Source of the DNA: an uncultured bacterium
Lineage (GTDB): Bacteria; Patescibacteriota; Minisyncoccia; UBA6257; GWB1-50-10
Direction of reading: 5' to 3'
Length of the DNA: 64,000 nucleotides
Assembly (NCBI GenBank): GCA_963713955.1
Contig: OY970216.1
Location: 136,075-200,074, forward strand
In this document: positions 1-64,000 of the stretch, piece by piece
Layout: each line of letters begins with the position of its first letter
Position numbering within the stretch: the first letter of the stretch is position 1
Notes under the pieces: model-generated
The model's input: the letters and a program-made list of their open reading frames with translations, nothing else
Told to the model about the DNA's origin: nothing
Database searches by the model: none
Program-made: the position numbers and the translations under genes

Positions 1-340
1 TATCCTGGTCCCGCGCCTAGCTTCATGTGGTTGAAAACAGTCGCTGTCCTCATTTTCCTCGTACTCGTTCTGCCATTTTTCCTCTTTTGGGATGATGTCG
101 TAGAAGCACTCGAGGATGCGCACGATGCGCTTGAGGAGCGATCAGGACACATTAATCTCCAAAGAATACAGCCAGCTGCTCAGCCGCAAGTACAGCAAGC
201 GGCGATAACACAACAACCATCTTCTTCTCCGGGTTGGTTTGAAAAGACCTTCGGAACAGAAGGTAAGTTGTTCGGCAAATTCTTGCCAGTCGAGGTAGCG
301 GGAGAGTTCCTGAGCAAATTCATTTTTCGTTTAATCAAGC

Positions 341-1153
341 TTGCTGAATAGGAAGGAAGGAAGGAAAGAAATGAAAGACAAGAATAAGAAAATCGGCATT
401 GTTGCTTTAATCGTTCTGGCGCTTTTGGTGAGTCTCGTATTGGGGAACGTGTGGTATTTCCTGCTCTTCGGCGGAATAGCGTTGTTGTTTCATTTTGCGA
501 GGAGCAAAGGGATACCAACCTGGAGTCTCGTACTGGTGCTGTGTATTGTTCTCGTTGCCCTTTTCAAAGCTCGTTTCCCTGATTTGTGGGAAGCGTTTAT
601 TGAATTAGGTGATTCAGGATGCATCGCTGCGAAAACAGTGATAACGCCCGTGAACAAAGGCATCGACAGTGTTCAATTCGAGGTTACGAAACACCTTAGC
701 GGTAATGCGACGGTCGAATACGCGACAGCAGCCAAGAGCATTCTGGATAGTGTTGATAACGGTAGGTGGACAGCGGTCCAAGGTCAAGTCGAGCTTTACA
801 AGCTCGACAGCCTGAAGCTGAAGAAGCTATCCGCTGCACCGCAGCCTCAGTTTCAACCCCAGTCGCCCCAGCTCCAGCCACAAGTCCTTACCTCCGATAC
901 CGTTGTGTGCGGTATTGGGGAGTACACGATCCGCCTTGATAGCACCTCCCGGTACGTCGAGATACCACCAACTGTGCGGAAGAACATCGGTTGCTTTCCG
1001 ACGATCGGATATATTGTCAGCTTTACTGACAATGGGCAGATTGATAGCGTGGCAGTTAATCAGGATGCTCGTTTCGGGAAGCACTGGCCGTGTGATTTTA
1101 CGGTCAGAGCGCTCGGGCCGACGAGTGGCCTACTCACATTAAAGTGTGAGTAA
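341..1153 (+). CDS. hypothetical membrane protein (two or three N-terminal TM helices, Gln/Pro-rich linker, Cys-containing C-terminal domain); true start probably the internal Met near 371
   Basis: Long ORF with hydrophobic N-terminal helices and QPQ linker; no recognisable catalytic motif. Confidence 0.4.
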   Translation: MLNRKEGRKEMKDKNKKIGIVALIVLALLVSLVLGNVWYFLLFGGIALLFHFARSKGIPTWSLVLVLCIVLVALFKARFPDLWEAFIELGDSGCIAAKTVITPVNKGIDSVQFEVTKHLSGNATVEYATAAKSILDSVDNGRWTAVQGQVELYKLDSLKLKKLSAAPQPQFQPQSPQLQPQVLTSDTVVCGIGEYTIRLDSTSRYVEIPPTVRKNIGCFPTIGYIVSFTDNGQIDSVAVNQDARFGKHWPCDFTVRALGPTSGLLTLKCE

Positions 1154-1213
1154 ATTTCGAAGCGCGCCAAAAGGATTTTCCTTGCGGCGCGCTAACTATT
1201 TTATAAGGGATAA

Positions 1214-1489
1214 CTATTGCAAGAACTGTTGGATGATGGTGATGATACCGGTTGCGAGAATGCCGATCGCGACGGCGACGGCCGCGTAGATGATTTGTTT
1301 CTGTCCCTTTTTGACTCTCTCGGCGTTGTCGTCGGCCGTCAGTATGTTGAAAGCGCCGACCAATATGAAAAGCACGGCGAGGGCGAGAAGGACGGAATAC
1401 AAAGCTCCGGAAATCCTCGTGATGGCGTTCACCACTCCCGTCGGGGTGGTTATGGAAGTTGTGGCATAAGCGGTGTTTATCAAGTTCAT
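1214..1489 (-). CDS. small VirB2/TrbC-like (T4SS-pilin-like) membrane protein, CPR-type
   Basis: 91 aa; two hydrophobic helices separated by charged loop DDNAERVKKGQKQ; paralogous to four downstream genes. Confidence 0.5.
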   Translation of the reverse strand: MNLINTAYATTSITTPTGVVNAITRISGALYSVLLALAVLFILVGAFNILTADDNAERVKKGQKQIIYAAVAVAIGILATGIITIIQQFLQ

Positions 1490-1513
1490 TGGTTTTATTA
1501 TATCAAAAAACCG

Positions 1514-2359
1514 TTACTGGTTTGTGCAGACATTGAGCTCGCCGGTAAATGCACAATTCGCCGATGTACAACAGTAATTACTTGAACACTCATCGTTGGT
1601 GGTGCAGCTCTCACCGTTTTGCTTTTTCTCGGCACACCGGTACTGCTTGTTACAGTAGCCACTTACACAACCTTCGTTATTGGAGCACATCTCTCCATTT
1701 CCGAACTTGGTGAAACATACCCAGTTACCGCTCCCGCTCCTTGATTCGTCGCAAAATTGGTTTGGCAGGCACCCAGTTGATCTACAATCGAGGGGCGGTG
1801 GCTGAGATATTACTGCACAGTGTTCCGCTACACATGTCTGTCCGGATGGGCAGGGATTTGCATCAGAACACTGATCACCAGTAAGATCCACGCAGTAATC
1901 ACTTAAGCATGTTTGACCACTGGGACAGTCGGATGGTTTCACACAGCTTGTGAAAACGTTGTTTGGGTTGACGCCACTTTGGCTGCTTGATATGGCGTCG
2001 AAGAATGAGGTTATGATAAGTATAATTCCTCCCGAGATCACGGCTATGACGAGGGCGATAAGAGAGTTTTTCAGTATCTTCTTCGCCTTTTTGATCTTCT
2101 CGTCGTTTCCAGCCGCCGTCATAAAGTTGAAGGCAGATATTAGGATGAAAAGCAAAACAAGCCCTATTATTATCCCATAGAACCAATTTCTGCCCGTATT
2201 GATCGTGTCTATAACTGCGTTTATCCCCCCTTTCGAGATGCTCGTTTGAGGAGGTGCGGACATGACCGGAGACTGTATCGGCGGAACCTGCGCAAAAGCC
2301 GATGCCGCCCATCCGAGCGGCATCAACGATACGGCAATTATTTTTAATATCTTAGGCAT
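1514..2359 (-). CDS. VirB2/TrbC-like pilin paralog with Cys-rich C-terminal extension
   Basis: Signal-like N-terminus, helix-AAGNDEKIKKAKK-helix core, then approximately 150 aa with repeated CPSGQTC-type Cys spacing. Confidence 0.5.
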   Translation of the reverse strand: MPKILKIIAVSLMPLGWAASAFAQVPPIQSPVMSAPPQTSISKGGINAVIDTINTGRNWFYGIIIGLVLLFILISAFNFMTAAGNDEKIKKAKKILKNSLIALVIAVISGGIILIITSFFDAISSSQSGVNPNNVFTSCVKPSDCPSGQTCLSDYCVDLTGDQCSDANPCPSGQTCVAEHCAVISQPPPLDCRSTGCLPNQFCDESRSGSGNWVCFTKFGNGEMCSNNEGCVSGYCNKQYRCAEKKQNGESCTTNDECSSNYCCTSANCAFTGELNVCTNQ

Positions 2360-2380
2360 AGATAATCCTTATGCCGATTG

Positions 2381-2749
2381 TTATTGAGTCCCTCGATTTA
2401 TCAAGAAGCCTTGTATTACAGCCACTATACCCTTCGAGAGTACTGCGAGTGCGATGGCTATGATGGCGTATGTCAGGGTTTTCTTGGCTTTCTTGACTCT
2501 CTCGTCATTGCCAGCCGCGGTGGCATAGAAAAATGCCGCGACTATTATCATGCCGATGCCGAGAACGAGAAGTATGCCGAAGAGCCAGTTGACCACCGTG
2601 TTCAGCGTATCTCCAATTTGGGTGTAGCTTGTGTATGTGTTATTTAACCCACTTGGCAGTGTTCCTGGCGTTACAATCTGCGCAAACGCCACAAAGGGCA
2701 GTATGCTCGCTCCGTAGATTATCGCCTTTACGATATTTGTCTTTTTCAT
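2381..2749 (-). CDS. VirB2/TrbC-like pilin paralog
   Basis: 122 aa; signal peptide; helix-AAGNDERVKKAKK-helix core identical in layout to neighbours. Confidence 0.5.
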   Translation of the reverse strand: MKKTNIVKAIIYGASILPFVAFAQIVTPGTLPSGLNNTYTSYTQIGDTLNTVVNWLFGILLVLGIGMIIVAAFFYATAAGNDERVKKAKKTLTYAIIAIALAVLSKGIVAVIQGFLINRGTQ

Positions 2750-2785
2750 GGTTTTATCTTTATCCCCACGACCTTTGAAAATAAG

Positions 2786-3223
2786 TTAACCGTTCAGTAG
2801 TATTTTGACAATACTTATAATACCGCTCCCTATCAAAATTATACCATATCCGATGGCGGTGTAAAGAATGGTTTTCTTGCCTTTCTCGAACCCCTCCGGC
2901 TTGCCGCCGGACGTGAGAATTTGAATGCCCCCCACGATGATCATAAGGGCGGCGACGGCTCCGCCGACCGTCACGAGCCACTTCATGATGTTGCTGATGA
3001 TTCCCTCAATATCGTTCGTCGTGCCAAGGGGATTGACGAGGGAGATTGAGGTCTGGGTTGGTTGAGAGGGAGGATTTGGTGTTATTTGTTGGTTAGGAGG
3101 GTTAGGCGTTGTGTTGTCTGCTGCTAGAGTTATATGCATGGGCATAAGTTGCGCCGAGATCACGGTCGCACTCGATATTAGAATTAGTGCAATTGCCAGA
3201 GTTTCGGATTTCATTGTTTTCAT
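2786..3223 (-). CDS. VirB2/TrbC-like pilin paralog
   Basis: 145 aa; signal peptide, Pro/Asn-rich spacer, helix-SGGKPEGFEKGKK-helix core. Confidence 0.45.
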   Translation of the reverse strand: MKTMKSETLAIALILISSATVISAQLMPMHITLAADNTTPNPPNQQITPNPPSQPTQTSISLVNPLGTTNDIEGIISNIMKWLVTVGGAVAALMIIVGGIQILTSGGKPEGFEKGKKTILYTAIGYGIILIGSGIISIVKILLNG

Positions 3224-3238
3224 TATAGCAGAAACCGA

Positions 3239-4378
3239 TTATTTGCATGACGGCGACTCAACTATGAGACACGTGCCGTCAGAACTCACACCATTTATGT
3301 TGTTACAACTCGTCCCGTCGGGGCTACAAGCGTATTTGCCGTCAGATGCGATTTTTGCAAATGTGTAGTCGCTGGGGAAACCGATCTGCGTCTTGTACTG
3401 CTGATTCAGCATTGAGACAGCATTTTGGTTACACCAGTCCTTATAAAGGAATGGCATGGTGCCGACTGGGTAGGTTTGCGCGTTTTCGGGCGCACCTTGT
3501 ATGTTTTGCGGCGTTGTTCCGCAGGCAAACCTACCGTCATTGGCTATCGCTGCGTATAGGGAGGCACCGTTTGCACATTGCGTCTTATGGATTAGTAGAC
3601 ATGAATCGTCAGAGCTCACGCTGCTGTCGTTTATATCGTTGCAGCTTTTACCGCTCACGCTGCAAGAATATTGGCCGCTTGCGGAAAGTTTGGCAAATGT
3701 CCAGTCAGTCGTCCAAGACAAAGGATATTTGTTTAACTGGTCCGCTGCATTTACTCCGCAATAATTTGACGCCAAGAATGGCATTGTGCCTAATGGATAG
3801 ATTATAGCATGCGCCGGTACATTTATTACCCCTTGTTGTGTAGTGCTACAAATGAAAATGCCGTTGTTTGCTATCGCCGCATAGAGAGCGACAGGCGGAT
3901 TATTATTTATGTTGTTGGTGATGTTTATTGTCGGCGGCTGGGGATTATGCTGGCAGTTAATTTGGTTCCAGGCGAAGCTGGAGTTGCCCGTTAGGACGTG
4001 TATCAGCGTTCCTACGACAATCCACGAGACGAGAGCGATTGCAACGCCGGTCACGGCCTTCACGAGTATGCTTTTCCCTTTCTTGAAATTGTTTTCGCTG
4101 CCGCCGGAGATGATCATCGTGATTCCCCCGACGACGATCATAACCCCCCCGATCGTGAACGAAAAGTCGAGAAGGATCCCAATGATGTTGTTCGCGACGA
4201 TCAGGGCATCGCAAAAATCGCAGGAGGCAACGGGTCCACCCTTCGTGCTCCCTGCGGCGCACTGAGTTCCCTTCCAGATGCCGGTGCCCGCAGCGTACGA
4301 AAAGCTGAAACTTACAAGGAAAATAAGAAACCCCACAAGCAAAATCTCGGCCGATCTTTTTTCTAAGGATTTTTTCAT
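3239..4378 (-). CDS. VirB2/TrbC-like pilin paralog fused to tandemly duplicated Cys-containing C-terminal domain
   Basis: N-terminal helix-GGSENNFKKGKS-helix core; C-terminal two approximately 100-aa repeats (ALYAAIAN(N/D)G..C..T..GTMPFL...TFAK(L/I)AS(D/S)G(K/Q)Y(A/S)CS). Confidence 0.5.
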   Translation of the reverse strand: MKKSLEKRSAEILLVGFLIFLVSFSFSYAAGTGIWKGTQCAAGSTKGGPVASCDFCDALIVANNIIGILLDFSFTIGGVMIVVGGITMIISGGSENNFKKGKSILVKAVTGVAIALVSWIVVGTLIHVLTGNSSFAWNQINCQHNPQPPTINITNNINNNPPVALYAAIANNGIFICSTTQQGVINVPAHAIIYPLGTMPFLASNYCGVNAADQLNKYPLSWTTDWTFAKLSASGQYSCSVSGKSCNDINDSSVSSDDSCLLIHKTQCANGASLYAAIANDGRFACGTTPQNIQGAPENAQTYPVGTMPFLYKDWCNQNAVSMLNQQYKTQIGFPSDYTFAKIASDGKYACSPDGTSCNNINGVSSDGTCLIVESPSCK

Positions 4379-5691
4379 CAGAATCCCCCTCCGCTATTCA
4401 TTATACCAGTTATCTGGTCTTGGGCCTGCTTGAGAGCCGAATACGAATTGCCCTGGCCGGTTACCAAGGAGTCGATCATCTGGGAGAAGACGGGGTTTAT
4501 CGAACTCCTCTCGGGGCCGTACCAGGATCGGGCGTAAAGCGCCTGCTTCGCGAAAACCGACAGATTCGGGTCGTTGAGGTAATTGTTGATTAAGGAAAGA
4601 AGCGCCGGCGGATTGCCTGACGCTTTGACGTACAAATCGGCGGCCCCGGGGTTCGTGGTCATAAATTGCACGAAGTTCCAGGCAAGTCCCGCAACTCTGC
4701 TCTGCTTGGACACTGTGAAGCCGAGGTATTGCGGGGACGAAACGAAAATAGTCGAGGAAGCCGGCTGGGGCACCGGAGCGATTCCGTAATTGAGGAACGA
4801 GTTTTTTGCCTTAAGGTTGTTCTCCGCCGACTCGTAATCGAAAATCATGGCGACTTTGTTCTCCGCGAAGGCGTCGATCGAGTCGGACATGTTGTAGTTC
4901 CAGGTGTAATAAGCGCTTCCGGGATTGGAGAATTGAGTGTAAAAGCTCACGGCGGCAAGGCCGCTTGAAGAATCGAACGTCGCCGCGTTCTTGGTTTTGT
5001 CAGTTATTTGCGTGCCGTTCTGGAGCATGAGGAGCGACAAGATGCCCGTCGCGTTGTCTATGTTCGCGTCCGAGGTTCCCACGGCAGCCGCCGCCTGAGT
5101 GATAGTTCCGGTCGACGAGATCTCGGTCAATTTCGGGATCATGGCGTCGAAACCCTGCCAAGTCGACGGCGGATACACGATGCCGGCCTTGGCAAAGAGA
5201 TCTTTGTTATAGAAGAGAGCTAAGGTATCGATTGAGAGCGGGAGTCCGTAGACAGAGCTGCCGGAGACGAAATCCTGGCTGACGACCTGCGGAAAATCTT
5301 GCTGTAAATTCAGGAGTGAGAACTGCGTCGGCGAGAGCGGGATGATCTTATTGAGGTAATTCGGAAGCTCGGTCGAGGGGATCATGAAAATATCCGGCGA
5401 CTGCCCCGCGGCCATGGCTTCCAAAAGCGCATTGGTGTAGGCGTTGTAATCAGTGAACTGCCTGAGGTTTATTTTCACGTTCGGAAACGTGGCGTTGTAG
5501 GCGGCGACGATTGACGTGTAATAAGAAAGATCGTCTCCGTAGAGCCACGCGGTGAGCGTTCCCTGCACGCTCGCAGGGTTGGTGGTGGTGTTTTTGGATC
5601 CGGGCAATATCCCGGCGAAGATGAGTCCGAAGATCAGTATGACGAGAATCGCTCCACCGAAAATGATAAGTTGGGTTTTGGTTAAAGACAT
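4378..5691 (-). CDS. ABC transporter substrate-binding protein (family 1, sugar-type), membrane-anchored
   Basis: N-terminal TM anchor then SBP_bac_1-like sequence ([13 protein letters not shown]); start overlaps gyrA stop by 10 nt. Confidence 0.65.
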
Positions 5692-8126
5692 ACGATGCCT
5701 ACTAACTTATCGCCTTTATCTAAGTTCATGATTTTTACTCCCTGCGTCGCCCGGCCGAGGATCCGCACGTCTTTAAGGGGCAACTTAATCGCTTGGCCCC
5801 GGGAAGAAAAAGCGATGATCTCTTCCGTTTCGGGGCCGACCACGTGGGCGCCTATCACAGGGCCGGTTTTCTCGGTGATTTTGGCCGTTTTGATGCCAGA
5901 ACCGCCCCTCCTTTGTATTTTATACTCTTTGAGGTTTGTTTGCTTCCCGAAGCCGTTCGCAGTCACGGCCAAGAGCTTCGATTCGGATATCGATTTGGCC
6001 GATACGACGTCGGCGCCGGAGACCGCATCTCTCTTTTTGAGTTTTATGGCCTTCACTCCTCCGGCAGTCCGACCCATGCTCCTGATGTCTTTTTCTTTGA
6101 ATCGGATGGCCTGTCCGAGGCTCGTCGCGAGGATGATTTCATCACCGCCCCCGGAAAGCTTCACCCACAAGAGCGCGTCGTCCCCGGCGAGCTTCACGGC
6201 TATGATCCCGTTCCTCCTCACGTTTTGGAAATCCTTGAGTGTCGTTTTCTTTATTACGCCGCCCTTGGTTATCATAACCAAAAATCCTTCCGTCGTGTCC
6301 TTTGGATAGGAAATCACGGTCGAGACTTTTTCGTTTACGGGCACCTCGAGGAAATTGTAGATCGACTTCCCTTTGGAGGTTCTCGTCGCTTCCGGTATTT
6401 CATAGGCCTTGGTTTGGAACGCCCGCCCTTTGCTCGTGAAAAACAAAACGTTGTCATGGGTATTTGCGTAAATGATCTGGGAGATTTTATCTTCCTCTTT
6501 CAATTCCGCGCCGATCAAACCCTTGCCGCCGCGTTTTTGCGAACGGAACGTACCCGGCGGCATCCGCTTGATGTAACCGTCCTCGGAAACCGTTATGATC
6601 GAGTCGCCTTCGGGTATAAGATCCTCTTCGTTGAACTCTTTGAGACCGCCGGCTACTATTTTCGTCTTGCGTTCATCGCCGAACGTCTTTTTAAGTTCGG
6701 CAAGGTCGCTCTCTATGATGCCGAGGATTCTCTTTGGATCCTTCAAGATGGCCTTGAGTTCGGCGATGAGTTTTTTCTTTTCGGCGAGTTCGTCTTCCAG
6801 TTTTTGCCGTTCGAGCGCCGCCAAAGACTGCAGTTTCATTTCCAATATGGCTTCCGCCTGTACGGCCGTCAGTTTGAAGTTCTTCATCAAGTTTTCCTTG
6901 GCCGTTTCCTTGTCTTTGGATTTCTTGATGGTGGCGATTATTTTGTCTATGACATCCAGGGCTTTCACGAGGCCCTCCAGGATGTGGGCCCGCTCCTCGG
7001 CTTTCTTGAGATCGAATTCTGTTCTTCTCGTTATGACAAGTTTCCGGTGTTCGAGATAGTACGAAAGGATATCCTTCAAGGAAAGGACTTGCGGCTGGAT
7101 GCCGTCGACGAGGGCCAGCGTGTTGTAGTAAAAATTTTTCTGGAGTTCGGTGTACTCGAAAAGCTGGTTCAGGATCTTCTGGGGATTGGAATCGTTCTTA
7201 AGCTCGACCACGATCCGCAATCCTTCCCGATCCGATTCGTCGCGGACGTCCCGGATACCTTCTATTTTTTTCTCTTGGACCAGTTCCGCAATCTTCGTCA
7301 CGAGATCTGATTTGTTGACCTGATAGGGGATCTCTGTGACGACAATCTGAAAGCTGCCGCTTTTCCTCTCCTCTATCTCAGCCTTCGCCCGCATCGTGAT
7401 AGATCCTTTTCCAGTCGAGTAGGCTTCTTCAAGCGATTTTTTGCCGTAGACGATGCCGCCGGTCGGGAAGTCTGGCCCCTGGATGAACTGCATGAGATCC
7501 TTCACGGTCGCGTCCGGGTGTTTGGTAAGATGAACGATCGCATCGGCCACTTCGTCGAGGTTGTGTGGAGGAATGGACGTCGCCATGCCGACGGCGATCC
7601 CGACCGTGCCGTTCAGGAGCAGGTTGGGGAGTTTTGCCGGCAGGAATCGCGGTTCCTCGCGGGTCGAGTCGTAGTTGGGTATCCAGTTCACGGTCTCCTT
7701 CTCGATGTCCATAAGCATTTCTTCCGCGATTCTTGAGATCCTACTTTCGGTATATCTCATCGCCGCAGGGCTGTCGCCGTCAACCGAGCCCCAGTTGCCT
7801 TGGCCGTCGATTAAGGGGTAACGCAATGAAAAATCCTGGGCCATGCGGGCCAAAGCATCATAGACCGCCATGTCGCCGTGCGGGTGGTATTTCCCCAAGA
7901 CTTCCCCGACAACATTAGCGGATTTTTTGAATTTGGCGTTATGAGTAAGCCCTGTGTCCCACATTGCCCAGAGGATTCTCCGTTGGACTGGTTTTAGGCC
8001 GTCCCGGACGTCCGGAAGCGCACGGGACACGATGACTGACATCGCGTAATCCAAGTAGCTCTCCGAAAGTTCCTCGGTTATCTCTTTTTCTTCTATTTTG
8101 CCTTGTTCCTTTTTCTCTTCGCTCAT
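5682..8126 (-). CDS. gyrA: DNA gyrase subunit A
   Basis: [25 protein letters not shown]-terminal beta-pinwheel repeats; 814 aa. Confidence 0.95.
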
Positions 8127-8169
8127 GGTCGGGTATCAAAACTAAATCATTTTAATCCAAAAAGCACAT

Positions 8170-8652
8170 CTACGGTAGCGGGGTCGGCGGTATTGCTTCC
8201 GGCGCGCCGAGGGTCGTCGTCTCTTCGCTTGTGCTTTCGGTCGAAGTTCCGGGATTTTCCAGATTGAGGTTGTTGGTTTTTCTGAATTCGTTTTTTATCT
8301 GATTGATGGTGCCGGTCCACCAGTTTTTGAGTGAGCCGACGGCACCCGTGAAACTGTTCCCGGTTGAATCTTTTATTTCAGCGAAACCTCTCCCGAGAGT
8401 CTGAAAGAAAGAATTTTGATTTTCATTTTGGCTCGGCTGGGGGAGATAGTTAAACGTGGAGGTTTCTGCCGCGGTTGACGATGCGGTGTTATCGGTTACT
8501 GCCGGTACGCTCGTGTTGAGGTACAGAATCCACAAGAAAATGACGATGACCATGGAAACGGAAGAAGCGATAACCAGGTACTTTTTCTTGGTCTTTTCGT
8601 CGCGGCTCTGGGCTCTCTTGATGAAATCGTTTACTTGCTGGATCTTGAGCAT
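8170..8652 (-). CDS. hypothetical membrane-anchored protein
   Basis: Single TM helix after Lys-rich N-terminus; Ser/Thr-rich tail; no known motif. Confidence 0.4.
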   Translation of the reverse strand: MLKIQQVNDFIKRAQSRDEKTKKKYLVIASSVSMVIVIFLWILYLNTSVPAVTDNTASSTAAETSTFNYLPQPSQNENQNSFFQTLGRGFAEIKDSTGNSFTGAVGSLKNWWTGTINQIKNEFRKTNNLNLENPGTSTESTSEETTTLGAPEAIPPTPLP

Positions 8653-8658
8653 CTGGAA

Positions 8659-9231
8659 TTAGGATGCGATCCATTTGACGGCCATGGCTTTGGGAGTAAT
8701 ATCCTTCTTTTTGACGGTAAGCTTTTCTTCGGCCTTCACGCCGTTTTCCTGCCCCAGTTCTTTAAAGAGTTCTCGCGGATTCTTAGTGAATGAAGGAATC
8801 ACAACGCCCGGCTCGGTTTGCCGTATTATTTTAGCTGCTCCGGAAGCACTCAAGTACGGTTTTTCTCCGCCGGGGATTATCAATATATCGCAGTTCTGGA
8901 GAATCTCCAGGGTTTTAGGATCTGGATCTTTCTTGACCGGTCCCAGGATTCCTATCTCGATGTCATCGAACGCGATGCGGTAAGCCGTCTTTTCCATATT
9001 GTCTTCGTAAGCTGCCGTCCTTCCTTCCACTCTCGCGCCCGATACGTCGTATTCTCCCTGGTTGTCGACAAAAAACGGCCCACTTTCCTCGGGAGAAACC
9101 TTTGCGGGTTTCACGGTCGAAAGAACCAGGATGGATCCCTTGAATGATCTCTGGTTGTCGGGATCAACGAGGATCGTTTTTTCTCCGGATTGCAGTTTGA
9201 AGTACCCTTCTCCGTTGCAAGTTATTATCAT
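8659..9231 (-). CDS. UPF0173/MBL-fold-like protein with degenerate metal-binding motifs
   Basis: N-terminus MIITCNGEGYFKL..KTILVDP resembles MKIT.LGHS.F.I...K.ILIDP of MBL-fold hydrolases but HxHxDH motif is absent. Confidence 0.35.
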   Translation of the reverse strand: MIITCNGEGYFKLQSGEKTILVDPDNQRSFKGSILVLSTVKPAKVSPEESGPFFVDNQGEYDVSGARVEGRTAAYEDNMEKTAYRIAFDDIEIGILGPVKKDPDPKTLEILQNCDILIIPGGEKPYLSASGAAKIIRQTEPGVVIPSFTKNPRELFKELGQENGVKAEEKLTVKKKDITPKAMAVKWIAS

Positions 9232-9353
9232 ATGTATTTATTTTAGCGCCGGAGACGTTAAATCTCAAGAAGAATCTGTATTTGATATTTCTCATCACCT
9301 TTGCTACCATTTTGTAGCTTGGTGCCCTATCAACGGCATTTGGGCAAAAAATA

Positions 9354-10445
9354 ATGACGATAAACATAAAAAACGGGGGCGGTTCGATAGGCCAAATTTT
9401 GAAAACCAACCACTCTTTTTTGCCGACCCTCCGGGCGGGCGATCTGGTCGAAGGCAAGGTTCTCGAGAAGGGTTCTGCGAAGCTCTTCGTTGATCTCGGC
9501 AAGTACGGGACAGGCGTCGTCTATCGGGGTGAACTCCAGAATGCGAGGGAGTTCGTAAAAAATCTCGGTGTGGGCGACCCCGTCCACGGCAAGGTGATCG
9601 ACATAGACAATGAAGAAGGATTCGTGGAGTTGTCACTCTCGGAGGCCGACAAACAAAAAGCCTGGACCGAGGTGCAGGAACTCAAAGACAAAGACGAGAT
9701 ACTGACCGTCAAAATTTCAGGGTTCAACAAGGGTGGCCTCATAGTGGATCTGAAGAGCCTCTCCGCCTTTTTGCCGGTTTCCCAGCTTTCCAATGAGCAC
9801 TATCCCAAAGTCAGCGCGGAGGATCGGTCAAAAATCTTACAATCGCTCCAGCTTCTCGTGGGCTCCGAACTCAAAGTGAGAATCATCGACGTGAATCCCC
9901 GAACGACGAAGCTCATCATCTCCGAACGGGCGGCCGAGGAAATGAGCGCGCGGGACCTCGCCAAGAACTATTCCGTGGGGCAAGTCATCGAGGGTATTGT
10001 CTCCGGCGTGGCTGACTTTGGCGTATTCGTCCGGTTCACGGACAACCCGGCCGTGGAAGGATTCATCCATGTGTCGGAAATTGACTGGAAGATGATAGAA
10101 AATCCGAAGGAAGTTCTGAAAGTCGACGAAGTGGTGAAAGCGAAGATCGTGGACATAAAAGACGGGAGGATTTCCCTTTCTCTCAAGGCACTTAAGGAGA
10201 ATCCCTGGACCAAGGTTTTGGAGTATTTCAAGGACGGCGATGAAGTCAAGGGAACAGTCTATCTCTTTAACCCGTTCGGAGCGGTCATAAGCCTGGAGCA
10301 CGACTTCCAGGGCGTGATACGGGTCACCGAGTTCGGGGGAGTCCCTGAGATGAAAAAACAGATTTCGCAGGGGGAGGAATATTCGTTTATAATAGAATCG
10401 GTGAAGCCCGAAGAGCGAAGAATCAACCTCAAATTAAAGAAATAA
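9354..10445 (+). CDS. rpsA: 30S ribosomal protein S1 (short 4xS1-domain form)
   Basis: Four S1 repeats (GD.V.GKV, G.V.G.V); 363 aa. Confidence 0.8.
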
Positions 10446-10496
10446 GCAGCTACGGAATACGAATCTCTTACGAATTCGTAATTCGTAGAGAAACTC

Positions 10497-12338
10497 ATGA
10501 ACAAATTCGTTAAAAGTTTTTTGATTGGCATCATAACTCTTTTTGCATTTGCGTTCATCTTCTCCCTGTTTTCAGGATCCTCGGGCGTGAGTCCCAAGCA
10601 GATAACAGTAGGCCAGCTCGCCCAAGACGTGAGTGCGGGAACCGTGAAAGACCTCACCGTAAACGGTAACGATCTCAAGATCGATCTCACCGATGGTAGC
10701 ACAGCCATCTCGCAAAAAGAGGCCGAAACGGGGATTGTCGAGACGCTTCGGAATCTCGGCATCTCTTCCACGTCGATCTCGAAGGTGAACATAAATGTGG
10801 AGAACGAAAGTGGCGCGAAGTACTGGGCCGGCGTCTTGATTCCCACGCTTCTCCCGCTCATCCTTATGGTTGCCTTCTTTTGGTTTATATTCAGGCAAGC
10901 GAAGACGGGCGCGAACCAGGCGTTCAATTTCGGGAAGGTGAACATACGGCTTTTTTCTTCGAACAAGGACAAAGTCACCTTCAAGGACGTTGCCGGTCTC
11001 AAGGAAGCCAAGGAAGAGTTGACTGAGGTGGTGGATTTCTTGAAACATCCGCAGAAGTTTTTGGAAATCGGCGCGCGGATCCCGCGGGGGGTTCTCTTGG
11101 TGGGACCGCCGGGGACCGGGAAAACACTCCTCGCGAGGGCTGTTGCCGGCGAGAGCAATGTTCCGTTTTTTCACATCTCCGCGTCCGAGTTCGTCGAGAT
11201 GTTCGTGGGAGTCGGTGCATCGCGCGTACGGGATCTTTTCCAAACAGCAAAGAAAGCTGCCCCCTCGATCATATTCGTGGATGAAATAGACGCCGTGGGC
11301 CGCGAACGCGGCACCGGCCTCGGCGGCGGCCACGACGAGCGCGAGCAAACGCTGAATCAGATATTGGTTGAAATGGACGGGTTCGATCGGGACACGAACG
11401 TCATTGTGATGGCGGCCACGAATCGGCCGGATATCCTTGACTCAGCGCTCCTCCGGCCGGGAAGATTCGACCGGCGGGTAGTTTTGGATATCCCGGACAT
11501 CAACGATAGGGAAGAGATTTTGAAAATACATTCCGCGGGGAAACGCTTCGAGAAAGACGTTGATTTGAGGGTCGTCGCGGTCCGAACTCCTGGGTTCTCG
11601 GGCGCCGATCTCGCCAACCTGGTCAACGAAGCTGCCATATCGGCCGCCCGGAAAAACCAGCGGACGATAACTCAAGCCGACCTCTTGGATTCGATAGAGA
11701 AAGTAATGCTCGGCCCGGAGAGGAAATCGCGGGCCATATCCCCGAAGGAAAAAGAAATAACCGCCTATCACGAGGCGGGCCACGCGCTGGTTGCCGCGAT
11801 GCTTAAAGATGCGGACCCCGTGCACAAAGTTTCGATCATCTCGCGGGGTCTCGCCGGCGGCTACACATTGAAACTCCCGATTGAAGAAAGGCACCTGAGA
11901 ACCAGGGCCCAATTCCTCGCTGATTTGGCGGTCGCGTTCGGCGGATATGTCGCCGAAATTTCCGTGTTTGGTGATATTTCGACCGGCTCATCTTCCGATA
12001 TTAAGGAGGCCACGGAAATGGCGAAGCGGATGGTCACGACGTACGGTATGAGCGACCTCGGCCCCCGTTCGTTCGGCAAGACCGAAGACATGATTTTCCT
12101 GGGGCGCGAGATAACCACGGAGAAGGACTACTCGGAGGAAGTGGGGAACAAGATAGACGAGGCGGTGAATAATTTCGTTCAGAAAACTTTTGGGGCTGCC
12201 AGGAGCATCATCTCCAAAAACAAGAAAGTTCTCGACAAAATAGCGAGCGTACTCATCGAGAAAGAAACCCTGGAAAAGGAGGATTTCTACGCGATCATCA
12301 AGAGCTTTAACTTGAAACCAATCGCCATAAAAGCATAG
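10497..12338 (+). CDS. ftsH: ATP-dependent zinc metalloprotease FtsH
   Basis: N-terminal TM, Walker [28 protein letters not shown] zinc motif. Confidence 0.95.
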
Positions 12339-12351
12339 AATATCCTAAGAA

Positions 12352-12423
12352 CGGCACGTAGCTCAATGGCAGAGCAGACGTCTTATACACGTCCGGTTGT
12401 AGGTTCGACTCCTACCGTGCCGA
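12352..12423 (+). tRNA. tRNA-Ile, anticodon UAU (gene TAT)
   Basis: Manual cloverleaf: acceptor CGGCACG/CGTGCCG, D stem GCTC/GAGC, anticodon stem GACGT/ACGTC, loop CTTATAC, T arm GTAGG-TTCGACT-CCTAC. Confidence 0.6.
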
Positions 12424-12442
12424 CTCTCTTTCAGGCGTATCG

Positions 12443-12514
12443 GGGCAGTTAGTTCAATGGCAGAACGTCTGTTTTACACACAGAAGGTTGTAGGTCCGAT
12501 TCCTACACTGCCCA
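12443..12514 (+). tRNA. tRNA-Val, anticodon UAC
   Basis: Manual cloverleaf: acceptor GGGCAGT/ACTGCCC, anticodon stem TCTGT/ACAGA, loop TTTACAC, T loop TCCGATT. Confidence 0.75.
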
Positions 12515-12573
12515 CTGAAAATTTGGAATTGATTTTCATTGACAAAAAGGGCCAGCGGACTTAGCTTGAAAGA

Positions 12574-13092
12574 ATGGACGTGAATGGATCAAGCTTAAAG
12601 TTCAATACGTCTTACGGATTGCAGATTGATCTTGAGTCGGTTGCCGACGAGGTCGTTTCTTTCATGGAACGGAAGCCCCAATCTTCGTACAAGATAACGA
12701 TCGGGAGCGATTCCGAGCTCTTGGAGGACAAGACCGCCGATTTTGTGACGGCCGTCGTCGTTCACCGCATCGGAAACGGCGGCAGATATTTCTGGAGGAG
12801 GGTGAAACTCGGCAAATTCTACAATCTGCACGACCGGATCGTGAGGGAAGTTATGCTCTCGATCGACGCTTCGAACGCGTTCCTGAACGTTTTGAAGACG
12901 AAGATCCAATTGAAAGCCGAAGAAGGCCTCAATTTCAGGTGGGATTTTGAAATCCATGTCGACGTCGGCGAAAACGGACCGACGAAGACGCTCATCCAGG
13001 AAGTGGTAGGGATGGTCCGGGCGCACAATTTCGAGGCGAAGACGAAACCCGAGAGCTACGCTGCTTCGAACGTCGCGGACATTTATGCATAA
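12574..13092 (+). CDS. hypothetical protein, possibly RNase H-like fold (DUF458/YkuK-like)
   Basis: 172 aa, acidic residues in ITIGSDSE and EIHVDVGENG; assignment from size and motif resemblance only. Confidence 0.3.
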   Translation: MDVNGSSLKFNTSYGLQIDLESVADEVVSFMERKPQSSYKITIGSDSELLEDKTADFVTAVVVHRIGNGGRYFWRRVKLGKFYNLHDRIVREVMLSIDASNAFLNVLKTKIQLKAEEGLNFRWDFEIHVDVGENGPTKTLIQEVVGMVRAHNFEAKTKPESYAASNVADIYA

Positions 13093-13655
13093 TGGATACC
13101 CTCGTTATCGACATCGAAACCAAGAACTCTTTCCAGGACGTTGGCGGGAGAGACAATCTGAAAGACTTGGAGGTTTCGGTAATCGGGGTTTATTCGTATG
13201 AATCTGACAAGTACAGGGCTTTTGACGAGCATGAACTTGATGATTTCGGCAAAATCCTCCAAAAAACGCAGCTTATCGTCACGTTTGCTGGCAAGCGTTT
13301 CGATCTGCCCGTGATGTCCAAGTATTTCGACTTTGACATCCGGGCCATACGGCATTTCGATATTCTCGAGGAAATAGAAGAAAAATACGGCCGCCGGATC
13401 GGCCTTGGCATACTTGCGGAAGCCAACATCGGCGCCGGCAAAACCGGCCATGGGATGGAAGCCGTCGATCTTTACGCGCGGGGCGAAATGGAGAAGCTTA
13501 AAAGTTACTGCCTGAATGATGTAAAATTAACGAGAGGATTGTACGATCTCATCAAGAGCCGGGGGTACCTCTGGATGCCGCAGCGGAATTCGAATGAGAT
13601 GATCAAAGTCGAAATCGCCCCGGCCGAAGAATCGCAGCAAAACCAACTAATCTAA
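13092..13655 (+). CDS. DEDDy-type 3-prime to 5-prime exonuclease (YprB/RNase_H_2-like, PolB-exo-like)
   Basis: Exo I IDIET, Exo II AGKRFDLP, Exo III YCLNDV..LYDL; start codon overlaps upstream stop (TAATG). Confidence 0.55.
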   Translation: MDTLVIDIETKNSFQDVGGRDNLKDLEVSVIGVYSYESDKYRAFDEHELDDFGKILQKTQLIVTFAGKRFDLPVMSKYFDFDIRAIRHFDILEEIEEKYGRRIGLGILAEANIGAGKTGHGMEAVDLYARGEMEKLKSYCLNDVKLTRGLYDLIKSRGYLWMPQRNSNEMIKVEIAPAEESQQNQLI

Positions 13656-13666
13656 TCCCTGGAACA

Positions 13667-13990
13667 ATGTTCAAACTGAAAAAAAACAAGGTAATAGTGA
13701 CAGTCTTTGCGGTACTCCTCGCGTTAAGCGTCGTTTCCATTTATATACCGGCGCTTTTTCCTCCTCAAACGCAAAGCGCAATCCCGGTAAACCAAAACCA
13801 AAGTTCTTACCCTGCAACGGCGGCAACCACCACGGGAACAACTACGCCGGAAACGCCTTCTTCGACTCCGAACCAAAAAGTCAGCAGCCCGTCAACTTCG
13901 ACGTCGAATCTTCCTTCCAGCTTGCAAGGTTTGCAGGGGGAGGAAAACGGCCTGAATGACATCCAGAACAGTTTGAATAATGGAAAATGA
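13667..13990 (+). CDS. small membrane-anchored Ser/Thr/Pro-rich protein
   Basis: N-terminal TM helix then low-complexity T/S/P tail; overlaps glyA start by 4 nt. Confidence 0.35.
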   Translation: MFKLKKNKVIVTVFAVLLALSVVSIYIPALFPPQTQSAIPVNQNQSSYPATAATTTGTTTPETPSSTPNQKVSSPSTSTSNLPSSLQGLQGEENGLNDIQNSLNNGK

Positions 13991-15147
13991 GGGATAAAGA
14001 AATCGAACGGTTAATAAAGGAAGAGGAAGCGAGAGAAAGAAAAACGGTTGATCTCATAGCTTCCGAGAATTTCGTCTCGGATGACGTTTCGAAAGCGTTA
14101 GGGTCGGTTTTTACGAACAAGTACGCGGAAGGGTATCCCGGCGCGAGATATTACAGCGGCATGGCTGTGGCCGATAAACTGGAAAACCTCGTGAGGGCGA
14201 GGGCTTTGAAGCTCTTCAGGTTGTCTCCGAAGCAGTGGTGCGTCAGCGTGCAGCCGTATTCGGGGTCGCCCGCGAACTTAGCAATCTATCTGGCCCTTGT
14301 TCCACCTGGAGAAAAAATCATGGGGATGAGTCTTGCGATGGGTGGCCACCTGACGCACGGCCAGAGAGTGAGCGTGACGGGAAAGATATGGCAGCAAGTC
14401 CCCTACGGTGTTTCACAGAAAACGGAAACCCTCGATTACGCCGAGATTTTGAGAATAGCCAAGAAAGAAGAACCAAAGATCATCGTCGCCGGGTACACGG
14501 CGTATCCCCGGATCATCGATTTCGGCAAGTTCAGGAAAATAGCCGATAGCGTCGGGGCAATCCTTATGGTTGATATGTCTCACTTCGCGGGCCTCGTGGC
14601 CGGCGGTGTATACCCCTCTCCCTTCAGATATGCGGATATCGTTATGACGACGACGCATAAAACGCTCCGCGGACCCCGCGGCGCGATGATCTTTTCCAAG
14701 AAAGAGTATTCTCCGATGATCGATAAAGCAGTTTTCCCGGGCCTCCAGGGCGGACCGCACTTGAACGCGATCGCAGCAATTGGTGTAGCTCTTTACGAAG
14801 ATAGTAAACCTGCTTTTAAAACGTACGCGAGGCAGGTTGTGAAGAACGCGAAGGTCTTGGCCGGAGAATTGCAAAAACTCGGGTGGCGGATCGTTTCCGG
14901 CGGCACGGATACCCACCTCATTTTGGTGGATACCATGTCCCGCGGGATCGGCGGCAAGGAAGCAGCCGAGAAGCTCGAAAAAGCCGGGATAATAGTGAAT
15001 AAAAACACGATCCCCTACGACACGCGAAAGCCGATGGATCCGTCGGGCATTCGCCTCGGCACGCCGGCCGTCACGACGCGCGGGATGAAAGAGGACAATA
15101 TGAAAAGGATCGCCCAAAAGGTAAACGTGGTCTTGACAGGGAAATAG
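13987..15147 (+). CDS. glyA: serine hydroxymethyltransferase
   Basis: THKTLRGPRGAMIF PLP-lysine motif, ASENF, overall SHMT collinearity; 386 aa. Confidence 0.9.
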   Translation: MRDKEIERLIKEEEARERKTVDLIASENFVSDDVSKALGSVFTNKYAEGYPGARYYSGMAVADKLENLVRARALKLFRLSPKQWCVSVQPYSGSPANLAIYLALVPPGEKIMGMSLAMGGHLTHGQRVSVTGKIWQQVPYGVSQKTETLDYAEILRIAKKEEPKIIVAGYTAYPRIIDFGKFRKIADSVGAILMVDMSHFAGLVAGGVYPSPFRYADIVMTTTHKTLRGPRGAMIFSKKEYSPMIDKAVFPGLQGGPHLNAIAAIGVALYEDSKPAFKTYARQVVKNAKVLAGELQKLGWRIVSGGTDTHLILVDTMSRGIGGKEAAEKLEKAGIIVNKNTIPYDTRKPMDPSGIRLGTPAVTTRGMKEDNMKRIAQKVNVVLTGK

Positions 15148-15311
15148 TCGCTCCATGATAATAGAACTATCATCAAAATCACGCATATGAACCAAAGAAA
15201 CCTCAATTTCTTCTTTATGGTTTGGCAGTGGACCTACAAAAAGTCCGAGGTTTCTTTTAGTTCTCCTTTTGCAAGTTGATTGTCAAAATAATTCAAAAAG
15301 AAGCATTAAGA

Positions 15312-15347
15312 GAAGCCCCGGACAAAGTTCGGGGCTTCAAAGTTTTT
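15312..15347 (+). terminator. hairpin GAAGCCCCG-9nt-CGGGGCTTC followed by AAAGTTTTT
   Basis: Perfect 9-bp GC-rich stem plus T-run 165 nt downstream of glyA, inside the 235-nt leader of the next gene. Confidence 0.35.
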
Positions 15348-15383
15348 AACCAGTTCATTAACTTTTAAATAGGAGTAGACAAG

Positions 15384-16730
15384 ATGGAAACAGCAATTGT
15401 TGCAACTGCCCCAACGGCCTTAGGAACCGTCGTTGAGAAATCGAATATCCGTTCATCTCTTGGCCCGTTTCTCACTTTCCCTGACTACAGAGTCCAATAT
15501 CCAGAGAAGATCGTTCGAGCGCTCGGGACGCTGTACCGGGAGTACAACAGGTCGTTCGGCCCCCTGGTAGAAATGAATAGAGAGTGGGAGGGCGACTACC
15601 GATATTGCTTTCCGAACAGCGTACCAATCAATTACGCCGTTCAGGTTGACATGACGGGATTGCCGGACGAGTTGCTTACCGCTGCGGTTGGCATGTCGGA
15701 TGGCAATGTGGAAGAGGTTCTACGGGACAGGATCTTTGAAATCGAAAATTCTCTTGCCATGTATCAATTCCTGCTGGAGGTTTTCCCGGGACATTTCAAG
15801 GGGCCATTCCAAGCGCTTCTCGCTAGCCTGAGGGGGAGATATGGAATGCCGATCGCCCTTTTGGCAGTGACTGATCAGAAGTACCAATCAATGAGAGAAT
15901 CGGAATTTGGCAAATCGTCCGGCGACATCCTAACGGACGACGAGGTGAAAAAGCTATCCGGCTTCGATAAGTTCTTTAGTCCGAGTGAATTCCAGGAATA
16001 TCTTGCAACGAATGGCGGAGAGTGTGGGTTTCTTCTCTATGCCCGCACCTCCGACCCCATTGCAAAATTGAGGCAGCCGAGCCTGGAGGTTGAACATCCA
16101 TTGCTTGGAGAAGCAGAAACGAGGAAGATCATTAAGGAATATGCCCTTACCTTTAACGTTGATGCTCCTCGGATGGCTTACAACCATCGGATCAACGATA
16201 CGAAGGAATACTTACCGCCGATGAGAATGGCATTTCCGTTGTATGTCGAGAGGGATTTGTACTCTTACGAACTCACAGAGTATCTATCCCGCGGGAAACC
16301 TTATCTGGAGTTTCCTTCCGGCAATCGACTTTCTCCCGGTTTTGCCGACTATCTGGAAAGTCGGAAGATCGATCCGGATGACGTGGATTGCGGCCGGCAA
16401 TTTCTCCGCTTTAAGCCGATGAAAGGCGCGTACGGATGCTATGGTCACATTCGAGGGTCTCTTGCTAAAGCCGATGTCCGGAAGGGTTTGCGGAAAAACC
16501 TGCAAGAGCGCGGGGCGTATGTTGTGCAACCGGAAATGCAGATGTCCACCGTCGTGAGCGCGACCGGGAAGGCGTATTCGTACATCGATAGGAACTTCTT
16601 GGGATTCGTGAACGACGAAGTCAGGTTCTTGGGCGGTTTCCGATCGTTCCTGGAAATTGATTCCGAGGAAGTTAAAAACGGAAGGAATCATGGGAACCGA
16701 TCGACCATCTATGCCGCTATTACTGTCTGA
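15384..16730 (+). CDS. hypothetical cytoplasmic protein (448 aa); C-terminal FKPMKGAYGCYGHI...VVQPEM weakly resembles ATP-grasp K-loop/hinge
   Basis: Good RBS AGGAG 8 nt upstream; no TM; no firm family assignment. Confidence 0.5.
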   Translation: METAIVATAPTALGTVVEKSNIRSSLGPFLTFPDYRVQYPEKIVRALGTLYREYNRSFGPLVEMNREWEGDYRYCFPNSVPINYAVQVDMTGLPDELLTAAVGMSDGNVEEVLRDRIFEIENSLAMYQFLLEVFPGHFKGPFQALLASLRGRYGMPIALLAVTDQKYQSMRESEFGKSSGDILTDDEVKKLSGFDKFFSPSEFQEYLATNGGECGFLLYARTSDPIAKLRQPSLEVEHPLLGEAETRKIIKEYALTFNVDAPRMAYNHRINDTKEYLPPMRMAFPLYVERDLYSYELTEYLSRGKPYLEFPSGNRLSPGFADYLESRKIDPDDVDCGRQFLRFKPMKGAYGCYGHIRGSLAKADVRKGLRKNLQERGAYVVQPEMQMSTVVSATGKAYSYIDRNFLGFVNDEVRFLGGFRSFLEIDSEEVKNGRNHGNRSTIYAAITV

Positions 16731-16789
16731 CGTTCATTTGTGTTACATTGAAGCCGTGGCCTTACAAGGTACACGGCTCATTTTTAAAT

Positions 16790-17860
16790 ATGAAAACTAG
16801 CATCGTTTCACTGACAAAAAAATTCGTGGCCATAAAGTCCACAGCAGGAAATCCGACAGCGTTAAAGAGTATTTTAAGCCTTGCTTCTTCGGAGTTGAAA
16901 GGATATTCAATAGAGCGGTTCACTCGTAACGGCATGCGAAGCGCCCTCGTTTTTAATTCGAAGAAGAGACCAGAAAAGTTCAGGGTTATATTGAACGCAC
17001 ATCTGGACGTTATACCGGGAAAGGAAGGGCAGTACATACCCCGGATGAAGGGAAGCAGACTTTACGGCGTCGGCTCCCTGGATATGAAGGGAGGCGCTGC
17101 GTGTCTCATTGCTGTATTTCGAGAAGTTGCAAGGATGGTGGATTATCAACTCGGCTTACAGCTCACGACCGATGAGGAAATCGGAGGGTTTAATGGCACG
17201 AAGTATCAGATAAGCAAGGGAGTGCGGGCGGATTTCGCCATTACAGCAGAGCCGACTAACCTGGAAGTTGTTAATGAAGCAAAAGGAGTTACGTGGATGA
17301 AGATTTCGTGTCGCGGTACAACGGCCCATAGTGCATATCCTTGGCGAGGGGAAAACGCGATTTGGAAAATGAACGAGTTTCTTAACGTTCTGAAAAGAAA
17401 GTACCCAGTTCCCCAACGGGAAAAGTGGACAACGACTGTTAACGTGAGCAAGATTGAGACGGATAACCAGTCATTTAATAAAATTCCCAGTGATTGCGCA
17501 ATTTTATTGGATATTCGTTCCACTCCCAAAGAAGCCGGTTCCGTAGTGAGGGACATCAAGGGATTACTGCCGAAGGGATTCGCCGTAGAAGTTGTGGTGA
17601 AAGAACCAGCGTTCAAAACCCCCGCTCACAACAAGTACGTAGAGAAATTGCGAATGGTGGGAGAAGCAGTCTCGGGGGGAAAGATCGCCTTGCGCGGCGC
17701 TCACGGATCTTCTGACGTGAGACACTTTACCTCCGTGCATTGTCCGGGGATTGAATTTGGACCAGCCGGTGGAGGTATCGGGAGCGACAACGAATGGGTA
17801 GATGTTCGAAGTCTTGCAACATACCGCAAGATACTGAGAGAGTTTTTATTGTCCTTGTAG
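16790..17860 (+). CDS. M20-family metallopeptidase/deacylase (ArgE/DapE-like)
   Basis: HLDV, GVGSLDMKGG, TTDEEIGG, EPT motifs typical of peptidase M20. Confidence 0.75.
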   Translation: MKTSIVSLTKKFVAIKSTAGNPTALKSILSLASSELKGYSIERFTRNGMRSALVFNSKKRPEKFRVILNAHLDVIPGKEGQYIPRMKGSRLYGVGSLDMKGGAACLIAVFREVARMVDYQLGLQLTTDEEIGGFNGTKYQISKGVRADFAITAEPTNLEVVNEAKGVTWMKISCRGTTAHSAYPWRGENAIWKMNEFLNVLKRKYPVPQREKWTTTVNVSKIETDNQSFNKIPSDCAILLDIRSTPKEAGSVVRDIKGLLPKGFAVEVVVKEPAFKTPAHNKYVEKLRMVGEAVSGGKIALRGAHGSSDVRHFTSVHCPGIEFGPAGGGIGSDNEWVDVRSLATYRKILREFLLSL

Positions 17861-17895
17861 AATATGGGGGCGAAAACGTACTATTATTGAGTACT

Positions 17896-18708
17896 ATGAT
17901 GATCGATGGCAAAAAAATCGCGGAGGAACTCCTCGGCGAGTTGAAAAAGAAGCCAAAACCGGAGAAATTTCTGGCGGGAATCCTCGTCGGGGACGACCCG
18001 GCGTCTTTGAGTTTCTTGGAGCAGAAGAAGAGAGTCGCCGAAGAACTCGGGGTTGATTTCAGGATATACAAGCTCGCCGCCGAGCTCGGAAACGACAAAC
18101 TTCGGGAAGAAGTCAGAAAAATCGCGGAACATAAGACGTGCGGCGGGGCGCTCATCGAACTTCCCCTTCCAACCTCGTTGAACCGCCATTACGTTTTGAA
18201 TGCGATACCGCGGGGAAAGGACGTCGATGTCTTGGGCGAGCGGGCGCTCGGCGCTTTCTATACGGGCCGCAATCCGGTCTTACCGCCCGTTGCGGAAACG
18301 ACGCTCGAGATTCTGAAGAGAGTCAACTTTGACTTGAAGGGTAAAAGAGTAGGCGTCGTGGGAACGGGATTCTTGATTGGGCGGCCGATCGTCGCATGGT
18401 TCATGAACAAGGTGGAGGAAATCTATGTCGTGCATAAAGGCAGCGATTTCTCGATACTGAAGAAAGCGGACCTTGTTATCCTCGGAACCGGCCAGCCGGC
18501 GCTCGTGAAGCCCTCCATGCTGAAAGATGGCGCCGGCGTGATCGATTTCGGATACGGAAAGATCGAGGGAAAAATAACGGGAGATCTCGATGTCTCTGAG
18601 TCAGTTTCCAATTTGTCTTTTTACACGCCCGTGCCGGGCGGTGCCGGGCCAGTCCTCATCGCCAAGCTCTTCGAGAACTTCTATTCCTTAAACGGGGAGA
18701 AGTCATAG
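17896..18708 (+). CDS. folD: bifunctional methylenetetrahydrofolate dehydrogenase/cyclohydrolase
   Basis: MIDGKKIA...ILVGDDPAS.SFLEQKKRVAEELG, GRPIV, NAD(P) fold; ORF-track N-terminal 34 aa likely not translated. Confidence 0.85.
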   Translation: MMIDGKKIAEELLGELKKKPKPEKFLAGILVGDDPASLSFLEQKKRVAEELGVDFRIYKLAAELGNDKLREEVRKIAEHKTCGGALIELPLPTSLNRHYVLNAIPRGKDVDVLGERALGAFYTGRNPVLPPVAETTLEILKRVNFDLKGKRVGVVGTGFLIGRPIVAWFMNKVEEIYVVHKGSDFSILKKADLVILGTGQPALVKPSMLKDGAGVIDFGYGKIEGKITGDLDVSESVSNLSFYTPVPGGAGPVLIAKLFENFYSLNGEKS

Positions 18709-18733
18709 ATCCAGGAACTCAGGAAAAGAGCGG

Positions 18734-18768
18734 GGCGCCTTCAGTGCCCCGCTCTTTAGTTCGCCTAC
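18734..18768. terminator. bidirectional hairpin between convergent folD and recA
   Basis: AAGAGCGGGGC-loop-GCCCCGCTCTT, 11-bp stem. Confidence 0.6.
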
Positions 18769-18782
18769 CGGACTCTCTTTCG

Positions 18783-19820
18783 TTATTCTCCTTCGCTGGC
18801 AATTGCCTTCTTGCTGGCTGCTTCACGGGTTGCTTTTTCGATCGTGGTCAAAAGTTTTTTGTCTTCCTTGAGCTTTTCGCGTACGTTGTCGAACCCGTTC
18901 CCCAGCTTTTCGCCGTTGAATGAGTAGCTCGCGCCGTTCTTTGAAACGACGCCGTACTTCACGGCCGTGTTCAAAACATCAGCCTCGTAGGAAATTCCCT
19001 CGCCGAACAGAATATCGAACTCGGCGACCTTGAAGGGCGGCGCAACTTTGTTTTTCACCACTTTCGCCTTGACCCGGTTCCCGACGGACTCCTCCCCCTT
19101 CTTGATCTGGGCAATTCTTCTTATATCGATTCTGACCGACGCGTAAAACTTGAGGGCCATACCTCCGGGCGTCGTTTCCGGATTCCCGAATATTATTCCT
19201 ATCTTCATCCTCGTTTGGTTTATGAATATGACGATGGTGCCCGATCTGTCGGCTATAGCCGTGAGTTTGCGAAGAGCCTGCGACATGAGTCTTGCTTGGA
19301 GCCCCATGTGTTGGGCGCCCATCTCCCCTTCTATTTCCGCTTTGGGGGTCAGGGCTGCGACTGAGTCGATGACGACGACGTCGATGATCCCCGATCTCAC
19401 AAGGCTTTCCAGAATGTTTAAAGCCTCCTCGCCGCTGTCCGGCTGGGAGATGATGAGATCCTTCACTTTCACACCGATTTTTTCCGCATATTCCGGGTCG
19501 AGCGCGTGCTCGGCGTCGATGAACGCCACTTTCCCTCCCCGTTTCTGGGCTTCGGCGACGGCGTGGAGCGCAAGTGTCGTCTTCCCCGAACTTTCAGGGC
19601 CGAAGATCTCAACAATCCTGCCTTTCGGAAGTCCTCCTCCGAGGGCGAGATCCAGCGAGAACGAGCCGGAAGGAATGGCGTCAACCTTGGTTCTTTTTAC
19701 CTCCCCGAGTTTCATGACCGACCCCTCCCCAAAGCGCGACTGGAGCGACTCGAGGAGTGAATCGATGTTTCCCGATTGGTTTTCTTTTGATGATTCTTTT
19801 TGCTTTTTGTTTACCGCCAT
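18783..19820 (-). CDS. recA: recombinase RecA
   Basis: [19 protein letters not shown] Walker A, L1/L2 loops; 345 aa. Confidence 0.95.
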
Positions 19821-19821
19821 T

Positions 19822-20538
19822 TTATTGTGGTTGGCTTGGGTTTTGTGTCGACGTTTGGTTTGGATTGGTGCTTGTACCAGTACTGGTACCGGCCTCCGGC
19901 TGATAAAAGATCTGCTTTGTGACTGAATACTTTCTCCCCAGAACTTTCGTGGCTTCGAAGTTGAACGTGTTGAATCCGGGGTTCAAAACGACAGCTTTCT
20001 TAAATGTGCCGTCTGATTGCGGAACGATCGATTCGTCGTTCACGGTGAGCTCGTCCCCCGAGGTCAGCGTCCCCATGATGGTGAAGTTCTGGCTTTTGGA
20101 TATGGTTATGGCATCTGGCAGGTTTTTCAGTACGAGCTCGGGCGTTCCCAAGATGCTGGGGAGTCGGATCGTGAGGTACGCAACGATGAGGACAGCCACT
20201 ATTATACCACCGATCGCAGCCTTGTTCATTTTCGGAGCCCGGAATCTGTTGGAAGGCGGGGTATCCTTTTCTCCCGATCGCTTGATACCTTCCCTATTCT
20301 CGCTGAATTCGTTCCAAGCGGCGTCTCCATCGAGACCCAAAACGTCGCTTATTTTCATGATGTAGCCGTGGAGGTAGGGAGCGGCCGGAAGCTTGTTGAA
20401 TTTCTCCTCTATGATGAGGGATATGACGTTTTCGGGTATGCCGGTGAGCTCGGAGAGTTTCTGGACCGATATTCCTTTGATCTTCAGTACCTCGACCAGC
20501 GAATCAGCAAAATTTTTACGTTCATTCTCCGGCATCAT
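19822..20538 (-). CDS. RodZ-like protein (N-terminal HTH, single TM, C-terminal DUF4115-like domain)
   Basis: XRE-type [33 protein letters not shown], beta-rich C-terminus. Confidence 0.5.
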
Positions 20539-22627
20539 CGTTATTATAGAACACCTCCCGGGGTTTGGCTCCTTCTCCCGGCCCGATGATCCCCCGCTCT
20601 TCCATCATGTCGAGGAGCCTCGCGGCTCTTGCGTATCCGACTTTGAGGCGGCGTTGCAGGAGCGAGGCCGAAGCTTTCTTGGCGTTTCGCACGGTTTCTA
20701 TTGCTTCGTCCAAAAGTTCGTCATCGTCGCCACTTTCGGCGAGCGCGTCGAAGTCCAAATTTGACTGTCTGCCCGCTTCCTCGCCTCCGCCGCTCCCGTT
20801 GAAACTCAACTCTTCCGCCGCCGATTCGTTGTTCTTTTTTATGAAATTGGCAACCTTCTTGATTTCTTCTTCGGAGACGAAAGCTCCCTGAACGCGCAAG
20901 GGCTTCGAAAGTTCGGCCGAGATGAAGAGCGCATCGCCGTTCCCCAAGAGTTTTTCGGCGCCGGGCGTGTCGAGGATCGTCCGCGAGTCGATCTGGCTCG
21001 CGACCTGGAGCGCGATTCTCGAAGTTATATTCGCTTTGATGAGGCCGGTGATGACTTCAACCGAAGGCCGCTGCGTCGAGACGATGAGATGAAGACCGGT
21101 TGCCCGCGCCATTTGCGCGAGCCTTATGATGGAGCCCTCGACCTCCCTCCCGTACGAGGTCATGAGGTCGGCGAGTTCGTCGATCACGATCACGATATAG
21201 GGTATCATCTTCCCCGAGTTCGTGTTGTAGCTTTTGATGTCTCTCGCGCCGGCCTCGAGGAGCGTCTGATAGCGACTCTCCATTTCCTGGATCGCCCACC
21301 GAAGGACTCCGATGGATTTCTTGTTCTCGGTGATGACCGGGGCCAAGAGATGCGGGATGCCGTCGTAAACGGAAAGCTCGACTCTTTTCGGATCGATCAT
21401 GATGAGCCGGAGCATCTCCGGCGAGTTTTTGTAAAGCAGGGAGAGAATCAATGAGTGAATCATGATCGATTTTCCGGACCCGGTTGCACCCGCGATCAAG
21501 AGGTGCGGCATTTTGGATACATCCTTGAATATCGGCTCGCCGGAAACGTTTCTCCCGAGCGCGAAAGACAGCACGCCGGCTTTCTGGAAGTCGGGATAGA
21601 GGAGAAGGCTCCCGAGGCGTACCACCGCGGCCGATCTGTTGGGTACCTCGATGCCGACGAGGGATTTCCCCGGTATCGGCGCCTCGATGCGGATGGGGTG
21701 GGCAGCCAAGGCGAGTGCGAGATCTTGGTTCAGCGAAGTTATCCTTGAAAGCTTGATCCCCTCGGCCGGCTTCAGGGTGTAGCGCGTGACTGTCGGCCCC
21801 ACATTGATTTCCCCCATTTCGACCGGAATGCCGAAGCTTTCAAGCGTTCGCTTGATCACGTTTGCGTTCGCGCGGAGATCCCCGATCGTCGGCTTATCGA
21901 CTTGCGATGTAAGGAGGTTCAACGGAGGCGAGACGTAATTTTTTATCGGCTTGAACGCGGTAGTTTTCAACTCAGGGACTTTTCCGTCGGCTGATTTTAT
22001 TTCAGCCTCTTTTTCCTTTTGCTTCTCTTTGGATTTCTTCTCTTCTTTCGTTTCTTCCGGCATTTCCGCCGGGGCCGTGATTCTTATCTCCTCAGGTTCT
22101 CTCTCCGTCTCCCTGTCAGCACTCTCGGAAGATTCCTTCCTCTCGGGGAACCTCAAGGGCTTGTTGATGATCATGACGAAGGAGATGGTCATAAGCGCGA
22201 GTGTAATCACGATCCCGCCCGGCACGCTGAACGGGTTCTTGATGACACCGGCTATTTTCCCGATCACTCCCCCGCTCCCGGCGTTTATGATGTCAATGAG
22301 GCCGAGTGATGAAAAAATGAAAATGAGCGCACCGATAAGCGAAACGCCCAAGAACTCCTTTTTATTTTTTGAGAGCAGAGTGAGGGAAATGAGAAGAGAC
22401 ATTGCGGGAAGGAGATAATAGCCGATGCCGAAAAGCGTCGTGAAGAATTCGAATATGCCGTTCCCCCACGGCCCCGCAAGCTTCAGAGCCGAAAGGAGGA
22501 AAATGACCGTGAGCGCAATAAAAACGATGGACCAGATGCTTTGCTTCGCTTCCGGATGGAGCGGAGAGGGCTTGGGGTAATTCTTTCCCTCCCCCTTCTT
22601 GTTATCTTTCTTATTCTTCTTTGCCAT
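20522..22627 (-). CDS. ftsK: DNA translocase FtsK/SpoIIIE
   Basis: N-terminal 4 TM, linker, motor with GATGSGKS Walker A and C-terminal gamma winged helix. Confidence 0.9.
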   Translation of the reverse strand: MAKKNKKDNKKGEGKNYPKPSPLHPEAKQSIWSIVFIALTVIFLLSALKLAGPWGNGIFEFFTTLFGIGYYLLPAMSLLISLTLLSKNKKEFLGVSLIGALIFIFSSLGLIDIINAGSGGVIGKIAGVIKNPFSVPGGIVITLALMTISFVMIINKPLRFPERKESSESADRETEREPEEIRITAPAEMPEETKEEKKSKEKQKEKEAEIKSADGKVPELKTTAFKPIKNYVSPPLNLLTSQVDKPTIGDLRANANVIKRTLESFGIPVEMGEINVGPTVTRYTLKPAEGIKLSRITSLNQDLALALAAHPIRIEAPIPGKSLVGIEVPNRSAAVVRLGSLLLYPDFQKAGVLSFALGRNVSGEPIFKDVSKMPHLLIAGATGSGKSIMIHSLILSLLYKNSPEMLRLIMIDPKRVELSVYDGIPHLLAPVITENKKSIGVLRWAIQEMESRYQTLLEAGARDIKSYNTNSGKMIPYIVIVIDELADLMTSYGREVEGSIIRLAQMARATGLHLIVSTQRPSVEVITGLIKANITSRIALQVASQIDSRTILDTPGAEKLLGNGDALFISAELSKPLRVQGAFVSEEEIKKVANFIKKNNESAAEELSFNGSGGGEEAGRQSNLDFDALAESGDDDELLDEAIETVRNAKKASASLLQRRLKVGYARAARLLDMMEERGIIGPGEGAKPREVFYNNDDAGE

Positions 22628-22727
22628 ATCAGGAATTTATATATAACTACATTAAAGCCTAAAATTACCTTTTCTTCAATTGGAAAGTTCAAATTTTCCA
22701 CTGTTTCTGTCGCCTCCCGCTCTCATT

Positions 22728-22780
22728 ATGGCTTCCCGCTCTCCATATGGAGAGCGGGAAGCCATAGATTCTGGGGATAA
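22728..22780. promoter_or_regulatory. 38-bp perfect palindrome ATGGCTTCCCGCTCTCCATATGGAGAGCGGGAAGCCAT followed by DnaA-box-like TGGGGATAA
   Basis: Exact palindrome 22728-22765; box 22772-22780; 100 bp upstream of ftsK; core repeated at 56767-56811. Confidence 0.4.
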
Positions 22781-22910
22781 CTTTTCCCCGGACAAAAGAA
22801 AGGTGCTGTACCTTCAGTACAGTTCTGGGAGTTCTCGTATCAAGTTTCCTGGGGCCGGGGATTTAAGGTCTAAGAAAATTTACCAGAAAAACAGGAAAAA
22901 ATCGATAAAA

Positions 22911-23075
22911 TGGGAAAACCTGATAAAACTGAAAAACCCAGTAAATTGAAAAACCCGATAATGCGATGAAACCTACACTTTTCAAAAAATAGGTCAAAAG
23001 TGTAAAACATCGATTTTGTTTAACAGGCTGATAATGCGATGAAACCTACACTTTCGATTTTTTGATGAAAAAAGT
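22911..23075. repeat. iteron-like direct repeats: 3x GAAAA(A)CC.(G)ATAA(A) at approximately 16-18 bp spacing, and 2x perfect 25-bp GATAATGCGATGAAACCTACACTTT each followed by an ACACTTT/AAAGTGT hairpin
   Basis: 25-mer at 22957-22981 and 23030-23054. Confidence 0.5.
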
Positions 23076-23131
23076 GTTTGAACCTAAACATTTTGTTTGG
23101 CAATGTTTTCAGGGATTGATATAATAATTCT

Positions 23132-23497
23132 ATGACTTTTCGGCAGGAAACTGGTAAAAGGGGAGAAAATTTCGCTGCTAACTACTTGAAAAGGAGAGGA
23201 TATAGGATTATTGAGAGGAATAAGAAGGAAAAATGGGGAGAACTGGACATTATCGCCGTTGCGCCGGACAGAACGCTGGTTTTTGTAGAGGTAAAGACTG
23301 TAGGTGGATGGAACGATATTGAAGCAGAAGAACAAATGACGGGATCGAAGATCAAGAAGTTCACAAGAACAGCTCAGATATACGCAGGAAGCCATAAAAA
23401 GCTGGTGGATGACAAAAAGGGGTTTCGGCTCGATGTCCTGGCGCTTACGGAGAAAGAAGATGGAGGATTCGATGTGAGGCATTATGAGAATATATAA
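23132..23497 (+). CDS. yraN: YraN-family (UPF0102) endonuclease
   Basis: GE.AA.YL...G..I..RN......GE.DIIA......VFVEVK signature. Confidence 0.75.
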   Translation: MTFRQETGKRGENFAANYLKRRGYRIIERNKKEKWGELDIIAVAPDRTLVFVEVKTVGGWNDIEAEEQMTGSKIKKFTRTAQIYAGSHKKLVDDKKGFRLDVLALTEKEDGGFDVRHYENI

Positions 23498-23583
23498 AAG
23501 AACACTAACACGCGAACATACACGAACAACACGAATAGTAGTTCGTGTCATTCGGATAAGTTCGTTTTGTTGGTGTTATACCT

Positions 23584-24204
23584 ATGAATGAGATATTCGC
23601 GGTGTGGAAACCGAAGGGGCCGAGCTCGGCTCAGTTTTTGAATTCGTTGAAGAGAAAACTCGGGGTCAGGAAAATGGGCCATGCCGGGACGCTGGATCCG
23701 TTGGCATCAGGAATACTGGTAGTTGGGATAGGTGAGGGGACCAAAAGGTTGAAGGAAGCAGCCGGCGCGGAAAAGGAATATATTGCGAAAATCAAATTGG
23801 GCGAGACGAGTACGACGGACGACGAGGAAGGAGAAAAGACGAAGCAAAAAGTTAATAAAGTTCCAAAGTTGAAAGATATTAAAAAAGCTATCAATAACTT
23901 CATTGGAGACGTTGAGCAAATTCCATCGCGCTACAGTGCAGTGAAAGTGGGTGGCATTCCGGCATACAAGCTCGCGAGGCGGGGGGAAGAAGTAAGTTTG
24001 AGGTTACGAAGAGTGAAAATTTATTCGATCGAGATCTTGGGATATGAATGGCCGTTCCTGGAAATCAAAGTCGTGACAGGCCCGGGAGTTTACGTAAGGG
24101 CGCTGGCACGCGATATCGGTAATGCACTCGGCGTTGGTGGCTATATTGCAGAACTCACGCGAACGCGAGTGGGGGAATACGATGAAGATTCAGTGCGAAA
24201 ATAG
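23584..24204 (+). CDS. truB: tRNA pseudouridine(55) synthase (short form)
   Basis: GHAGTLDPLASGILVVGIGEGTK catalytic Asp motif; 206 aa lacking PUA. Confidence 0.85.
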   Translation: MNEIFAVWKPKGPSSAQFLNSLKRKLGVRKMGHAGTLDPLASGILVVGIGEGTKRLKEAAGAEKEYIAKIKLGETSTTDDEEGEKTKQKVNKVPKLKDIKKAINNFIGDVEQIPSRYSAVKVGGIPAYKLARRGEEVSLRLRRVKIYSIEILGYEWPFLEIKVVTGPGVYVRALARDIGNALGVGGYIAELTRTRVGEYDEDSVRK

Positions 24205-24396
24205 CCCATTTTAGCTGCATTTTACCGCTGTTGACGTTTCATGTATAATATAGTATGATAGAACTGTTGATCATTAAGAATTGAAGAAGGGAATCTCCTT
24301 GTTTCTGGTTCGGTTATCTCACTGAGACCATGAACGGATCGTGGTTTGAGTGAGACAATCGAATTCAAAAAAACAAACGACTAAAAGGAGGAAGTC

Positions 24397-24738
24397 ATGC
24401 TTAGGACGTTCATCATTGGATTAACGGGTGCAGTTATCCTATCGGCTGGTATCTTGATGCTTCTGGAAGACACGTTCGAGGGATATTCTTCTATCCCGTG
24501 GATGTATCCAATCGCGATCGTGATAATTGCGATGATATTATTCTTTGTCTCTTGGGGAATGAGAAAGAAGGCTGGTTATCTGGCTGCAGGATCGGTTATT
24601 CTAGTTACAGTTTTTGCAGAGATAATTGCGGAGGTTGTGAAACATGATTTGCATCCCGCTATAGTCCTAGCCGTAATGCTATTCTTCGTCGCAGCTATCC
24701 TATTTGCCCAAGGGGGTACGTCAACCCAGAAGGGGTAA
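24397..24738 (+). CDS. small integral membrane protein (3-4 TM)
   Basis: Strong RBS GGAGGAAG; 113 aa almost entirely hydrophobic helices. Confidence 0.45.
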   Translation: MLRTFIIGLTGAVILSAGILMLLEDTFEGYSSIPWMYPIAIVIIAMILFFVSWGMRKKAGYLAAGSVILVTVFAEIIAEVVKHDLHPAIVLAVMLFFVAAILFAQGGTSTQKG

Positions 24739-25249
24739 TAATTTGAGGAGGTCGGAAGAGAAACTTTTCCGACCTTCACACTTTTCGGGGATCAGAGGCG
24801 GGTCTTGACAATCCAGCGATTTATATATCAAATAGTAACTGGGTAGAATTGTTCTTTCAAAAAACTAAAGCCAGCGAGGATTAGCGGAAAAGGAGAAGGG
24901 AGAAAAAAATGGAAACATTGATGTGTTTTTTGATCCTCCTTGTGGCCCCACAGGAAATCATTAGAAGGGTCTTGTCCTCGAGGGGATGGGCCGTCGCGAT
25001 AACATTATATTTTTCGATACTGTCGTACCAGTTCATGTCGATTAGGGTGATGGGAATAGAATTTTTACCCGTCGCGGATCTGATCGTCATGGCTGATGGC
25101 TTCGTGGCTGTTATAGTCATGAAGGCGACGAGGAGGATGATTTAAAGCCGGTATTCTTTAAAAAGAATCACCGGCTTGCCTTTTTCATGGTATCGTGGTA
25201 GGCTGTTGATATAAAGGCCGCTCGAGTGAGTGGCTGTAATTTTTGAAAC

Positions 25250-26464
25250 ATGGACTTAAAACAATTAGCGAGCGCGGTTGAGCAGATATCGGCCGAGAAG
25301 GGAATTGCTCCCGAAAAAGTTCTGGGAGCAATCGAGTCGGCGATCGCCGCCGCGTACAAGCGGGAATACCGGAAAAAGTCCGAAATGATTCGGGCCAAGT
25401 TTAACATGAAAACCGGCGATCTCCAGTTTTTTCAGGTAAAAGTGGTTGTCGATCCTTCGGAGGTTTTGATGGGGGAGGAATCGGCCGAGCCGACTGAGAA
25501 ACCGGAGGGCGAGGAATCCCTTCCGCGTTTCAACTCCGACCGGCAGATGCTCCTGGAAGACGCGAAGAAGATGAAATCCGACGCCAAATCGGGCGATGAG
25601 ATGGAATTCCCGTTGGAAGGAAAGAGCGATTTCGGGCGCATCGCCGCGCAGACCGCGAAGCAGGTGGTACTCCAGGCGATACGGGAGGCGGAGCGTTCCT
25701 CGATACAAGAAGAATTTGCGAACAAGGAAGGGGAAATCATGAGCGGGCAAATCCAGCGGTTCGAGCGGGGCAACGTTTACGTCAATCTCGGCCGCGCGAT
25801 GGGGATCATGTATCCAAATGAAAGTATCCCGGGTGAACATTACCGTGTCGGCGACCGGATGCGGTTCTACGTTTTGGCCGTGCAGGAAGACGCCCGACGC
25901 CCCGGCATCGTTCTTTCGCGATCGCACCCTCATTTCGTTTTGAAACTTTTTGAACTGGAGGTGCCGGAAATCGCGGATGGAACGGTCGTCATTAAAAACA
26001 TTGCGCGCGAGCCGGGGTCGCGGACGAAGGTGGCGGTTGCGTCCAACGAGGAAGGCATCGATCCGGTGGGAGCGGCCGTGGGACAGCGGGGCACGCGGGT
26101 CATGGCTGTTACGAACGAGCTCGGCAACGAGAAGGTGGATGTCGTCGAGTGGTCGGACGATCCGGCGAAATTTGTGTCGAACGCTCTGTCTCCGGCAAAG
26201 GTCAAGTCCATTGAAGTGCTCCAGAGGAGAGAGGCGAAGGTTCTCGTGCCGGAAGATCAGCTGAGTCTCGCCATCGGCAAAGGCGGACAAAACGTCCGGC
26301 TCGCGGCGAAATTGACCGGCTGGAAGATAGACGTCCGTTCGCAGTCGAATCCGGAGGAAGTGCAAGAAGGGGGTATTGCCGTTGCGGAAGCGGCGGCGAA
26401 GGAGGAAGCGATCATTGAAGAGAAAGCTTCCGACGATGACGAGGACAATCCGAAGCTTGAATGA
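25250..26464 (+). CDS. nusA: transcription termination/antitermination factor NusA (with acidic insertion)
   Basis: NTD, S1, two KH domains (IGKGGQNVRLAAKLTGWKIDV); 55-aa Glu-rich insert after NTD. Confidence 0.9.
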   Translation: MDLKQLASAVEQISAEKGIAPEKVLGAIESAIAAAYKREYRKKSEMIRAKFNMKTGDLQFFQVKVVVDPSEVLMGEESAEPTEKPEGEESLPRFNSDRQMLLEDAKKMKSDAKSGDEMEFPLEGKSDFGRIAAQTAKQVVLQAIREAERSSIQEEFANKEGEIMSGQIQRFERGNVYVNLGRAMGIMYPNESIPGEHYRVGDRMRFYVLAVQEDARRPGIVLSRSHPHFVLKLFELEVPEIADGTVVIKNIAREPGSRTKVAVASNEEGIDPVGAAVGQRGTRVMAVTNELGNEKVDVVEWSDDPAKFVSNALSPAKVKSIEVLQRREAKVLVPEDQLSLAIGKGGQNVRLAAKLTGWKIDVRSQSNPEEVQEGGIAVAEAAAKEEAIIEEKASDDDEDNPKLE

Positions 26465-26485
26465 AGTCGAAGAGTAAAAAATAGC

Positions 26486-28453
26486 ATGAATTATTTGATT
26501 TTTGGTCCAGTAGTTTTAGCGGTTCTTTATACCGTATATCTGTCGTTCTGGCTCAAAAAGCAGGACAGCGGGAACGACAAAATGAGGGAGATTTCAAAAG
26601 CGATCCAGGAAGGTTCGTCCGCCTACCTTGCGAGGCAATACAAGACGGTCGGGATCGTGGCGCTCGTTCTGTTTTTGATCATATATGTTGCGCTGGGGTG
26701 GCTTACGGCGTTGGGGTTCCTCATCGGAGCGATCGCGTCGGCCTTGGCCGGATTTTTGGGGATGAGCGTTGCGGTCCGATCCAACTCCAAAACGACAAAA
26801 TCGGCGGAAAACGGTTTGAAATCTGCCCTTTCTTTGGCGTTCAAAGCAGGATCGGTCACGGGATTTTTGGTGGTTTCTTTGGGCCTCTTGGCTGTCGCCG
26901 GATTTTACCTCGCATCGCATGATGTGAGGGGACTTATCGGCCTTGGGTTCGGTGCAAGCTTGATTTCGATCTTCGCGCGCCTCGGCGGCGGCATATTCAC
27001 GAAAGCCGCGGATGTCGGGACCGATCTCGTCGGGAAAGTCGAGGCGGGCATTCCCGAAGACGATCCGCGAAATCCCGGCGTCATCGCCGACAACGTGGGC
27101 GATAACGTCGGCGACTGCGCCGGCATGGCGGCTGATCTTTTTGAAACATACGCGGTCACGCTCACGGCGTCGATACTGATCGGAAGCGCGCTCGCGCTCT
27201 CCGGCACCCAGCTCCTCTTTCCTTTGATACTGGGAGGGTTGGCCATCGTCGCCTCGATCATCGGGAGCTTGTTCGTCAAAGTCGGCAAGAGCGAATCGAT
27301 CATGGGAGCTTTGTACAAAGGACTCACCGCGGCTCTCATCGTCGCGGCGGCGCTCTTTTACTTCGCAACGAGATTTTTCATCGTCGAAAATTCGTTCAAT
27401 ATATTTCTCGCGAGCTTGATAGGTCTCGGCGTCACGGCTTTGATGGTCGTCATAACCGATTACTACACGTCCAAAAAGTACCGGCCGGTCAGAAGTATTG
27501 CTGACGCCTCGAAGTCCGGACACGGGACGAACATCATCATGGGCCTTTCCGTGGGGATGGAATCAACCTTCCTGCCAATCCTCGTCATCGTGGGAGGCAT
27601 CATCGGAGCGTACCTTTTGGCGGGGATTTACGGCGTGGCGATCGCCGCCGTTTCGATGCTTTCGGTCGCCGGCATCATCGTTTCCATCGATTCGTTTGGC
27701 CCGATCACCGATAACGCCGGGGGGATCGCCGAGATGAGTAACGCCCCGGAAGACGTGAGAAAGATCACGGATGCGTTGGACGCGGTCGGGAACACCACGA
27801 AAGCCGTTACGAAAGGATATGCGATCGCGTCAGCCGGGCTCGCCGCCCTCGCGCTTTTCAGCGCCTACACCGACGCGGTGGTGAAAACGTCTCAAAACGT
27901 CGCGTTTGACATCCAGAATCCTTACGTCTTGATCGGACTCATCTTGGGCGCCGCAATCCCGAATCTTTTTGGTTCGATGGCTATGAAATCGGTGGGCCAT
28001 GCCGCCGGTTCCATTGTCGAGGAAATAAGAAGGCAATTCAGGGAAATACCGGGACTTCTGGAGGGCTCGGCCAAACCGGATTACAAGAAAGCGGTCGACA
28101 TCGTGACGAAGTCAGCCCTGCGGGAAATGATAGTCCCCGCGCTTCTGCCGATCGTCGCGGTTTTACTCGTCGGATTCGTTTTCGGCAGGGAAGCGCTCGG
28201 GGGATTCTTGATAGGGACGATCGTCTCGGGACTCTTCATCGCGATTTCCATGACTTCCGGCGGCGCCGCCTGGGACAACGCGAAGAAATACATCGAGGCG
28301 GGCAATCACGGCGGCAAGGGGTCGGAAGCTCACAAGGCTGCCGTGACCGGTGATACGGTCGGCGATCCGTATAAGGATACCGCCGGCCCCGCTATCAACC
28401 CGCTCATTAAAGTCATAAACATCGTTGCCTTACTTATAGTTCCGTTTCTTTAA
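26486..28453 (+). CDS. hppA: membrane-bound K+/H+-translocating pyrophosphatase
   Basis: [40 protein letters not shown] motifs; approximately 16 TM. Confidence 0.9.
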
Positions 28454-28464
28454 TTTTAGGGCGA

Positions 28465-28545
28465 GTCTCGGCGAACCAAAAAGGTGTGCGCTAGGGCCGC
28501 GCTTGCCAAGTCTTACCCACCTTTTTGTTTCACCGATCCTCGCTT
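28465..28545. repeat. hairpin repeat element, family A (core GTGTGCGCTAGGGCCGCGCTTGCCAAGTCTTACCCAC)
   Basis: Core 28484-28520 identical to reverse complement of 52741-52777 and near-identical to 60198-60234; flanked by AAAAGGTG/CACCTTTTT-type inverted arms. Confidence 0.5.
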
Positions 28546-28610
28546 CCGTACATCTTCAATAGAAACCGCTTGAATAAAGCGGCTTTTGGTTTAGAATTGA
28601 GAGGGAGGCC

Positions 28611-30035
28611 ATGAATTTCAAAGGGAAAAAAGTTTTGGTAGTGGGGCTGGGAACCTTGGGCGGAGGAATTGCGACAGTTAAATGGCTCGTGAAGCACGGT
28701 GCGAAGGTTACCGTGACTGATTTGAGAACAAAAGAACAACTCTCGGATTCGGTGAGGAAGCTCAGTCAGATCGCCCCGGGAGTGAAGTTGGTTCTGAGCG
28801 AGCACCGGGAGAGGGATTTTAAAAACAACGGCATTGTTGTCGTGAACCCGGCTGTCCCGCGAGAGAGCAAATATTTGGCGATTGCGAGAAAACGCAAGAA
28901 GCTACTCGTGAACGATGCGAGGATATTCTTCGACGTCGCGGAAGGAGCGGTCATAGCGGTCACGGGGACGCGCGGAAAAACGACGACGACGAATTGGATC
29001 GCCTACTTTTTGAGATTGAGAAACAAGGACATTGTCGCCGGCGGCAATTCTTCTGAGGTGGCGCTCCTCGACCTGGCCGATAAAATTGAGCATAAGAGCA
29101 TTCCATCGGTCGTTGAGTTGTCATCGTGGCAGCTGGAACTTTTGCCGGGTGCGCGGCGCGCGCCGGACATAGCCGTAATCACCAATTTGTACCCCGATCA
29201 CCTGAACAGGTACAAAAACATAAAGGGTTACGCGCGCGCGAAAGCGAACATATTCAGAGGACAAGACAGAGATCAGAAACTGGTTTTAAACTACGACAAT
29301 CCGTGGACCAAATTTTTCCTGGGGTTGCGGCCTCGATCGAAGACTTACTTCTTTTCTTTGAAGCGGTTGCCGAGGGGCGAAGACGGAATTTTTGTAAAAA
29401 ACGGGGCCTTGTTTTTTCAGGAGACCGGCAGCGCCGAGGAGGTAATCTCCGAGAAGGCAATTTCACTCGTCAAGGGGAGAGGGGAACACAATATCATGAA
29501 TCTCATGGCTGCGTCGCTCGCCGCGCATCTTTCCGGCATTTCTTGGTTTGAAATAGCCGCGGCGGTAAGGAATTTGCCCGAGATAAAATACCGGGAGGAG
29601 GTGGTTTTGGAGAGGGAAAATTTGAGAGTTGTGAATGATTCAACGGCGACGTCTCCGGATGCCGTCGTCGCTGCCATCCGCCGCTTCGGGAGCCACGACC
29701 CCATTCTCATAACCGGCGGGACGGACAAAAACCTTGATTTCAAGCCGCTCGCCAGGGAAATAAAGAAAGCCGTAAGGTTAAAAAACTTGTTTCTCCTGAA
29801 CGGCAGCGCTACCCAAAAACTTATCCGAGAACTCAAAAAGATCGGTTATTTCAGTAAAGAGAGGCCTCAGTTGTTCGAGGATTTGGAAAAGTTATTAATC
29901 TCTGTTCGCGAGCATTCGCGTCGTTCGCGTTGCGTTGTCCTCTTCTCTCCCGGTGCAGCCAGTTTCGAAAAATTCAAGAACGAATTCGACCGAGGTGAGA
30001 AATTTAATGCGCTAGTCCGCAGCCTTAACTTTTAG
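28611..30035 (+). CDS. murD: UDP-N-acetylmuramoylalanine--D-glutamate ligase
   Basis: KVLVVGLG..G N-terminal Rossmann, GTRGKTTTT P-loop, Mur ligase middle/C domains. Confidence 0.9.
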   Translation: MNFKGKKVLVVGLGTLGGGIATVKWLVKHGAKVTVTDLRTKEQLSDSVRKLSQIAPGVKLVLSEHRERDFKNNGIVVVNPAVPRESKYLAIARKRKKLLVNDARIFFDVAEGAVIAVTGTRGKTTTTNWIAYFLRLRNKDIVAGGNSSEVALLDLADKIEHKSIPSVVELSSWQLELLPGARRAPDIAVITNLYPDHLNRYKNIKGYARAKANIFRGQDRDQKLVLNYDNPWTKFFLGLRPRSKTYFFSLKRLPRGEDGIFVKNGALFFQETGSAEEVISEKAISLVKGRGEHNIMNLMAASLAAHLSGISWFEIAAAVRNLPEIKYREEVVLERENLRVVNDSTATSPDAVVAAIRRFGSHDPILITGGTDKNLDFKPLAREIKKAVRLKNLFLLNGSATQKLIRELKKIGYFSKERPQLFEDLEKLLISVREHSRRSRCVVLFSPGAASFEKFKNEFDRGEKFNALVRSLNF

Positions 30036-30468
30036 TTTCTTGGTTTTGGTGCGGTTCAACTTCGGCATCGTGATCGTAAGGACCCCGTTCTTGAGGGAAG
30101 CGGTTGAATCGTCGGGATCGACTTCCTGGGGAAGGATGATCGAACGCGAAAAAGTTCCCCAGAAAAGTTCCTGGTAGAAATAGTTTTTTTCCTCCACCTT
30201 TTCGGATTTTTTCCGATCCCCCTTTATGGTAACCGATTCGCGGGTTATGTTTATCTCGAGCTCGTCGTCGCCCACGCCGGCAACGGTTGATTGGACCACA
30301 ATGTTGTCTCCGGCGTCGTAGACGTCGACGGTAAGCGTTCCTTCCTCGTCATCACTTGGGGCTAATTTCCTCTTCGGTTCTTTCTCTTCTTCGTCAATTT
30401 TCAAAGGAGCCGGTTCGCTCTTCACTTTGGCGAGTTCCACGAAAATGTCATTTTTATCTTCGTCCATG
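30012..30468 (-). CDS. Hsp20/alpha-crystallin small heat-shock protein
   Basis: alpha-crystallin domain (VDVYD..D..VV....GV..D...I......L.I.G, ..F.R...LP..VD.....A...NGVL.I..PK); start taken at MDEDKN. Confidence 0.8.
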
Positions 30469-30508
30469 GATTCATTATAACACAACAAGTAGCGATGCGA
30501 TACTTTCG

Positions 30509-31195
30509 TTACTTCTTTATTTTTTCGAAATCTGTGAGCACCCAAAGCGCTATCAAAATGAGAAAGAACGTTGGATAGAATACGTCGCTCGATTGGAATT
30601 TGACCACGAAGAAGTTGAAGAGCGCATGGACGGCGGAAGCCAGAAGGAGGCCGGTGAGGAGGGCATTCCTCGATTTTTTGAAATGATCCAGCGCCCAGTA
30701 GTAGCCGACGATTCCGGAAGCAAGCGCGTGGAGGAGCGTCGCCCCGATGAATCTGAGTCCGACGGAGTTCAGGGTCGTGAGAATGTTCGCAAGGTTCGCG
30801 ACGTCCAATCCACCCTTCACGATGAAGAAATTTTCCACCGTCGCGAAGCCCAGGGAAACAGTGATCATGTAAACCATGGCGTCGACGCCCTCGTCGAAGT
30901 ACTTGCTCTTTTCGTTCACAAGGTACGCGGCGACGAATTTGAAAATTTCCTCGATGACGGCGATGCCCACGATGAAGAGAAGAAGGCTATGGAACGGGGA
31001 GACGGCAAACTTCTGGAACAAGAGTTCGAGAGAAAGGACCGGTATGCTCGACACAATGCCGGCGAAAAACGTCAAGGCCAGCATCTTCTTCGGTTCCGGA
31101 TGCAGATCCTCTTTCAGGAAGAAGAAGAGCCACGCAATGGCCGGCAAGCCAGCGAGGACGATGACGATGGCCGTATTGAGCAAGTAATTCACCAT
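30509..31195 (-). CDS. PrsW-family intramembrane metalloprotease
   Basis: EEIFK, FATVENF, LHALASG motifs on multi-TM scaffold. Confidence 0.6.
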   Translation of the reverse strand: MVNYLLNTAIVIVLAGLPAIAWLFFFLKEDLHPEPKKMLALTFFAGIVSSIPVLSLELLFQKFAVSPFHSLLLFIVGIAVIEEIFKFVAAYLVNEKSKYFDEGVDAMVYMITVSLGFATVENFFIVKGGLDVANLANILTTLNSVGLRFIGATLLHALASGIVGYYWALDHFKKSRNALLTGLLLASAVHALFNFFVVKFQSSDVFYPTFFLILIALWVLTDFEKIKK

Positions 31196-33435
31196 TTGGC
31201 GATCATGAGAAAATCGCTCTCCTTGTTTTCCATGTTCTGATATATTTCTTCAGTCACGAAAGGCATAAAGGGATGAAGCATCTTGAGCGATTCAGTGAGA
31301 GTGAAGTTGAGAACGGTTTGAGTTGCCTCTTTCGTTTTCTCTTCAACGAGTTGTTTTTTTGATCTCTCGAGGTATTTGTCGCAGAAATCGTGCCAGAAAA
31401 AGTCGTAGAGATTCTGGAGTGCTTTTGCAAACTCGAATTTTTCTACGTATTCTTCGGTTTCTTTCTTGGTTTTTGCGAGTTTGGCAAGTAAGGTTTTATC
31501 CGCGACAGTTTTCGGTTTAAGCTTGTCCTCCTTCGCCGAGGCTACGGAGGACGGCTCGTTTTGTTTTACAAAACGAGCCGCATTCCAGATTTTGTTGCAA
31601 AACTTCCCTCCAGCCGTAACAGCCGCCTCATCCCAGCGGATGTCTTGGCCGGAAGACTGCCATATAACCGCGAATCTCACCGCATCCGCGCCATATTGAT
31701 CTACGTACTTCAAGGGGTCTATCCCGGTTCCCAATGACTTCGACATGCGTTTCCCCTCTTTGGTGAGGATCGTTCCGTGGATGAGGACATTTTTGAACGG
31801 AACTTTCCCTGTGAATTCAATGCCGGAGAAAATCATGCGGGCGTCCCAGAGGTTCAAGATCTCCCGCGCGTTGGAAACGAAATCACCCGGGTAATACTTC
31901 TTGCGGTCGGATTCGGAAAGGCCGGCGAATGGCCACAACGCCGAAGAGAACCACGTGTCCAACACGTCGGGATCCTGAATCAGATCCGGCCTCCCGCAAG
32001 AAGGACAAGTTTTTGGCGGCCTGTCTCCGACGAACGCTGGTTTCGATACAAAGTTTAATGCCTCTCTCCAATCTCTTGGTGAATTCATCTTCTCTCTCGA
32101 TAATTTCCCTTCTTTTACAACTTCCTCTAAACAGTACCACGCAGGGATCTTGTGCCCCCACCAGATTTGCCTTGAAATTGTCCAGTCGCGGATGTTTTTG
32201 AGCCAATCAAAGTAAATCTTCCGGAAATTTTTCGGCTGAATCGTAACTTTTCCGTCCCTGACTACTTTCAGGGCTTTCCCCGCGAGCGTTTTCATTTTAA
32301 GAAACCACTGCGTTGAGGGAATCGGCTCGATTGCATGCCCGCAGCGGTAGCAGATCGAGAGATTATGCGTGTAAGGCTCTTCTTTTTCGAGGAGCCCCAC
32401 CGCTTTCAGATCTTCGACGATTTTCTTCCGCGCCTCTTCCGTTTTCATTCCCGCATATTTCCCGGCTCTTTCGTTCATCCGGCCCCGGTCGTCGATCACC
32501 TGGACGAGCGGGAGATTGTGCCGCTGGCCTATCTCGAAATCGACGAGATCGTGCGCCGGCGTCACTTTCACGACGCCAGTGCCGAATTTCATGTCGACGG
32601 CGTCATCCGCGACGACGGTGACCTTGCTTTTCTTTTTCGCCGGGACATCGAGCGGCCCTTCGGTTGAAAGTGACTCGATTTCAATCTCTTTTCCGACGTA
32701 CTGCCGGTACCGTTTGTCCCGGGGATTTACGGCGAGACCCGTGTCTCCGAACTTCGTCTCGGGACGCGTCGTCGCGAGCGTGAAAGGGCCGTACTTGATG
32801 TAGTAAAGCGCCGCGGCTTCGTCCCGGTATTCGAGTTCGAGTTCTGAAAGGCTCGTTCCGCACCGAGGGCACCAATTGACCGTCCGGGCCCCGCGGTAGA
32901 GGAGACCTTTTTCGTAGTAGTGGAGGAACGCTTTTTTCACGTCTTCCGCGTAGGCGTCGTCCATCGTGAACCTAAGGCGTGACCAGTCGGCAGAGACACC
33001 GAGCTTTTTCAGCTGTTCATAGATGCGATTGCCGTACTCGTTTTTCCACTCCCATACTCTCTTTACGAACTCTTCGCGGCCGAGTTCGAAGCGGCTTTTT
33101 CCTTCTTTCTTCAATTGTTTCTCGACGATGTATTGCGTCGCGATGCCGGCGTGGTCGGTTCCCGGAAGCCAGAGCGTCCGGAGGCCTTTCATGCGGTAAT
33201 AACGGATGAGAATGTCGGGTCCCGTGTTATCCAGCGCGTGCCCCATGTGAAGCGTCCCCGTCACGTTGGGAAGAGGCATATACACTACGTAATTTCGAAT
33301 TTTTAATTTCGAACTTCGATTAACGGGCAGATTGTCCGGGTTGAAGTAGCCGGAATCGAGCCACGTCTTGTAGATCCTGGATTCGGTTTCCTTCGGTTCG
33401 TACGGTTTCGAGAAATCAGCGTTCATTTCCACCAT
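31189..33435 (-). CDS. valS: valine--tRNA ligase (short form without C-terminal coiled coil)
   Basis: PNVTGTLHMGHAL, GTDHAGIATQ, KMSKSLG; 748 aa. Confidence 0.9.
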   Translation of the reverse strand: MVEMNADFSKPYEPKETESRIYKTWLDSGYFNPDNLPVNRSSKLKIRNYVVYMPLPNVTGTLHMGHALDNTGPDILIRYYRMKGLRTLWLPGTDHAGIATQYIVEKQLKKEGKSRFELGREEFVKRVWEWKNEYGNRIYEQLKKLGVSADWSRLRFTMDDAYAEDVKKAFLHYYEKGLLYRGARTVNWCPRCGTSLSELELEYRDEAAALYYIKYGPFTLATTRPETKFGDTGLAVNPRDKRYRQYVGKEIEIESLSTEGPLDVPAKKKSKVTVVADDAVDMKFGTGVVKVTPAHDLVDFEIGQRHNLPLVQVIDDRGRMNERAGKYAGMKTEEARKKIVEDLKAVGLLEKEEPYTHNLSICYRCGHAIEPIPSTQWFLKMKTLAGKALKVVRDGKVTIQPKNFRKIYFDWLKNIRDWTISRQIWWGHKIPAWYCLEEVVKEGKLSREKMNSPRDWREALNFVSKPAFVGDRPPKTCPSCGRPDLIQDPDVLDTWFSSALWPFAGLSESDRKKYYPGDFVSNAREILNLWDARMIFSGIEFTGKVPFKNVLIHGTILTKEGKRMSKSLGTGIDPLKYVDQYGADAVRFAVIWQSSGQDIRWDEAAVTAGGKFCNKIWNAARFVKQNEPSSVASAKEDKLKPKTVADKTLLAKLAKTKKETEEYVEKFEFAKALQNLYDFFWHDFCDKYLERSKKQLVEEKTKEATQTVLNFTLTESLKMLHPFMPFVTEEIYQNMENKESDFLMIAKW

Positions 33436-33474
33436 TATCGCCGATTTTTAAGGCAAAATAAAGAGTTTCTGGGT

Positions 33475-34554
33475 TTACAAACTTAAGTTTGCCTGAGCAG
33501 TGATTCTTCTGTTTTTTTTCTTAAGCACTTGGATATAGGCGGCCACGGTGATCATCGCGGCGTTGTCGGTGTTAAATTCCATGGGCGGAGCAAAAAAATG
33601 AACGCCCAGTTTCTTGCTCTCGTTGGCCAACATTTTTCTCAGAAGTTTGTTTGCCGCGACGCCGCCAGCGAGAATAACTGACCTGGCTTTAAACTCTCTT
33701 GCGGCGCGCATGGTTTTCGCGGCCAGGACATCCACGGCGGCCTTCTGAAAGCTTGCCGCTACATCGTTGGTGAATTTCGAATTATGAATTTCGAATTTCG
33801 AATCGCGCAGGTAGTAAAGCACTGACGTTTTGAGACCCGAGAAGCTGAAATCGTAATTTTTTTCTTTCATCATCGGCCGGGGGAAATTGATCGCCTCCGG
33901 GTTACCTGAGATGGCGGCTCTCTGGATTTCGGGGCCGCCGGGATACGGGAGCCCCAGCATCCGCGCCACTTTGTCGAACGCTTCGCCGACGGCGTCATCT
34001 CGCGTTTCTCCAAGCTTCTTCCATCGCGTCAGCGACTTGAGAAGGAGCAGGATTGTGTGCCCGCCGCTCACCACCAATCCAACTGCCGGATACATTTTGG
34101 AATTTGAAATTTGCTTGCCCTCCGAAGCTTTAGCGAAGGAGGGGGATTTAGAATTTGCAGTTTTCTGCGTTAACAGAAAACTGTATAGGTGTCCTTCCAT
34201 GTGGTTTACGCCGATAAGCTTCGCTTTTGGGAAATATTTTTCGTGGATCTCTTTGGCAAAGTTGACGCCGGTCCACAAGGCGGGTTCCAAACCCGGGCCA
34301 ACGGTGACGGCAACGGCGTCAGGGGATAGGGAATAGGGTTTAGGGAATAGGGTGCTAAAAATCAAAGGCAAATTCTTAAGGTGTTCGCGCTTCGCGATGT
34401 TCGGGACGACGCCGCCGAAGGGTGCGTGGAGCGCCACCTGTGAGGAAACGATGTTTTTCAAAACCTTGAATCGCGGTGTTTTGAGACCGCCACTTGCCTC
34501 CACCATGGCAATCGCCGTCTCGTCACAACTTGTTTCTATGGATAAAATTTTCAT
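33475..34554 (-). CDS. tsaD: tRNA N6-adenosine threonylcarbamoyltransferase
   Basis: MKILSIETSCDETAIAMV, HMEGH, Kae1/TsaD fold. Confidence 0.9.
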   Translation of the reverse strand: MKILSIETSCDETAIAMVEASGGLKTPRFKVLKNIVSSQVALHAPFGGVVPNIAKREHLKNLPLIFSTLFPKPYSLSPDAVAVTVGPGLEPALWTGVNFAKEIHEKYFPKAKLIGVNHMEGHLYSFLLTQKTANSKSPSFAKASEGKQISNSKMYPAVGLVVSGGHTILLLLKSLTRWKKLGETRDDAVGEAFDKVARMLGLPYPGGPEIQRAAISGNPEAINFPRPMMKEKNYDFSFSGLKTSVLYYLRDSKFEIHNSKFTNDVAASFQKAAVDVLAAKTMRAAREFKARSVILAGGVAANKLLRKMLANESKKLGVHFFAPPMEFNTDNAAMITVAAYIQVLKKKNRRITAQANLSL

Positions 34555-34764
34555 CGGATTATTGTTGTTCTTGCCCCGTCACCAAAGAAGTGCCCTTTCG
34601 CACTTCGGCGGTAGCCGCAAAGCGTAGCACTTCTTTTGGTGCGGGGTCGTCGCACGATGTTTCAATGGAGAGAATCAACATGTATATAGTAAGGTATCAA
34701 CTAACTGGTAATCAGTAAATAGTACGATTATAATATTCGGAAAGGTCGTCTGATTACCAAATAT

Positions 34765-35169
34765 ATGATCCAACTATTCTTAGTTTTCAGCGACTGGGGG
34801 ATACTCATCCTCCGAGTCGTCGTGGGACTCATCTTTGTGGGACACGGCTGGCCCAAGATTAAGGATTTGAAAACAACCGCCTCAAATTTCGAAGGCATGG
34901 GCTTCAAGCCGGGTAAACTGTGGGGAACCCTCGTCGCGCTCCTCGAGTTTTTGGGAGGAATAGCACTTATCGTGGGTTTCTTCACCCAGATTGTGGCGCT
35001 CTTGTTCGCCATTGAATTCGCCGTGATTCTCTTGACCGTGAAACGGAAGAGCGGCTTTGTCGGTGGCTATGAATTTGAACTCCTTCTATTCGCGGCCGTT
35101 TTACTTCTCACTCTCATTGGCGGCGGTGCCTGGAGCGTGGACAACGCGCTCGGCTTCTTACTGTTTTAA
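34765..35169 (+). CDS. DoxX-family membrane protein
   Basis: RVVVGLIFVGHGWPK, LEFLGGIALIVG typical DoxX helices. Confidence 0.75.
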   Translation: MIQLFLVFSDWGILILRVVVGLIFVGHGWPKIKDLKTTASNFEGMGFKPGKLWGTLVALLEFLGGIALIVGFFTQIVALLFAIEFAVILLTVKRKSGFVGGYEFELLLFAAVLLLTLIGGGAWSVDNALGFLLF

Positions 35170-35174
35170 TTTCG

Positions 35175-36647
35175 ATGAGAGTTTATGAATTGATCCCGGG
35201 CTTGGCTGCCTGGATTACCCTCGGGGGCCTGGTCTTTTTGTCGTGGCAGCTGCCGCAGGTGGTTGTCATTTTCATCCTGCTCTACGATCTCTATTGGCTT
35301 CTGAAGCTTTTTTACCTTTTTTTGCATCTTCGCTTCGCTTTTTCCACGATGAGAAAAAATTTACGCATCGACTGGCTCGGCATCTTGAAGAGGGAAAAGG
35401 CGGATTGGGAGAAAATATACCATCTCGTCGTACTGCCGATGTATCAAGAGCCGTACGGTGTCGTGGAGCGGGGTTTTCTGAGTCTCACGATGTCGAATTA
35501 TCCCAAAGAGAAACTTATCGTGGTGCTCGCCTCTGAAGAAAGAGGTGGGGAAATTGATGCGGAAACCGCCCGCCGGATAGAGAAAAAGTTCGGCACTTCG
35601 TTCGGCGGGTTCCTCTCGACGTTTCATCCCACCGACATTCCGGGGGAATTACCGGGGAAGGGATCCAACGAGGCGTGGGCCGCAAGACTCGCCGTCTCAG
35701 ACATCATCGACAAAAGGGGCATAAAATATGAGAACGTCCTGGTCTCGGTTTTTGACATCGATACAAGGACAGGCCCTGATTACTTCGGTGTCCTCTCTCA
35801 CTCGTTCTTAAAAGCCCGGCATCCGCTCCGTTCAAGTTACCAACCCATACCTCTTTTTACCAACAACCTCAGCAAGTCGAAGTTTTTCGCGCGGTTAGTG
35901 GGTTTCTCATCAAGTTTTTGGCACCTCATGCAATCATCCCGCCCTGAACAACTCGTCACTTTTTCATCCCACAGCCTGCCGCTCAAAGCCCTCGTGGAGG
36001 TTGGTTTCTGGGAAACCAACCTCGTGTCAGAGGACGCGCGGATATTCTTTCAGTGCCTCGCGCACTATAGGGGAGACTGGCGCACCGTTCCCCTGCTCTA
36101 CCCGGTTTACATGGATTCGGTCGTCGGGAGGAACTTTTTTGAAGCTATGAAAAATTTATATAAGCAGCAGCGGAGGTGGGCTTGGGGGGTGGAAAACTTC
36201 GTGTATGCCGCGAGAGACTTTAGGAAAGCGAAGGACATGCCCGGGAGAATTAAGAGATTCTGGATGTGGACTCAATTCGACGGGTTTTATTCTTGGTCAA
36301 CAAGCTCTTTTATCATTTTTCTCTTTGGCGTTCTCCCCAACGTCTTGGGCAATGAGAATTTCAAAAGTTCCCTTTTATCTTACAACTTGCCGCGGATAAC
36401 CGGCGTGATCTTGAATTTGAGCACGGTGGGCATCATCGTTTCGGCGATCTTGAGCATTATACTCATGGCTCCAAAAATGGAGGGTTTCAAGAAGAGATAT
36501 TACGTTTACTATCTCTTGGAATGGATTCTCATGCCGCTCGTCTTCATATTCTTCGGGTCGGTTCCGGCGCTCGATGCTCAGACGAGGCTCATGCTGGGAG
36601 GCAAGGCCCGCCTCGGGTACTGGAGAACCCCGAAGGCAACAAAATGA
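35175..36647 (+). CDS. processive family-2 glycosyltransferase (cellulose/chitin-synthase-like) with N- and C-terminal TM helices
   Basis: DID (FDIDTR), QQRRW (QxxRW) motifs, internal and terminal TM helices. Confidence 0.65.
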   Translation: MRVYELIPGLAAWITLGGLVFLSWQLPQVVVIFILLYDLYWLLKLFYLFLHLRFAFSTMRKNLRIDWLGILKREKADWEKIYHLVVLPMYQEPYGVVERGFLSLTMSNYPKEKLIVVLASEERGGEIDAETARRIEKKFGTSFGGFLSTFHPTDIPGELPGKGSNEAWAARLAVSDIIDKRGIKYENVLVSVFDIDTRTGPDYFGVLSHSFLKARHPLRSSYQPIPLFTNNLSKSKFFARLVGFSSSFWHLMQSSRPEQLVTFSSHSLPLKALVEVGFWETNLVSEDARIFFQCLAHYRGDWRTVPLLYPVYMDSVVGRNFFEAMKNLYKQQRRWAWGVENFVYAARDFRKAKDMPGRIKRFWMWTQFDGFYSWSTSSFIIFLFGVLPNVLGNENFKSSLLSYNLPRITGVILNLSTVGIIVSAILSIILMAPKMEGFKKRYYVYYLLEWILMPLVFIFFGSVPALDAQTRLMLGGKARLGYWRTPKATK

Positions 36648-36648
36648 C

Positions 36649-37182
36649 ATGTCTGAATACATAACGCGAGCAATTGTTTTGGGGTTCAAGGAAACCAAAG
36701 AGCACGACAAGATTTTTGATTTGTATACGGAGCATTTCGGAAGAATACGGGTCAAGTCGCCGGGCGGGAAGAAGATCCTATCCAAACTTTCTCCGCACCT
36801 CGACGTCGCGAACCTCGCGACGGTGAAGATTGTCGAGAAAAACAACCTGACGCTTGTTGATGCCCTCCTTGAGGATAATTTCGGGGGTGCGGGGGAGCCC
36901 TCCTTTTTCGTTCGGATGTTGGAACTCTTGAGTGTGGTGAAAAAAATGTCACCCGAAGCCGTCCCCGACCCGGAGCTCTGGACGTTCACCCTTGATTCCT
37001 TGAGGAGGAAGAAAGCGGACATCGAGAAACTTCTCGCCGTTTTGGGGTATAATCCTAGGAATGCTTCTTGTGGATCGTGCGCCTCGCGCGACGTCTCGGT
37101 TTTCGACGAGGGAAGCCAAACTTTTTTTTGCGGTTCCTGTGCCTCGAAGATGGAGAAAGATAATCTCGTGCATTTGAAATAG
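36649..37182 (+). CDS. recO: DNA repair protein RecO
   Basis: OB-fold N-terminus and C-terminal CGSC...CGSC zinc motif; start at MSEYIT immediately after GT2 stop. Confidence 0.75.
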   Translation: MSEYITRAIVLGFKETKEHDKIFDLYTEHFGRIRVKSPGGKKILSKLSPHLDVANLATVKIVEKNNLTLVDALLEDNFGGAGEPSFFVRMLELLSVVKKMSPEAVPDPELWTFTLDSLRRKKADIEKLLAVLGYNPRNASCGSCASRDVSVFDEGSQTFFCGSCASKMEKDNLVHLK

Positions 37183-37184
37183 CC

Positions 37185-38978
37185 ATGCCTCTTTCTGACA
37201 TAGAAAAAAGACTGAAGGAGCACCGGAAGAAATCCATGAGCCATTTAATCCCCGGATGGCTCCGGAAGGTGCTGTGGAGCGGCATCTTTATCGGTCTTGC
37301 GGTCATTATAGCCGGCGTATCTTTCATTGTTTACTACCTCAATCAACCTAAGGGTGTCGACCTCGAAATCTCTGCGCCGGCCGACGTTTCGAGGGGAGTT
37401 CCCTTTGAACTCAACGTTGACGTTACCAATCTCTCGGGGATTCCGGTCGGCAATGCCGTGATCAACATAACGCTGCCGACCGACCTTCTCCTTTGGGGGC
37501 CCGGAATGAACGGAACTATTTATTCGGAAAATGTGGGCGATTTGGGGGTGGGGAGTCTTTACCGAAAGACCTATAAAGTCATAGCTGTCGGGGACTTGAA
37601 TTCCAGCGAGACTCTCAACGTTTCCGTTTCTTACGTAAACCAAAGTGGCGCTCGGTTCGAGATTAAGAATAAGGCGAGCGTCGTGATTTCGAACGAAGCT
37701 TTGAATCTAAGCATCTCGAAGCCGGACCAAGTGTTCAACGGCTCCCTTTTTTCCTTCAGCGTCAACTATGCCAACAATTCGGATTTCGATTTCCCGAACA
37801 TGGTCCTCCAAGCGGATTTCCCGGATTCGTTCACGTTCGACTCATCTTCCCTCCCGCCCTCCTCCCTTTCGAACACTTGGCAGCTGGGCTCGGCGCTCGC
37901 TAATTCGACCGGTACCCTTTCCGTGAGGGGGGAATTCTCCGGGTCTGATTCGTCGTCTTTCGACATACCCCTGAAACTCTACGCCGTTTTGAACGGCAAG
38001 AACTACGAAGTCGCCGACTATGATGCTTCTTTTTCCCTCTCACCCTCGCCCGTAGGGATAAGCGTTTTCGTGAACGGTTCGAGTAACTATGTCGCAAAGC
38101 CGATCGATACGCTCAACTACTCCGTGGCATACAGCAACATGAGCGGCATAGCCCTTAAAGACGTTACCGTGAAGGCGGTCTTGAGCGGTTTCGCCGATTG
38201 GTCTTCGGTAAAGACCGACGGCATTTTCAATCCAGCTTCCAAGGCGGTGATTTGGAATTCCTCGACGACGCCGGCTCTCGCGTTCGTCACACCGGGTTCG
38301 ACCGGCAACGTAACCCTGAGCTTGTCCGTTAATTCCAAAGCCCCGTCGTCGCTCCAGGATCTCTCAAATAAGAATCTGTACATTAAAATTGACGCTTCAA
38401 TATCGTCGCCTTCTGTTCCGTACTATGTTTCGGGCGGCAAAACCTTCGCCGAGGCATCCCAAGAAACCAGGATCGCGAGCCTCGTTTACCTTGATGCGAA
38501 AGCGTTTTTCAGGGATACCTCGGGGCTCGCGGCAAATGCCGGGAGCTTCCCGCCGAAAGTCGGCGTGCCGACGGATTACACCGTCCATTGGGTCGTAAGC
38601 AATTTCGGGAATGATTTGAGCGACGTTAAAGTATCCGCCGTGTTGCCGTCGGGGGTGAAATTCACGGGAGTCTCGAAAACCAACGTTGCATCTTCCTCGC
38701 TCGCCTTCGATCCGTCGACCGGGGGCGTTGTATGGAATATCGGCGCCGTCGTCGCGAATGGCGGCTATTTGACCGGCTCGCTCGAGGGGATCTTTCAAAT
38801 TGAAGCGACGCCTGATGCAAGTTCGGTCGGCTCTTACGAGACAATTCTCGGGATGACGAATCTCGAGGCTACCGACGACTTTACTGGTTCGAAAGTAGCG
38901 ATATCCAGTCCGCCGCTCACGACGCTTCTCCCCGCCGATGCGACGGTTGCGCCCGGGAGCGGGGTCGTGAGGCAGTAA
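37185..38978 (+). CDS. membrane-anchored cell-surface protein with DUF11/TIGR01451-type conserved repeat domains
   Basis: N-terminal TM; repeats such as TDYTVHWVVSNFGNDLSDVKVSAVLPSGVKF match the ...V.N.GN..A.NV.V.D.LP.G pattern. Confidence 0.5.
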   Translation: MPLSDIEKRLKEHRKKSMSHLIPGWLRKVLWSGIFIGLAVIIAGVSFIVYYLNQPKGVDLEISAPADVSRGVPFELNVDVTNLSGIPVGNAVINITLPTDLLLWGPGMNGTIYSENVGDLGVGSLYRKTYKVIAVGDLNSSETLNVSVSYVNQSGARFEIKNKASVVISNEALNLSISKPDQVFNGSLFSFSVNYANNSDFDFPNMVLQADFPDSFTFDSSSLPPSSLSNTWQLGSALANSTGTLSVRGEFSGSDSSSFDIPLKLYAVLNGKNYEVADYDASFSLSPSPVGISVFVNGSSNYVAKPIDTLNYSVAYSNMSGIALKDVTVKAVLSGFADWSSVKTDGIFNPASKAVIWNSSTTPALAFVTPGSTGNVTLSLSVNSKAPSSLQDLSNKNLYIKIDASISSPSVPYYVSGGKTFAEASQETRIASLVYLDAKAFFRDTSGLAANAGSFPPKVGVPTDYTVHWVVSNFGNDLSDVKVSAVLPSGVKFTGVSKTNVASSSLAFDPSTGGVVWNIGAVVANGGYLTGSLEGIFQIEATPDASSVGSYETILGMTNLEATDDFTGSKVAISSPPLTTLLPADATVAPGSGVVRQ

Positions 38979-39043
38979 ATTTTCGTGCTCGGTTTGCTTT
39001 AAAGTAATTGGCGGAATGATTTTTTTAATTTACAATTGAGTCA

Positions 39044-40378
39044 ATGGGTATTTGGGAGAAGGTAGCGAGTTTAGCGAAGAGACGCGGGTTCATTTACCCC
39101 GGCTCTGAGATCTATGGCGGCCTCGCGGGCACCTGGGACTACGGCCCCCTGGGCGCGGAGCTTAAGCGCAACATCAAGAGCGAGTTCTGGAGGAGCATGG
39201 TTCAGGAACGAGGCGACATCGTGGGCCTGGACGCTGCGATCATCATGAATCCGAAGGTCTGGGAAGCATCGGGGCATCTCGAATCGTTTTCCGATCCGCT
39301 CGTGGAATGCAAAAAGTGCCACAGCCGATTTCGTGCAGACGAAATCGGAATTCCTAATGACGAATTTCTAATTTCTAAAAACATTAAATGCCCGCAGTGT
39401 GGCGCGAGCGATTGGACGAAGCCAAAGAAGTTCAATTTAATGGTCGAGACATACTTGGGTGTTATCGAGGGGGAAAAACAAAAGACGTATCTCCGAGGCG
39501 AGATCACGCAGGGCGTGCATGTAAATTTCAAAAATATTTTAAGCTCCACGCGAGTTAAGATTCCCTTCGGTGTTGCTCAGATAGGAAAAGCCTTCAGGAA
39601 CGAAATAACTCCCGGCGGTTTCACGTTCCGTTCCCGGGAGTTCGAGCAGATGGAGCTTCAATACTATGTGAAGCCAGATATAAAGGAATCCATGAAGCAG
39701 TTTGAGTACTGGAAGAAAAAAAGGATGGATTGGTACGTTTCGCTCGGAATGAGAAAAGAAAGTCTGAGATTCAAGGAGCACGCCAAGGGTGAGCTCGCGC
39801 ACTATGCAAGGGCTGCTTTCGACATAGAGTACAACGCCGAAGGCGAGTGGAAGGAAATGGAAGGTGTTCATCATCGAGGCGACTGGGACCTGCGGCGTCA
39901 TCAGGAATTTTCGGGGCAGGACTTGACCTATTTCGATGAAGAGACGAAGGAAAAGTATTTGCCTTACATTGTAGAAACTTCCGGCGGCGTCGATCGTGCA
40001 GCTCTTTTCTTTTTAATGGACGCGTACGAGGAGGAGAAGGTGAACGGCGAAGAAAGAGTTGTGTTGAAACTCCACCCTAAACTCGCTCCTTATAAGGTCG
40101 CGGTGTTCCCGCTCTTAGCCAACAAGCCGCAGCTGGTTGAAGCGGCCAGGAAAATTTACGACGATCTGAAAAAAGATTTCATGGTTGCCTGGGATGATCG
40201 CGGCAACATCGGCAAGCGCTACCGCGCCCAGGACGAAGCCGGAACGCCATGGTGCGTCACGGTGGACTTCGATTCACTGGGGAATGACGACGTTACGGTG
40301 CGGGATCGGGATACCATGAAGCAGGAAAGGGTCAAAATAGGGGGCTTGACTGATTACCTAAAGAGTTGTATCGTCTAG
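39044..40378 (+). CDS. glyQS: glycine--tRNA ligase (alpha2 dimeric type)
   Basis: Class II motifs, GIWEKVASLAKRRGFIYPGSEIYGG, C-terminal anticodon-binding domain. Confidence 0.9.
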   Translation: MGIWEKVASLAKRRGFIYPGSEIYGGLAGTWDYGPLGAELKRNIKSEFWRSMVQERGDIVGLDAAIIMNPKVWEASGHLESFSDPLVECKKCHSRFRADEIGIPNDEFLISKNIKCPQCGASDWTKPKKFNLMVETYLGVIEGEKQKTYLRGEITQGVHVNFKNILSSTRVKIPFGVAQIGKAFRNEITPGGFTFRSREFEQMELQYYVKPDIKESMKQFEYWKKKRMDWYVSLGMRKESLRFKEHAKGELAHYARAAFDIEYNAEGEWKEMEGVHHRGDWDLRRHQEFSGQDLTYFDEETKEKYLPYIVETSGGVDRAALFFLMDAYEEEKVNGEERVVLKLHPKLAPYKVAVFPLLANKPQLVEAARKIYDDLKKDFMVAWDDRGNIGKRYRAQDEAGTPWCVTVDFDSLGNDDVTVRDRDTMKQERVKIGGLTDYLKSCIV

Positions 40379-40486
40379 AAGTTGATTGTGATATAATTTG
40401 TTCAATGAGAAGGGGGATTAATTTTGCATTAAACACTCATCTTGTTTTCAGCCATCTTTGGTCGGGATGGCTTCGTTCGTTTTAAA

Positions 40487-43162
40487 AGCATGAAAAACAA
40501 ACTGTTAGCGTTAGGTTTCGCGGCAATAATCGCCGCCGGGATGTGGCTCCCTGGAGTGAGTCAGGCACAGGTCGCAACCTCGAACAACTTCGGCATCACG
40601 CCGGGGATGTCCGATACGCAGATCATCCAGATACTGGTTCAGGTTGTCCAGCAGCTCATGACGCAGATTCAGGCGATCATCGCGGAGAGGTCGCAGATTG
40701 TGTCGTCCACGCCGGTCGTTCCGATCATCACGACTTCCACTCAATCGTCAATTACCATCCTCTCGCCGAGCGGTGGAGAGCAGTACGATTTCGCTACCGG
40801 AATGACGATATCGGTGGCATGGACAATGAATTACAATTCTCCGTCACTCACGGTTTATATGTACAATCCCAACGTTGGCAATGTCTATGTTTCTCCTGCG
40901 ACTACGGGAAGCGTAGGTAAGAATGGGTGGACCATTCCAGCCGCCGTCGTTAACGCTATACCGTCTACGGGCGGTCAGTATAAGGTTGGTGTGTGCGACA
41001 ACAATCAATCACCAGCCGGCCTACCGGGGAAAGCGCTATGTAGTTGGAGTGATTATTTTACCGCAACTGGTAACGGCTCTATCAGTAACACGCCGGCCAC
41101 CCCTGCAGCTCCGACCGCGGTAGCCACCGGCCAAACGTCGGTTTCCCTCTCCTGGCCGGCGGTCTCCGGGGCAACGAGCTACCACATCTCAAGAGTTCCG
41201 CCAAATCTCGATATTAATACTGTCTATACCAATTCCTACGCGGACGCCAATGCCGGCTACTACGGCATGACCTGCGGTACGACCTACCAGTACCGGATCG
41301 AAGCGTGCAATTCATCGGATGGCGGATATACCGGTTGCAGTGCTTGGGGACCGTGGACGTCAGTCACAACGGATGTCTGCAGTGTGACATCGACACCGAG
41401 TACTACTCCGGTCGTGACCGGCGTCTCCGGGCCGCAGTCGCTCAATGTCGGCCAGACAGGGACCTGGACGGTGAACGCCTATGATCCCCAGGGCGGTAAT
41501 TTGAGTTACAGTGTGCTGTGGGGTGATTCTGGCGCTGGCCCCGTCTATCCAACGACTCAATCAATCCAGCAAACCGCTACATTCACGCATGCATACAATA
41601 CTGGTGGTACTACCTATATGCCGATTTTTACTGTGACGAACACCAGTGGCAAGACCGCCCAAACGAGCTTGACGGTGAAAGTGGGTGCGGCAAGCACAAC
41701 TTCTCTTCTTAACCTTCTCTCTCCTGCGAGAGGGGAGACACTAACGGCTGGTACTACCTATGTTATCCGCTGGAGCGCAACACAGGATCTCCTTGCGAGA
41801 TATCCGTACGTCGATATTATACTCGGCGGGTATACCTCGAACGGGTGCAGCGTTTTCGGTTGCGGGACTTTACCGCCCGAGCGTCTCTTTGCGAGAATTT
41901 GGGACGGCGTAAAATCTCTCTTCGGGATTACGGCGAATGCTCAGACGAGCGCAATCGGTACTAAGTTGGCCATAGCGACCAACGTTTCTCTGAGTTCCGG
42001 TTCCTACACCTGGTCTATCCCGTCTGATATCACGAACAAAGTTGGTTCGATAAACGGGAATTATCAGATTTACTTTGCCCAGAGTCAGACCAATAACTAT
42101 GTTTATCCCTATACGGATAATACTTTTAGGATTATTTCTACGGTTTCCACTCAGCCCTCGGTTGTCGTTACTATGCCAAACGGGGGGGAAACATATACGG
42201 CTGGAGGTTCGATTTCGATAGTGTGGAAGAAGAGCGGGGTGTCGATTCAGAATGATAACAACACATTTTTGTACGCCGTTGATAGTAAGGGGTATCAAAC
42301 CACAGTTGCGAGCAACTTGGCGGATAACCAGACGTCTTACACTTGGAGTACGTCGGGTGTAGCTCCGGGTTCCTATAAGATTCGCCTCAATGTTGTGTAT
42401 AACGGCGCTGTTCTGGAGGATTACAGCGATGGATACTTCACGATTAGTGGTGTGGCAACGACTACTCCTGCTCTCTCCGCCCCGACTCTTGTCAGTCCCT
42501 CCAACGGCACTACCGTGAACTCGACGAGCCCGACTCTCCAGTGGTCGAGCTCTGGGGTTTCGACGGCGGCACCGACATATTGGTCGCAAGCGCTCCAGGT
42601 GGCGACCGATCCGGGTTTCAGCAACCTCATCGTCAATAAGTCGGCGATCGACGGAGCCTCGCGGCAGTATTCGCTTTCCAACCTTTCCGGCGGTACCACG
42701 TACTACTGGCGCGTGGAAGTGAGCAACATTAATGGAGAGAGCCCCTGGTCGTCTGCATGGAGCTTTACGACGCCGAGCGCGGTTTCCACCGCCCCCGCCA
42801 CCCCTGCGGCCCCGACCGTGACGGTTACCGGCCCGACTTCGATCTCTGTTTCTTGGCAAAGCGTAGCCGGCGCGACAAGCTATCATATTTCGCGGACGCC
42901 GCCGAATCTGGACATCAATACCGTAAACAGCACGGCGTTTGCTGACAGCGGCTCGTACAACATGGCCTGTGGCACGGGCTACCAATACCAAATTGAAGCC
43001 TGCAACTCGTATGGTTGCAGCGCTTGGAGCTCGCCGTCGTTTGCTACAACAAGCGCCTGTGCAGCAGGCTACTCAGGAAGCTCTTTAAATGCCTCGCTTT
43101 TGGATGCCATGCAGGGTACACTCAACTCGATTACGAGCGCGCTGCAAAACCTGTCTCACTGA
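40487..43162 (+). CDS. large secreted Thr/Ser-rich surface protein with two FN3-like repeats
   Basis: Signal peptide MKNKLLALGFAAIIAAGMWLPGVSQAQ; duplicated block PAAPT..TG.TS.S.SW..V.GATSYHISR.PPNLDINTV...A.....Y...CGT.YQY.IEACNS. Confidence 0.5.
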   Translation, partial: SMKNKLLALGFAAIIAAGMWLPGVSQAQVATSNNFGITPGMSDTQIIQILVQVVQQLMTQIQAIIAERSQIVSSTPVVPIITTSTQSSITILSPSGGEQYDFATGMTISVAWTMNYNSPSLTVYMYNPNVGNVYVSPATTGSVGKNGWTIPAAVVNAIPSTGGQYKVGVCDNNQSPAGLPGKALCSWSDYFTATGNGSISNTPATPAAPTAVATGQTSVSLSWPAVSGATSYHISRVPPNLDINTVYTNSYADANAGYYGMTCGTTYQYRIEACNSSDGGYTGCSAWGPWTSVTTDVCSVTSTPSTTPVVTGVSGPQSLNVGQTGTWTVNAYDPQGGNLSYSVLWGDSGAGPVYPTTQSIQQTATFTHAYNTGGTTYMPIFTVTNTSGKTAQTSLTVKVGAASTTSLLNLLSPARGETLTAGTTYVIRWSATQDLLARYPYVDIILGGYTSNGCSVFGCGTLPPERLFARIWDGVKSLFGITANAQTSAIGTKLAIATNVSLSSGSYTWSIPSDITNKVGSINGNYQIYFAQSQTNNYVYPYTDNTFRIISTVSTQPSVVVTMPNGGETYTAGGSISIVWKKSGVSIQNDNNTFLYAVDSKGYQTTVASNLADNQTSYTWSTSGVAPGSYKIRLNVVYNGAVLEDYSDGYFTISGVATTTPALSAPTLVSPSNGTTVNSTSPTLQWSSSGVSTAAPTYWSQALQVATDPGFSNLIVNKSAIDGASRQYSLSNLSGGTTYYWRVEVSNINGESPWSSAWSFTTPSAVSTAPATPAAPTVTVTGPTSISVSWQSVAGATSYHISRTPPNLDINTVNSTAFADSGSYNMACGTGYQYQIEACNSYGCSAWSSPSFATTSACAAGYSGSSLNASLLDAMQGTLNSITSALQNLSH

Positions 43163-43235
43163 GGGAACTTTGATGCGGTAACGAAAACGGCAAGCGGACG
43201 TCTTGCCGTTTTCGTTTTGGGGCGATTATAATTGG

Positions 43236-44507
43236 AAAATGACAAAATCAAAAAGGCTGAAGCTCAAAAACGGCTTGCGCGTGATCCTGGTCTCGGAACC
43301 GCAGAACCTCACGACGACCGTCATGGTGTCGGTGGAAGCGGGGTCGGAGTACGAAACGAAAGACGTAAACGGTCTGTCGCATTTTCTCGAGCACATGTGT
43401 TTCAAAGGGACGCATAAGAGGCCGACCGCCCTTGATATCACGGCCGAACTCGACGGGTTGGGCGCACAATACAACGCGTTCACGTCTCAGGAATCGACAA
43501 GCTATTATGCCAAGGCAAAGAACGAGAATGCGCGGGAAATCTTGGATGTCGTCGCGGATATGTACCTCGACCCGACGTTCGATGGCCGTGAGATAGAAAA
43601 GGAGCGGGGAGTTATCGTCCAGGAACTCAACATGTACGAGGACACGCCGATGAGGCGGGTCGGGGACCTTTTTATGAACCTTGTCTATGGTGACCAACCG
43701 GCGGGGTGGGATGTCGGGGGGACTAAAGACGTGATCAAAAAACTGACCCGCGACGACTTCCTGAACTATCGGAAGAAGCACTACCTGCCTCAGGCCACGG
43801 TCGTGACCATCTCGGGCGGGAAAGCAGGACTCGACATGTTCGGTAAGGTGAAAAAATATTTTGAGGAGTTGCCGCCAGGCGAGAAGGGAAAAAAGTCCGC
43901 GACGAAGGAATCTCAAAGAAGGCCGCGGGAGCTCGTTTCCTTCAAGGATGTGGACCAATCGCACATCATCATGGGTTTCAGGGCTTTCGACGTGCAGGAT
44001 GAGCGAAAGTACGCCCTTCAGGTGGCGGCGGACATCTTGGGGGGAGGAATGAGTTCTCGGCTCTTCCAGAAAGTGCGGGATGAACTCGGGGCGGCCTACT
44101 ACGTGAGATCCGACGTCGATCTTTACCTCGACCACGGGCTTTTTGAAATGGCAGCCGGCATCGAGCATGAAAAAATGGACATGGTTTTGAAAGCCGTTCT
44201 GAAAGAGTTTGAGAGATTACGGGACGAAAAGATCGGACCGTCTGAACTTAAGAGGGCGAAGGAGCACCTCCTGGGAAATCTTTTCATGTCTCTCGAGGGG
44301 TCTGACGAAATAGGGGCCTTTTACGCTTCCCAAGAGATACTGGGGCTCAAACTCATGACGCCGCAGGAAGTGGCGGCGAAGATCAATGGAGTTACCGCCG
44401 ACGAGGTAATGGCAGCGTCGAGGCGGGTCATAAAGAACGAGCGCTTGAATCTGGCCGTCATCGGACCCTTTAAGAAAAAGAGCTTTCTTGATATATTGAA
44501 AGTGTGA
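43236..44507 (+). CDS. M16-family (insulinase/pitrilysin-like) zinc peptidase
   Basis: HFLEHMCFKGT inverted zinc motif, downstream E; 424 aa. Confidence 0.8.
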   Translation, partial: KMTKSKRLKLKNGLRVILVSEPQNLTTTVMVSVEAGSEYETKDVNGLSHFLEHMCFKGTHKRPTALDITAELDGLGAQYNAFTSQESTSYYAKAKNENAREILDVVADMYLDPTFDGREIEKERGVIVQELNMYEDTPMRRVGDLFMNLVYGDQPAGWDVGGTKDVIKKLTRDDFLNYRKKHYLPQATVVTISGGKAGLDMFGKVKKYFEELPPGEKGKKSATKESQRRPRELVSFKDVDQSHIIMGFRAFDVQDERKYALQVAADILGGGMSSRLFQKVRDELGAAYYVRSDVDLYLDHGLFEMAAGIEHEKMDMVLKAVLKEFERLRDEKIGPSELKRAKEHLLGNLFMSLEGSDEIGAFYASQEILGLKLMTPQEVAAKINGVTADEVMAASRRVIKNERLNLAVIGPFKKKSFLDILKV

Positions 44508-45532
44508 CTTCAAGTTCGGAGAAAATGGAAATAGGCTGGCCGACACTCTGGCGGTTCTTTGTCTTTCTGGCCATCGTCGCCATTTTGTACTTTGCGAGAT
44601 CGTCTTTCGCCATGCTTTTTGTGGGGGTCGTCGTGTCCCTTGGCATCGATCCTTTGGTGACCTTTTTGGCTGAGCGGGTGAAGATGGGGAGAGTTCTTGG
44701 GACCTTGCTTACGTTTCTTTTCGTGATAGCGATCCTCGTCCTCATCGCTTATCTCGTCGTGCCCGTCGTGGGAGGGGAGGTGAGAGATTTCGCGGCTAAT
44801 TTCAATCAGTCGTTTTCGGATCTCTTCGGTTTTAATATTCCGATTCCCGGTTGGAAAGATTTAGGGCATGGCGTGGGGCAAATCGTGGTTTCCATAACGT
44901 CGGGCAACGCTTCGGTGCCAGCGGTAGTCGCCAATTTTTTCAGTGACCTTCTTCTTACGGTCGGAGCAATCGTCGTAACACTTTATCTTTCCATAGAAAA
45001 AGATGGAGCGGACAAAATGCTCCGATGGATTCTACCTGCTTCTTACGAGAAGCAGATTATAGCCGTTTTTGATAGCTTTAAAAACAAGATGAGGAAATGG
45101 CTCGGGACGCAGCTTATTTTGAGCTTATTTATCGGTGTCGCCGTGGGGCTCGGCATGTGGTTCATCGGCGTGAGATACCCGTTCATTCTCGGAGTCCTTG
45201 CGGCGATTTTTGAGGTCGTGCCGATCATCGGCCCCATTGTGACCGGCGCCGTGGCGTTTCTGATAGCTATCTCGAGCTCCCTCACGCTCGCAATTTACGC
45301 GGTCCTTTTCTTCCTCTTCGTTCAGCAACTTGAGAATCATGTCCTCGTGCCACTTATCATGGGGAGAAGCATGAAGGTGCACCCCGTGATTGTCGTCGTG
45401 TCTCTCTTGGCGGGTGGCGAGATCGCCGGTTTCGTCGGCATTCTCCTTGGCGTGCCTATATCCGTTCTCATTCAGGAAATTTTCAATTACCTTTCTGAAC
45501 AGAGAGAGCAACGGCCACGGCCGGATTCCTAA
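44504..45532 (+). CDS. AI-2E family (UPF0118/PerM) transporter
   Basis: 8 TM with conserved LENHVLVPLIMG...HPV region. Confidence 0.75.
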   Translation: MTSSSEKMEIGWPTLWRFFVFLAIVAILYFARSSFAMLFVGVVVSLGIDPLVTFLAERVKMGRVLGTLLTFLFVIAILVLIAYLVVPVVGGEVRDFAANFNQSFSDLFGFNIPIPGWKDLGHGVGQIVVSITSGNASVPAVVANFFSDLLLTVGAIVVTLYLSIEKDGADKMLRWILPASYEKQIIAVFDSFKNKMRKWLGTQLILSLFIGVAVGLGMWFIGVRYPFILGVLAAIFEVVPIIGPIVTGAVAFLIAISSSLTLAIYAVLFFLFVQQLENHVLVPLIMGRSMKVHPVIVVVSLLAGGEIAGFVGILLGVPISVLIQEIFNYLSEQREQRPRPDS

Positions 45533-45550
45533 CCGGCCGCTGCGGATGAA

Positions 45551-47020
45551 ATGGAGAAATTTTACGTCACAACCGCCATACCCTATGTAAATGCTAGTCC
45601 GCATATCGGGCATTCGCTTGAATTTGTCGAGGCCGACGTGATAGCTCGCCATGAAAGGATTTTGAACAAGGATGTTTATTTTCTTTCTGGTACTGACGAG
45701 AACGCGATGAAGAACTATCAAGCGGCCGAGAAAGCCGGGATCGGCGTTCAAAATTTCGTTGACAGAAACTCTTTAGCATTCGAGACACTTTTAAAAGTGC
45801 TCAATATCTCAAACGATCAGTTTATCAAAACTACCGAAGATAGGCATAAAAAGGGAGCCCAAGCGCTCTGGACGGCTACCAAGAAGGACGATTTGTACAA
45901 GAAGACCTATCGCGGGCTTTATTGTGTCGGATGCGAGCAATTTTACGAGCCTGCCGAACTTAACGATAAGGGAGAATGTTTTGAGCATCCCGGTAAACCC
46001 TTGGAAGTCGTTGAAGAGGAGAACTACTTTTTCCATCTCTCGAGATATCAAGATTGGCTCTATGATCTGATAGTGAGCGACAAACTGAAGATAGTCCCGG
46101 AAATCAGAAAAAACGAAGTGCTTTCGTTGATAGAAAGAGGGCTTCAGGATTTTTCCGTATCGCGCCCCATCGAGCGGTCCCACGGCTGGGGGGTCACGGT
46201 GCCGAACGATGACAAGCAAACCATTTATGTATGGTATGACGCCTTAGCGAATTACGTTACCGCTCTCGGTTATCCCGATGTCGAGAGCGAACTGTACAAA
46301 AAGTATTGGCTGGAAAGTCAAACACGCCTTCATGTGATCGGCAAGGGCATAAGCCGTTTCCATGCCGTGTATTGGCCGGCGATGCTCAAGAGTGCCGGTT
46401 TACCCATCCCAACCATGGAATTCATTCACGGTTACGTGACGACCGAGGGTCAGAAAATCAGCAAGACGCTCGGCAATGTCGTAGATCCCATGGAAATAGT
46501 CAAAAAATACGGAGTTGATCCCCTTCGTTACTATTTGTTGAGAGAAATTCCGGCCTATCTGGACGGCGATTTTTCGTTCAGGAGGTTTGAAGAAAGATAC
46601 AATTCCGACTTGGCAAACGGTTTGGGCAACTTCGCCGCACGAGTTCTCACGCTCGGCGAAGGGCTGGACGGAATGAAGGATCGGGAAATCTCTCCGGATG
46701 TCGGAAGCAAAATCAGCGAAACGAAGAAAAAAATGGAGGCGGCGCTCGACGAATTCAAATTCCATGAAGCGCTCGGCTCCCTTTGGAATCTCGTCAGCTT
46801 CGGCGACGAGTACGTGAACGATAAGAAACCGTGGGCCGCCGGAGAGCGTGAGGAAAAGGAAAAGATAGTTTTCGATCTAATCGCTGTCTTGGACAATGTC
46901 GCGGCGCTCGTCCGCCCCTTCCTGCCCGGAACTTCTGAGAGAATAACCGGATGCATAGTTTGGGAAAACGGAAAGGTGAAAACGAAGAGGGGCGGGATAC
47001 TTTTCCCGCGCCTGAAATGA
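45551..47020 (+). CDS. metG: methionine--tRNA ligase (short form)
   Basis: TAIPYVNASPHIGHSLE HIGH motif, CVGCEQF...C..H zinc knuckle, KISKTLGN. Confidence 0.9.
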   Translation: MEKFYVTTAIPYVNASPHIGHSLEFVEADVIARHERILNKDVYFLSGTDENAMKNYQAAEKAGIGVQNFVDRNSLAFETLLKVLNISNDQFIKTTEDRHKKGAQALWTATKKDDLYKKTYRGLYCVGCEQFYEPAELNDKGECFEHPGKPLEVVEEENYFFHLSRYQDWLYDLIVSDKLKIVPEIRKNEVLSLIERGLQDFSVSRPIERSHGWGVTVPNDDKQTIYVWYDALANYVTALGYPDVESELYKKYWLESQTRLHVIGKGISRFHAVYWPAMLKSAGLPIPTMEFIHGYVTTEGQKISKTLGNVVDPMEIVKKYGVDPLRYYLLREIPAYLDGDFSFRRFEERYNSDLANGLGNFAARVLTLGEGLDGMKDREISPDVGSKISETKKKMEAALDEFKFHEALGSLWNLVSFGDEYVNDKKPWAAGEREEKEKIVFDLIAVLDNVAALVRPFLPGTSERITGCIVWENGKVKTKRGGILFPRLK

Positions 47021-47024
47021 GTTC

Positions 47025-47951
47025 ATGAACGAGAAGTTTTTCGATGCGCACACGCACGCGCACTTCGCCGCGTTCAAAGACGATTATCGCGAAGTCGTCC
47101 GGCGGTCTCTGGACGCCGGCGTCGGTATGATCAACGCGGGGACCCAAAAAGACACATCGGCGAAAGCAGTCGCGGTGGCGCACGAATTCGAAAGCGAGCC
47201 GGTGTATGCCGCTGTCGGACTCCATCCCATTCACACGTCGGAATCGTTCCATGACGCCGAAGAGCTGGGAGCCGACCCTTCGGTAAGTCCGGAATTCACC
47301 TCGCGGAGCGAAGAGTTTGACTATGAGTGCTACAAAAAACTGGCGCTCGATCCGAAAACGGTCGCGATCGGGGAGTGCGGCCTCGACTATGCCGCTTTTG
47401 TCCGCGAGCAACGCGAGCGGTTACAAAAGCGAGCATCCGCCGAAGCCTTGCGCGAAGGCGGATTGACCGATGACGAGATAGAAACGCAGAAGCGAAAACA
47501 GGTTGCCGCCTTTGAAGCGCAAATAAAGCTCGCCCACGAAGTCGGAAAACCTCTTATGATCCACTGCCGCAATGCTTTTAGCGACTTAATCAAAATACTT
47601 GATGCTAACTGCTCGCTACTTAATACTAGAAATCCCGGCGTCATCCATTTCTTCTCCGGCACAAAGGAAGATGCAAAGAAACTTTTAGATCTCGGTTTCA
47701 CTTTCACGTTCGGCGGCGTCATCACGTTCACGCGTGATTACGACGAAATTGTGGAATACCTTCCCTTCGACAGGATTTTGTCCGAAACCGACGCCCCGTA
47801 CGTGGCTCCGGTTCCACACCGGGGGAAGCGGAATGAGCCGGCGTACGTCATCGAGGTCGTGAAGCGGCTCGCCGAGATAAGGGGAGTTTCTTTGGAGAGG
47901 ATGGCTGGCGAGATTTTGAAAAACGCGACCCGTGTGTTTAAGTTGAACTAA
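47025..47951 (+). CDS. tatD: TatD-family hydrolase
   Basis: FDAHTHA, IGECGLDY, HCR.AF, ETDAPY; conserved metG-tatD adjacency. Confidence 0.85.
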   Translation: MNEKFFDAHTHAHFAAFKDDYREVVRRSLDAGVGMINAGTQKDTSAKAVAVAHEFESEPVYAAVGLHPIHTSESFHDAEELGADPSVSPEFTSRSEEFDYECYKKLALDPKTVAIGECGLDYAAFVREQRERLQKRASAEALREGGLTDDEIETQKRKQVAAFEAQIKLAHEVGKPLMIHCRNAFSDLIKILDANCSLLNTRNPGVIHFFSGTKEDAKKLLDLGFTFTFGGVITFTRDYDEIVEYLPFDRILSETDAPYVAPVPHRGKRNEPAYVIEVVKRLAEIRGVSLERMAGEILKNATRVFKLN

Positions 47952-47953
47952 TC

Positions 47954-48625
47954 ATGCAAGCGGTAATTTTGGCGGCAGGCCTTGGGACGAGGATGAAGGA
48001 ACTCACGGTGGATACCCCAAAGCCGCTCTTGAAGATCGGCGAAAAAACGCTTCTCGAGTACAAGCTCCAGAACCTTCCCGATGAGATAGACGAAGTGGTG
48101 CTTGTCATCGGCTATCTGGGAGATCAGATAAAGTCCGCGTTCAACGGGAAGTTCCGGGGCCGCAAGATAACGTACGTCGAGCAAAAGGAATTGAAGGGGA
48201 CCGGCCACGCACTCTCGCTTTGCAAGCCGTTTCTCGCGGGCAGATTTCTCGTCTTGATGGGGGACGACTTGTACGCCAAGGAGGATCTCGAAAAATTAGT
48301 GAGCTATCCTTTGTCGGTTTTGGGCTGCGAGCTTAAAGAGGATATCTCGGGAGTAAAGCGGGCGGAAATAAAAACAGACGCCTCGGGCAGGGTGACGGAA
48401 ATCGACGAAAATTCTCCTGCAAGGAAGGGTATGCTCGAAAATGCGGCGGCCTACGTTTTGGACGAAAGTTATTTTGAATATCCCCTGAAGCCGGCTGATT
48501 CGAATTCGAAAGAGTTCGGCCTGCCGCAGACCATGGCGCAAATGGTGAGGGATGGGAAAGACATAAAGATTGTGAGGGCAACGTGGTGGAAGAAAGTCAC
48601 CTGCCCGGAAGACTTGAGGTTTTAG
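47954..48625 (+). CDS. sugar-phosphate nucleotidyltransferase
   Basis: AVILAAGLGTRM....PKPLL signature of NTP_transferase family. Confidence 0.7.
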   Translation: MQAVILAAGLGTRMKELTVDTPKPLLKIGEKTLLEYKLQNLPDEIDEVVLVIGYLGDQIKSAFNGKFRGRKITYVEQKELKGTGHALSLCKPFLAGRFLVLMGDDLYAKEDLEKLVSYPLSVLGCELKEDISGVKRAEIKTDASGRVTEIDENSPARKGMLENAAAYVLDESYFEYPLKPADSNSKEFGLPQTMAQMVRDGKDIKIVRATWWKKVTCPEDLRF

Positions 48626-48628
48626 CTC

Positions 48629-48697
48629 GCCACGTACCTCCGCTCAGGCAGTCTCCGGGGCGACGCCCAAGTCTTAGCCTTCGCGGAGGTACGTGGC
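48629..48697. repeat. hairpin repeat element, family B (core GGCAGTCTCCGGGGCGACGCCCAAGTCTTAGCCTTCGCG)
   Basis: 15-bp arms GCCACGTACCTCCGC/GCGGAGGTACGTGGC around core 48647-48685; second copy 54119-54158. Confidence 0.5.
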
Positions 48698-48752
48698 TCG
48701 CTTTCTTTCGTCAACCTTCAAAAAGGGGCTGTTTTTGTTTAGAATAGACCTC

Positions 48753-51700
48753 ATGAAGGGGAAGTACGACTTCGCGAAAATCGAGAAGAAGTGGCAAAGG
48801 GAATGGCTCAAAACCGGGATCTACGAGCCGGACATAAAGGGGGCCGCCAAACCTTTCTACAACTTGATGATGTTCCCGTACCCGTCGGCAGAAGGACTCC
48901 ATGTCGGGAATATGTACGCCTTCACCGGATCAGACATCTATGGCCGCTTCAAGCGGATGCAGGGGTACGATGTTTTCGAGCCGATGGGTCTCGACGGGTT
49001 CGGCATCCACTCGGAAAATTACGCCCTGAAGGTCGGCACGCATCCCCTCAAGCAGGCGGTAATTTCCGAGAAGCGTTTTTACAAGCAATTGGAGATGATT
49101 GGAAACGGCTTCGCGTGGAGAGAACATTTAGAGACCTACGATCCGGAATATTATAAGTGGACACAATGGCTTTTCGTCCAAATGTGGAGGCACGGACTTG
49201 CCTATCGCAAGAAGCAATCCGTCAATTGGTGTCCAAAGGACAAGACGGTCTTGGCAGATGAGCAGGTGATTGCGGGGAGGTGCGAACGCTGCAATGCGAT
49301 CGTCGAGAAAAAAGAATTAGAACAGTGGTTTTTCAAGATAACCGCATATGCCGACCGGTTGCTTGCGAATTTGGATAATATTGATTGGTCTGAAAAAGTA
49401 AAAGTTGCCCAGCGGAACTGGATTGGGAAATCGGAAGGAGCACTCCTGAAATTCCAAATTACAAATGGCAAATCCCAAATAAATTCCAAATCACAATTTC
49501 CGAAACTTGAAATTGAGGTATTTACCACTCGGCCTGATACACTTTTCGGAGCCACGTACGTGGTACTGGCTCCCGAGCATGAGTTTATCAACGAGCTGAA
49601 GGATCGGATTTCAAACTTCGAGAAAGTCGGGAAGTATATTAAAAAAGCAGTAAGCAAGCCCAATGAGGAGAGAATCGCGGAGGGGAAAGAAAAGACCGGC
49701 GTGGAACTGAAAGGCATCGTGGCGGTGAACCCGGCGAATGGAAAAGAGACCCCGGTCTGGGTCGCCGATTACGTTTTGGGCGGCTACGGCACGGGAGCGA
49801 TCATGGCCGTTCCGGCACACGACGAGCGCGATTTTGCGTTCGCGAAGAAATTCCACCTGCCGATTCGTCAAGTTATCGCCCGGGAAACTGGCACGTTGCG
49901 TCCCCATGAAGAACGGCGGGACGGGGGGTACGGTGTTATTTTTGATCCTCAAACCCAAAAATATGCCGTGGCGACGCATCCTGACGGGGTGATACGGTTA
50001 TTCGGTGGCGGCGCTGATGATGGAGAGAGTAAAAAAGAAGGGACCCTCCGGGAGATAACTGAAGAAAGTGGTCTTTATGATTTTAGTTATGTGGAAGAGA
50101 TCGGGACGTCTTTCTCCCACTTCCGCAACCGACGCAAAAAAGTTTATCGTTCCGCTTTAACGGCTTGCTTTCTTACAATCCTCCGGAGTAACGCCGTGAA
50201 AGAGCGACATCTCGAGCCGCACGAGGCGGAACTCAGCCTTGATTGGATGATGCCGGAGGCAATCGTGAAGAACTGGGAAGGCCACAACCAGGAGCACGAT
50301 CTCGATCATTGGCTCATATTCTTCCGCGAGGCTGTCGCCCGTGCCGTCGAACTTGGCTACGACACGACGAGCGATCCGAAGCTCTTCTTTTCGGAGGCCT
50401 TTTGGGGGACCGGCATGCTCGTGAACTCCGGAAAATTCGATGGGATGGATTCGGAGAAGGCGAAGTGGGAAATTACGAAATTTGTTCATGGCGAGAAAAA
50501 GACGCAGTTCCATTTGCGTGATTGGCTGATTTCCCGTCAGCGTTACTGGGGCCCGCCGATTCCCATGATCCACTGCGAGAAATGTGCGAAGGAAGGTAAG
50601 GGCGAGAACAAGGAAATGCCCGGCTGGTACGCGGTTCCGGAGAAAGACCTTCCCGTCAAACTTCCGGTCGTCGAAGATTTTCGTCCGGAGGGGAAAGGCG
50701 AATCGCCGCTTTCGTCGGTTAAGTCGTTTTATGAGGTAGAGTGTCCGGCTTGCGGTGGTAAAGCGCATCGCGAGACGGATGTTTCCGATACGTTTCTCGA
50801 TTCTTCGTGGTACTACATTGGTTATTTAATGAAGTTTGGAAATTGGAAATTGGAATTTGGAAATTCCGCGTTTGCGGAGCGAATGCGGCGGTGGTTGCCG
50901 GTTGACATGTATATCGGCGGCGCCGAACATTCTGTGCTCCATCTTCTCTACTCACGGTTTGTCTCGATGGCACTCCATGATTGGGGTTTGGTCGATTTTG
51001 AAGAGCCGTTCACGAAGTTCCGGGCGCACGGTCTCGTGGTTAAAGAAGGTGCGAAGATGTCCAAATCGAAAGGGAACGTGGTGAATCCTGACAAGTATGT
51101 CAGGAATTTCGGCGCCGATGCGCTCCGGATGTATTTGATGTTTATGGCACCTCTTGAGCAGGGCGGAGATTTCCGTGACAGCGGCATCCTTGGTATCACG
51201 CGGTTTCTGGATCGAGTCTGGAAACTCATCGTTACTGCATTGGATCCGAAAAAATCCATGCGGCCTGCGTCGAAGTCGGAGGAAACCTACCGCGTGCCGG
51301 ATGACTTCAAGCGCGCCATTCACCGGGCGATCAAAAAAGTGACGGGGGATATCGAAAACCTCCAGTATAACACCGCGATCAGCGCCCTCATGATCCTTTT
51401 GAACGAAGCGGAGCGACAAGAGCAAGTTATTGACCTGCCGCGTTACTTCTTCGAAGACTTTTTGAAACTCCTCGCGCCATTTGCACCGCACATGACTGAA
51501 GAACTGTGGCGTGAGTTGGGTAATAAGACGTCAATTCATAAGGAGGCGTGGCCGGAGTATAATGAGAGTGTTCTTAAGGAGGACTTTATTGAGATTGTGG
51601 TCCAGGTGAATGGGAAAAGGAGGGGCAGCGTTTCGGTGAGGGAGAATTCTTCCGAGGGGGAAGTGAGAGAAAAAGCGCTCCAGATCCAAAATGTCCGCGT

Positions 51701-51770
51701 AGCGCTCGGCGACCACAAGCCCCAAAGAGTTGTGTACGTGAAAGGTAGGATTATCAACCTGGTGATCTGA
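48753..51770 (+). CDS. leuS: leucine--tRNA ligase carrying an inserted Nudix hydrolase domain
   Basis: HVGN (HIGH variant), TTRPDTLFGATYVVLAPEH and GTGAIMAVPAHDERDFAFA editing motifs, Nudix box GGGADDGESKKEGTLREITEESGL, RDWLISRQRYWGPPIP, KMSKSKGN; start at MKGKYD. Confidence 0.9.
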   Translation: MKGKYDFAKIEKKWQREWLKTGIYEPDIKGAAKPFYNLMMFPYPSAEGLHVGNMYAFTGSDIYGRFKRMQGYDVFEPMGLDGFGIHSENYALKVGTHPLKQAVISEKRFYKQLEMIGNGFAWREHLETYDPEYYKWTQWLFVQMWRHGLAYRKKQSVNWCPKDKTVLADEQVIAGRCERCNAIVEKKELEQWFFKITAYADRLLANLDNIDWSEKVKVAQRNWIGKSEGALLKFQITNGKSQINSKSQFPKLEIEVFTTRPDTLFGATYVVLAPEHEFINELKDRISNFEKVGKYIKKAVSKPNEERIAEGKEKTGVELKGIVAVNPANGKETPVWVADYVLGGYGTGAIMAVPAHDERDFAFAKKFHLPIRQVIARETGTLRPHEERRDGGYGVIFDPQTQKYAVATHPDGVIRLFGGGADDGESKKEGTLREITEESGLYDFSYVEEIGTSFSHFRNRRKKVYRSALTACFLTILRSNAVKERHLEPHEAELSLDWMMPEAIVKNWEGHNQEHDLDHWLIFFREAVARAVELGYDTTSDPKLFFSEAFWGTGMLVNSGKFDGMDSEKAKWEITKFVHGEKKTQFHLRDWLISRQRYWGPPIPMIHCEKCAKEGKGENKEMPGWYAVPEKDLPVKLPVVEDFRPEGKGESPLSSVKSFYEVECPACGGKAHRETDVSDTFLDSSWYYIGYLMKFGNWKLEFGNSAFAERMRRWLPVDMYIGGAEHSVLHLLYSRFVSMALHDWGLVDFEEPFTKFRAHGLVVKEGAKMSKSKGNVVNPDKYVRNFGADALRMYLMFMAPLEQGGDFRDSGILGITRFLDRVWKLIVTALDPKKSMRPASKSEETYRVPDDFKRAIHRAIKKVTGDIENLQYNTAISALMILLNEAERQEQVIDLPRYFFEDFLKLLAPFAPHMTEELWRELGNKTSIHKEAWPEYNESVLKEDFIEIVVQVNGKRRGSVSVRENSSEGEVREKALQIQNVRVALGDHKPQRVVYVKGRIINLVI

Positions 51771-51775
51771 TCTCT

Positions 51776-52705
51776 ATGAGGTATATTCTCATCATCATTG
51801 TTCTCATCATTGCCGTCATCGCCATCGTGAACGTTTTCCAACAAATGAAAGGCGTGGTGAAGTTCGAAGATTTATCATCCTTTTTAAAGATATCTTATAA
51901 GGGACCGTCGGTTGCAACGACGAGTCCCGGGTCGATTTCTGTCGGGGTCGAGAAGGGAACGGCGGCAACCTCGGGTTCGAACACTGCTCCCCAAGCACAG
52001 AACCCAACCAAGCCCGCGGTCACGCCGCCACCGGGTTTCACGGTTGAGGAACTCTCTCCGTACTACCAGAAAGTCACGATCGGTAACGTTTTCATCGCTT
52101 ACGGCAATTACGGCATGAGCCAGATATCGCTCAATGCTTCGTACTCATTGAATTCACCTGTCGACATAACGGGTTGGTCGCTCAGCTCCAACAAGGGATC
52201 GATGGTTGTCCCCCAAGCGATTGGCGACTTCAGCGCGTACGGTTTCGGAAATAACGCGGACATCGTTTTCGCGACCTCGAGCCGTCTCGACATTTACGAT
52301 ACGTACAGCCCCATAAATAAAAATCTTAGGATGAACCAGTGCAGCGGCTACCTCAATGACATCTACAGTTTCAAGCCGGCTCTCCAGTGCGGGTATACGA
52401 GCTTGTACGACCGTTCGGGGATATCGGCATTTCCTGGTGATTGCCAAAGTTTCATCTTGTCCCTGAACAGCTGTGAAATCCCTACGCAAGTGGAACTTAA
52501 TTCTTTCGCCAATGAACCCGATTGCCGATCTTTTTTGAACAGATTTAGCTATGCCGGCTGTTATAATCTCAAGAGGGCGTCGTCCGATTTTTTCCTGAAT
52601 CAGTGGGTCGTCTGGACGCCGGGTGCGTGGCCTTTTGACCAGAACCACGATCGAGTTCTTCTCCTCGACAAAAACGGCCTCCTCGTTGACGAGTATATCT
52701 ACTAA
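51776..52705 (+). CDS. hypothetical membrane-anchored extracellular protein with 8 Cys
   Basis: N-terminal TM helix; no known motif. Confidence 0.45.
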   Translation: MRYILIIIVLIIAVIAIVNVFQQMKGVVKFEDLSSFLKISYKGPSVATTSPGSISVGVEKGTAATSGSNTAPQAQNPTKPAVTPPPGFTVEELSPYYQKVTIGNVFIAYGNYGMSQISLNASYSLNSPVDITGWSLSSNKGSMVVPQAIGDFSAYGFGNNADIVFATSSRLDIYDTYSPINKNLRMNQCSGYLNDIYSFKPALQCGYTSLYDRSGISAFPGDCQSFILSLNSCEIPTQVELNSFANEPDCRSFLNRFSYAGCYNLKRASSDFFLNQWVVWTPGAWPFDQNHDRVLLLDKNGLLVDEYIY

Positions 52706-52718
52706 CCTAAAGTGGCTA

Positions 52719-52800
52719 GGAGGAGTGGTGATACGAAAAAGTGGGTAAGACTTGGCAAGCGCGGCCCTAGCGCACACTTTTTCGTATCACCACTCCTCTC
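52719..52800. repeat. hairpin repeat element, family A (inverted orientation) between convergent genes
   Basis: Perfect 22-bp arms GGAGGAGTGGTGATACGAAAAA / TTTTTCGTATCACCACTCCTC around core 52741-52777. Confidence 0.55.
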
Positions 52801-53849
52801 TACTTTCTTTCGGCCAATACAACTTTAGTTTCCAGTTCCTTCCCTCCTCTTAAAATCTTGAGTTTCACTTCGTCGCCGACTTTAGAGTTTTCCAGAAAAT
52901 CCTGAATCGAGCCGCCATGTATTTGCCGGCCGTTCCACTCGAGAATGATGTCTTTTTCTTTTATGCCGCCCCTGTCAGCGGGGCTTCCCGCGACAACCGC
53001 TTCGTCCATGGGGTGCTCCTTCGTAACATAAACGCCGTAGCCGACGGGGAAAGACATTTTGGCGCTTAGGTTTTCGTCTATGGTTACGTACCGCACGCCG
53101 AGGAGAGGTCTCCGTATCCTTCCGAATTTTTTCAAATCATTAATGTCTCTTGTGGCGGCGTTGATGGGGATGGCGAAATTTATGTTTTGCGCTCCGGCGA
53201 CGACGGCGGCGTTGATGCCGATCACCCGTCCTGACATATCGACCAAAGGGCCGCCGGAGTTTCCCGGATTGATCGCGGCGTCCGTCTGGATGAGTCCGCG
53301 CATTTCTTGAATCGGTTCTCGGGGGTCCGGTTTCGCTTTGACGGATCGCGAGAGTCCCGAAATGATTCCCAGGGAAACCGTGTTCTTGAAAATGCCGAGG
53401 ACGTTTCCGATCGCGAGGACCGTTTGTCCCAGGTCGAGATCGGAAGAATTCCCGAGCTTGAGGAATGGGAAATATTTTTTATGCGCCGCGCCGCGTCCGG
53501 CGACTTTCAATATGGCGATATCGTCCACCGGGTCGCGGGCCAGAAGCTCGGCGCCGAGGACCTCCTCCTCGTCGGTTATCACTTTGTAGCTCACGTGGGA
53601 TTCGGCGATCACGTGTTTGTTCGTGAGGACGATCCCGCTCCGGTCAACGAAGAAGCCGGAACCCCCGCCGACTTCCACTCTCCCTTCTGCATCTGCTTTC
53701 TCACGGAATATCGATGCGGGTGTTTTTCTTCGCTGGTCGCTGCTGAGTTCCTTTTTCAGATCGGCGATGTCCTTTGAAAGCACTATCGAAACGACCGCCG
53801 GCATGGTTTTCTTGATTATTCTTATCGTTTTTGCATCGCTCATAGCCAT
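52800..53849 (-). CDS. htrA: HtrA/DegP-family serine protease with PDZ domain
   Basis: GSGFFVD..G.VLTNKHV (His), D, GNSGGPLVD (Ser) triad, C-terminal PDZ. Confidence 0.85.
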   Translation of the reverse strand: MAMSDAKTIRIIKKTMPAVVSIVLSKDIADLKKELSSDQRRKTPASIFREKADAEGRVEVGGGSGFFVDRSGIVLTNKHVIAESHVSYKVITDEEEVLGAELLARDPVDDIAILKVAGRGAAHKKYFPFLKLGNSSDLDLGQTVLAIGNVLGIFKNTVSLGIISGLSRSVKAKPDPREPIQEMRGLIQTDAAINPGNSGGPLVDMSGRVIGINAAVVAGAQNINFAIPINAATRDINDLKKFGRIRRPLLGVRYVTIDENLSAKMSFPVGYGVYVTKEHPMDEAVVAGSPADRGGIKEKDIILEWNGRQIHGGSIQDFLENSKVGDEVKLKILRGGKELETKVVLAERK

Positions 53850-53865
53850 GGTTCCATTCTATCAG

Positions 53866-53905
53866 AATATTAAGAATAAAAATAACCGCCCCTTTGGGGG
53901 CGGTT
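53866..53905 (-). terminator. intrinsic terminator (AACCGCCCC-TTTG-GGGGCGGTT plus T-run on minus strand)
   Basis: 9-bp GC stem 53884-53905, run ATTTTTATT follows on minus strand; lies between tRNA operon/mini-ORF and htrA. Confidence 0.55.
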
Positions 53906-54035
53906 ACCGAAGAGGTTTATCTCCTTCTCTTCTTTGAAGACTTCTTCGCCGTCTTCTTAGCTTTCTTTTTTGCCATTGTGTTTTTTCTCGTTATGAACGT
54001 AACGTTGGATTGTCGACTCCCCAATCACGTTAAGT

Positions 54036-54088
54036 TTCTTTCTCTTTATTAATTATAGAACTTTTCACAATAAAAAATCTGTGGATAA
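54036..54088 (-). promoter_or_regulatory. candidate promoter (TATAAT at 54052-54057, minus strand) overlapped upstream by perfect DnaA-box-like TTATCCACA (54080-54088)
   Basis: Read on minus strand: TTATCCACAGATTTTTTATTGTGAAAAGTTCTATAAT. Confidence 0.3.
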
Positions 54089-54099
54089 CTTATTTTGTC

Positions 54100-54172
54100 G
54101 CGAGACGCCTCCTCGCTCGGGCAGTCTCCGGGGCGACGCCCAAGTCTTAGCCTTCGCGAGAAGGCATCTCAC
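54100..54172. repeat. hairpin repeat element, family B, second copy
   Basis: Core 54119-54158 identical to 48647-48685 except 2 nt; arms GAGACGCCTCCTCGC / GCGAGAAGGCATCTC. Confidence 0.5.
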
Positions 54173-54260
54173 TTGGTGGAGTCGGTGAGAAAAAAGATTA
54201 CGATTCGCCGAAGAGGTGGTAGTGGTGGACAACTACTTTTTATGAAATGCTACATATTGG

Positions 54261-54348
54261 CGGAGGAGGTGGGATTCGAACCCACGTGAGCCTTGCGGCT
54301 ACAGCGGTTTTCGAGACCGCCCCGTTATGACCACTTCGGTACTCCTCC
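54261..54348 (-). tRNA. tRNA-Ser, anticodon CGA (type II, long variable arm); CCA encoded at 54258-54260
   Basis: Acceptor GGAGGAG/CTCCTCC, anticodon stem GCGGT/ACCGC loop CTCGAAA, variable arm TGTAGCCGCAAGGCTCACG, T loop TTCGAAT. Confidence 0.75.
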
Positions 54349-54387
54349 ATTTATCTCTCTTCTTTCTTCGCCGGGGGGATTGGAATG

Positions 54388-54459
54388 TGCCCTCGCGAAG
54401 AATCGAACTTCGATCCGCGCGTTAGGGGTGCGCTGTTCTGTCCGTTGAACTACGAGGGC
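54388..54459 (-). tRNA. tRNA-Arg, anticodon CCU, with C33 and an A31-C39 mismatch
   Basis: Acceptor GCCCTCG/CGAGGGC, D stem GTTC/GAAC, anticodon loop CCCCTAA, T arm CGAAG-TTCGATT-CTTCG. Confidence 0.5.
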
Positions 54460-54496
54460 GCTCGTAGGATTAACCTAGAATAAGTATTACTGAAAA

Positions 54497-54850
54497 ATGA
54501 GCGTTTTATCAATAGTGCGGTATTATTACTGTATGGCCATTAAGCGGGAAATGCCGGAACGGAACGAACTGAAGGTATCCCAGGAGACCGAAGAGAAAGT
54601 GGGAGAAACCGTCGCCCGCCTGCGCGCCGAAGGATTTAAATTTGATTTCGAGGAAACTCCCGATACATACGTGGTAACCACGACGGACAAAAATGGCGAT
54701 TCAAGGAGTACTCATTTTATGAAACTAGTCGGAGGGAAACTCCCCTCGGGTTTTGAGTCTTTCGGCGTGGAAGAATTCATAGAGGCTCACTTGCGCTATC
54801 CCGAGGATGACATTAATATAGCTGTTAGAAAATTGAAGGAAGAAAAATAA
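54497..54850 (+). CDS. small hypothetical protein inside tRNA island
   Basis: 117-aa ORF, acidic; no motif; true start may be internal MAIKREM. Confidence 0.3.
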   Translation: MSVLSIVRYYYCMAIKREMPERNELKVSQETEEKVGETVARLRAEGFKFDFEETPDTYVVTTTDKNGDSRSTHFMKLVGGKLPSGFESFGVEEFIEAHLRYPEDDINIAVRKLKEEK

Positions 54851-54855
54851 GACAT

Positions 54856-54930
54856 GCGCCCATAGCTCAGTGGTAGAGCGTTTGCACGACACGCAAAAGG
54901 CCCAAGGTTCAATCCCTTGTGGGCGCACCA
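54856..54930 (+). tRNA. tRNA-Val, anticodon GAC (C33 in anticodon loop), CCA encoded
   Basis: Acceptor GCGCCCA/TGGGCGC, D arm GCTC-AGTGGTA-GAGC, anticodon stem TTTGC/GCAAA loop ACGACAC, T arm CAAGG-TTCAATC-CCTTG, ends CCA. Confidence 0.7.
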
Positions 54931-54932
54931 GG

Positions 54933-55003
54933 GGGCCTATAGTAAAACGGTATTACGCCTCCATGGCATGGAGGAGGTCGGGGTTCGATCCCCCGTAGGT
55001 CCA
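54933..55003 (+). tRNA. tRNA-Ala, anticodon GGC
   Basis: Acceptor GGGCCTA/TAGGTCC with G3-U70 identity pair, anticodon stem CCTCC/GGAGG loop ATGGCAT, T arm CGGGG-TTCGATC-CCCCG. Confidence 0.8.
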
Positions 55004-55089
55004 CTGCTTCGCCGAGGCTTCGCAGTGCATGCACTGCATAAGTTTGCTGACGCGGGGCTCACTCATGGTAAACCACAAATCGCGCACCT

Positions 55090-55539
55090 ATGGAAGTCCC
55101 AGAATTCCGTTCAAAAATTAAAACCAACGTCAAGCTCTCGGTTGGCGGCAAAGATTTTACCGTTAGGGAGGTTGTCAAATTCAGATTCGACGACGGCAGT
55201 TTTTACGTTAAGTGCTTTTTGAGCAAGGGTTTTGTTTTCGCGGACGATTTGAGTGAGAACATGTTTATTTTGGTAAAAGAAGTAGGAACGCCGTTCCAGG
55301 AACCTTTTCCTGGAGAGCTGGATTACGACGGCAAGAAGTTCAAATTCCTTTACACCGCTCACGCCGTTGCGGAAGAAACACAGGGCGAAGAAATTTTCAA
55401 GAAAGGGGACAGTGAGAAATTCTGGGATTATAAATCACAAGATAACAGCTATTTAAGTCTGGGCATCGGTGACAAAACGGGAGGAAGACTAGATTTCTAC
55501 GGTAAGATTGTCGAGAACGATACTGTTAAGTTGGGGTAA
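55090..55539 (+). CDS. hypothetical protein (149 aa) inside tRNA island
   Basis: Uninterrupted ORF with balanced composition; no motif recognised. Confidence 0.4.
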   Translation: MEVPEFRSKIKTNVKLSVGGKDFTVREVVKFRFDDGSFYVKCFLSKGFVFADDLSENMFILVKEVGTPFQEPFPGELDYDGKKFKFLYTAHAVAEETQGEEIFKKGDSEKFWDYKSQDNSYLSLGIGDKTGGRLDFYGKIVENDTVKLG

Positions 55540-55579
55540 CTTCTTGATATGGTTTCTTCGACGGTTTATGATAAGCCAG

Positions 55580-55666
55580 TATTTAACGAGGAGGCGTGCG
55601 CGAGCGGCTGAAACGGACGGTCTTGAAAACCGTTATGTCCGAAAGGGCATCGAAGGTTCGAATCCT
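55580..55666 (+). tRNA. tRNA-Ser, anticodon UGA (type II)
   Basis: Acceptor GGAGGCG/CGCCTCC, anticodon stem ACGGT/ACCGT loop CTTGAAA, long variable arm, T arm GAAGG-TTCGAAT-CCTTC. Confidence 0.75.
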
Positions 55667-55952
55667 TCCGCCTCCGCAAAGTTTAGTCCTTTCTCTGAAG
55701 CCGTATCATCTCCCTGATATCCGCAAGGGTTTGGAGGAGTGAGAAGAGTTCTTTTTCTTCCGTCGCGCTCCAGGGACGTGAAAGGTTTCCAAATTTTTTG
55801 AGGCGGAGCGTGAGGTATTTATGCGTGGAAACGAAGTAGTTCTTAAGATCCGCTTCGTAGCGCTCGGCGGGTTCGTCGTGAAAGATGAGAGCAGGGGGGA
55901 GCGTCAGAGCGCCGCAGGAAATAACGTAGTTTTCAGAAATATGCATAGGTGG

Positions 55953-56696
55953 TTATGACTTGGGCAGGATGCTCATGAATGTTTTCCTTGTCACGATGAT
56001 GTGATCAAGAACTTCAATGCCCATGAGCTTTCCGGCTTCGACTAACTGCCGGGTTATCGCGATATCCTCGTCGCTCGGCGTCGCGACGCCCGAGGGGTGA
56101 TTGTGGGCGAGGATGACAGCCGAGGCTGAGTGTTCCATCGCCGGAAGAAATACCTCCCGGGGATGGATGACATTCGCCGTTAAGCTCCCGATTGAAATTA
56201 TCTCGTCGTGAACAAGGTGGTAGTGGGCGTTTAGGTATAAACCCCGCAAATGTTCCTTGGTCAGATTCCCCATGTCTTTTAGATACTCGTATGCCTGGCG
56301 CGGAGTGCGGATGTACAGAGGCCGGCCGTCGGTACCAGATTTGAAAAACCGTCGCCCCAACTCGAAGCAGGCGACTATCTGACACGCTTTGGCGGCGGGA
56401 AGGCCGAGAGCTTTCTGAATCCTCACCGCGTCTTTCTCGTTCGCAATGGTTTTCTCGCCGTATTCTTTAATAATCCGCCCCGACATGGCGAGAACTTCCT
56501 CTTTTTTGGTGCCGACTCCGAAGACAATGGACATAAGCTCACTGACCGAAAGAGCATCAGGGCCGTATTTCATGAGCTTCTCGCGCGGTTTTTCTTCTTT
56601 CGGAAGATCGCGGATTTTCAGGACGTATTTCTTTTCCCCCTCCCCCGACAAAAGATCCGTGTCGGAAAGCGCGTACGGGCGCGTTGTGGTTTTCAT
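55953..56696 (-). CDS. radC: RadC-like JAB/MPN domain protein (UPF0758)
   Basis: HNHPSG JAMM motif, HhH N-terminal region; start taken at MKTTT with GGGGGA RBS (ORF track extends to 56711). Confidence 0.8.
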   Translation of the reverse strand: MKTTTRPYALSDTDLLSGEGEKKYVLKIRDLPKEEKPREKLMKYGPDALSVSELMSIVFGVGTKKEEVLAMSGRIIKEYGEKTIANEKDAVRIQKALGLPAAKACQIVACFELGRRFFKSGTDGRPLYIRTPRQAYEYLKDMGNLTKEHLRGLYLNAHYHLVHDEIISIGSLTANVIHPREVFLPAMEHSASAVILAHNHPSGVATPSDEDIAITRQLVEAGKLMGIEVLDHIIVTRKTFMSILPKS

Positions 56697-56766
56697 TGTA
56701 ACATCCCCCATAGATCACTTTAATTATAGCACTCCCTGTCAGAAGTTATCCCCTAATTTATCGTCC

Positions 56767-56811
56767 CCCGCTCTCCATATGGAGAGCGGGAAGCCATAAA
56801 TCTGTGGATAA
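56767..56811. promoter_or_regulatory. second copy of palindrome (CCCGCTCTCCATATGGAGAGCGGG) plus AAGCCATAAATCTG-TGTGGATAA DnaA-box-like module
   Basis: Shares 45 bp with 22734-22780; sits in divergent promoter region between radC and pilin-like gene. Confidence 0.4.
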
Positions 56812-56869
56812 CCAACACTCTCACCTTCCCAAAACAAAAAGCCAGACACCTTCCTGCTATAATGAAAAG

Positions 56870-57190
56870 ATGAACTTCAGTAGTCGGAACAGCTTCACCC
56901 TCATCGAGCTCCTGGTCGTGATCGCCATCCTTGCCGTCTTAGCGACAGCCGTCGTCTTGGTCTTGAATCCTGCCCAGCTCCTGGCTCAAGGAAGAGATTC
57001 AACCCGTCTCTCAGATCTCGCAGCTTTACAGAGCGCCCTCTCCCTCTTCCAGGCTGATCAATACAGTCAATCCCTGGGAATTGCCTCTACGACCTATATC
57101 TCGATCCCTGATTCCTCCTCTACCTGTGGGGACTTGGGGCTTCCTGCCCTTCCTTCAGGATACTCCTATGCCTGCGTTCCATCCTTGTGA
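56870..57190 (+). CDS. type IV pilin-like protein (prepilin N-terminal cleavage/methylation domain), C-terminus possibly truncated by IS insertion
   Basis: MNFSSRNS-FTLIELLVVIAILAVLATAVVL prepilin signature; stop codon TGA lies inside the IS3 left inverted repeat. Confidence 0.6.
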   Translation: MNFSSRNSFTLIELLVVIAILAVLATAVVLVLNPAQLLAQGRDSTRLSDLAALQSALSLFQADQYSQSLGIASTTYISIPDSSSTCGDLGLPALPSGYSYACVPSL

Positions 57191-57247
57191 TGGATAGGTT
57201 TCTTTAGACAGTCACTCGACAAGTTTTCTCGTCGTTTTTTCATTCTC

Positions 57248-58030
57248 TCACACTGCTATCTTCTCTGCAAACACCGAAGGCGGCATCCTGAGAGCGGAGT
57301 GGATTCTTGTATGGTTGTACTCCCAAAGCGTTCGGTAGATCTCCGCCACAAGTTCCCCTAAGGATCTGAACCGATTAGGATCGCCAAGATCCATTTTGAA
57401 TTTTCCGTAGAAAGATTCTTGGTATCCGTTCTCCCACGGCGATCCGGGGCGTGAGCGGGAGATGGTGATGCCGTAGCGCTCAAGCATAGCGATGAACGCC
57501 TTCGCTTCGTATTCCCTCCCGTTGTCAGAATGGAAGATCACGGGTCGCGGGCAATGGAAGAGCGCGTTCGCCAGAGTTTGGATGGTGAGCGTCGATCCCT
57601 TCCGGGTCGCCACATGAACGCCCATCAGTTGCCTCGTAAACAGGTTAAGGATCGTTGATACGTACAGCTTCTTCCCGTGAAAGACAAGCTCCGTGAAATC
57701 CGTCGCCCAGACATGGTTCGCATATGATGGCATAATGCCGAGGAGGAGGTTCGGGAAGTGCCGTTCCGCCTTGGATTTCCTGTATTTTCTCCCATGCCTG
57801 CGGTAGGGCTTGATGCCGTAAATCCGCATGACCCGTTGCGCTCTCGGTCTGCCGATGCCGAGCGCAATCGCCAGTCGGCGTGAGCCGTATGAGGGATGCT
57901 CGTGAAGCACCTCCTCCGTCCGGACCTTTAATGCCCAATCCTTCTTGTCCTGCGTTGCGACGTAATAGAGCGATGAGCGCGAGACACCCATGGCGCGAGC
58001 CAGGGCGGATACGTTCCTTTCCCTGCTCAA
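57248..58030 (-). CDS. IS3-family transposase OrfB (DDE integrase core, rve)
   Basis: WATDFT (D), HSDNGREY (D), PWENGYQESF (E) catalytic triad spacing. Confidence 0.8.
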   Translation of the reverse strand: MSRERNVSALARAMGVSRSSLYYVATQDKKDWALKVRTEEVLHEHPSYGSRRLAIALGIGRPRAQRVMRIYGIKPYRRHGRKYRKSKAERHFPNLLLGIMPSYANHVWATDFTELVFHGKKLYVSTILNLFTRQLMGVHVATRKGSTLTIQTLANALFHCPRPVIFHSDNGREYEAKAFIAMLERYGITISRSRPGSPWENGYQESFYGKFKMDLGDPNRFRSLGELVAEIYRTLWEYNHTRIHSALRMPPSVFAEKIAV

Positions 58031-58290
58031 TTCTTTTTTTGGGTCTGGGACAGCTTGATCGTGAGTTCACCGATCACTTCGAAGAGTTCCTGATTCTGTT
58101 TCTTTAGGCGATTGATTTCTCCCCAGGAGGGAGCGCTCGTGGCACCGGCGCCGAGCCATCCATACACGGTTGTCTCGTGGACGCCTGCATCTTTTGCCGC
58201 TTCTGCGACGGAGACGCCTTCTTCCTTCACGCGGCGGACAATCTCCGCTTTTACCTCTTTCGCTACCCGATATCCTTTTTTGTTAGCCAT
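58027..58290 (-). CDS. IS3-family transposase OrfA (HTH)
   Basis: 87 aa, HTH (VSVAEAAKDAGVHETTVYGW), leucine-zipper-like tail; overlaps OrfB at AAAAAAA. Confidence 0.75.
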   Translation of the reverse strand: MANKKGYRVAKEVKAEIVRRVKEEGVSVAEAAKDAGVHETTVYGWLGAGATSAPSWGEINRLKKQNQELFEVIGELTIKLSQTQKKN

Positions 58291-58510
58291 GACACAATGG
58301 TAATTTGTTCCGACCTTTGTGTCTAAATTTTCCTATCCGGAACACAATATTAATGTTTACTTTCGCAGTGCGCAAAAGTAGAAGTAATACAACCTCAGGT
58401 TAATTAGCATAATTTAGTCCGAAAATCATCTAAGACGACCACCAGTTGGGGGAAATCAAACTCAAATTGAATTCGGCATACCTTTGGGGTATGCTGGACT
58501 TCACACGTCC

Positions 58511-59293
58511 ATGAAAAAATTCAGGCCCAAGAGATTCGAGAAGCGGGAACTCGATAAGATATACATGTACAGCAGGCACGCGCTCGAGGAAGCGCTCATG
58601 AAGGCGCCACAGGCGGTGAAAAGAGTCTTTTTGTCGCCGGAAGCGAACGAACGAGAACTCCGGGAATCGCTCCAGAGGCACAATATCCCGATGGCGCTCA
58701 TGAAAGCCAAGGAGGCGTCGCACATGGTGGGGAGAGAAACCTCCCATCAGGGAGTTATTGCCGTCATGAATCCGTCGTCTCTCATAGTCGATTTCAATGA
58801 TTTCGTGAGGGACTTGAAGCCCAACGACGACACGATGCTTGTTCTTTTGGATGAACTGACCGATCCTCAGAACGTCGGGGCAGTCATCCGCTCGGCGGCG
58901 GCCTTCGGAGCTTCCGGAGTTTTGATCCCGTCGCACCGACAGGCGCCGATAACCGGAGCCGTCGTCAAAGTTTCGGCCGGCATGGTTTTCTCGGTCCCGC
59001 TCGTATCCATCGGTAACGTCAACTACACCGTGGGCGTCCTGAAAGAAATGAGATTCAGAACCTACGGACTCGCCATGGACGGAGCCCAAAAAGTTTCGGA
59101 AGAAAATTTCGACGGGCCATCACTCTTCATAGTCGGAAACGAAAGCCGGGGGATCAGGCAAAAAACTCTGGAATACTGCGACGCGACGCTCCGGATACCG
59201 ATGGACCCGAAGTGCGAATCGCTGAACGCTTCGGTCTCGGCGGCCATCATTCTTTACGCCTGGAGTGTGAAGCACGCTAAAGCGTTGAAATGA
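58511..59293 (+). CDS. TrmH/SpoU-family RNA 2-prime-O-methyltransferase (RlmB-like)
   Basis: LDELTDPQNVGAVIRSAAAFG, IPM..ESLNASV SPOUT motifs; start at MKKFRPK. Confidence 0.75.
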   Translation: MKKFRPKRFEKRELDKIYMYSRHALEEALMKAPQAVKRVFLSPEANERELRESLQRHNIPMALMKAKEASHMVGRETSHQGVIAVMNPSSLIVDFNDFVRDLKPNDDTMLVLLDELTDPQNVGAVIRSAAAFGASGVLIPSHRQAPITGAVVKVSAGMVFSVPLVSIGNVNYTVGVLKEMRFRTYGLAMDGAQKVSEENFDGPSLFIVGNESRGIRQKTLEYCDATLRIPMDPKCESLNASVSAAIILYAWSVKHAKALK

Positions 59294-60153
59294 AGAATAT
59301 AAATTTAACGGCCGAATCGTGGAAAGATTACGAACTAATCGATTCGGGCGACAACAAGAAACTGGAACGGTACGGGCCCTACACGATTATCCGCCCAGAA
59401 ACGCAGGCTATCTGGAAACCGATCCATTCCGAAAAATGGAAAGCGGCCGCGGCCGAGTTTTCGTGGGAAGGCGGAAAAGGAGATTGGAAAAACAAGGGGA
59501 TCCCAGAAGCGTGGGAAATATCCTGGGAAGACGCGCGCTTCAAGGTCAGGCTCACGTCTTTCAAACACACCGGTCTCTTCCCGGAACAATCGGTAAACTG
59601 GGAGTGGTTAAGGAAGCGCGTAAGCGGACTCAACAATCCCAAGATCCTCAATCTTTTCGGTTACACGGGCGTTGCGACGGTCGTCGCGGCAAAGCACGGC
59701 GGGAAAGTCACGCACGTTGACGCTTCGAAGCAAAGCAATGTCTGGGCCAAAGAGAATGCTAAGCTCTCCGGCGTGCCGGAGGCAAATATACGGTATCTCT
59801 TGGACGATGCTCTGAAATTCACGGAGAGGGAAATGAGGCGCGGCAGCGTTTACGACGGAATAATTCTCGATCCGCCGGCTTTCGGGCGCGGGCCCAGAGG
59901 CGAAATTTGGAAGATAGAGGAAGACATACAACCGCTCCTTCTAGCCCTGAAATCCATTTTTTCGAAAAAGCGCGGTTCCTTTTTCCTTTTGAACGGCTAT
60001 GCCGCCGGGTATTCGCCACGATCGTTCCTCCAGGCCGTGGAAGATTACTTTCCCGCGGAATCGGCGGAAGGCGAATTCGGCGAGATACAAGTAAAGGAAG
60101 CCCATTCCGCGCGAGTCATTCCTTCGGGAATTTACCTCCGCTTCACTCTCTAG
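59290..60153 (+). CDS. class I SAM-dependent RNA methyltransferase (PF10672-like, RlmI/RlmK catalytic-domain type)
   Basis: LNLFGYTG (motif I), ILDPPAFGRG (motif IV DPPxF); start overlaps upstream stop (ATGA). Confidence 0.6.
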   Translation: MKNINLTAESWKDYELIDSGDNKKLERYGPYTIIRPETQAIWKPIHSEKWKAAAAEFSWEGGKGDWKNKGIPEAWEISWEDARFKVRLTSFKHTGLFPEQSVNWEWLRKRVSGLNNPKILNLFGYTGVATVVAAKHGGKVTHVDASKQSNVWAKENAKLSGVPEANIRYLLDDALKFTEREMRRGSVYDGIILDPPAFGRGPRGEIWKIEEDIQPLLLALKSIFSKKRGSFFLLNGYAAGYSPRSFLQAVEDYFPAESAEGEFGEIQVKEAHSARVIPSGIYLRFTL

Positions 60154-60171
60154 AGCCTATCTTTAAAATGG

Positions 60172-60260
60172 CTCGAGGGACTCGGCAAGCCGAAAAAGTG
60201 TGCGCTCCGGGCCGCTAGGCCAAGTCTTACCCACTTTTTCGCCTCACCGAGCCCTCTCAC
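60172..60260. repeat. hairpin repeat element, family A, third copy
   Basis: Core 60198-60234 GTGTGCGCTCCGGGCCGCTAGGCCAAGTCTTACCCAC with arms CGAAAAAGTG / CACTTTTTCG. Confidence 0.5.
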
Positions 60261-60342
60261 CCTAATACGTTTCTTGCTTAGTGAGAGGGTTTTGAGATAG
60301 GTTCAAGTAACCAACGTCGATATTAGCTGGTATTATTAGTAA

Positions 60343-60903
60343 ATGAACTCGGACGAAAAACTGGTCGAGCTTTATTTGCAGGGTGAAGAAAACCTATTCG
60401 ACATCCTCGTCAAGCGGTACGCCGATTACATCAATAACTTCATCCGGCAATACGTCCAGGATGAAAGCCGGGCGGAGGATTTGACCCAGGAGGTTTTCGT
60501 AAAAGTTTGGAGAAATCTCGGGAAATTCGATACCAAGAGGAGCTTCAAGGTTTGGATCTTCCAGATAGCGAGGAACACCATCATAGATTTTTTGAGGAAG
60601 AGGAAAGAATTAAGGCTTTCCGACCTCGATGACGGCGACGACGGGACTTTTGAGTTTCCGAGTTCAGCCGAGATGCCGGAGGAGGCTTTCGGACGGAAGG
60701 AAATCAAACTGGAGGTGGAAAAAGCCCTCGGCAAACTGCCCCAGAAGTATAAGTCGGTCTTAACTCTTTACTATCAGAACCAGTTGAATTTCAGGGAGAT
60801 AGCCGAAATTTACGGGGTTCCGGAGAATACGGTGAGGAGCAGGCACCGGCGAGGACTTTTGATGATTAAGAGCTTCCTCACCGAAAGGTACGCACCGAAA
60901 TAG
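60343..60903 (+). CDS. ECF-subfamily RNA polymerase sigma factor
   Basis: Region 2 (DLTQEVFVKVWRNLGKFD) and region 4 HTH (LNFREIAEIYGVPENTVRSR). Confidence 0.8.
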   Translation: MNSDEKLVELYLQGEENLFDILVKRYADYINNFIRQYVQDESRAEDLTQEVFVKVWRNLGKFDTKRSFKVWIFQIARNTIIDFLRKRKELRLSDLDDGDDGTFEFPSSAEMPEEAFGRKEIKLEVEKALGKLPQKYKSVLTLYYQNQLNFREIAEIYGVPENTVRSRHRRGLLMIKSFLTERYAPK

Positions 60904-60941
60904 CCTCCCGCTGCGTATACACCGCATACAATAAAGAAGTC

Positions 60942-61367
60942 ATGGATAATCTCGAGAAAATAGGCAAAATACTGTCCTATTCGGGAGGGTCATCGGCTGC
61001 CGGTCTCGCCGATCGGGTGATTTTCTCGATTGAAAAAAGGAAACTGAGAGGAGCAAAGATCCGGGTTGCCGTTTATTCGGGCGTGAGCGCCCTTTCGGCA
61101 ATCGTGCTCTACGCCGTTTTCCGAGCGGCGGGTCCCATATTCTATCAAAGCGGCACCTCGCAGATCTTTTCGCTGATATTTTCGGATTTTCAGATCGTGC
61201 TTTCCAATTTTAATTACTATCTTTCTTCACTCGCCGAATCTCTGCCCGTCATCCAAGTGGCCTCTCTCATGGCGCTGGGTTTCTTGTTTCTCACCTTCGT
61301 GTCGCTCGTCGTGAACAACCTGAAGAGATGGGGTAAAATAAAGAAATATGAACTCAAACATTCTTAA
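60942..61367 (+). CDS. putative membrane anti-sigma factor
   Basis: Immediately downstream of ECF sigma; cytoplasmic N-terminus then TM helices; assignment by context only. Confidence 0.3.
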   Translation: MDNLEKIGKILSYSGGSSAAGLADRVIFSIEKRKLRGAKIRVAVYSGVSALSAIVLYAVFRAAGPIFYQSGTSQIFSLIFSDFQIVLSNFNYYLSSLAESLPVIQVASLMALGFLFLTFVSLVVNNLKRWGKIKKYELKHS

Positions 61368-61806
61368 GTCGAAGTGGTTCCGGTACGCCGCGATCGGGGT
61401 AGGGGAAGTAATCATCCTTCTTTTAGTTTTCAAGCTTGGCATGGTGGTCGGGACCCAAAAATCGGATTTTGAACGCGATTGGGCCCAAAATTACGGGCGG
61501 TTTTTCGGCGAGCCGAGGAGAGGATTTTTCCCGGGACTCACGGAAAACGATTCCATGAATCCCTTCGGCAATGCCGGATCCGTTTTGAGCATAAATGGCA
61601 ATATGGTGGTCGTGAAAAGTAACAATAATGTCGAAAAGATCGTCCTCGTCGGTACGAGTACCGTCGTGAGGGAAGGCGGGTCGGACATCGATTTGTCCGC
61701 CGTGAAAATCGGTGACCCGATCGTTGTCATAGGTTCGCCGAATGCGAGCGGCCAGATTGAGGCGAGGTTCGTAAGAATCTTTCCGGCACCGGACGCCGGA
61801 AGATAG
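61348..61806 (+). CDS. hypothetical membrane-anchored exported protein
   Basis: N-terminal TM, beta-rich C-terminus; overlaps upstream gene by 20 nt. Confidence 0.35.
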   Translation: MNSNILKSKWFRYAAIGVGEVIILLLVFKLGMVVGTQKSDFERDWAQNYGRFFGEPRRGFFPGLTENDSMNPFGNAGSVLSINGNMVVVKSNNNVEKIVLVGTSTVVREGGSDIDLSAVKIGDPIVVIGSPNASGQIEARFVRIFPAPDAGR

Positions 61807-61821
61807 TTTTAAAAAGAACAA

Positions 61822-63528
61822 ATGAAAAAAATACTTTCGAAAAAGTGGGTAGTGGCACTCGTGATCGTAATCGTCGTGGTCGGAGGATATTTTCTGTTTT
61901 TCAAGAAGGGCAGCGTTACGAGTTATGCCATCGCAACCGTCGGAAAGGGAACAATCGTTTCCTACGTGAGCGGCACCGGCCAAGTATCCGGGCAGAACCA
62001 GGTGAACATTACGCCCCTGGCCTCGGGGAAGGTCGTTTCCGTCGACGTATCACAAGGGGATTACGTGCAAGCGGGGCAGGTGATCGCCGTCCTCGATGAG
62101 TCGTCCGCTTCTTCGTCGGTGAATCAGGCGAAGGCGTCGCTCGCGAGCGCGCAGGCGAACTACGAGAAGCTGGTTGGAGGGCCGACCGACTTGAGCGTCC
62201 AGGCTTCCCAACTTTCCGTCACGAATGCCGAGAATTCCCTGAGCCACGCGTACCAAGGTTTGTACAATGACATGAGTTCCATTTACACCGGTACTTACAA
62301 CACCATCCATGGTGACACGGATCAATTGTTCAGCAATCCCAACTCTTACTCCCCGACGCTCTTGTATTCCACGAATGATATACAATCCGGCGTGGATGCC
62401 CAGAACAAGAGAATCGGCGTGAACGGAGAAATATCCGGCTGGCAGACAGAACTTCAATCCCTGAGTCTTAATTCTTCTTCGAGCGATTTGGAAGCGGAGG
62501 CTCAGCAATCATTGAACCATCTCGCGGTGGTCAAGGCTTTCCTCGTGAGCGCGGAAACCTCCCTGGTTAACGCTGTCGCTAACTCATCGTTCACCGTTGC
62601 GAACGTCAGTTCGTACAAGTCGACCGTCGCGGGTGCGGTCTCGAGCGTGGAGGGAAGTATATCTTCACTGACCTCCGACATCCAGCAAATCCAGAACGGC
62701 AAAAATTCGCTGGCGCAGGCGCAAAATTCGCTGGCGCAGCTCCAAGCCCCGCCGACCGATGCCGACATAAAATCAGGCCAGGCTTCCGTATTGAACGCCG
62801 AAGCGCAGTTGCAGTCCGCGGAAACCAACTACGAAAACAACATCATCAGGGCTCCGTTTTCGGGGGAGGTCGCGATTTTGAACATCCAGAGCGGAGATCT
62901 CATCACGGGCTCGACGGTCGCCGGCACCACGGGTTCGACCGAGATCGGAACGATCGTCGCGAAGCAGAAAATAGCCGAAGTTTCCCTCAATGAAACCGAC
63001 GTCGCAAACATCAAGATCGGCGACCAAGCGACCGTTACGTTCGACGCCCTGCCCAACTTCAGCGTTGTGGGCCAAGTGGCCGAGATAGACAACGTCGGCA
63101 CGGTGAGTCAGGGCGTGGTGGATTACAACGTGAAGGTTGCCTTCGAGACGCAGGATTCGAGCGTAAGGTCGGGCATGAGCGTTACGGCGAACATCGTAAC
63201 CGGCGTCCACCAGAATATTCTTATTGTCCCCAATGCGGCAGTGAAATCGCAGGGGAGTGCGAGCTATGTGGAGACGCTCGACAAATCAACGCTCTCGCCA
63301 TCGCCGACGAACAGTTCTCTCTATGTTTCTTCCGCGCTGCCCCAAGAGAAAATCATTCAGACTGGATCAGCCGACGATTCTTACACGGAGGTCACGAGCG
63401 GACTCAGCGAAGGCGATATTATCGTGACGCAGACAACCGGTTCTTCGGGAAGCACTGCCGTTACACAGACAACCGGAGGCGCCGCAAGATTCGGGGGCGG
63501 AGGAGGCGCTATATTCAGAGGTTTATAG
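61822..63528 (+). CDS. efflux membrane-fusion (periplasmic adaptor, MacA/HlyD-type) protein with long coiled coil
   Basis: N-terminal TM, GKVVSVDVSQGDYVQAGQVIAVLD lipoyl/hairpin motif, approximately 250-aa alpha-helical region, beta-barrel C-terminus. Confidence 0.7.
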   Translation: MKKILSKKWVVALVIVIVVVGGYFLFFKKGSVTSYAIATVGKGTIVSYVSGTGQVSGQNQVNITPLASGKVVSVDVSQGDYVQAGQVIAVLDESSASSSVNQAKASLASAQANYEKLVGGPTDLSVQASQLSVTNAENSLSHAYQGLYNDMSSIYTGTYNTIHGDTDQLFSNPNSYSPTLLYSTNDIQSGVDAQNKRIGVNGEISGWQTELQSLSLNSSSSDLEAEAQQSLNHLAVVKAFLVSAETSLVNAVANSSFTVANVSSYKSTVAGAVSSVEGSISSLTSDIQQIQNGKNSLAQAQNSLAQLQAPPTDADIKSGQASVLNAEAQLQSAETNYENNIIRAPFSGEVAILNIQSGDLITGSTVAGTTGSTEIGTIVAKQKIAEVSLNETDVANIKIGDQATVTFDALPNFSVVGQVAEIDNVGTVSQGVVDYNVKVAFETQDSSVRSGMSVTANIVTGVHQNILIVPNAAVKSQGSASYVETLDKSTLSPSPTNSSLYVSSALPQEKIIQTGSADDSYTEVTSGLSEGDIIVTQTTGSSGSTAVTQTTGGAARFGGGGGAIFRGL

Positions 63529-63532
63529 TCAG

Positions 63533-64000
63533 ATGATAGAACTCCGGAATATCGTTAAAATCTACAGCAATGGCGATGTATCAACCTACGCTCTAAGAGG
63601 TGTTTCTTTCAAAATCGATGACGGCGAATACGTTGCCATCATGGGACCTTCCGGATCGGGGAAATCGACCTTGATGCACATCTTGGGCGCGCTTGATACG
63701 CCGACGTCGGGTAAATACTTCTTGGACGGCAAAGATGTGTCGTCTTTTTCGGAAAATGAACTGGCTGACATAAGGAAGGAGAAAATCGGTTTCGTGTTCC
63801 AGGCCTTCAACCTCTTGCCGAGAGCGACGGTCGTGCGGAACGTATCTCTCCCCCTCACGTATGCGGGCATTTCCCGGGAGGAACGGCAGCGGAGAGCTGT
63901 TGCGGCGATTATTGCCGCGGGACTCGACGAAGCGCACTTTTATTATCGCTCCAACCAGCTCTCCGGCGGGCAAATGCAGCGGGTCGCGATTGCGAGAGCG
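63533..64000 (+). CDS. MacB/LolD-type ABC transporter ATP-binding protein (partial, runs off window)
   Basis: MIELRNIVKIY, Walker A GPSGSGKST, Q-loop, signature LSGGQMQR. Confidence 0.8.
   Translation, partial: MIELRNIVKIYSNGDVSTYALRGVSFKIDDGEYVAIMGPSGSGKSTLMHILGALDTPTSGKYFLDGKDVSSFSENELADIRKEKIGFVFQAFNLLPRATVVRNVSLPLTYAGISREERQRRAVAAIIAAGLDEAHFYYRSNQLSGGQMQRVAIARA

Follow-up and report, generated by a model that had tools for sequence, protein, structure and literature searches.

What do five adjacent pilin-like genes do when no secretion gene lies beside them? This question is raised by an array near the left edge of a 64-kb stretch of patescibacterial DNA (the window, meaning here the whole stretch analysed), which a first-pass annotation of the letters alone had read as a variable surface filament or adhesin system and not a conjugation apparatus.

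Five pilin-like genes end an operon-like string

The array consists of five tightly packed minus-strand ORFs, p1 to p5, at positions 1214-4378 of the 64-kb window (ORF coordinates), and forms the distal part of a gene string that reads, 5′ to 3′, gyrA-SBP-p5-p4-p3-p2-p1, where SBP denotes a predicted sugar-binding protein. The features of the locus are listed below.

5682-8126, minus strand: gyrA, 814 aa, first gene of the string (Pfam DNA_topoisoIV and DNA_gyraseA_C)
4378-5691, minus strand: SBP, 437 aa, predicted membrane-anchored family 1 protein, oligosaccharide/MalE-like (Pfam SBP_bac_1)
3239-4378, minus strand: p5, 379 aa, first-position pilin-like protein (local HMM, subfamily membership, PF18895 below cut-off)
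2786-3223, minus strand: p4, 145 aa, pilin-like (PF18895, collinear orthologs)
2381-2749, minus strand: p3, 122 aa, minimal canonical pilin-like protein (PF18895, NF045849, AlphaFold2 model)
1514-2359, minus strand: p2, 281 aa, pilin-like with a C-terminal Cys extension (PF18895, NF045849, Cys positions)
1214-1489, minus strand: p1, 91 aa, smallest pilin-like protein, last in the string, TAG stop (PF18895, two TM helices)
2838-2865, minus strand: putative promoter-like site, TTTACA, 16 nt, TG-TATAAT (consensus scan only, 11 of 12 matches)
1161-1193, no strand assigned: GC-rich hairpin, AGCGCGCC ... GGCGCGCT (read from the sequence)

The packing of the string is operon-like. The 3′ end of gyrA overlaps the start of the SBP gene by 10 nt, the SBP stop and the p5 start codon share 1 nt, p5 has a strong GGAGG-type ribosome-binding site located within the 3′ end of the SBP gene, and the intergenic gaps across p1-p5 measure 24, 21, 36, and 15 nt. 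The hairpin, which falls within the 60 nt separating the stop codons of p1 and of a convergent gene (341-1153), is likely the end of the transcription unit; it was not called by a simple terminator scan, and its T-run is better on the plus strand. The promoter-like site falls in the 3′ end of p4, ~90 nt 5′ of the p3 start, and is the best of 14 such sites in the consensus scan, for which shuffled sequences give an expectation of 8.4 ± 2.8. Searching all six-frame ORFs of the window with a local HMM of the pilin cores revealed no sixth copy. The first-pass annotation had missed that the SBP gene leads a conserved module whose distal part is the array.

The five proteins are CPR-type T4SS_pilin proteins

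Profile searches place the five proteins in the CPR-type T4SS_pilin family, as remote relatives of VirB2/TrbC. Four exceed the gathering cut-off of Pfam PF18895 (T4SS_pilin; 26.6 bits, whole-protein score), with 35.7 (p1), 36.1 (p2), 48.7 (p3), and 44.5 bits (p4) and E-values of 9e-9 to 8e-13, while p5 lies just under it (22.6 bits, E 1e-4) and is recovered as a divergent subfamily by a local profile (107.9 bits) and by positional orthology. The TrbC/VirB2 profile PF04956 (gathering cut-off 27.9 bits) is reached by none of the five, p4 alone giving a sub-threshold match (22.2 bits, E 1.6e-4). The NCBIfam model NF045849, “Mbov_0395 pilin-like conjugal transfer protein” (cut-off 40 bits), is passed by p2 (40.1 bits) and p3 (43.0 bits) across nearly the whole 80-position profile, with p1, p4, and p5 below. 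Membership in this equivalog was considered and rejected, as p2 and p3 are the only proteins to pass the score and the ICE context is absent.

The cores of p1-p5 align over ~85 residues at 19-39% pairwise identity and share a Lys-rich loop, AAGNDE(K/R)(I/V)KKAKK, which is exact in p2 and p3 and occurs as variants in p1, p4, and p5. Hydropathy scans indicate an N-terminal signal-like helix followed by two TM helices in p2-p5, whose Sec-type signal peptides have AxA-like sites, and in p1 two TM helices after a short non-hydrophobic leader. Except for the p1 signal peptide, this is the topology of VirB2/TrbC pilins (signal peptide, two TM helices, short basic loop). The first-pass description of five consecutive minus-strand genes with this common core, three of them minimal (91-145 aa) and two extended, is thereby confirmed.

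At E ≤ 0.001, 490 pilin homologues were recovered, named “pilin [Patescibacteria group bacterium]” at NCBI; all 120 of those listed contain PF18895, and 22 of the 120 also match PF04956. A profile of 120 family members could be aligned, in register along both helices, with the T-pilin VirB2 solved from A. tumefaciens (hhalign probability 64%, E 6.5e-5), and gave only chance hits against PDB sequences. The AlphaFold2 model of p3 contains a helix at residues 4-24 (the signal peptide) and hairpin helices at 42-76 and 82-121, with pLDDT of 89-95 across the hairpin and above 90 in its core. Foldseek against the PDB returned no significant pilin match (best E 0.74); the helical hairpin is a generic fold. 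A match to a pilin model and a predicted helical hairpin, the two points on which the first-pass annotation had staked its assignment to the CPR T4SS-pilin-like family, were thus both obtained.

The individual proteins differ chiefly outside this core. In p5, the order is signal peptide, C40 and C53-x-F-C56-D, helix 1, helix 2, a FAW motif, and two Cys-rich repeats, the C-terminal extension of ~240 aa being made up of two 108-aa repeats that are 47% identical and hold six Cys each. By sequence comparison, the pilins encoded right after the SBP (the p5 type) form a subfamily of their own, marked by a conserved Cys motif: the best cross-locus hit of a first-position protein was also first-position in 65 of 69 cases, and the type carries its own conserved Cys and FPW motifs, predicted to be extracellular. 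In p4, a Pro/Gln/Thr-rich linker separates the signal peptide from the two-helix core. The signal peptides of p3 and p2 both end in AFA|Q, and their loops read AAGNDERVKKAKK and AAGNDEKIKKAKK, respectively. The p2 extension (~150 aa, 22 Cys in small repeats) has weak, sub-threshold Pfam matches to Dickkopf_N and DUF7107, and the p2 ortholog in a related locus, L009, measures 249 aa. Both C-terminal extensions, in p5 as in p2, come close to being lineage-specific.

The array follows a sugar-binding protein gene

The SBP matches SBP_bac_1 (PF01547) at 101 bits, consistent with a family-1 fold; its best PDB relatives are sugar or oligosaccharide binders (4r9f, E 2.8e-21; 6rjy, E 3.4e-16), and an N-terminal hydrophobic segment is visible in its translation. 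Named homologues occur only in Patescibacteria/Parcubacteria lineages. No ABC permease or ATPase gene lies beside the SBP in the window, and no conserved cluster of this kind was found across 82 loci; in locus L006, nothing beyond a MacB/FtsX-type pair ~2.5 kb upstream was seen.

Linkage from SBP to pilin is conserved while upstream neighbours change. Searches with SBP patterns alone gave 80 loci. A pilin gene directly follows the SBP on the same strand in 67-69 of the 69 informative metagenome loci, whose GC contents span 24-66%, and pilin matches around the SBP are all downstream and on the same strand, with none upstream. Four extra loci seeded with pilins likewise show the SBP and then a pilin. 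The upstream neighbours vary, with GyrA in 35 of 82 related loci (34 of 36 GyrA copies share the SBP strand), a methyltransferase in 33, GalU in 12, and ComM in 12. Where at least 5 kb of downstream sequence was available, a single pilin gene followed the SBP in 7 of 33 loci, and three loci (L090, L091, and L093) have a six-gene array a few kb away from the SBP-pilin pair. The new element here is that the array directly follows a sugar-binding-protein gene, away from secretion machinery, both in the window and in ~70 related metagenome loci. The published survey of Patescibacteria arrays examined virB4 neighbourhoods and leaves the SBP unmentioned (PMC12102498), and no earlier description of the coupling was found as far as our literature search reached.

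Secretion genes are absent from the neighbourhood

Pfam scans of the 64-kb window detected no VirB4, VirB6, VirD4, or PrgI, the other plausible genes being housekeeping only, and VirB4, VirB6, and PrgI were likewise absent within 8-10 kb of the module in ~86 related loci. The FtsK encoded at 20522-22627 is of the chromosomal kind, with alpha and gamma domains. The first-pass statement that VirB4, VirB6, and VirD4 are missing from the window therefore stands; because 1.2 kb separate the array from the left edge of the window and the 133-kb source contig ends ~1.4 kb from the array, it covers one side only. On the left, two contigs of 100% identity add a further 1.2 and 1.8 kb, in which no T4SS gene occurs.

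VirB4 was found in 2,417 of 3,035 Patescibacteria assemblies (80%), and pilin genes were near virB4 in 1,135 of the 1,948 assemblies having both (58%) and apart in ~42% (PMC12102498). Since pilins sit apart from virB4 so often, its absence from the window is typical, and an array detached in this normal way is no argument against its use by a T4SS located elsewhere. The first-pass conclusion that this is no conjugation apparatus agrees with the published view, in which relaxases and coupling proteins are mostly absent; its argument from the missing VirB4 is weak, and the support comes from the literature and not from the window.

A probable surface structure tied to a sugar-binding receptor

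On balance, the array probably encodes a heteromeric VirB2-like surface structure with a functional link to a sugar-binding receptor, and a T4SS whose genes lie elsewhere probably assembles it. Sec would insert the pilin-like proteins so that both termini face outward and the Lys-rich loop is cytoplasmic, forming a membrane pool, and a VirB4/VirB6-type monoderm (MPF-FATA-like) T4SS, encoded elsewhere in the ~0.8-Mb genome, would extract these subunits and build from them a pilus, or a stalk resembling one, that is short and heteromeric. Its body would consist of the small paralogs p3, p4, and p1, p5 and p2 would be minor or tip subunits displaying their Cys-rich domains outside, and the co-translated membrane-anchored SBP and p5-type subunit could work together at that site as a receptor or capture module for host glycans. 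The structure would then be tied to host recognition or nutrient acquisition and not to DNA conjugation. The points against this reading include the lengths of p2 and p5 (281 and 379 aa), which would sit awkwardly as major subunits in a VirB2-type lattice, the SBP partner, which the classical pilus model does not predict, and the absence of VirB4, VirB6, and PrgI near the module and of a significant pilin match in the PDB.

More tentatively, the SBP and the p5-type pilin may be physical partners in a T4SS-pilin-based surface organelle with an oligosaccharide receptor in Parcubacteria-type CPR, which in its most radical form would work without VirB4 altogether. A device of this kind, sensing or harvesting glycans, would if real connect host recognition or nutrient capture with the T4SS and pilins of Patescibacteria, which are essential but functionally unexplained.

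A complex independent of any T4SS, in which the hairpins are membrane partners of an orphan SBP and “pilin” describes ancestry only, would account for several of the same observations, serving as a docking platform, a signal transducer, or an unconventional uptake channel in place of an ABC permease. The SBP-pilin adjacency is near-universal while the flanks change, the minimal conserved unit is an SBP with one p5-type protein, the pair stands apart from the six-gene array in the three loci named above, the p5 type has its own predicted extracellular motifs, and neither an ABC permease/ATPase cluster nor VirB4 adjoins the SBP in any locus examined; the SBP/p5 stop/start overlap further suggests translational coupling. 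However, two-TM hairpin families are not known to serve an SBP. In Saccharimonadia, the homologous arrays lack an SBP, lie inside a T4SS cluster, and share its essentiality; VirB4 and pilin genes are near each other in most genomes having both, and VirB4 is frequent enough in Patescibacteria that a partner machine is probably available. We therefore regard this alternative as rather unlikely.

The paralogs are old and fixed in order

Collinear orthologs of all five genes are present in two relatives, L009 (p5 39, p4 51, p3 48, p2 39, and p1 76% identity) and L011 (35, 58, 43, 47, and 52%, respectively), whose SBPs are 68% and 49% identical to that of the window; p1 is the best-conserved paralog. 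Array order and one-to-one orthology are thus kept down to 49% SBP identity and through a GC shift from 0.50 to 0.32, and over the array region the window is matched at 100% identity by contigs assembled from two other sequencing runs. Because the orthologs are collinear and one-to-one, the paralogs are old and non-redundant and do not constitute a variable cassette, and their kept order is a signature of fixed, distinct roles.

These results run against the variability proposed in the first-pass annotation. A filament or adhesin that owes antigenic or host-range variation to its paralogs, as suggested for the VirB2 arrays of Bartonella and Anaplasma, could draw on the low paralog identity (only 19-39%), on pilins evolving faster than their neighbours (39-76% identity in L009 vs. 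87% for GyrA and 68% for the SBP), and on the almost lineage-specific p5 and p2 extensions, and adaptation to different host strains has been raised as a possibility (PMC12102498). Against it stand the conserved order and orthology and the identical contigs, and no silent cassettes or other signs of switching were noticed on inspection. In S. epibionticum, every gene of a six-pilin array (SEML1_0014-0019, PF18895) is essential (Wang et al. 2023, PMC10633639), so the members of that array are not interchangeable. Variation is therefore improbable as the purpose of the array.

A remnant of a monoderm, Mycoplasma ICE-like integrated conjugative element that lost its ATPases is very improbable: p2 and p3 pass NF045849, the model of the Mycoplasma ICE pilin-like protein, and an rve-family integrase gene is present at 57248-58030, but that gene is 53 kb distant, the array sits among housekeeping genes (gyrA, ftsH, S1, SHMT, recA, and ftsK) at even GC content, a relaxase, a coupling protein, and attachment-site-like features are all missing, and a module that keeps its place beside core genes in dozens of divergent lineages indicates vertical inheritance.

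The array is best described, from its predicted proteins, as the VirB2-like (PF18895) subunit set of a Patescibacteria (Parcubacteria-type) chromosome, with five ancient non-redundant paralogs, and the T4SS-assembled surface structure remains our preferred reading of its function.

Comparison with known systems

VirB2/TrbC pilins (PF04956; T-pilin PDB 8cue, 8exh) resemble the array proteins in their signal peptide, two hydrophobic helices, and basic loop, and a remote homology is indicated by hhalign, the sub-threshold TrbC match of p4, and the PF04956 matches among the listed homologues. The array proteins differ in a loop ~8 residues longer, in staying below the PF04956 cut-off, in their monoderm host, in numbering five paralogs instead of one, two of them with extensions of 150-240 aa, and in not being encoded with VirB3-VirB11; the likeness is known from sequence and predicted fold. 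Mbov_0395/MMCAP2_0565 of Mycoplasma ICEs shares the NF045849 match of p2 and p3, and both belong to monoderm MPF-FATA-type T4SS lineages. NF045849 is an equivalog for a mobile-element protein, whereas the array is chromosomal, with no CDS17/VirB4, integrase, or relaxase nearby.

Bartonella and Anaplasma also have several tandem divergent VirB2 genes in a host-dependent bacterium, discussed as a source of antigenic or host-range variation (cited in PMC12102498). In contrast, the paralogs here are fixed positional orthologs.

Type IV pili and type II secretion systems employ a conserved, ordered set of about five divergent, N-methylated minor pilins or pseudopilins that are paralogs with one small pilin fold, some of them larger and expected at the tip. 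The likeness is one of organisation only, as their fold and machinery are unrelated to those of the array. PrgZ of pCF10 is an orphan SBP encoded with conjugation genes, a family-5 peptide binder that acts in pheromone uptake. It parallels the SBP here in having no permease of its own, in its genetic tie to a Gram-positive-type T4SS, and in the receptor use proposed here, while the SBP of the window is a predicted family-1 sugar binder by its PDB relatives.

The closest counterparts are the tandem VirB2 arrays of Patescibacteria, and the array is of this already published kind: 441 arrays of 2-11 genes with a mean identity of 25% have been reported (Quinonero-Coronel et al. 2025, PMC12102498), and the five adjacent pilin genes fall within the published definition (at least two PF18895/PF04956 genes, in tandem or one non-pilin gene apart, in a Patescibacteria genome; PMC12102498), a patescibacterial origin being indicated by the named homologues of the SBP and of the pilins. 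They share with it PF18895, the phylum, tandem divergent but structurally alike paralogs, a chromosomal location, and the absence of a relaxase. No VirB2-like pilin filament has been shown in any Patescibacterium, and the pilus structures so far available from a CPR bacterium belong to another, Ig-like type (10.64898/2026.03.03.709456). The experimentally studied arrays, those of Saccharimonadia, lie inside a T4SS cluster without an SBP, whereas an SBP_bac_1 gene precedes the array both in the window and in the related loci sampled, with no VirB4 within 8-10 kb.

The array lies at the tail of a packed same-strand gene string

The five pilin-like paralogs p1–p5 come last in a tightly spaced run of genes on one strand, gyrA-SBP-p5-p4-p3-p2-p1, in which SBP denotes a membrane-anchored family-1 solute-binding protein (SBP_bac_1). 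The gyrA stop and SBP start overlap by 10 nt, and the SBP stop and p5 start by 1 nt. The ribosome-binding site of p5, of the GGAGG type, sits within the 3′ end of the SBP gene, and the paralogs are separated from one another by only 15–36 nt.

Table. SBP and pilin-like paralogs, with bit scores against T4SS_pilin (PF18895, cut-off 26.6 bits), the NCBIfam pilin-like protein of Mycoplasma ICEs (NF045849, cut-off 40) and TrbC/VirB2 (PF04956, cut-off 27.9).
4378–5691, minus strand: SBP, 437 aa
3239–4378, minus strand: p5, 379 aa; PF18895 22.6, under cut-off
2786–3223, minus strand: p4, 145 aa; PF18895 44.5, PF04956 22.2
2381–2749, minus strand: p3, 122 aa; PF18895 48.7, NF045849 43.0
1514–2359, minus strand: p2, 281 aa; PF18895 36.1, NF045849 40.1
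1214–1489, minus strand: p1, 91 aa; PF18895 35.7

The first-pass annotation had described five tandem minus-strand paralogs with a common core, and the coordinates agree; in a Pfam scan of the five proteins, p1–p4 score above the PF18895 cut-off and p5 below it. Its assignment to VirB2/TrbC-like pilins is supported by the T4SS_pilin matches of p1–p4; none of the five passes the Pfam cut-off for TrbC/VirB2 (p4 reaches 22.2 against 27.9 bits). The cores share 19–39% identity across ~85 aligned residues. The Lys-rich loop given for the five, AAGNDE(K/R)(I/V)KKAKK or close variants, has exactly this sequence in p2 and p3 and a variant of it in p1, p4 and p5. Proteins p2–p5 begin with a hydrophobic signal segment, which ends in AFA|Q, ISA|Q or SYA|A, and then have two transmembrane helices; p1 has the two helices only. 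The extension of p2 carries 22 Cys, and that of p5 comprises two repeats of 108 aa that share 47% identity and have 6 Cys each; a single-sequence AlphaFold2 model of the p5 extension was unusable (pLDDT 47). A profile built from the five cores found no sixth copy among all six-frame ORFs of the window.

The NF045849 cut-off is reached by p2 and p3, which suggests that monoderm systems of the MPF-FATA type have VirB2-like proteins of their own. These matches are in tension with a published survey in which Gram-positive T4SS classes lack virB2 homologues and CPR pilins were maybe co-opted from diderm systems (PMC12102498).

Upstream of p1, at 1490–1513 (minus strand), the sequence TTGATATAATAAAACC-ATG includes an extended -10-like element, TGnTATAAT, that ends 7 nt from the ATG, and the p1 start has no Shine-Dalgarno sequence. 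This arrangement hints that p1 may be expressed from a separate, nearly leaderless transcript. A strong promoter-like site upstream of p3 (11 of 12 matches, with TG) and a GC-rich hairpin between p1 and the convergent gene are consensus-level hints only.

Relationship to VirB2 and predicted fold

A single-sequence homology search with p3 matched p3 alone, and family members were retrieved by profile search; 22 of the 120 listed members also match PF04956. When the 120-sequence family alignment was compared by hhalign with mature A. tumefaciens VirB2 (identical to PDB 8cue/8exh), 56 columns aligned in register (probability 64%, E 6.5e-5), spanning the DP-containing N-terminal segment, helix 1, the W-M turn and helix 2; the loop of the CPR family is longer by 8 residues. 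An AlphaFold2 model of p3 from the family alignment places a signal helix at residues 4–24 and a hairpin at 42–76 and 82–121 (hairpin pLDDT 89–95). Foldseek against the PDB gave no significant match (best E 0.74), and a profile search of PDB sequences gave chance matches only. The predicted p3 fold is consistent with a VirB2-type pilin, short of proof. With Pfam matches to a pilin model and a modelled hairpin for p3, neither outcome that had been named as telling against the pilin claim (no pilin-model match, a structure other than a helical hairpin) was observed.

SBP and pilin genes are linked across divergent genomes

The PDB relatives of the SBP are oligosaccharide binders (4r9f, E 2.8e-21; 6rjy, E 3.4e-16), and no permease or ATPase genes lie beside it in the window. 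Named homologues of the SBP come from 'Patescibacteria group', Candidatus Jorgensenbacteria, Liptonbacteria, Brennerbacteria, Wolfebacteria and 'Parcubacteria group', and those of the pilins carry the names 'pilin [Patescibacteria group bacterium]', Ca. Falkowbacteria and Ca. Buchananbacteria; identical proteins also occur on an 804,691-bp NCBI contig, a length in keeping with a CPR genome.

Scanning metagenome contigs with patterns derived solely from the SBP recovered 80 loci, with SBP identities of 33–68% and GC contents of 24–66%. All pilin-core profile matches in these loci lie downstream of the SBP and on its strand, and a called pilin gene is found at most 1.5 kb past the SBP end in 67 of the 69 loci with at least 600 nt downstream. 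One exception, L009, is a called-gene miss, in which a six-frame search places a pilin at +159; L018, the second exception, has its first six-frame match at +1089. Loci with at least 5 kb downstream contain 1–7 pilin genes (median 3). The upstream neighbours vary, including GyrA (35 loci), a small SAM methyltransferase (33), and GalU, ComM and SMC (12 each). Four additional loci, for which pilin homologues and not the SBP served as seeds, again have the SBP-then-pilin order: one (L092) encodes GalU, SBP and five pilins, as in the window, and three (L090, L091 and L093) encode SMC, ComM, SBP, one pilin, a RodZ-like HTH gene and a methyltransferase, with a separate six-pilin array a few kb beyond the SBP-pilin pair. 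VirB4 is present within 10 kb in none of these four loci. The SBP-pilin linkage is near-invariant across very divergent Parcubacteria-type genomes and independent of virB4. Retention of the two genes on the same strand and nearly touching, amid changing flanks, is a classical sign of functional coupling.

The sole GTDB match to the SBP, L006, shares 34% identity at 64% GC, and its SBP precedes six pilin-core genes with a 4-nt overlap, the first with a Cys-rich extension. The locus, at 9962–14461 of CAYOXM010000006.1, has two SBP_bac_1 genes and a PF18895-type array of six genes, and its MAG contig bears the label 'uncultured Gammaproteobacteria'; either the MAG is mislabelled or the module is present beyond typical low-GC CPR genomes.

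In L090 and L091 the module lies within ~35 kb of the start (about 13–35 kb) of contigs of 529 and 418 kb, and in L065 (4043–5473) a dnaA-like gene is found ~2.5 kb upstream of the SBP. T4SS genes are often close to dnaA (PMC12102498), and the SBP-pilin module may be near the replication origin too.

On balance, we consider it probable that the array provides subunits for a T4SS-built pilus or stalk, with the SBP and p5 acting as a glycan receptor or capture module. Under this proposal, Sec would insert the pilin-like proteins with the basic loop inside, and a distal VirB4/VirB6-type T4SS would extract them into a short heteromeric pilus or stalk, in which p3, p4 and p1 would form the body, p5 and p2 would present Cys-rich domains, and the SBP would work with p5 in glycan binding or capture. 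The main rival, which we regard as rather unlikely, holds that in SBP-linked lineages the SBP is served by the hairpin proteins and no T4SS is involved. Within 8 kb of the SBP, the related loci showed no conserved cluster of VirB4-like, VirB6-like or ABC-permease genes. In a search of 3,035 Patescibacteria genomes with PF18895, PF04956 and other profiles (Quinonero-Coronel et al. 2025, PMC12102498), VirB4 was found in 2,417 assemblies and together with VirB2-like pilins in 1,948, with the pilins near virB4 in 1,135 of the latter. Since many published pilin genes sit away from virB4, a missing VirB4 near the array is not unusual.

Paralogs are fixed in order and divergent in sequence

The pilin encoded directly after the SBP constitutes its own subfamily by sequence, separate from ordinary array members. 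For first-position pilins, the best cross-locus match is also first-position in 65 of 69 cases, and for later-position pilins it is later-position in 109 of 113, although the cases are not phylogenetically independent. First-position proteins contain the motifs P..C...G.C.(F/L)CD before helix 1 and G(N)..FPW following helix 2, each on the outer side, which in p5 take the form C40, C53-D-F-C56-D and FAW. Divergence of this subfamily explains the weak PF18895 score of p5.

Each of the five paralogs has a single ortholog, in collinear order, in both L009 and L011, and the set is therefore old and positionally fixed. Identities to L009 are 87% for GyrA, 68% for SBP and 39, 51, 48, 39 and 76% for p5 to p1 in order; those to L011 (GC 0.32) are 49% for SBP and 35, 58, 43, 47 and 52%. 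The pilins diverge faster than neighbouring genes, and their extensions are almost lineage-specific. Apparent strain polymorphism in L002 and L003 (p4 of 142 or 66 aa, p2 of 269 aa) was rejected, because the DNA is 100% identical and the length differences are start-codon calls.

The fixed-paralog pattern accords with a heteromeric structure whose parts have distinct roles, and parallels the gene-by-gene essentiality reported for S. epibionticum; it does not fit a variation cassette. The first-pass interpretation of a variable surface filament or adhesin is quite improbable on this evidence, as the paralogs behave as fixed components rather than as substrates of antigenic variation. Overall, the original observation is upheld and its interpretation only in part.

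T4SS genes and other features of the window

Pfam scans, which covered all other plausible genes of the window, found no VirB4, VirB6, VirD4 or PrgI in the 64 kb, and no multi-TM proteins occur among its unannotated ORFs. The scans instead identified genes for replication, repair and division (GyrA, RecA, RecO, RadC, FtsK with alpha and gamma domains), translation and RNA (ribosomal protein S1, TruB, NusA, TsaD, five aminoacyl-tRNA synthetases), proteases (FtsH, HtrA) and metabolism and the cell wall (SHMT, FolD, H+-pyrophosphatase, Mur ligase), along with an ECF sigma factor, an HlyD-type protein, one type IV pilin-like gene and one rve integrase. That the array is an ICE remnant is very unlikely.

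The first-pass statement that no other T4SS component is present holds for the window but tests one side of the array only, because the source contig (ENA ERZ25039477 contig_62680, 133,353 bp) stops ~150 bp past the window's left edge. Two Logan contigs that match the window at 100% identity across 11.3 and 5.8 kb add 1.2 and 1.8 kb leftward; the only genes there are three lineage-specific ones and one that is cytidylyltransferase-like. The three are convergent with the array and have no Pfam match on record; those of 260 and 264 aa encode membrane proteins. As parts of the system they were rejected, with homologues in 0 of 82 related loci. The cytidylyltransferase-like gene lies beyond these three, whereas L009, a close relative, has a homologue of it downstream of the array instead.

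Table. Other features.
341–1153 and 25–351, continuing in locus L002 at 10191–12357, plus strand: convergent genes left of the array (260, 264, 188 aa)
15384–16730, plus strand: 448-aa soluble protein between SHMT and M20 peptidase; no Pfam match at E <= 0.001
37185–38978, plus strand: large protein, one N-terminal hydrophobic segment, DUF11
40442–43162, plus strand: large protein, one N-terminal hydrophobic segment, fn3/Kre9-like Ig-type domains
54388–54459, minus strand: tRNA (Rfam 55.7 bits)
56804–57190, plus strand: type IV pilin-like gene (N_methyl motif)
57248–58030, minus strand: rve-family integrase

The 448-aa gene is also called on an independent Logan contig, again without a Pfam family. 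The DUF11 and fn3/Kre9-like proteins are probable surface proteins and could have a role in host contact. The integrase gene, which adjoins the type IV pilin-like gene, is probably an IS element. ARAGORN reads the tRNA with anticodon CTA ('tRNA-Pyl', amber suppressor); a loop shifted by one base reads CCU (Arg), and position 33 is C in both readings. The genetic code is standard (stops in 46 genes: TAA 19, TAG 15, TGA 12), and amber suppression was judged unlikely because TAG terminates 15 of these genes.

Comparison with known patescibacterial pilin arrays

Patescibacterial T4SSs are, according to a 2025 review, the sole Gram-positive-type T4SSs with VirB2-like pilins (PMC12857230), and their role was described as 'completely unknown' in a 2024 perspective (PMC11665869). 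Epibiotic growth requires the T4SS and its pilin array in the only species in which this was examined; the S. epibionticum genes SEML1_0014-0019, which match PF18895, are essential per the tables of Wang et al. (PMC10633639). The Pam pilus of CPR bacteria was rejected as a counterpart, having an unrelated Ig-like, donor-strand-exchange fold. Published VirB2 arrays number 441, of 2–11 genes, in 383 assemblies, with a mean identity of 25% and a maximum of 54% (PMC12102498), and a five-gene PF18895 array distant from virB4 is of a kind already described.

Taken alone, the window array is one more instance of this kind, but its SBP coupling differs. No SBP is mentioned in PMC12102498 and in Wang et al. 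(PMC10633639), and SBP-pilin coupling was not found in the literature searched. This coupling provides a testable lead, from which contact between SBP and pilin as well as a glycan ligand would be predicted. Its coupling to the SBP, its first-position subfamily and the fixed order of its five paralogs mark the array as a variant within the published kind, and whereas the S. epibionticum array has no SBP, the window array directly follows one.

Follow-up and report, generated by a model that had tools for sequence, protein, structure and literature searches.

A low-copy, dyad-symmetric intergenic element with DnaA-box-like ends upstream of the ftsK-recA operon and radC in a candidate-phyla-radiation bacterium

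What is a long perfect palindrome doing upstream of the ftsK-recA operon in the genome of a candidate-phyla-radiation (CPR) bacterium, and why does its core occur a second time upstream of radC? Bacteria of this radiation cannot be cultivated on their own, and recognisable regulators are scarce in them. To our knowledge, almost nothing is known about their cis-regulatory DNA. A sequence-only reading of the 64-kb stretch analysed here (the window) had suggested a possible operator role for the palindrome in a DNA-damage regulon, assisted by an adjacent DnaA-box-like motif, or else a mobile palindromic repeat carrying a promoter.

The first copy (site 1) had been read as an exact palindrome of 38 bp at 22728-22765. 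Its symmetry is confirmed, and its actual extent is 40 bp (22727-22766), with 20-nt arms and no spacer. As a single strand it folds at -26.6 kcal/mol (z = -7.65). The 24-bp core, CCCGCTCTCCATATGGAGAGCGGG, has exactly two copies in the window, at 22735-22758 and, in site 2, at 56767-56790; it was matched in 0 of 100 dinucleotide-preserving shuffles, with up to three mismatches permitted. The near-identical module that the sequence-only reading placed in front of radC (56767-56813) is likewise real: in addition to the exact core, the two sites have 44 nt in common at 89% identity, and the likeness extends through ...AAGCCATA(G/A)AT(T)CTG(G/T)GGATAAC. The last nine bases of this shared stretch, read on the other strand, give a DnaA-box-like TTATCC(C/A)CA, and each core copy in the window adjoins such a TG(G/T)GGATAAC box.

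Site 2 presents the module in its complete form. Here the perfect dyad covers 24 bp inside 68 bp, a box is found at each end, and the ends, GTTATCCCC and GTGGATAAC, form terminal inverted repeats. This module folds at -17.5 kcal/mol (z = -5.7) and scores 73 bits with model R1. At site 1 there is just one box, and a degenerate half-site (22711-22725) occupies the expected place of the ftsK-side box. In the general layout, each half of the module consists, from the end inwards, of a TTATCC(C/A)C box, about 7 nt of AT-rich spacer and a 15-nt GC-rich arm; the two halves mirror each other across a short AT-rich centre, and the symmetric whole is about 65-70 bp long. Both sites are intergenic, and site 1 borders a conserved non-coding block of about 300 bp. 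No direct repeat or target-site duplication flanks site 1 or site 2.

The gene context had been read correctly. Site 1 lies 100 bp 5' of the ftsK ATG, in front of a minus-strand operon consisting of ftsK, an HTH_25 (RodZ-like) gene and recA. Site 2 lies 56 bp 5' of radC, which is also on the minus strand. Both sites sit between divergent units. On the other side of site 1 is a plus-strand YraN-like (UPF0102) gene with its own near-consensus promoter (23097-23125), and on the other side of site 2 is a type IV pilin-like gene. The edge of the site 1 dyad is 47 bp upstream of the ftsK -35 element. At site 2, the extended -10 elements of radC and of the pilin-like gene are both perfect and point away from the module (Table 1); lying between two such outward-facing elements, the site 2 module should not be transcribed. 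The dyad centres are about 102 bp (ftsK), 62 bp (radC) and 91 bp (pilin-like gene) upstream of the inferred starts, without overlapping any -35 or -10 element. No promoter was found inside the module. A terminator scan called neither window site, and neither has a T-tract. In the Rfam search, tRNAs were the sole hits in the window; site 1 gave sub-threshold miRNA-hairpin artefacts and nothing at gathering score. The module is outside the predicted transcribed regions, some 60-100 bp upstream of the flanking starts.

Several further features were noted around these genes. The -10 hexamers of the pilin-like gene (56855-56872) and of the YraN-like gene (23117-23134) end only 6 nt before the ATG, which suggests leaderless mRNAs for both. 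An IS3-like element begins one base past the end of the pilin-like ORF (57190), and the gene has probably been truncated by it. This element has 19-nt imperfect inverted repeats (57192-57210 and 58320-58338). Elsewhere in the window, a minus-strand cluster of four genes with T4SS_pilin (PF18895) domains is present at 1514-4378, with a box-like TGGGGATAAA (2759-2768) in a 36-nt spacer between two of them.

Table 1. Coordinates of the features discussed (positions in the window unless a relative is named)
Feature	Coordinates	Strand	Remarks
ftsK core promoter, TTGAAG-17-TTTAAT	22651..22679	-	kept in all relatives (by-eye alignment of L126, L128, L136, L137, L138)
Degenerate extra half-site, TGAGAGCGGGAGGCG	22711..22725	-	partial tandem arm copy
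Site 1 central dyad	22727..22766	.	TATGGCTTCCCGCTCTCCAT / ATGGAGAGCGGGAAGCCATA
Site 1 box, TGGGGATAAC (reverse complement TTATCCCCA)	22772..22781	+	6 nt from dyad
Conserved non-coding block	22782..23090	-	GTGTAGGTTTCATCGCATTATC twice (22957-22978, 23030-23051), hairpin remnant, phased T-tracts, decayed parS-like repeat
Conserved block in relatives	L126 9226-9412; L128 9301-9540; L136 2240-2460; L137 8646-8905; L138 9527-9845		
Lone box, TGTGGATAAC, no dyad	54080..54089	+	kept at orthologous position in L134 (3917), upstream of HtrA-like protease gene
radC extended -10, TGCTATAAT	56723..56731	-	kept in L130 and L132; outside module
Site 2 radC-side box, AGGGGATAAC, inverted	56745..56754	-	CGATAAATT precedes it, as also seen in L130 and L132
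Site 2 complete module	56745..56812	.	68-bp imperfect palindrome, box'-spacer-arm-ATAT-arm'-spacer-box
Site 2 core	56767..56790	.	same sequence as site 1 core
Site 2 pilin-side box, TGTGGATAAC	56803..56812	+	9/9 vs E. coli DnaA-box consensus
Pilin-like gene extended -10, TGCTATAAT	56855..56863	+	6 nt before ATG at 56870; outside module
IS3-family element	57192-58338	-	HTH_Tnp_1 orfA 58027-58290, rve orfB 57248-58030

The DnaA-box-like motif proved to be the best-supported piece of the sequence-only reading. The DnaA-box consensus of E. coli is TTATCCACA. Compared with it, TGGGGATAA of site 1 (22772-22780) matches at 8 of 9 positions, TGTGGATAA, found both at 56803-56811 and at 54080, at all nine, and GGGGATAA, within AGGGGATAAC at 56745, at seven. 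In about 212 kb of lineage DNA, G(G/T)GGATAA occurs 21 times, and 10 of these occurrences are intergenic by a crude ORF call; intergenic DNA makes up 9.7% of the total, and the excess of boxes there has a binomial P of about 1e-5. After three spurious ORF calls are removed, the intergenic count becomes 13 of 21. The box is therefore strongly biased to intergenic DNA, and it is the most conserved part of the module. This bias, together with orthologous conservation, makes the box the oldest and most clearly functional component. The end boxes are candidate DnaA sites, so named only from their 8-9/9 matches to the E. coli consensus. Like the boxes at DnaA-regulated promoters, they are intergenic, occur singly or as inverted pairs near promoters and are orthologously conserved; unlike the DnaA boxes of an origin, they are not clustered. 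However, we know of no described DnaA-regulated promoter with a tight pairing of a box and a long perfect dyad. The box was also considered as a -35 element, but its spacing to the -10 element varies (13, 33, 37 and 42 nt) and so it is no fixed promoter hexamer.

Comparison with related genomes provides further clues. Orthologous loci were reached through FtsK and RadC homologues and come from Jorgensenbacteria-like relatives; the names attached to the FtsK homologues put the source bacterium, a member of the Patescibacteria, close to Candidatus Jorgensenbacteria / Minisyncoccia. The ftsK / HTH_25 / recA operon and its core promoter are kept in all six genomes available on this side, while the module is found in the yraN/ftsK spacer of three of them (the window, L126 and L136). 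The DNA upstream of ftsK is variable: in most relatives it includes one or two small genes, and a gene-free spacer as in the window is seen only in L138. In the module of L136 (2460-2520), a palindrome that is perfect over 43 bp, GGCCCCCCGCTCTCCTTCAAA-t-TTTGAAGGAGAGCGGGGGGCC, precedes TTAGATTCTGGGGATAAG. That of L126 (9411-9479) reads GTTATCCCCA...GGCCCCCCG...GGAGAGCGGGGGGCC...TGGGGATAAG, in which the outermost parts, GTTATCCCCA and TGGGGATAAG, are terminal inverted repeats and one inner arm is decayed. The GGAGAGCGGGGGGCC of the other L126 arm is kept, suggesting constraint on sequence as well as on pairing. In L138 only ...GAAGAGCCAATATTTGGGGGATAAC, a box with an arm remnant, is left. At the corresponding place, L128 and L137 have hairpins unrelated to the module.

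In an alignment of four modules from three genomes (A3; both window modules, L136 and L126), GGAGAGCGGG, GCC and TCTG-GGATAA show no variation or almost none; in three stem pairs, both partners are altered. For example, TT/AA in the window dyad is CC/GG in L136, and both dyads are perfect, at 40 and 43 bp, respectively. Moreover, the centres of these two dyads differ by a symmetric insertion (ATAT in the window, TTCAAAtTTTGAA in L136). Judged from this alignment, the four modules clearly belong to one family.

On the radC side, the module is present in three of five genomes, namely the window, L130 and L132. RadC identity to the window protein is 84% for L130/L131 and 80% for L132/L133. In L130 and L132 the layout is a dyad, GATAA-TT, (T/A)G(G/T)GGATAAC, 33-37 nt and then the conserved -10 element. 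Comparison of these orthologous promoters did not favour a common operator: the dyad of L130 (module at 9897-9931) and L132, TATCGAGGCC-g-GGCCTCGATA, is unrelated to the window core. The module is absent at radC of L134/L135 and L139; a likeness of the L134 and L139 radC promoters to the module arm was considered and rejected as too weak in alignment A4. L130 has a second copy of its dyad, AATATTATCGAGGCC-g-GGCCTCGATAATATT, at 5908-5938. An MFS transporter gene has its stop codon 10 nt before this copy, and a gene for a small membrane protein starts 85 nt downstream of it; the copy has only a partial box and a T-rich stretch after it. The dyad type is therefore common to loci within a genome (site 1 and site 2 in the window; the radC and 5908-5938 copies in L130), while at the same locus it differs among genomes; the scaffold of spacer and box is common to genomes.

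The tie of the module to both loci, as first read, is thus no accident of a single genome, since related modules are found at yraN/ftsK in L126 and L136 and at radC in L130 and L132. The module has long been part of the yraN/ftsK-recA spacer and the radC upstream region, is inherited vertically and occurs in few copies. Its architecture recurs at orthologous loci where other intergenic DNA, promoter hexamers apart, has diverged beyond recognition, which argues for purifying selection. From the sequence comparisons, the palindrome itself is the fast-changing centre of this older symmetric intergenic element of about 68 bp.

These data bear directly on the proposal that the palindrome serves a DNA-damage regulon, made up of the ftsK-recA operon and radC, as its LexA-type operator. 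In common with SOS operators, the module has dyad symmetry upstream of recA-operon and DNA-repair genes in one genome, and related modules stand at both loci in some relatives. However, LexA operators measure about 14-16 bp and lie over the core promoter, whereas the 40-bp dyad lies upstream of it. The ftsK core promoter, TTGAAG-17-T(A/T)AAAT, is kept in relatives without the module (L128 and L137) or with a decayed arm only (L138), and in L126 and L136 one or two other genes separate the module from the ftsK-recA promoter. The dyad sequence varies among close relatives, and the extra L130 copy stands beside a transporter gene, outside DNA metabolism, a kind of context that the sequence-only reading had itself taken to speak against its proposal. 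A lexA-like repressor gene was sought, as that reading had advised, and no LexA/S24-type protein is present among the 30 window proteins scanned with Pfam. Finally, a paper from the LexA field counts Patescibacteria among the lineages whose LexA is reported to recognise a direct-repeat motif, not the canonical palindrome (PMC7739468). The position upstream of core promoters, the absence or displacement in relatives, the variable sequence and the lack of LexA/S24 among the scanned proteins argue that this is not a LexA-type operator; this model is largely refuted and now exceedingly improbable.

The best reading is that of an untranscribed, low-copy protein-binding module, to which we assign a probability of about 0.4. 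As double-stranded DNA, the module would offer a platform to which proteins bind, and from positions of about -60 to -100 it would influence the promoters on its flanks. Its conserved end boxes would bind a conserved protein, for which DnaA is the obvious candidate. The central dyad may bind a dimeric partner that is lineage-specific or structure-specific, and/or may extrude as a cruciform. Dyad symmetry and identity between loci could be kept by concerted evolution, through co-evolution with the binding protein and/or gene conversion. A dyad type that is the same within a genome and different among genomes at the same locus is the pattern expected if the dyad co-evolves with one recognising protein. 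There are, on the other hand, several observations against a protein-binding module. First, perfect symmetry over 40-43 bp far exceeds the need of a typical dimeric regulator. Second, the centre is 1, 4 or 13 nt long in different modules, which a rigid dimer would not tolerate. Third, the module is dispensable, being lost (L128, L137, L134 and L139) or decayed (L138 and one L126 arm) while the flanking genes are unchanged. Fourth, the second L130 copy is terminator-like in position and its box is partial. Finally, two copies in the 64-kb window, with no further ones detected by model R1 in the 212 kb of lineage DNA, define no regulon.

Some of the same observations can be read differently. The module may be a selfish or neutral palindromic repeat of the REP or MITE type, with or without GTTATCCCC/GGGGATAAC ends, that spreads among intergenic sites through transposition or gene conversion; every genome would then have its own master sequence and the proximity to promoters would be incidental. 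We regard this as the chief rival, possible if rather unlikely. It would explain why the dyad is genome-specific and shared by unrelated loci within a genome, including the L130 copy past the transporter gene, and it agrees with the inverted termini of 9-10 bp at site 2 and in L126, with the loss or decay of modules in several relatives and with the excessive length of perfect symmetry. Site 2 also appears to be chimeric: the base of its radC-side arm (GACGATAAATTAGGGGATAAC) is L130/L132-like, and its core and pilin-side arm are site 1-like. Occupation of the same two loci in several genomes, however, agrees better with vertical inheritance than with recent mobility. L138, with its box and arm remnant, offers no clean empty site, and no module match was found in plasmid, phage and viral collections. 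The earlier suggestion of a mobile palindromic repeat with a promoter is therefore only partly borne out, the element being low in copy number and having neither a target-site duplication nor an internal promoter.

REP sequences are extragenic palindromes of 20-50 nt with a guide tetranucleotide (usually GTAG) directly 5'; they are present in tens to hundreds of copies per genome, often as REP/iREP pairs (BIMEs), and in some families the palindrome is perfect and co-evolves with the transposase (PMC8266576). The present dyads resemble the REP/BIME and RAYT (TnpA_REP) system in being extragenic and species-specific, with copies similar within a genome and different in related genomes (PMC8266576). 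In contrast to REPs, they have no GTAG-type tetranucleotide on either strand (the flanks are ...CTCATTA/TGG... and ...GAATCTA/TGG... at site 1 and ...TTTATCG/TCC... at site 2), they number two in 64 kb rather than hundreds per genome, and they form no REP/iREP tandem. They also stand beside a conserved TTATCC(A/C)C box upstream of promoters, whereas REPs are mostly in 3' regions. No HUH/Y1 transposase or tnpA_REP is present among the 30 window proteins scanned with Pfam. A canonical REP is argued against by the missing GTAG, by the very low copy number in the 212 kb of lineage DNA and by the absence of tnpA_REP among these proteins. MITEs such as the Correia elements of Neisseria are similarly short, non-coding and intergenic, have terminal inverted repeats and can adjoin promoters; unlike them, the module is smaller (about 68 bp), very low in copy number and without target-site duplication or clean presence/absence polymorphism. 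Its termini are unrelated to the inverted repeats of the IS3-like element, the only IS in the window, and a MITE derived from that element was rejected on this ground. The module is of a known kind, the dyad-symmetric intergenic element, of which the present one is a new variant.

Among 185,579 species-representative genomes (a set that excludes the source genome), the exact 20-bp core had four isolated occurrences, all in unrelated phyla, which is background. A metagenome query with a degenerate centre, CCGCTCTCC-N4-GGAGAGCGG, was too permissive: it returned at least 120 generic GC-rich terminator hairpins, and among the matches listed the real module was seen only in L005, from the same organism. 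Three other candidates were set aside. For an uptake sequence, the half-site 10-mer GAGAGCGGGA is the most frequent in the window, yet it has six copies only, four of them in the two dyads. The other two (5234 and 5333, plus strand) are 99 nt apart inside a solute-binding-protein gene (4378-5691, minus strand) and are probably a coincidence or an internal protein repeat. A competence regulon (radC, pilin, recA) is contradicted by the gene divergent from radC in L130 and L132, which is not a pilin gene, and by the extra L130 copy beside a transporter gene. An oriT-like nick site was considered for a resemblance to TATCCTG, but it would be oriented wrongly with respect to the inverted repeat, and a relaxase is lacking.

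The hairpin-forming capacity of the dyads raises another possibility, namely a hairpin or cruciform whose role is purely structural and involves no sequence-specific partner, acting as a bidirectional terminator, as an insulator or as a sink for negative supercoils between divergent promoters. Folding gives long hairpins for all modules, the z-scores being strongly negative; symmetry is kept by changes in both arms while the length of the centre is free; and both the window and L136 have AT-rich centres. The lineage genomes also carry long hairpins and loop-less perfect palindromes 3' of genes. However, the window copies lie between divergent units, where there is nothing to terminate, and outside predicted transcripts. 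The hallmark of an intrinsic terminator, a hairpin with a T-tract 3' of a gene, is seen only at the L130 5908-5938 copy and at neither site 1 nor site 2. In addition, a structural role leaves unexplained the sharing of arms within a genome, the kept arm of L126 and the constant partnership with the box. Such a purely structural role is improbable.

Two sets of long palindromic structures were observed apart from the module. Further long perfect palindromes, mostly loop-less (26-39 bp) and 3' of genes, are found in L126 (3125-3158 and 7516-7541) and L130 (3422-3455 and 17540-17578), and long perfect dyads seem to be a general trait of intergenic DNA in this lineage. The window also has a family of long hairpins of about 70-85 nt (28467-28539, 48620-48685, 52720-52791 (inverted), 54093-54158 and 60181-60253), mostly directly 3' of genes. 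They have a common apical motif, ...GCCAAGTCTTACCC... or ...CCCAAGTCTTAGCC..., and outer stems that vary yet pair, with folds of -36 to -52 kcal/mol. No Rfam family matched them at threshold; they look like a family of structured 3' elements or terminators.

The conserved non-coding block beside site 1 deserves separate consideration. About 170 nt of it are kept in six genomes, where FtsK identity is only about 80%, and the module, where it is present on the ftsK side, directly follows this stretch. The block contains an almost invariant 22-nt box, GTGTAGGTTTCATCGCATTATC, in one or two copies, with a promoter-like TTGAAA-16-CATTAT, as well as a hairpin, CAGCCTGTwAAACA-N7-TGTTTTACAGGCTG, and T-tracts phased at about 10 nt. 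Its inverted repeat, AAAATGTTTCAC/GTGAAACATTTT, contains the canonical parS consensus. This repeat is perfect in L128 (TGTTTCACGTGAAACA) and has two mismatches in L136 and L137 and more than three in the window. In some genomes, a LAGLIDADG or Trypsin_2 gene is inserted beside the block. The parS-like repeat, the phased T-tracts, several TTATC motifs and the DnaA-box-like module at which the block ends could indicate part of a replication-origin or chromosome-partition region. This is very improbable: GC skew keeps its positive sign across 22.7 kb without a switch, neither dnaA nor dnaN is in the window, the parS-like repeat of the window is decayed beyond three mismatches, and site 2 has no such block. 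An oriC was rejected on the unswitched GC skew and the absence of dnaA and dnaN from the window.

The protein-binding module remains the preferred reading, and more elaborate versions can be imagined. Theoretically, it may be a composite CPR-specific control element in which inverted DnaA boxes surround a cruciform-prone dyad bound by a lineage- or structure-specific protein. It would couple the status of replication or DNA topology to the ftsK-recA operon, radC and possibly the YraN-like nuclease gene, as a LexA-independent substitute for an SOS-type response in a minimal genome, and hairpin-templated correction would maintain its symmetry. We consider this composite element quite improbable. 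The analysis does define a concrete CPR element, consisting of a conserved DnaA-box-like motif and a dyad that evolves symmetrically, genome by genome. If the box is a DnaA site, it would provide a first handle on DnaA-dependent control of transcription in CPR bacteria. If the dyad is a self-copying palindrome, it would be a rare case of a very small genome with repeat dynamics. In both cases, an SOS-box annotation, tempting but unsupported, is corrected.

A last observation concerns the tRNA genes of the window. One member of a tRNA cluster (54387-54459, minus strand) has the anticodon CUA and is labelled 'tRNA-Pyl' by ARAGORN; it would read the amber codon. TAG ends 13 of the 52 predicted window genes, so this codon is not globally reassigned. 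The CUA tRNA may act as a suppressor, or it may have been miscalled.

What the first reader, a model, noticed from the sequence alone, without database searches (positions are those of the whole stretch)
49885..50400. Complete Nudix hydrolase domain inserted inside LeuRS between the editing domain and catalytic core
After the conserved end of the CP1 editing domain ([31 protein letters not shown]) about 170 extra residues appear. The normal LeuRS sequence then resumes (GMLVNSGKFDG...RDWLISRQRYWGPPIP). The insert has a perfect Nudix box, GGGADDGESKKEGTLREITEESGL, matching G-x5-E-x7-REUxEE-xGU at nt 50005-50073. It also has upstream beta-strand-like segments (GYGVIFD, YAVATHPDGVIRLFGGG) that align well with MutT-type Nudix folds. 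aaRSs make Ap4A and aminoacyl-adenylates, so a built-in pyrophosphohydrolase could clear these side-products or take part in editing. I am not aware of a described LeuRS-Nudix fusion.
Basis: partly seen in the sequence, partly recalled or inferred. Interest (0 to 1): 0.8.

Follow-up and report, generated by a model that had tools for sequence, protein, structure and literature searches.

The report
Swappable Nudix enzyme nested inside LeuRS
The leucyl-tRNA synthetase of this uncultivated Patescibacteria bacterium carries a complete, apparently active Nudix hydrolase inside a surface loop of its proofreading domain. Relatives gain, lose and exchange this module, and the same module sits inside other tRNA-handling enzymes, which no searchable paper describes.

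Summary

It is not a chimera. An independent assembly is 100% identical, and dozens of LeuRS from NCBI, JGI, ENA and Logan share the architecture.

One correction: the insert lies inside the CP1 editing domain, about 40 residues before its end, not between CP1 and the core.

New findings:
- The insert matches, end to end, free-standing ~170-aa Nudix proteins of the same phylum.
- It behaves as a cassette. Two syntenic orthologous leuS loci (91% backbone identity) differ only by its presence, and a second Nudix subtype occupies the same loop.
- The same Nudix family is nested in RNase PH, ArgRS and an IleRS-like protein. A second CP1 loop hosts alpha/beta-hydrolase, Ham1 or DUF559 domains.

The catalytic residues are conserved, and the insert is under purifying selection as strong as the backbone. 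The substrate is unknown. The most likely role is a tethered nucleotide pyrophosphohydrolase; a part in Leu-AMP editing is unlikely. This is a new variant of known kinds, and I found no description of it.

The parts
48753..51770 (+). leuS gene: bacterial-type leucyl-tRNA synthetase of 1005 aa plus stop codon. The listed ORF begins at a GTG at 48693, but the ATG at 48753 is the start.
   Evidence: NCBIfam TIGR00396 leuS_bact scores 898 bits against a cutoff of 548. The product is 100% identical to P0019 over 1005 aa. The full-length AF2 model (pLDDT 85.7, pTM 0.73) superposes on E. coli, Thermus and Neisseria LeuRS with TM 0.74-0.85 normalised to the target.
48900..48911 (+). Class I 'HIGH' signature, present here as HVGN (second His replaced by Asn).
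   Evidence: Translation. H50 and G52 are invariant and N53 nearly invariant among 61 Patescibacterial LeuRS.
49413..49883 (+). CP1 editing domain, first part (aa 221-377). It includes the T-rich motif TTRPDT (49524-49541) and the editing motif AHDERD (49815-49832).
   Evidence: Pfam PF13603 scores 196 bits, matching model positions 1-153 of 185. Motifs checked by translation and conserved in the alignment.
49458..49502 (+). 'Site A' loop of CP1. In this window it holds only the low-complexity peptide ITNGKSQINSKSQFP. In relatives it hosts whole domains (alpha/beta-hydrolase, Ham1, DUF559, a further Nudix).
   Evidence: Alignment; Pfam scans. pLDDT is below 50 at aa 241-248.
49884..50372 (+). 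Nested Nudix hydrolase domain (aa 378-540, ETGTLRPHEERRDGG...ELGYDTTS), occupying the 'site B' loop of CP1.
50007..50075 (+). Nudix box GGADDGESKKEGTLREITEESGL (aa 419-441), a perfect match to GX5EX7REUXEEXGU.
   Evidence: Regex and translation. G419/G420, E425, R433, E434, E437, E438 and G440 are each 94-100% conserved in 63 embedded and 74 free-standing copies; the motif is shown for individual proteins.
50373..50411 (+). Return linker DPKLFFSEAFWGT (aa 541-553). Free-standing copies lack it. A similar (S/N)DPxxF linker follows the nested copies in RNase PH.
   Evidence: Alignments. pLDDT is above 90 in the full-length model.
50412..50522 (+). CP1 editing domain, last part (aa 554-590, GMLVNSGKFDG...HLRD), leading into RDWLISRQRYWG.
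   Evidence: Aligns to T. thermophilus LeuRS from residue 375 onward. Second matched stretch of PF13603.
51054..51068 (+). KMSKS catalytic loop.
   Evidence: Translation; invariant or nearly invariant in the alignment.
51315..51767 (+). Anticodon-binding and C-terminal tRNA-binding region.
   Evidence: Pfam PF08264 scores 84 bits. Aligns with the C-terminal region of T. thermophilus LeuRS.

Best explanation
The gene encodes the cell's working LeuRS. A complete, catalytically competent Nudix pyrophosphohydrolase is nested in a permissive surface loop ('site B') of its CP1 editing domain. The chain leaves CP1 after ...LPIRQVIAR, folds into an autonomous Nudix domain, and returns through a 13-aa linker to finish CP1.

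The module is a cassette belonging to a Patescibacteria-specific Nudix family. That family exists free-standing and also nested in several tRNA-handling enzymes. The cassette is gained, lost and replaced between close relatives, most plausibly by recombination in the highly conserved flanking leuS sequence.

Most likely mechanism (inferred, not shown): the domain works on its own as a Mg2+-dependent hydrolase of a free nucleoside-polyphosphate compound. Candidates are dinucleoside polyphosphates such as Ap4A, or non-canonical NTPs/NDPs. In this reading it is a 'house-cleaning' activity that is tethered to, and co-expressed with, enzymes that consume ATP or release NDPs at tRNA ends. LeuRS aminoacylation and post-transfer editing would proceed unchanged.
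For: Shown:
- One ORF with intact LeuRS motifs and a LeuRS equivalog score above cutoff.
- Nudix box, Pfam hit and fold.
- The same DNA in an independent assembly, and the same architecture in dozens of LeuRS from four data sources.
- In a scan of GTDB species genomes, 24 of the 80 best hits are inside LeuRS and 56 are free-standing, all from different assemblies.
- Catalytic residues are 94-100% conserved. Further family-wide residues are R389, H456, R466, E488, E491 and W498.
- Non-synonymous divergence of the insert (pN 0.04-0.22) equals or is below that of the backbone (0.10-0.34), while synonymous sites are saturated.
- Cassette behaviour: P0024 (with Nudix) and P0083 (without) share 91% backbone identity. 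Their loci are fully syntenic and 82-89% identical in DNA, and differ by about 590 nt versus about 150 nt of unrelated sequence at the loop. Two Nudix subtypes that are only about 20% identical sit in LeuRS backbones that are 70-80% identical.

Supporting the nucleotide house-cleaning reading (inference):
- Ham1/ITPase-like domains are co-nested with the Nudix in P0062 and P0243, and His_Phos_1 in P0214.
- Nudix is nested in RNase PH, an NDP-releasing enzyme.
- Genes next to free-standing copies weakly recur as NDK, HIT, CYTH and a second Nudix.
- The nearest solved folds include NTP pyrophosphohydrolases and Ap4A/Ap6A hydrolases.
Against: - Nesting in four different enzymes that bind tRNA acceptor ends could instead point to an RNA-end substrate.
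- The orientation of the Nudix active site relative to the editing and synthetic sites could not be measured, because no model coordinates or PAE were available.
- Neighbourhood signals are weak (4-9 of 56 loci).
- Whether genomes that lack the nested copy always carry a free one was not established.
Confidence: 0.5

Rival explanations
1. tRNA-directed module. The Nudix acts on an RNA end rather than on free nucleotides, for example by removing a 5'-triphosphate or an NAD/Np4N-type cap, or by resolving a pyrophosphate-linked adduct on tRNA. On this view it is attached to enzymes that hold the acceptor end.
For: The same Nudix family is nested in LeuRS CP1 (two loops), an IleRS-like enzyme, ArgRS and RNase PH. 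All of these bind the tRNA acceptor end. RppH and RNA-decapping Nudix enzymes are among the structural neighbours. The weak NCBIfam hits are to RNA pyrophosphohydrolase models. A basic stretch, HFRNRRKKVYR, lies in the domain.
Against: The NCBIfam RppH and YtkD scores are far below their cutoffs (13-18 bits against 116-154). Co-nested Ham1 acts on free NTPs (family knowledge). Free-standing copies show no tRNA-gene or tRNA-enzyme neighbourhood. The module is dispensable for an orthologous LeuRS.
Confidence: 0.2
2. Neutral or selfish passenger. CP1 loops simply tolerate insertions of compact domains. The cassette spreads by recombination and brings no benefit connected with LeuRS. Its enzymatic role, if any, is unrelated housekeeping, and the fusion only provides expression.
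For: Unrelated domains (alpha/beta-hydrolase, Ham1, DUF559 endonuclease-like, and other unidentified 75-120 aa inserts) occupy the same two loops. Presence and absence alternate among close relatives. One family member is nested in a GNAT/Peptidase_M17 protein.
Against: Catalytic residues are strictly conserved and purifying selection is at least as strong as on LeuRS itself. Two divergent Nudix subtypes were recruited to the same loop, and up to three Nudix copies occur per LeuRS. Host proteins are enriched for tRNA enzymes.
Confidence: 0.2
3. One reading: the Nudix takes part directly in LeuRS quality control by hydrolysing mis-activated aminoacyl-adenylate (pre-transfer editing), or specifically clears LeuRS-made Ap4A.
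For: The insert lies about 20 residues downstream of the editing motif AHDERD, inside CP1. Ap4A/Ap6A hydrolases are among the fold neighbours.
Against: Aminoacyl-AMP lacks the diphosphate linkage that Nudix enzymes cleave (superfamily knowledge). The editing-site motifs are intact, so no replacement function is needed. Orthologues lack the insert. The same cassette is found in RNase PH, which makes no adenylate, and in ArgRS. A free-standing form exists.
Confidence: 0.07
4. Artefact: a frameshift, an assembly chimera, or a pseudo-domain that has lost its activity.
For: None found. Only rare relatives have a degenerate box: P0092, the R-to-H change in P0020, and the E-to-A change in P0008.
Against: An independently assembled Logan contig is 100% identical over 4114 bp. 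The ORF is continuous. Many homologues exist. The fold is predicted with confidence inside the full protein. The window's own Nudix box is intact.
Confidence: 0.01

Closest known systems
Bacterial leucyl-tRNA synthetase (T. thermophilus 1H3N/2BTE, E. coli 4AQ7)
   Same: All domains and motifs are present, with 31-36% identity and TM 0.77-0.85 to solved LeuRS structures. The CP1 editing motifs, KMSKS and the C-terminal domain are intact.
   Different: A 176-aa Nudix module plus linker replaces a 7-20 aa loop inside CP1. The HIGH signature reads HVGN.
Nudix hydrolase superfamily. Nearest solved structures: E. faecalis MutT/nudix 2AZW (function unknown), T. thermophilus Ndx2 and Ndx1 (Ap6A hydrolase), Bdellovibrio NudF, E. 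coli RppH, NudI/YfaO
   Different: Only 13-21% identity to any solved member. It has its own family motifs (EERRDGG, FDPxxQKYA, H..N..NR, ExHE, HW and a C-terminal helix ending ELGYD). It is restricted to Patescibacteria in the hits seen, and it is nested in other enzymes.
Free-standing Patescibacterial Nudix proteins (P0001-P0018; for example 'NUDIX domain-containing protein [Candidatus Parcubacteria bacterium]')
   Same: 49-57% identical over their entire length, with the same box and family motifs.
   Different: They are separate ~170-aa genes with their own start codon, they lack the DPxxF return linker, and they are not next to leuS.
Class Ia synthetases with an extra enzyme domain, for example NCBIfam NF040702 'isoleucine--tRNA ligase, N-acetyltransferase domain-containing'
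   Same: A precedent for an unrelated enzyme domain carried by a class Ia aaRS (model listed).
   Different: The partner domain and the host differ. That model scores only 57 bits against a cutoff of 1999 here, so this protein is not a member.
Editing domains that exist both embedded and free-standing (AlaX, YbaK/ProX, DTD; from my own knowledge), and the RNase PH-RdgB(Ham1) gene linkage or fusion in other bacteria (from my own knowledge)
   Same: The same module occurs in cis within a tRNA enzyme or in trans as a small protein. House-cleaning NTPases are associated with RNase PH.
   Different: Those editing modules hydrolyse aminoacyl esters and belong to the aaRS reaction cycle. Here the module is a pyrophosphohydrolase with no shown link to the LeuRS reaction.

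Membership tests
Bacterial LeuRS (TIGR00396 leuS_bact) | Equivalog HMM score above the curated cutoff | tested here: met
   898.1 bits against a cutoff of 548.4.
Bacterial LeuRS (TIGR00396 leuS_bact) | Class I signatures HIGH and KMSKS | tested here: met
   KMSKS is at 51054-51068. The HIGH position reads HVGN, a lineage-wide variant that keeps the first His and the Gly.
Bacterial LeuRS (TIGR00396 leuS_bact) | CP1 editing domain with the T-rich motif and the conserved Asp motif | tested here: met
   PF13603 scores 196 bits. TTRPDT and AHDERD are present.
Bacterial LeuRS (TIGR00396 leuS_bact) | Leucylation and editing activity | not testable with these tools
   Needs biochemistry.
Nudix hydrolase superfamily (PF00293) | Nudix box GX5EX7REUXEEXGU | tested here: met
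   Exact match at 50007-50075.
Nudix hydrolase superfamily (PF00293) | Pfam score above the gathering threshold | tested here: met
   25.3 bits (whole protein) and 29.3 bits (insert) against 21.1.
Nudix hydrolase superfamily (PF00293) | Nudix alpha/beta/alpha sandwich fold | tested here: met
Nudix hydrolase superfamily (PF00293) | Metal-dependent pyrophosphohydrolase activity | not testable with these tools
   Inferred only, from 94-100% conservation of the box residues.
RNA pyrophosphohydrolase RppH / YtkD | NCBIfam equivalog score above the cutoff | tested here: not met
   Best scores are 18.2, 16.9 and 15.4 bits against cutoffs of 118, 154 and 116.
Intein or other self-excising insert | Hint/intein domains and splice-junction residues | tested here: not met
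   No such Pfam hit at E<=1. The insert matches a free-standing enzyme end to end. Its boundaries lack conserved Cys/Ser...His-Asn residues (read directly from the sequence).

The most novel reading that the evidence does not exclude
The Patescibacterial Nudix family is a dedicated, exchangeable accessory module of the tRNA machinery. It plugs in cis into LeuRS, IleRS, ArgRS or RNase PH, or acts in trans when free-standing. Its job would be to remove a pyrophosphate-linked species at or near the tRNA acceptor end, such as a 5'-ppp or cap on tRNA, or locally produced Np4N or NDP. That would be a previously unrecognised layer of tRNA or nucleotide quality control in ultra-small symbiotic bacteria.
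Probability: 0.22. Interest if true: 0.85.

Novelty: new variant of a known kind. Interest (0 to 1): 0.66.

Why it matters
Bacterial aminoacyl-tRNA synthetases are usually regarded as architecturally conservative. Here a whole second enzyme sits inside the proofreading domain of an essential synthetase in a major uncultivated bacterial radiation, and it behaves as a swappable cassette.

Nature has already supplied matched controls: P0024 and P0083 are orthologous LeuRS with and without the module. That makes direct experiments possible on whether nested domains affect aminoacylation or editing.

Nesting of one Nudix family in LeuRS, IleRS-like, ArgRS and RNase PH proteins gives a testable functional lead for an uncharacterised Nudix family. 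It also bears on how genome-reduced symbionts organise nucleotide or RNA sanitation.

The two permissive CP1 loops may also be useful as natural insertion sites for protein engineering.

Tried and rejected
- **Chimera or frameshift:** rejected.
- **Recent foreign DNA:** no GC anomaly across the insert.
- **Transposon-like footprint:** only a 12-nt direct repeat (49817-49828 and 50362-50373). Its spacing is 545 nt, not a multiple of 3, and it does not sit at the junctions, so it is probably chance. The P0024/P0083 comparison shows no remnant or scar.
- **Split leuS flanking the free-standing Nudix genes:** no LeuRS fragments within 4 kb.
- **Substrate assignment by sequence or profile against PDB:** only Nudix-box-level matches. 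NCBIfam gave only sub-threshold RppH/YtkD hits.
- **Foldseek against AFDB:** library unavailable.
- **Polarity of evolution (free to nested, or nested to free):** a midpoint-rooted NJ tree puts the free-standing copies as one shallow group inside a deeper nested diversity. There is no outgroup or support value, so I do not rely on it.
- **LeuRS backbone NJ tree:** star-like. I used only the pairwise identities and the synteny.
- **Search for type-2 relatives:** returned only 2 hits because of the word index. Free-standing relatives of type 2 were instead found among the representatives. My T1/T2 regex misclassified some sequences, so I used only the individual identities from it.
- **Docking geometry of Nudix against the editing and synthetic sites:** not obtainable, because the tools return no coordinates or PAE.
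- **Literature:** seven searches, no relevant paper.
Full report
**Observation**

The window carries one long ORF at 48693..51770 on the + strand. The product from the ATG at 48753 (1005 aa) is identical to a database protein, P0019, which is seen on a contig of 804,691 bp. It scores 898 bits against NCBIfam's bacterial LeuRS equivalog, whose cutoff is 548. Pfam finds the class I catalytic domain, the LeuRS editing domain and the anticodon-binding domain, plus NUDIX at aa 407-515 with 25.3 bits against a threshold of 21.1. The insert alone scores 29.3 bits, E=1e-6.

T. thermophilus LeuRS aligns to aa 4-381 and 548-1005, so about 168 residues replace a short Thermus loop at residues 368-375. 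The Nudix box GGADDGESKKEGTLREITEESGL lies at 50007-50075. It is the only such motif in all six frames of the window.

One correction is needed. The insert is inside CP1, not after it. The Pfam editing-domain model is split by it (positions 1-153 of 185 precede the insert). The segment GMLVNSGKFDG...HLRD that follows the insert still aligns with T. thermophilus LeuRS ahead of the RDWLISRQRYWG motif, within the CP1 region.

**Not an artefact**

- A contig assembled independently from run ERR10755942 (Logan) is 100% identical to window 48657-52770.
- GC content is even across the insert.
- Of the 120 best LeuRS relatives listed, about half carry a precomputed PF00293 hit. They are 946-1262 aa long and come from NCBI, JGI, ENA and Logan assemblies.
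- The distance between the AHDxRD and RDWxxSRQRYWG motifs is 58-105 aa in plain LeuRS and 212-239 aa in the Nudix-bearing ones.

**Structure**

In the full-length model (pLDDT 85.7, pTM 0.73) the Nudix region and its return linker have pLDDT 90-97. The flanking CP1 segments are mostly confident as well, apart from the low-complexity site A loop (aa 241-248, pLDDT below 50). The model superposes on solved bacterial LeuRS with target-normalised TM of 0.74-0.85. Both enzymes therefore appear folded and intact. The T-rich motif TTRPDT, the editing motif AHDERD and KMSKS are all present.

**What the insert is related to**

Searched alone, the insert finds only free-standing Nudix proteins of 168-186 aa from Parcubacteria and Patescibacteria, at 49-57% identity over about 90% of the query. 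They align end to end with it. MxxxIPEFGIKRENEERRDGGCGVIFDPQTQKYAV...ARAKELGYDTTS in the free proteins corresponds to ETGTLRPHEERRDGGYGVIFDPQTQKYAV...ARAVELGYDTTS in the window.

A profile scan of one genome per GTDB species found 150 relatives. Of the best 80, 24 lie inside LeuRS ORFs and 56 are separate genes. All are in Patescibacterial MAGs and each comes from a different assembly. No leuS lies within 4 kb of any free copy.

Against 1.84 billion cluster representatives the family is small: 479 hits at E<=1e-3 and 105 at E<=1e-10.

**Selection**

The box residues G419/G420, E425, R433, E434, E437, E438 and G440 are 94-100% conserved in 63 nested and 74 free copies. R389, H456, R466, E488, E491 and W498 are also conserved across the family.

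Between related leuS genes the synonymous sites are saturated (pS about 0.75-0.9). Non-synonymous divergence of the insert (0.04-0.22) is equal to or lower than that of the backbone (0.10-0.34). Within type-1 LeuRS the insert is as conserved as the LeuRS C-terminal domain. This is the pattern expected of an active enzyme, not a decaying passenger. Rare exceptions exist: P0092 has a degenerate box, and P0020 has R changed to H.

**Cassette behaviour**

Two Nudix subtypes occupy the same loop. Type 1 resembles the window's insert. Type 2 (...GGIEEGED...REVxEETGY...) is only about 20% identical to it, although the host backbones are 70-80% identical. Free-standing relatives exist for type 2 as well, at 40-55% identity.

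After removing the insert columns, P0024 (type 1) and P0083 (no insert) are 91% identical. P0072 (type 2) and P0095 (no insert) are 85% identical. P0101 (type 2) is 81-82% identical to both P0024 and P0083.

The P0024 and P0083 loci are fully syntenic. The gene order is prepilin peptidase, pilins, TsaD, a bestrophin-like protein, isochorismatase, leuS, a 324-aa protein, an HtrA-like protease, Exo_endo_phos and RNase Y. They are 82-89% identical in DNA. Homology breaks only at the loop, where about 590 nt in one locus face about 150 nt of unrelated sequence in the other. The module has therefore been gained, lost or swapped between close relatives.

I found no transposon-like footprint. Recombination within the very conserved flanking coding sequence is the simplest mechanism, but this is an inference.

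**A wider phenomenon**

A second CP1 loop ('site A', between SEGAxIxF and xIxVFTTRPDT) is only a low-complexity peptide in this window (49458-49502). In relatives it hosts an alpha/beta-hydrolase (PF12697/PF06821), a Ham1-like domain (59.6 bits), DUF559, or further Nudix copies, up to three per LeuRS.

The same Nudix family is also nested in other proteins:

| Host | Members | Note |
|---|---|---|
| RNase PH | P0173, P0185, P0187, P0224 | Inserted between the two RNase PH domains; P0173 is on a 284-kb contig |
| ArgRS | P0226, fragment P0250 | P0226 is on a 33-kb contig |
| IleRS-like protein | P0214 | Together with His_Phos_1 |
| Class I aaRS N-terminus | P0243 | Follows a Ham1 domain |
| GNAT/Peptidase_M17 protein | P0161 | Not a tRNA enzyme |

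The RNase PH copies share the type-1 motifs and the (S/N)DPxxF return linker seen in LeuRS.

**Function**

The following is shown:
- LeuRS is intact.
- The nested Nudix is intact, conserved and well folded.
- It is autonomous, since free-standing homologues exist.
- It is dispensable for LeuRS, since orthologues lack it.

The substrate could not be inferred. PDB sequence matches are limited to the box. Fold neighbours span NTP, ApnA, ADP-sugar, PP-InsP and RNA-decapping enzymes at similar scores. RppH and YtkD models score far below their cutoffs.

My preferred reading (confidence 0.5) is a tethered house-cleaning pyrophosphohydrolase acting on free nucleoside polyphosphates. The reasons are:
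- It travels with Ham1, and in one case with a histidine phosphatase.
- It also sits in NDP-releasing RNase PH.
- Free copies occasionally neighbour NDK, HIT, CYTH or another Nudix.

The main rival (0.2) is an RNA-end-directed activity, suggested by the striking bias of hosts towards enzymes that hold the tRNA acceptor end. A purely neutral passenger (0.2) fits the promiscuity of the loops but not the strength of selection. The adenylate has no diphosphate bond, and the cassette also occurs where no adenylate is made.

**Comparison with what is known, and novelty**

The host is a member of bacterial LeuRS and the insert is a member of the Nudix superfamily. All testable defining features were met. 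Seven full-text searches found no description of a LeuRS-Nudix architecture or of enzyme domains nested in CP1 of Patescibacterial synthetases. The sequences are public, but where a source gives them a name it is only 'leucyl-tRNA synthetase' or 'class I tRNA ligase family protein'; most carry no name.

Known analogies are of three kinds. One is aaRS with appended enzyme domains, such as the NCBIfam ileS_w_GNAT model listed. From my own knowledge, the others are editing modules that exist both in cis and in trans (AlaX, YbaK) and the RNase PH-RdgB linkage. I therefore rate this a new variant of known kinds, with above-average interest. The reasons are the nested architecture, its cassette dynamics, and its recurrence in several tRNA enzymes.

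**Limits**

- No model coordinates or PAE were available, so the docking geometry is unknown.
- Only the top 150 of 479 family hits were visible.
- The trees are NJ without support values.
- Complementarity of free and nested copies within genomes, and the direction of evolution, remain open.
- The organism is known only by similarity, as a Patescibacteria/Paceibacteria-like MAG.

Noticed in passing
window 49458-49502; relatives P0033, P0036, P0062, P0084, P0104, P0160, P0235: A second insertion hot spot ('site A') lies at the start of CP1. In the window it is a low-complexity loop (ITNGKSQINSKSQFP). In relatives it holds an alpha/beta-hydrolase, Ham1, DUF559 (Vsr-like endonuclease fold) or extra Nudix domains.
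   Followed up: partly
L086 4001-5548 (P0173); L087 4001-6574 (P0226); P0214; P0243; P0161: The same Nudix family is nested in RNase PH, in ArgRS, in an IleRS-like protein (together with His_Phos_1), after Ham1 at an aaRS N-terminus, and in a GNAT/Peptidase_M17 protein.
   Followed up: partly
window 48900-48911: The class I HIGH signature of this LeuRS reads HVGN (second His replaced by Asn). This is conserved across the Patescibacterial LeuRS that were aligned.
   Followed up: partly
window 54387-54459 (-): A well-scoring tRNA (Rfam 55.7 bits) that ARAGORN calls anticodon CUA ('Pyl'). The anticodon loop (CCCCTAA) lacks U33 and could also be read as CCU. TAG still ends 11 of 37 long ORFs, so there is no global reassignment.
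   Followed up: partly
window 12352-12424 (+): tRNA-Ile with anticodon UAU, next to tRNA-Val(UAC). This anticodon is an uncommon way for bacteria to read AUA.
   Followed up: no
window 48657-48685 and 54130-54158; 52720-52770 and 28491-28541: Short intergenic repeats: 29 nt at 100% identity, and 51 nt at 90% identity in inverted orientation. They coincide with the ends of the independent Logan contig, which suggests dispersed repeats that break assemblies.
   Followed up: no
window 49817-49828 and 50362-50373: An exact 12-nt direct repeat, ACACGACGAGCG, roughly brackets the insert. Its spacing (545 nt) is not a multiple of 3 and it is not at the junctions, so it is probably chance.
   Followed up: yes
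window 45551-53849: A co-directional cluster of metG (489 aa), a TatD-like hydrolase, a nucleotidyltransferase and leuS. It is followed by a 309-aa protein of unknown function and a divergent HtrA-like protease. The arrangement leuS, unknown protein, HtrA is conserved in L083 and L085.
   Followed up: partly
P0045/P0118 and P0091/P0123 (LeuRS relatives): Other unidentified inserts of about 75 aa and about 120 aa occupy the same site B loop in place of Nudix.
   Followed up: no
P0020 (L003), P0092, P0008: Rare family members have a damaged Nudix box: R to H in the closest LeuRS relative, a degenerate box in P0092, and E to A in one free copy. Activity may have been lost occasionally.
   Followed up: no
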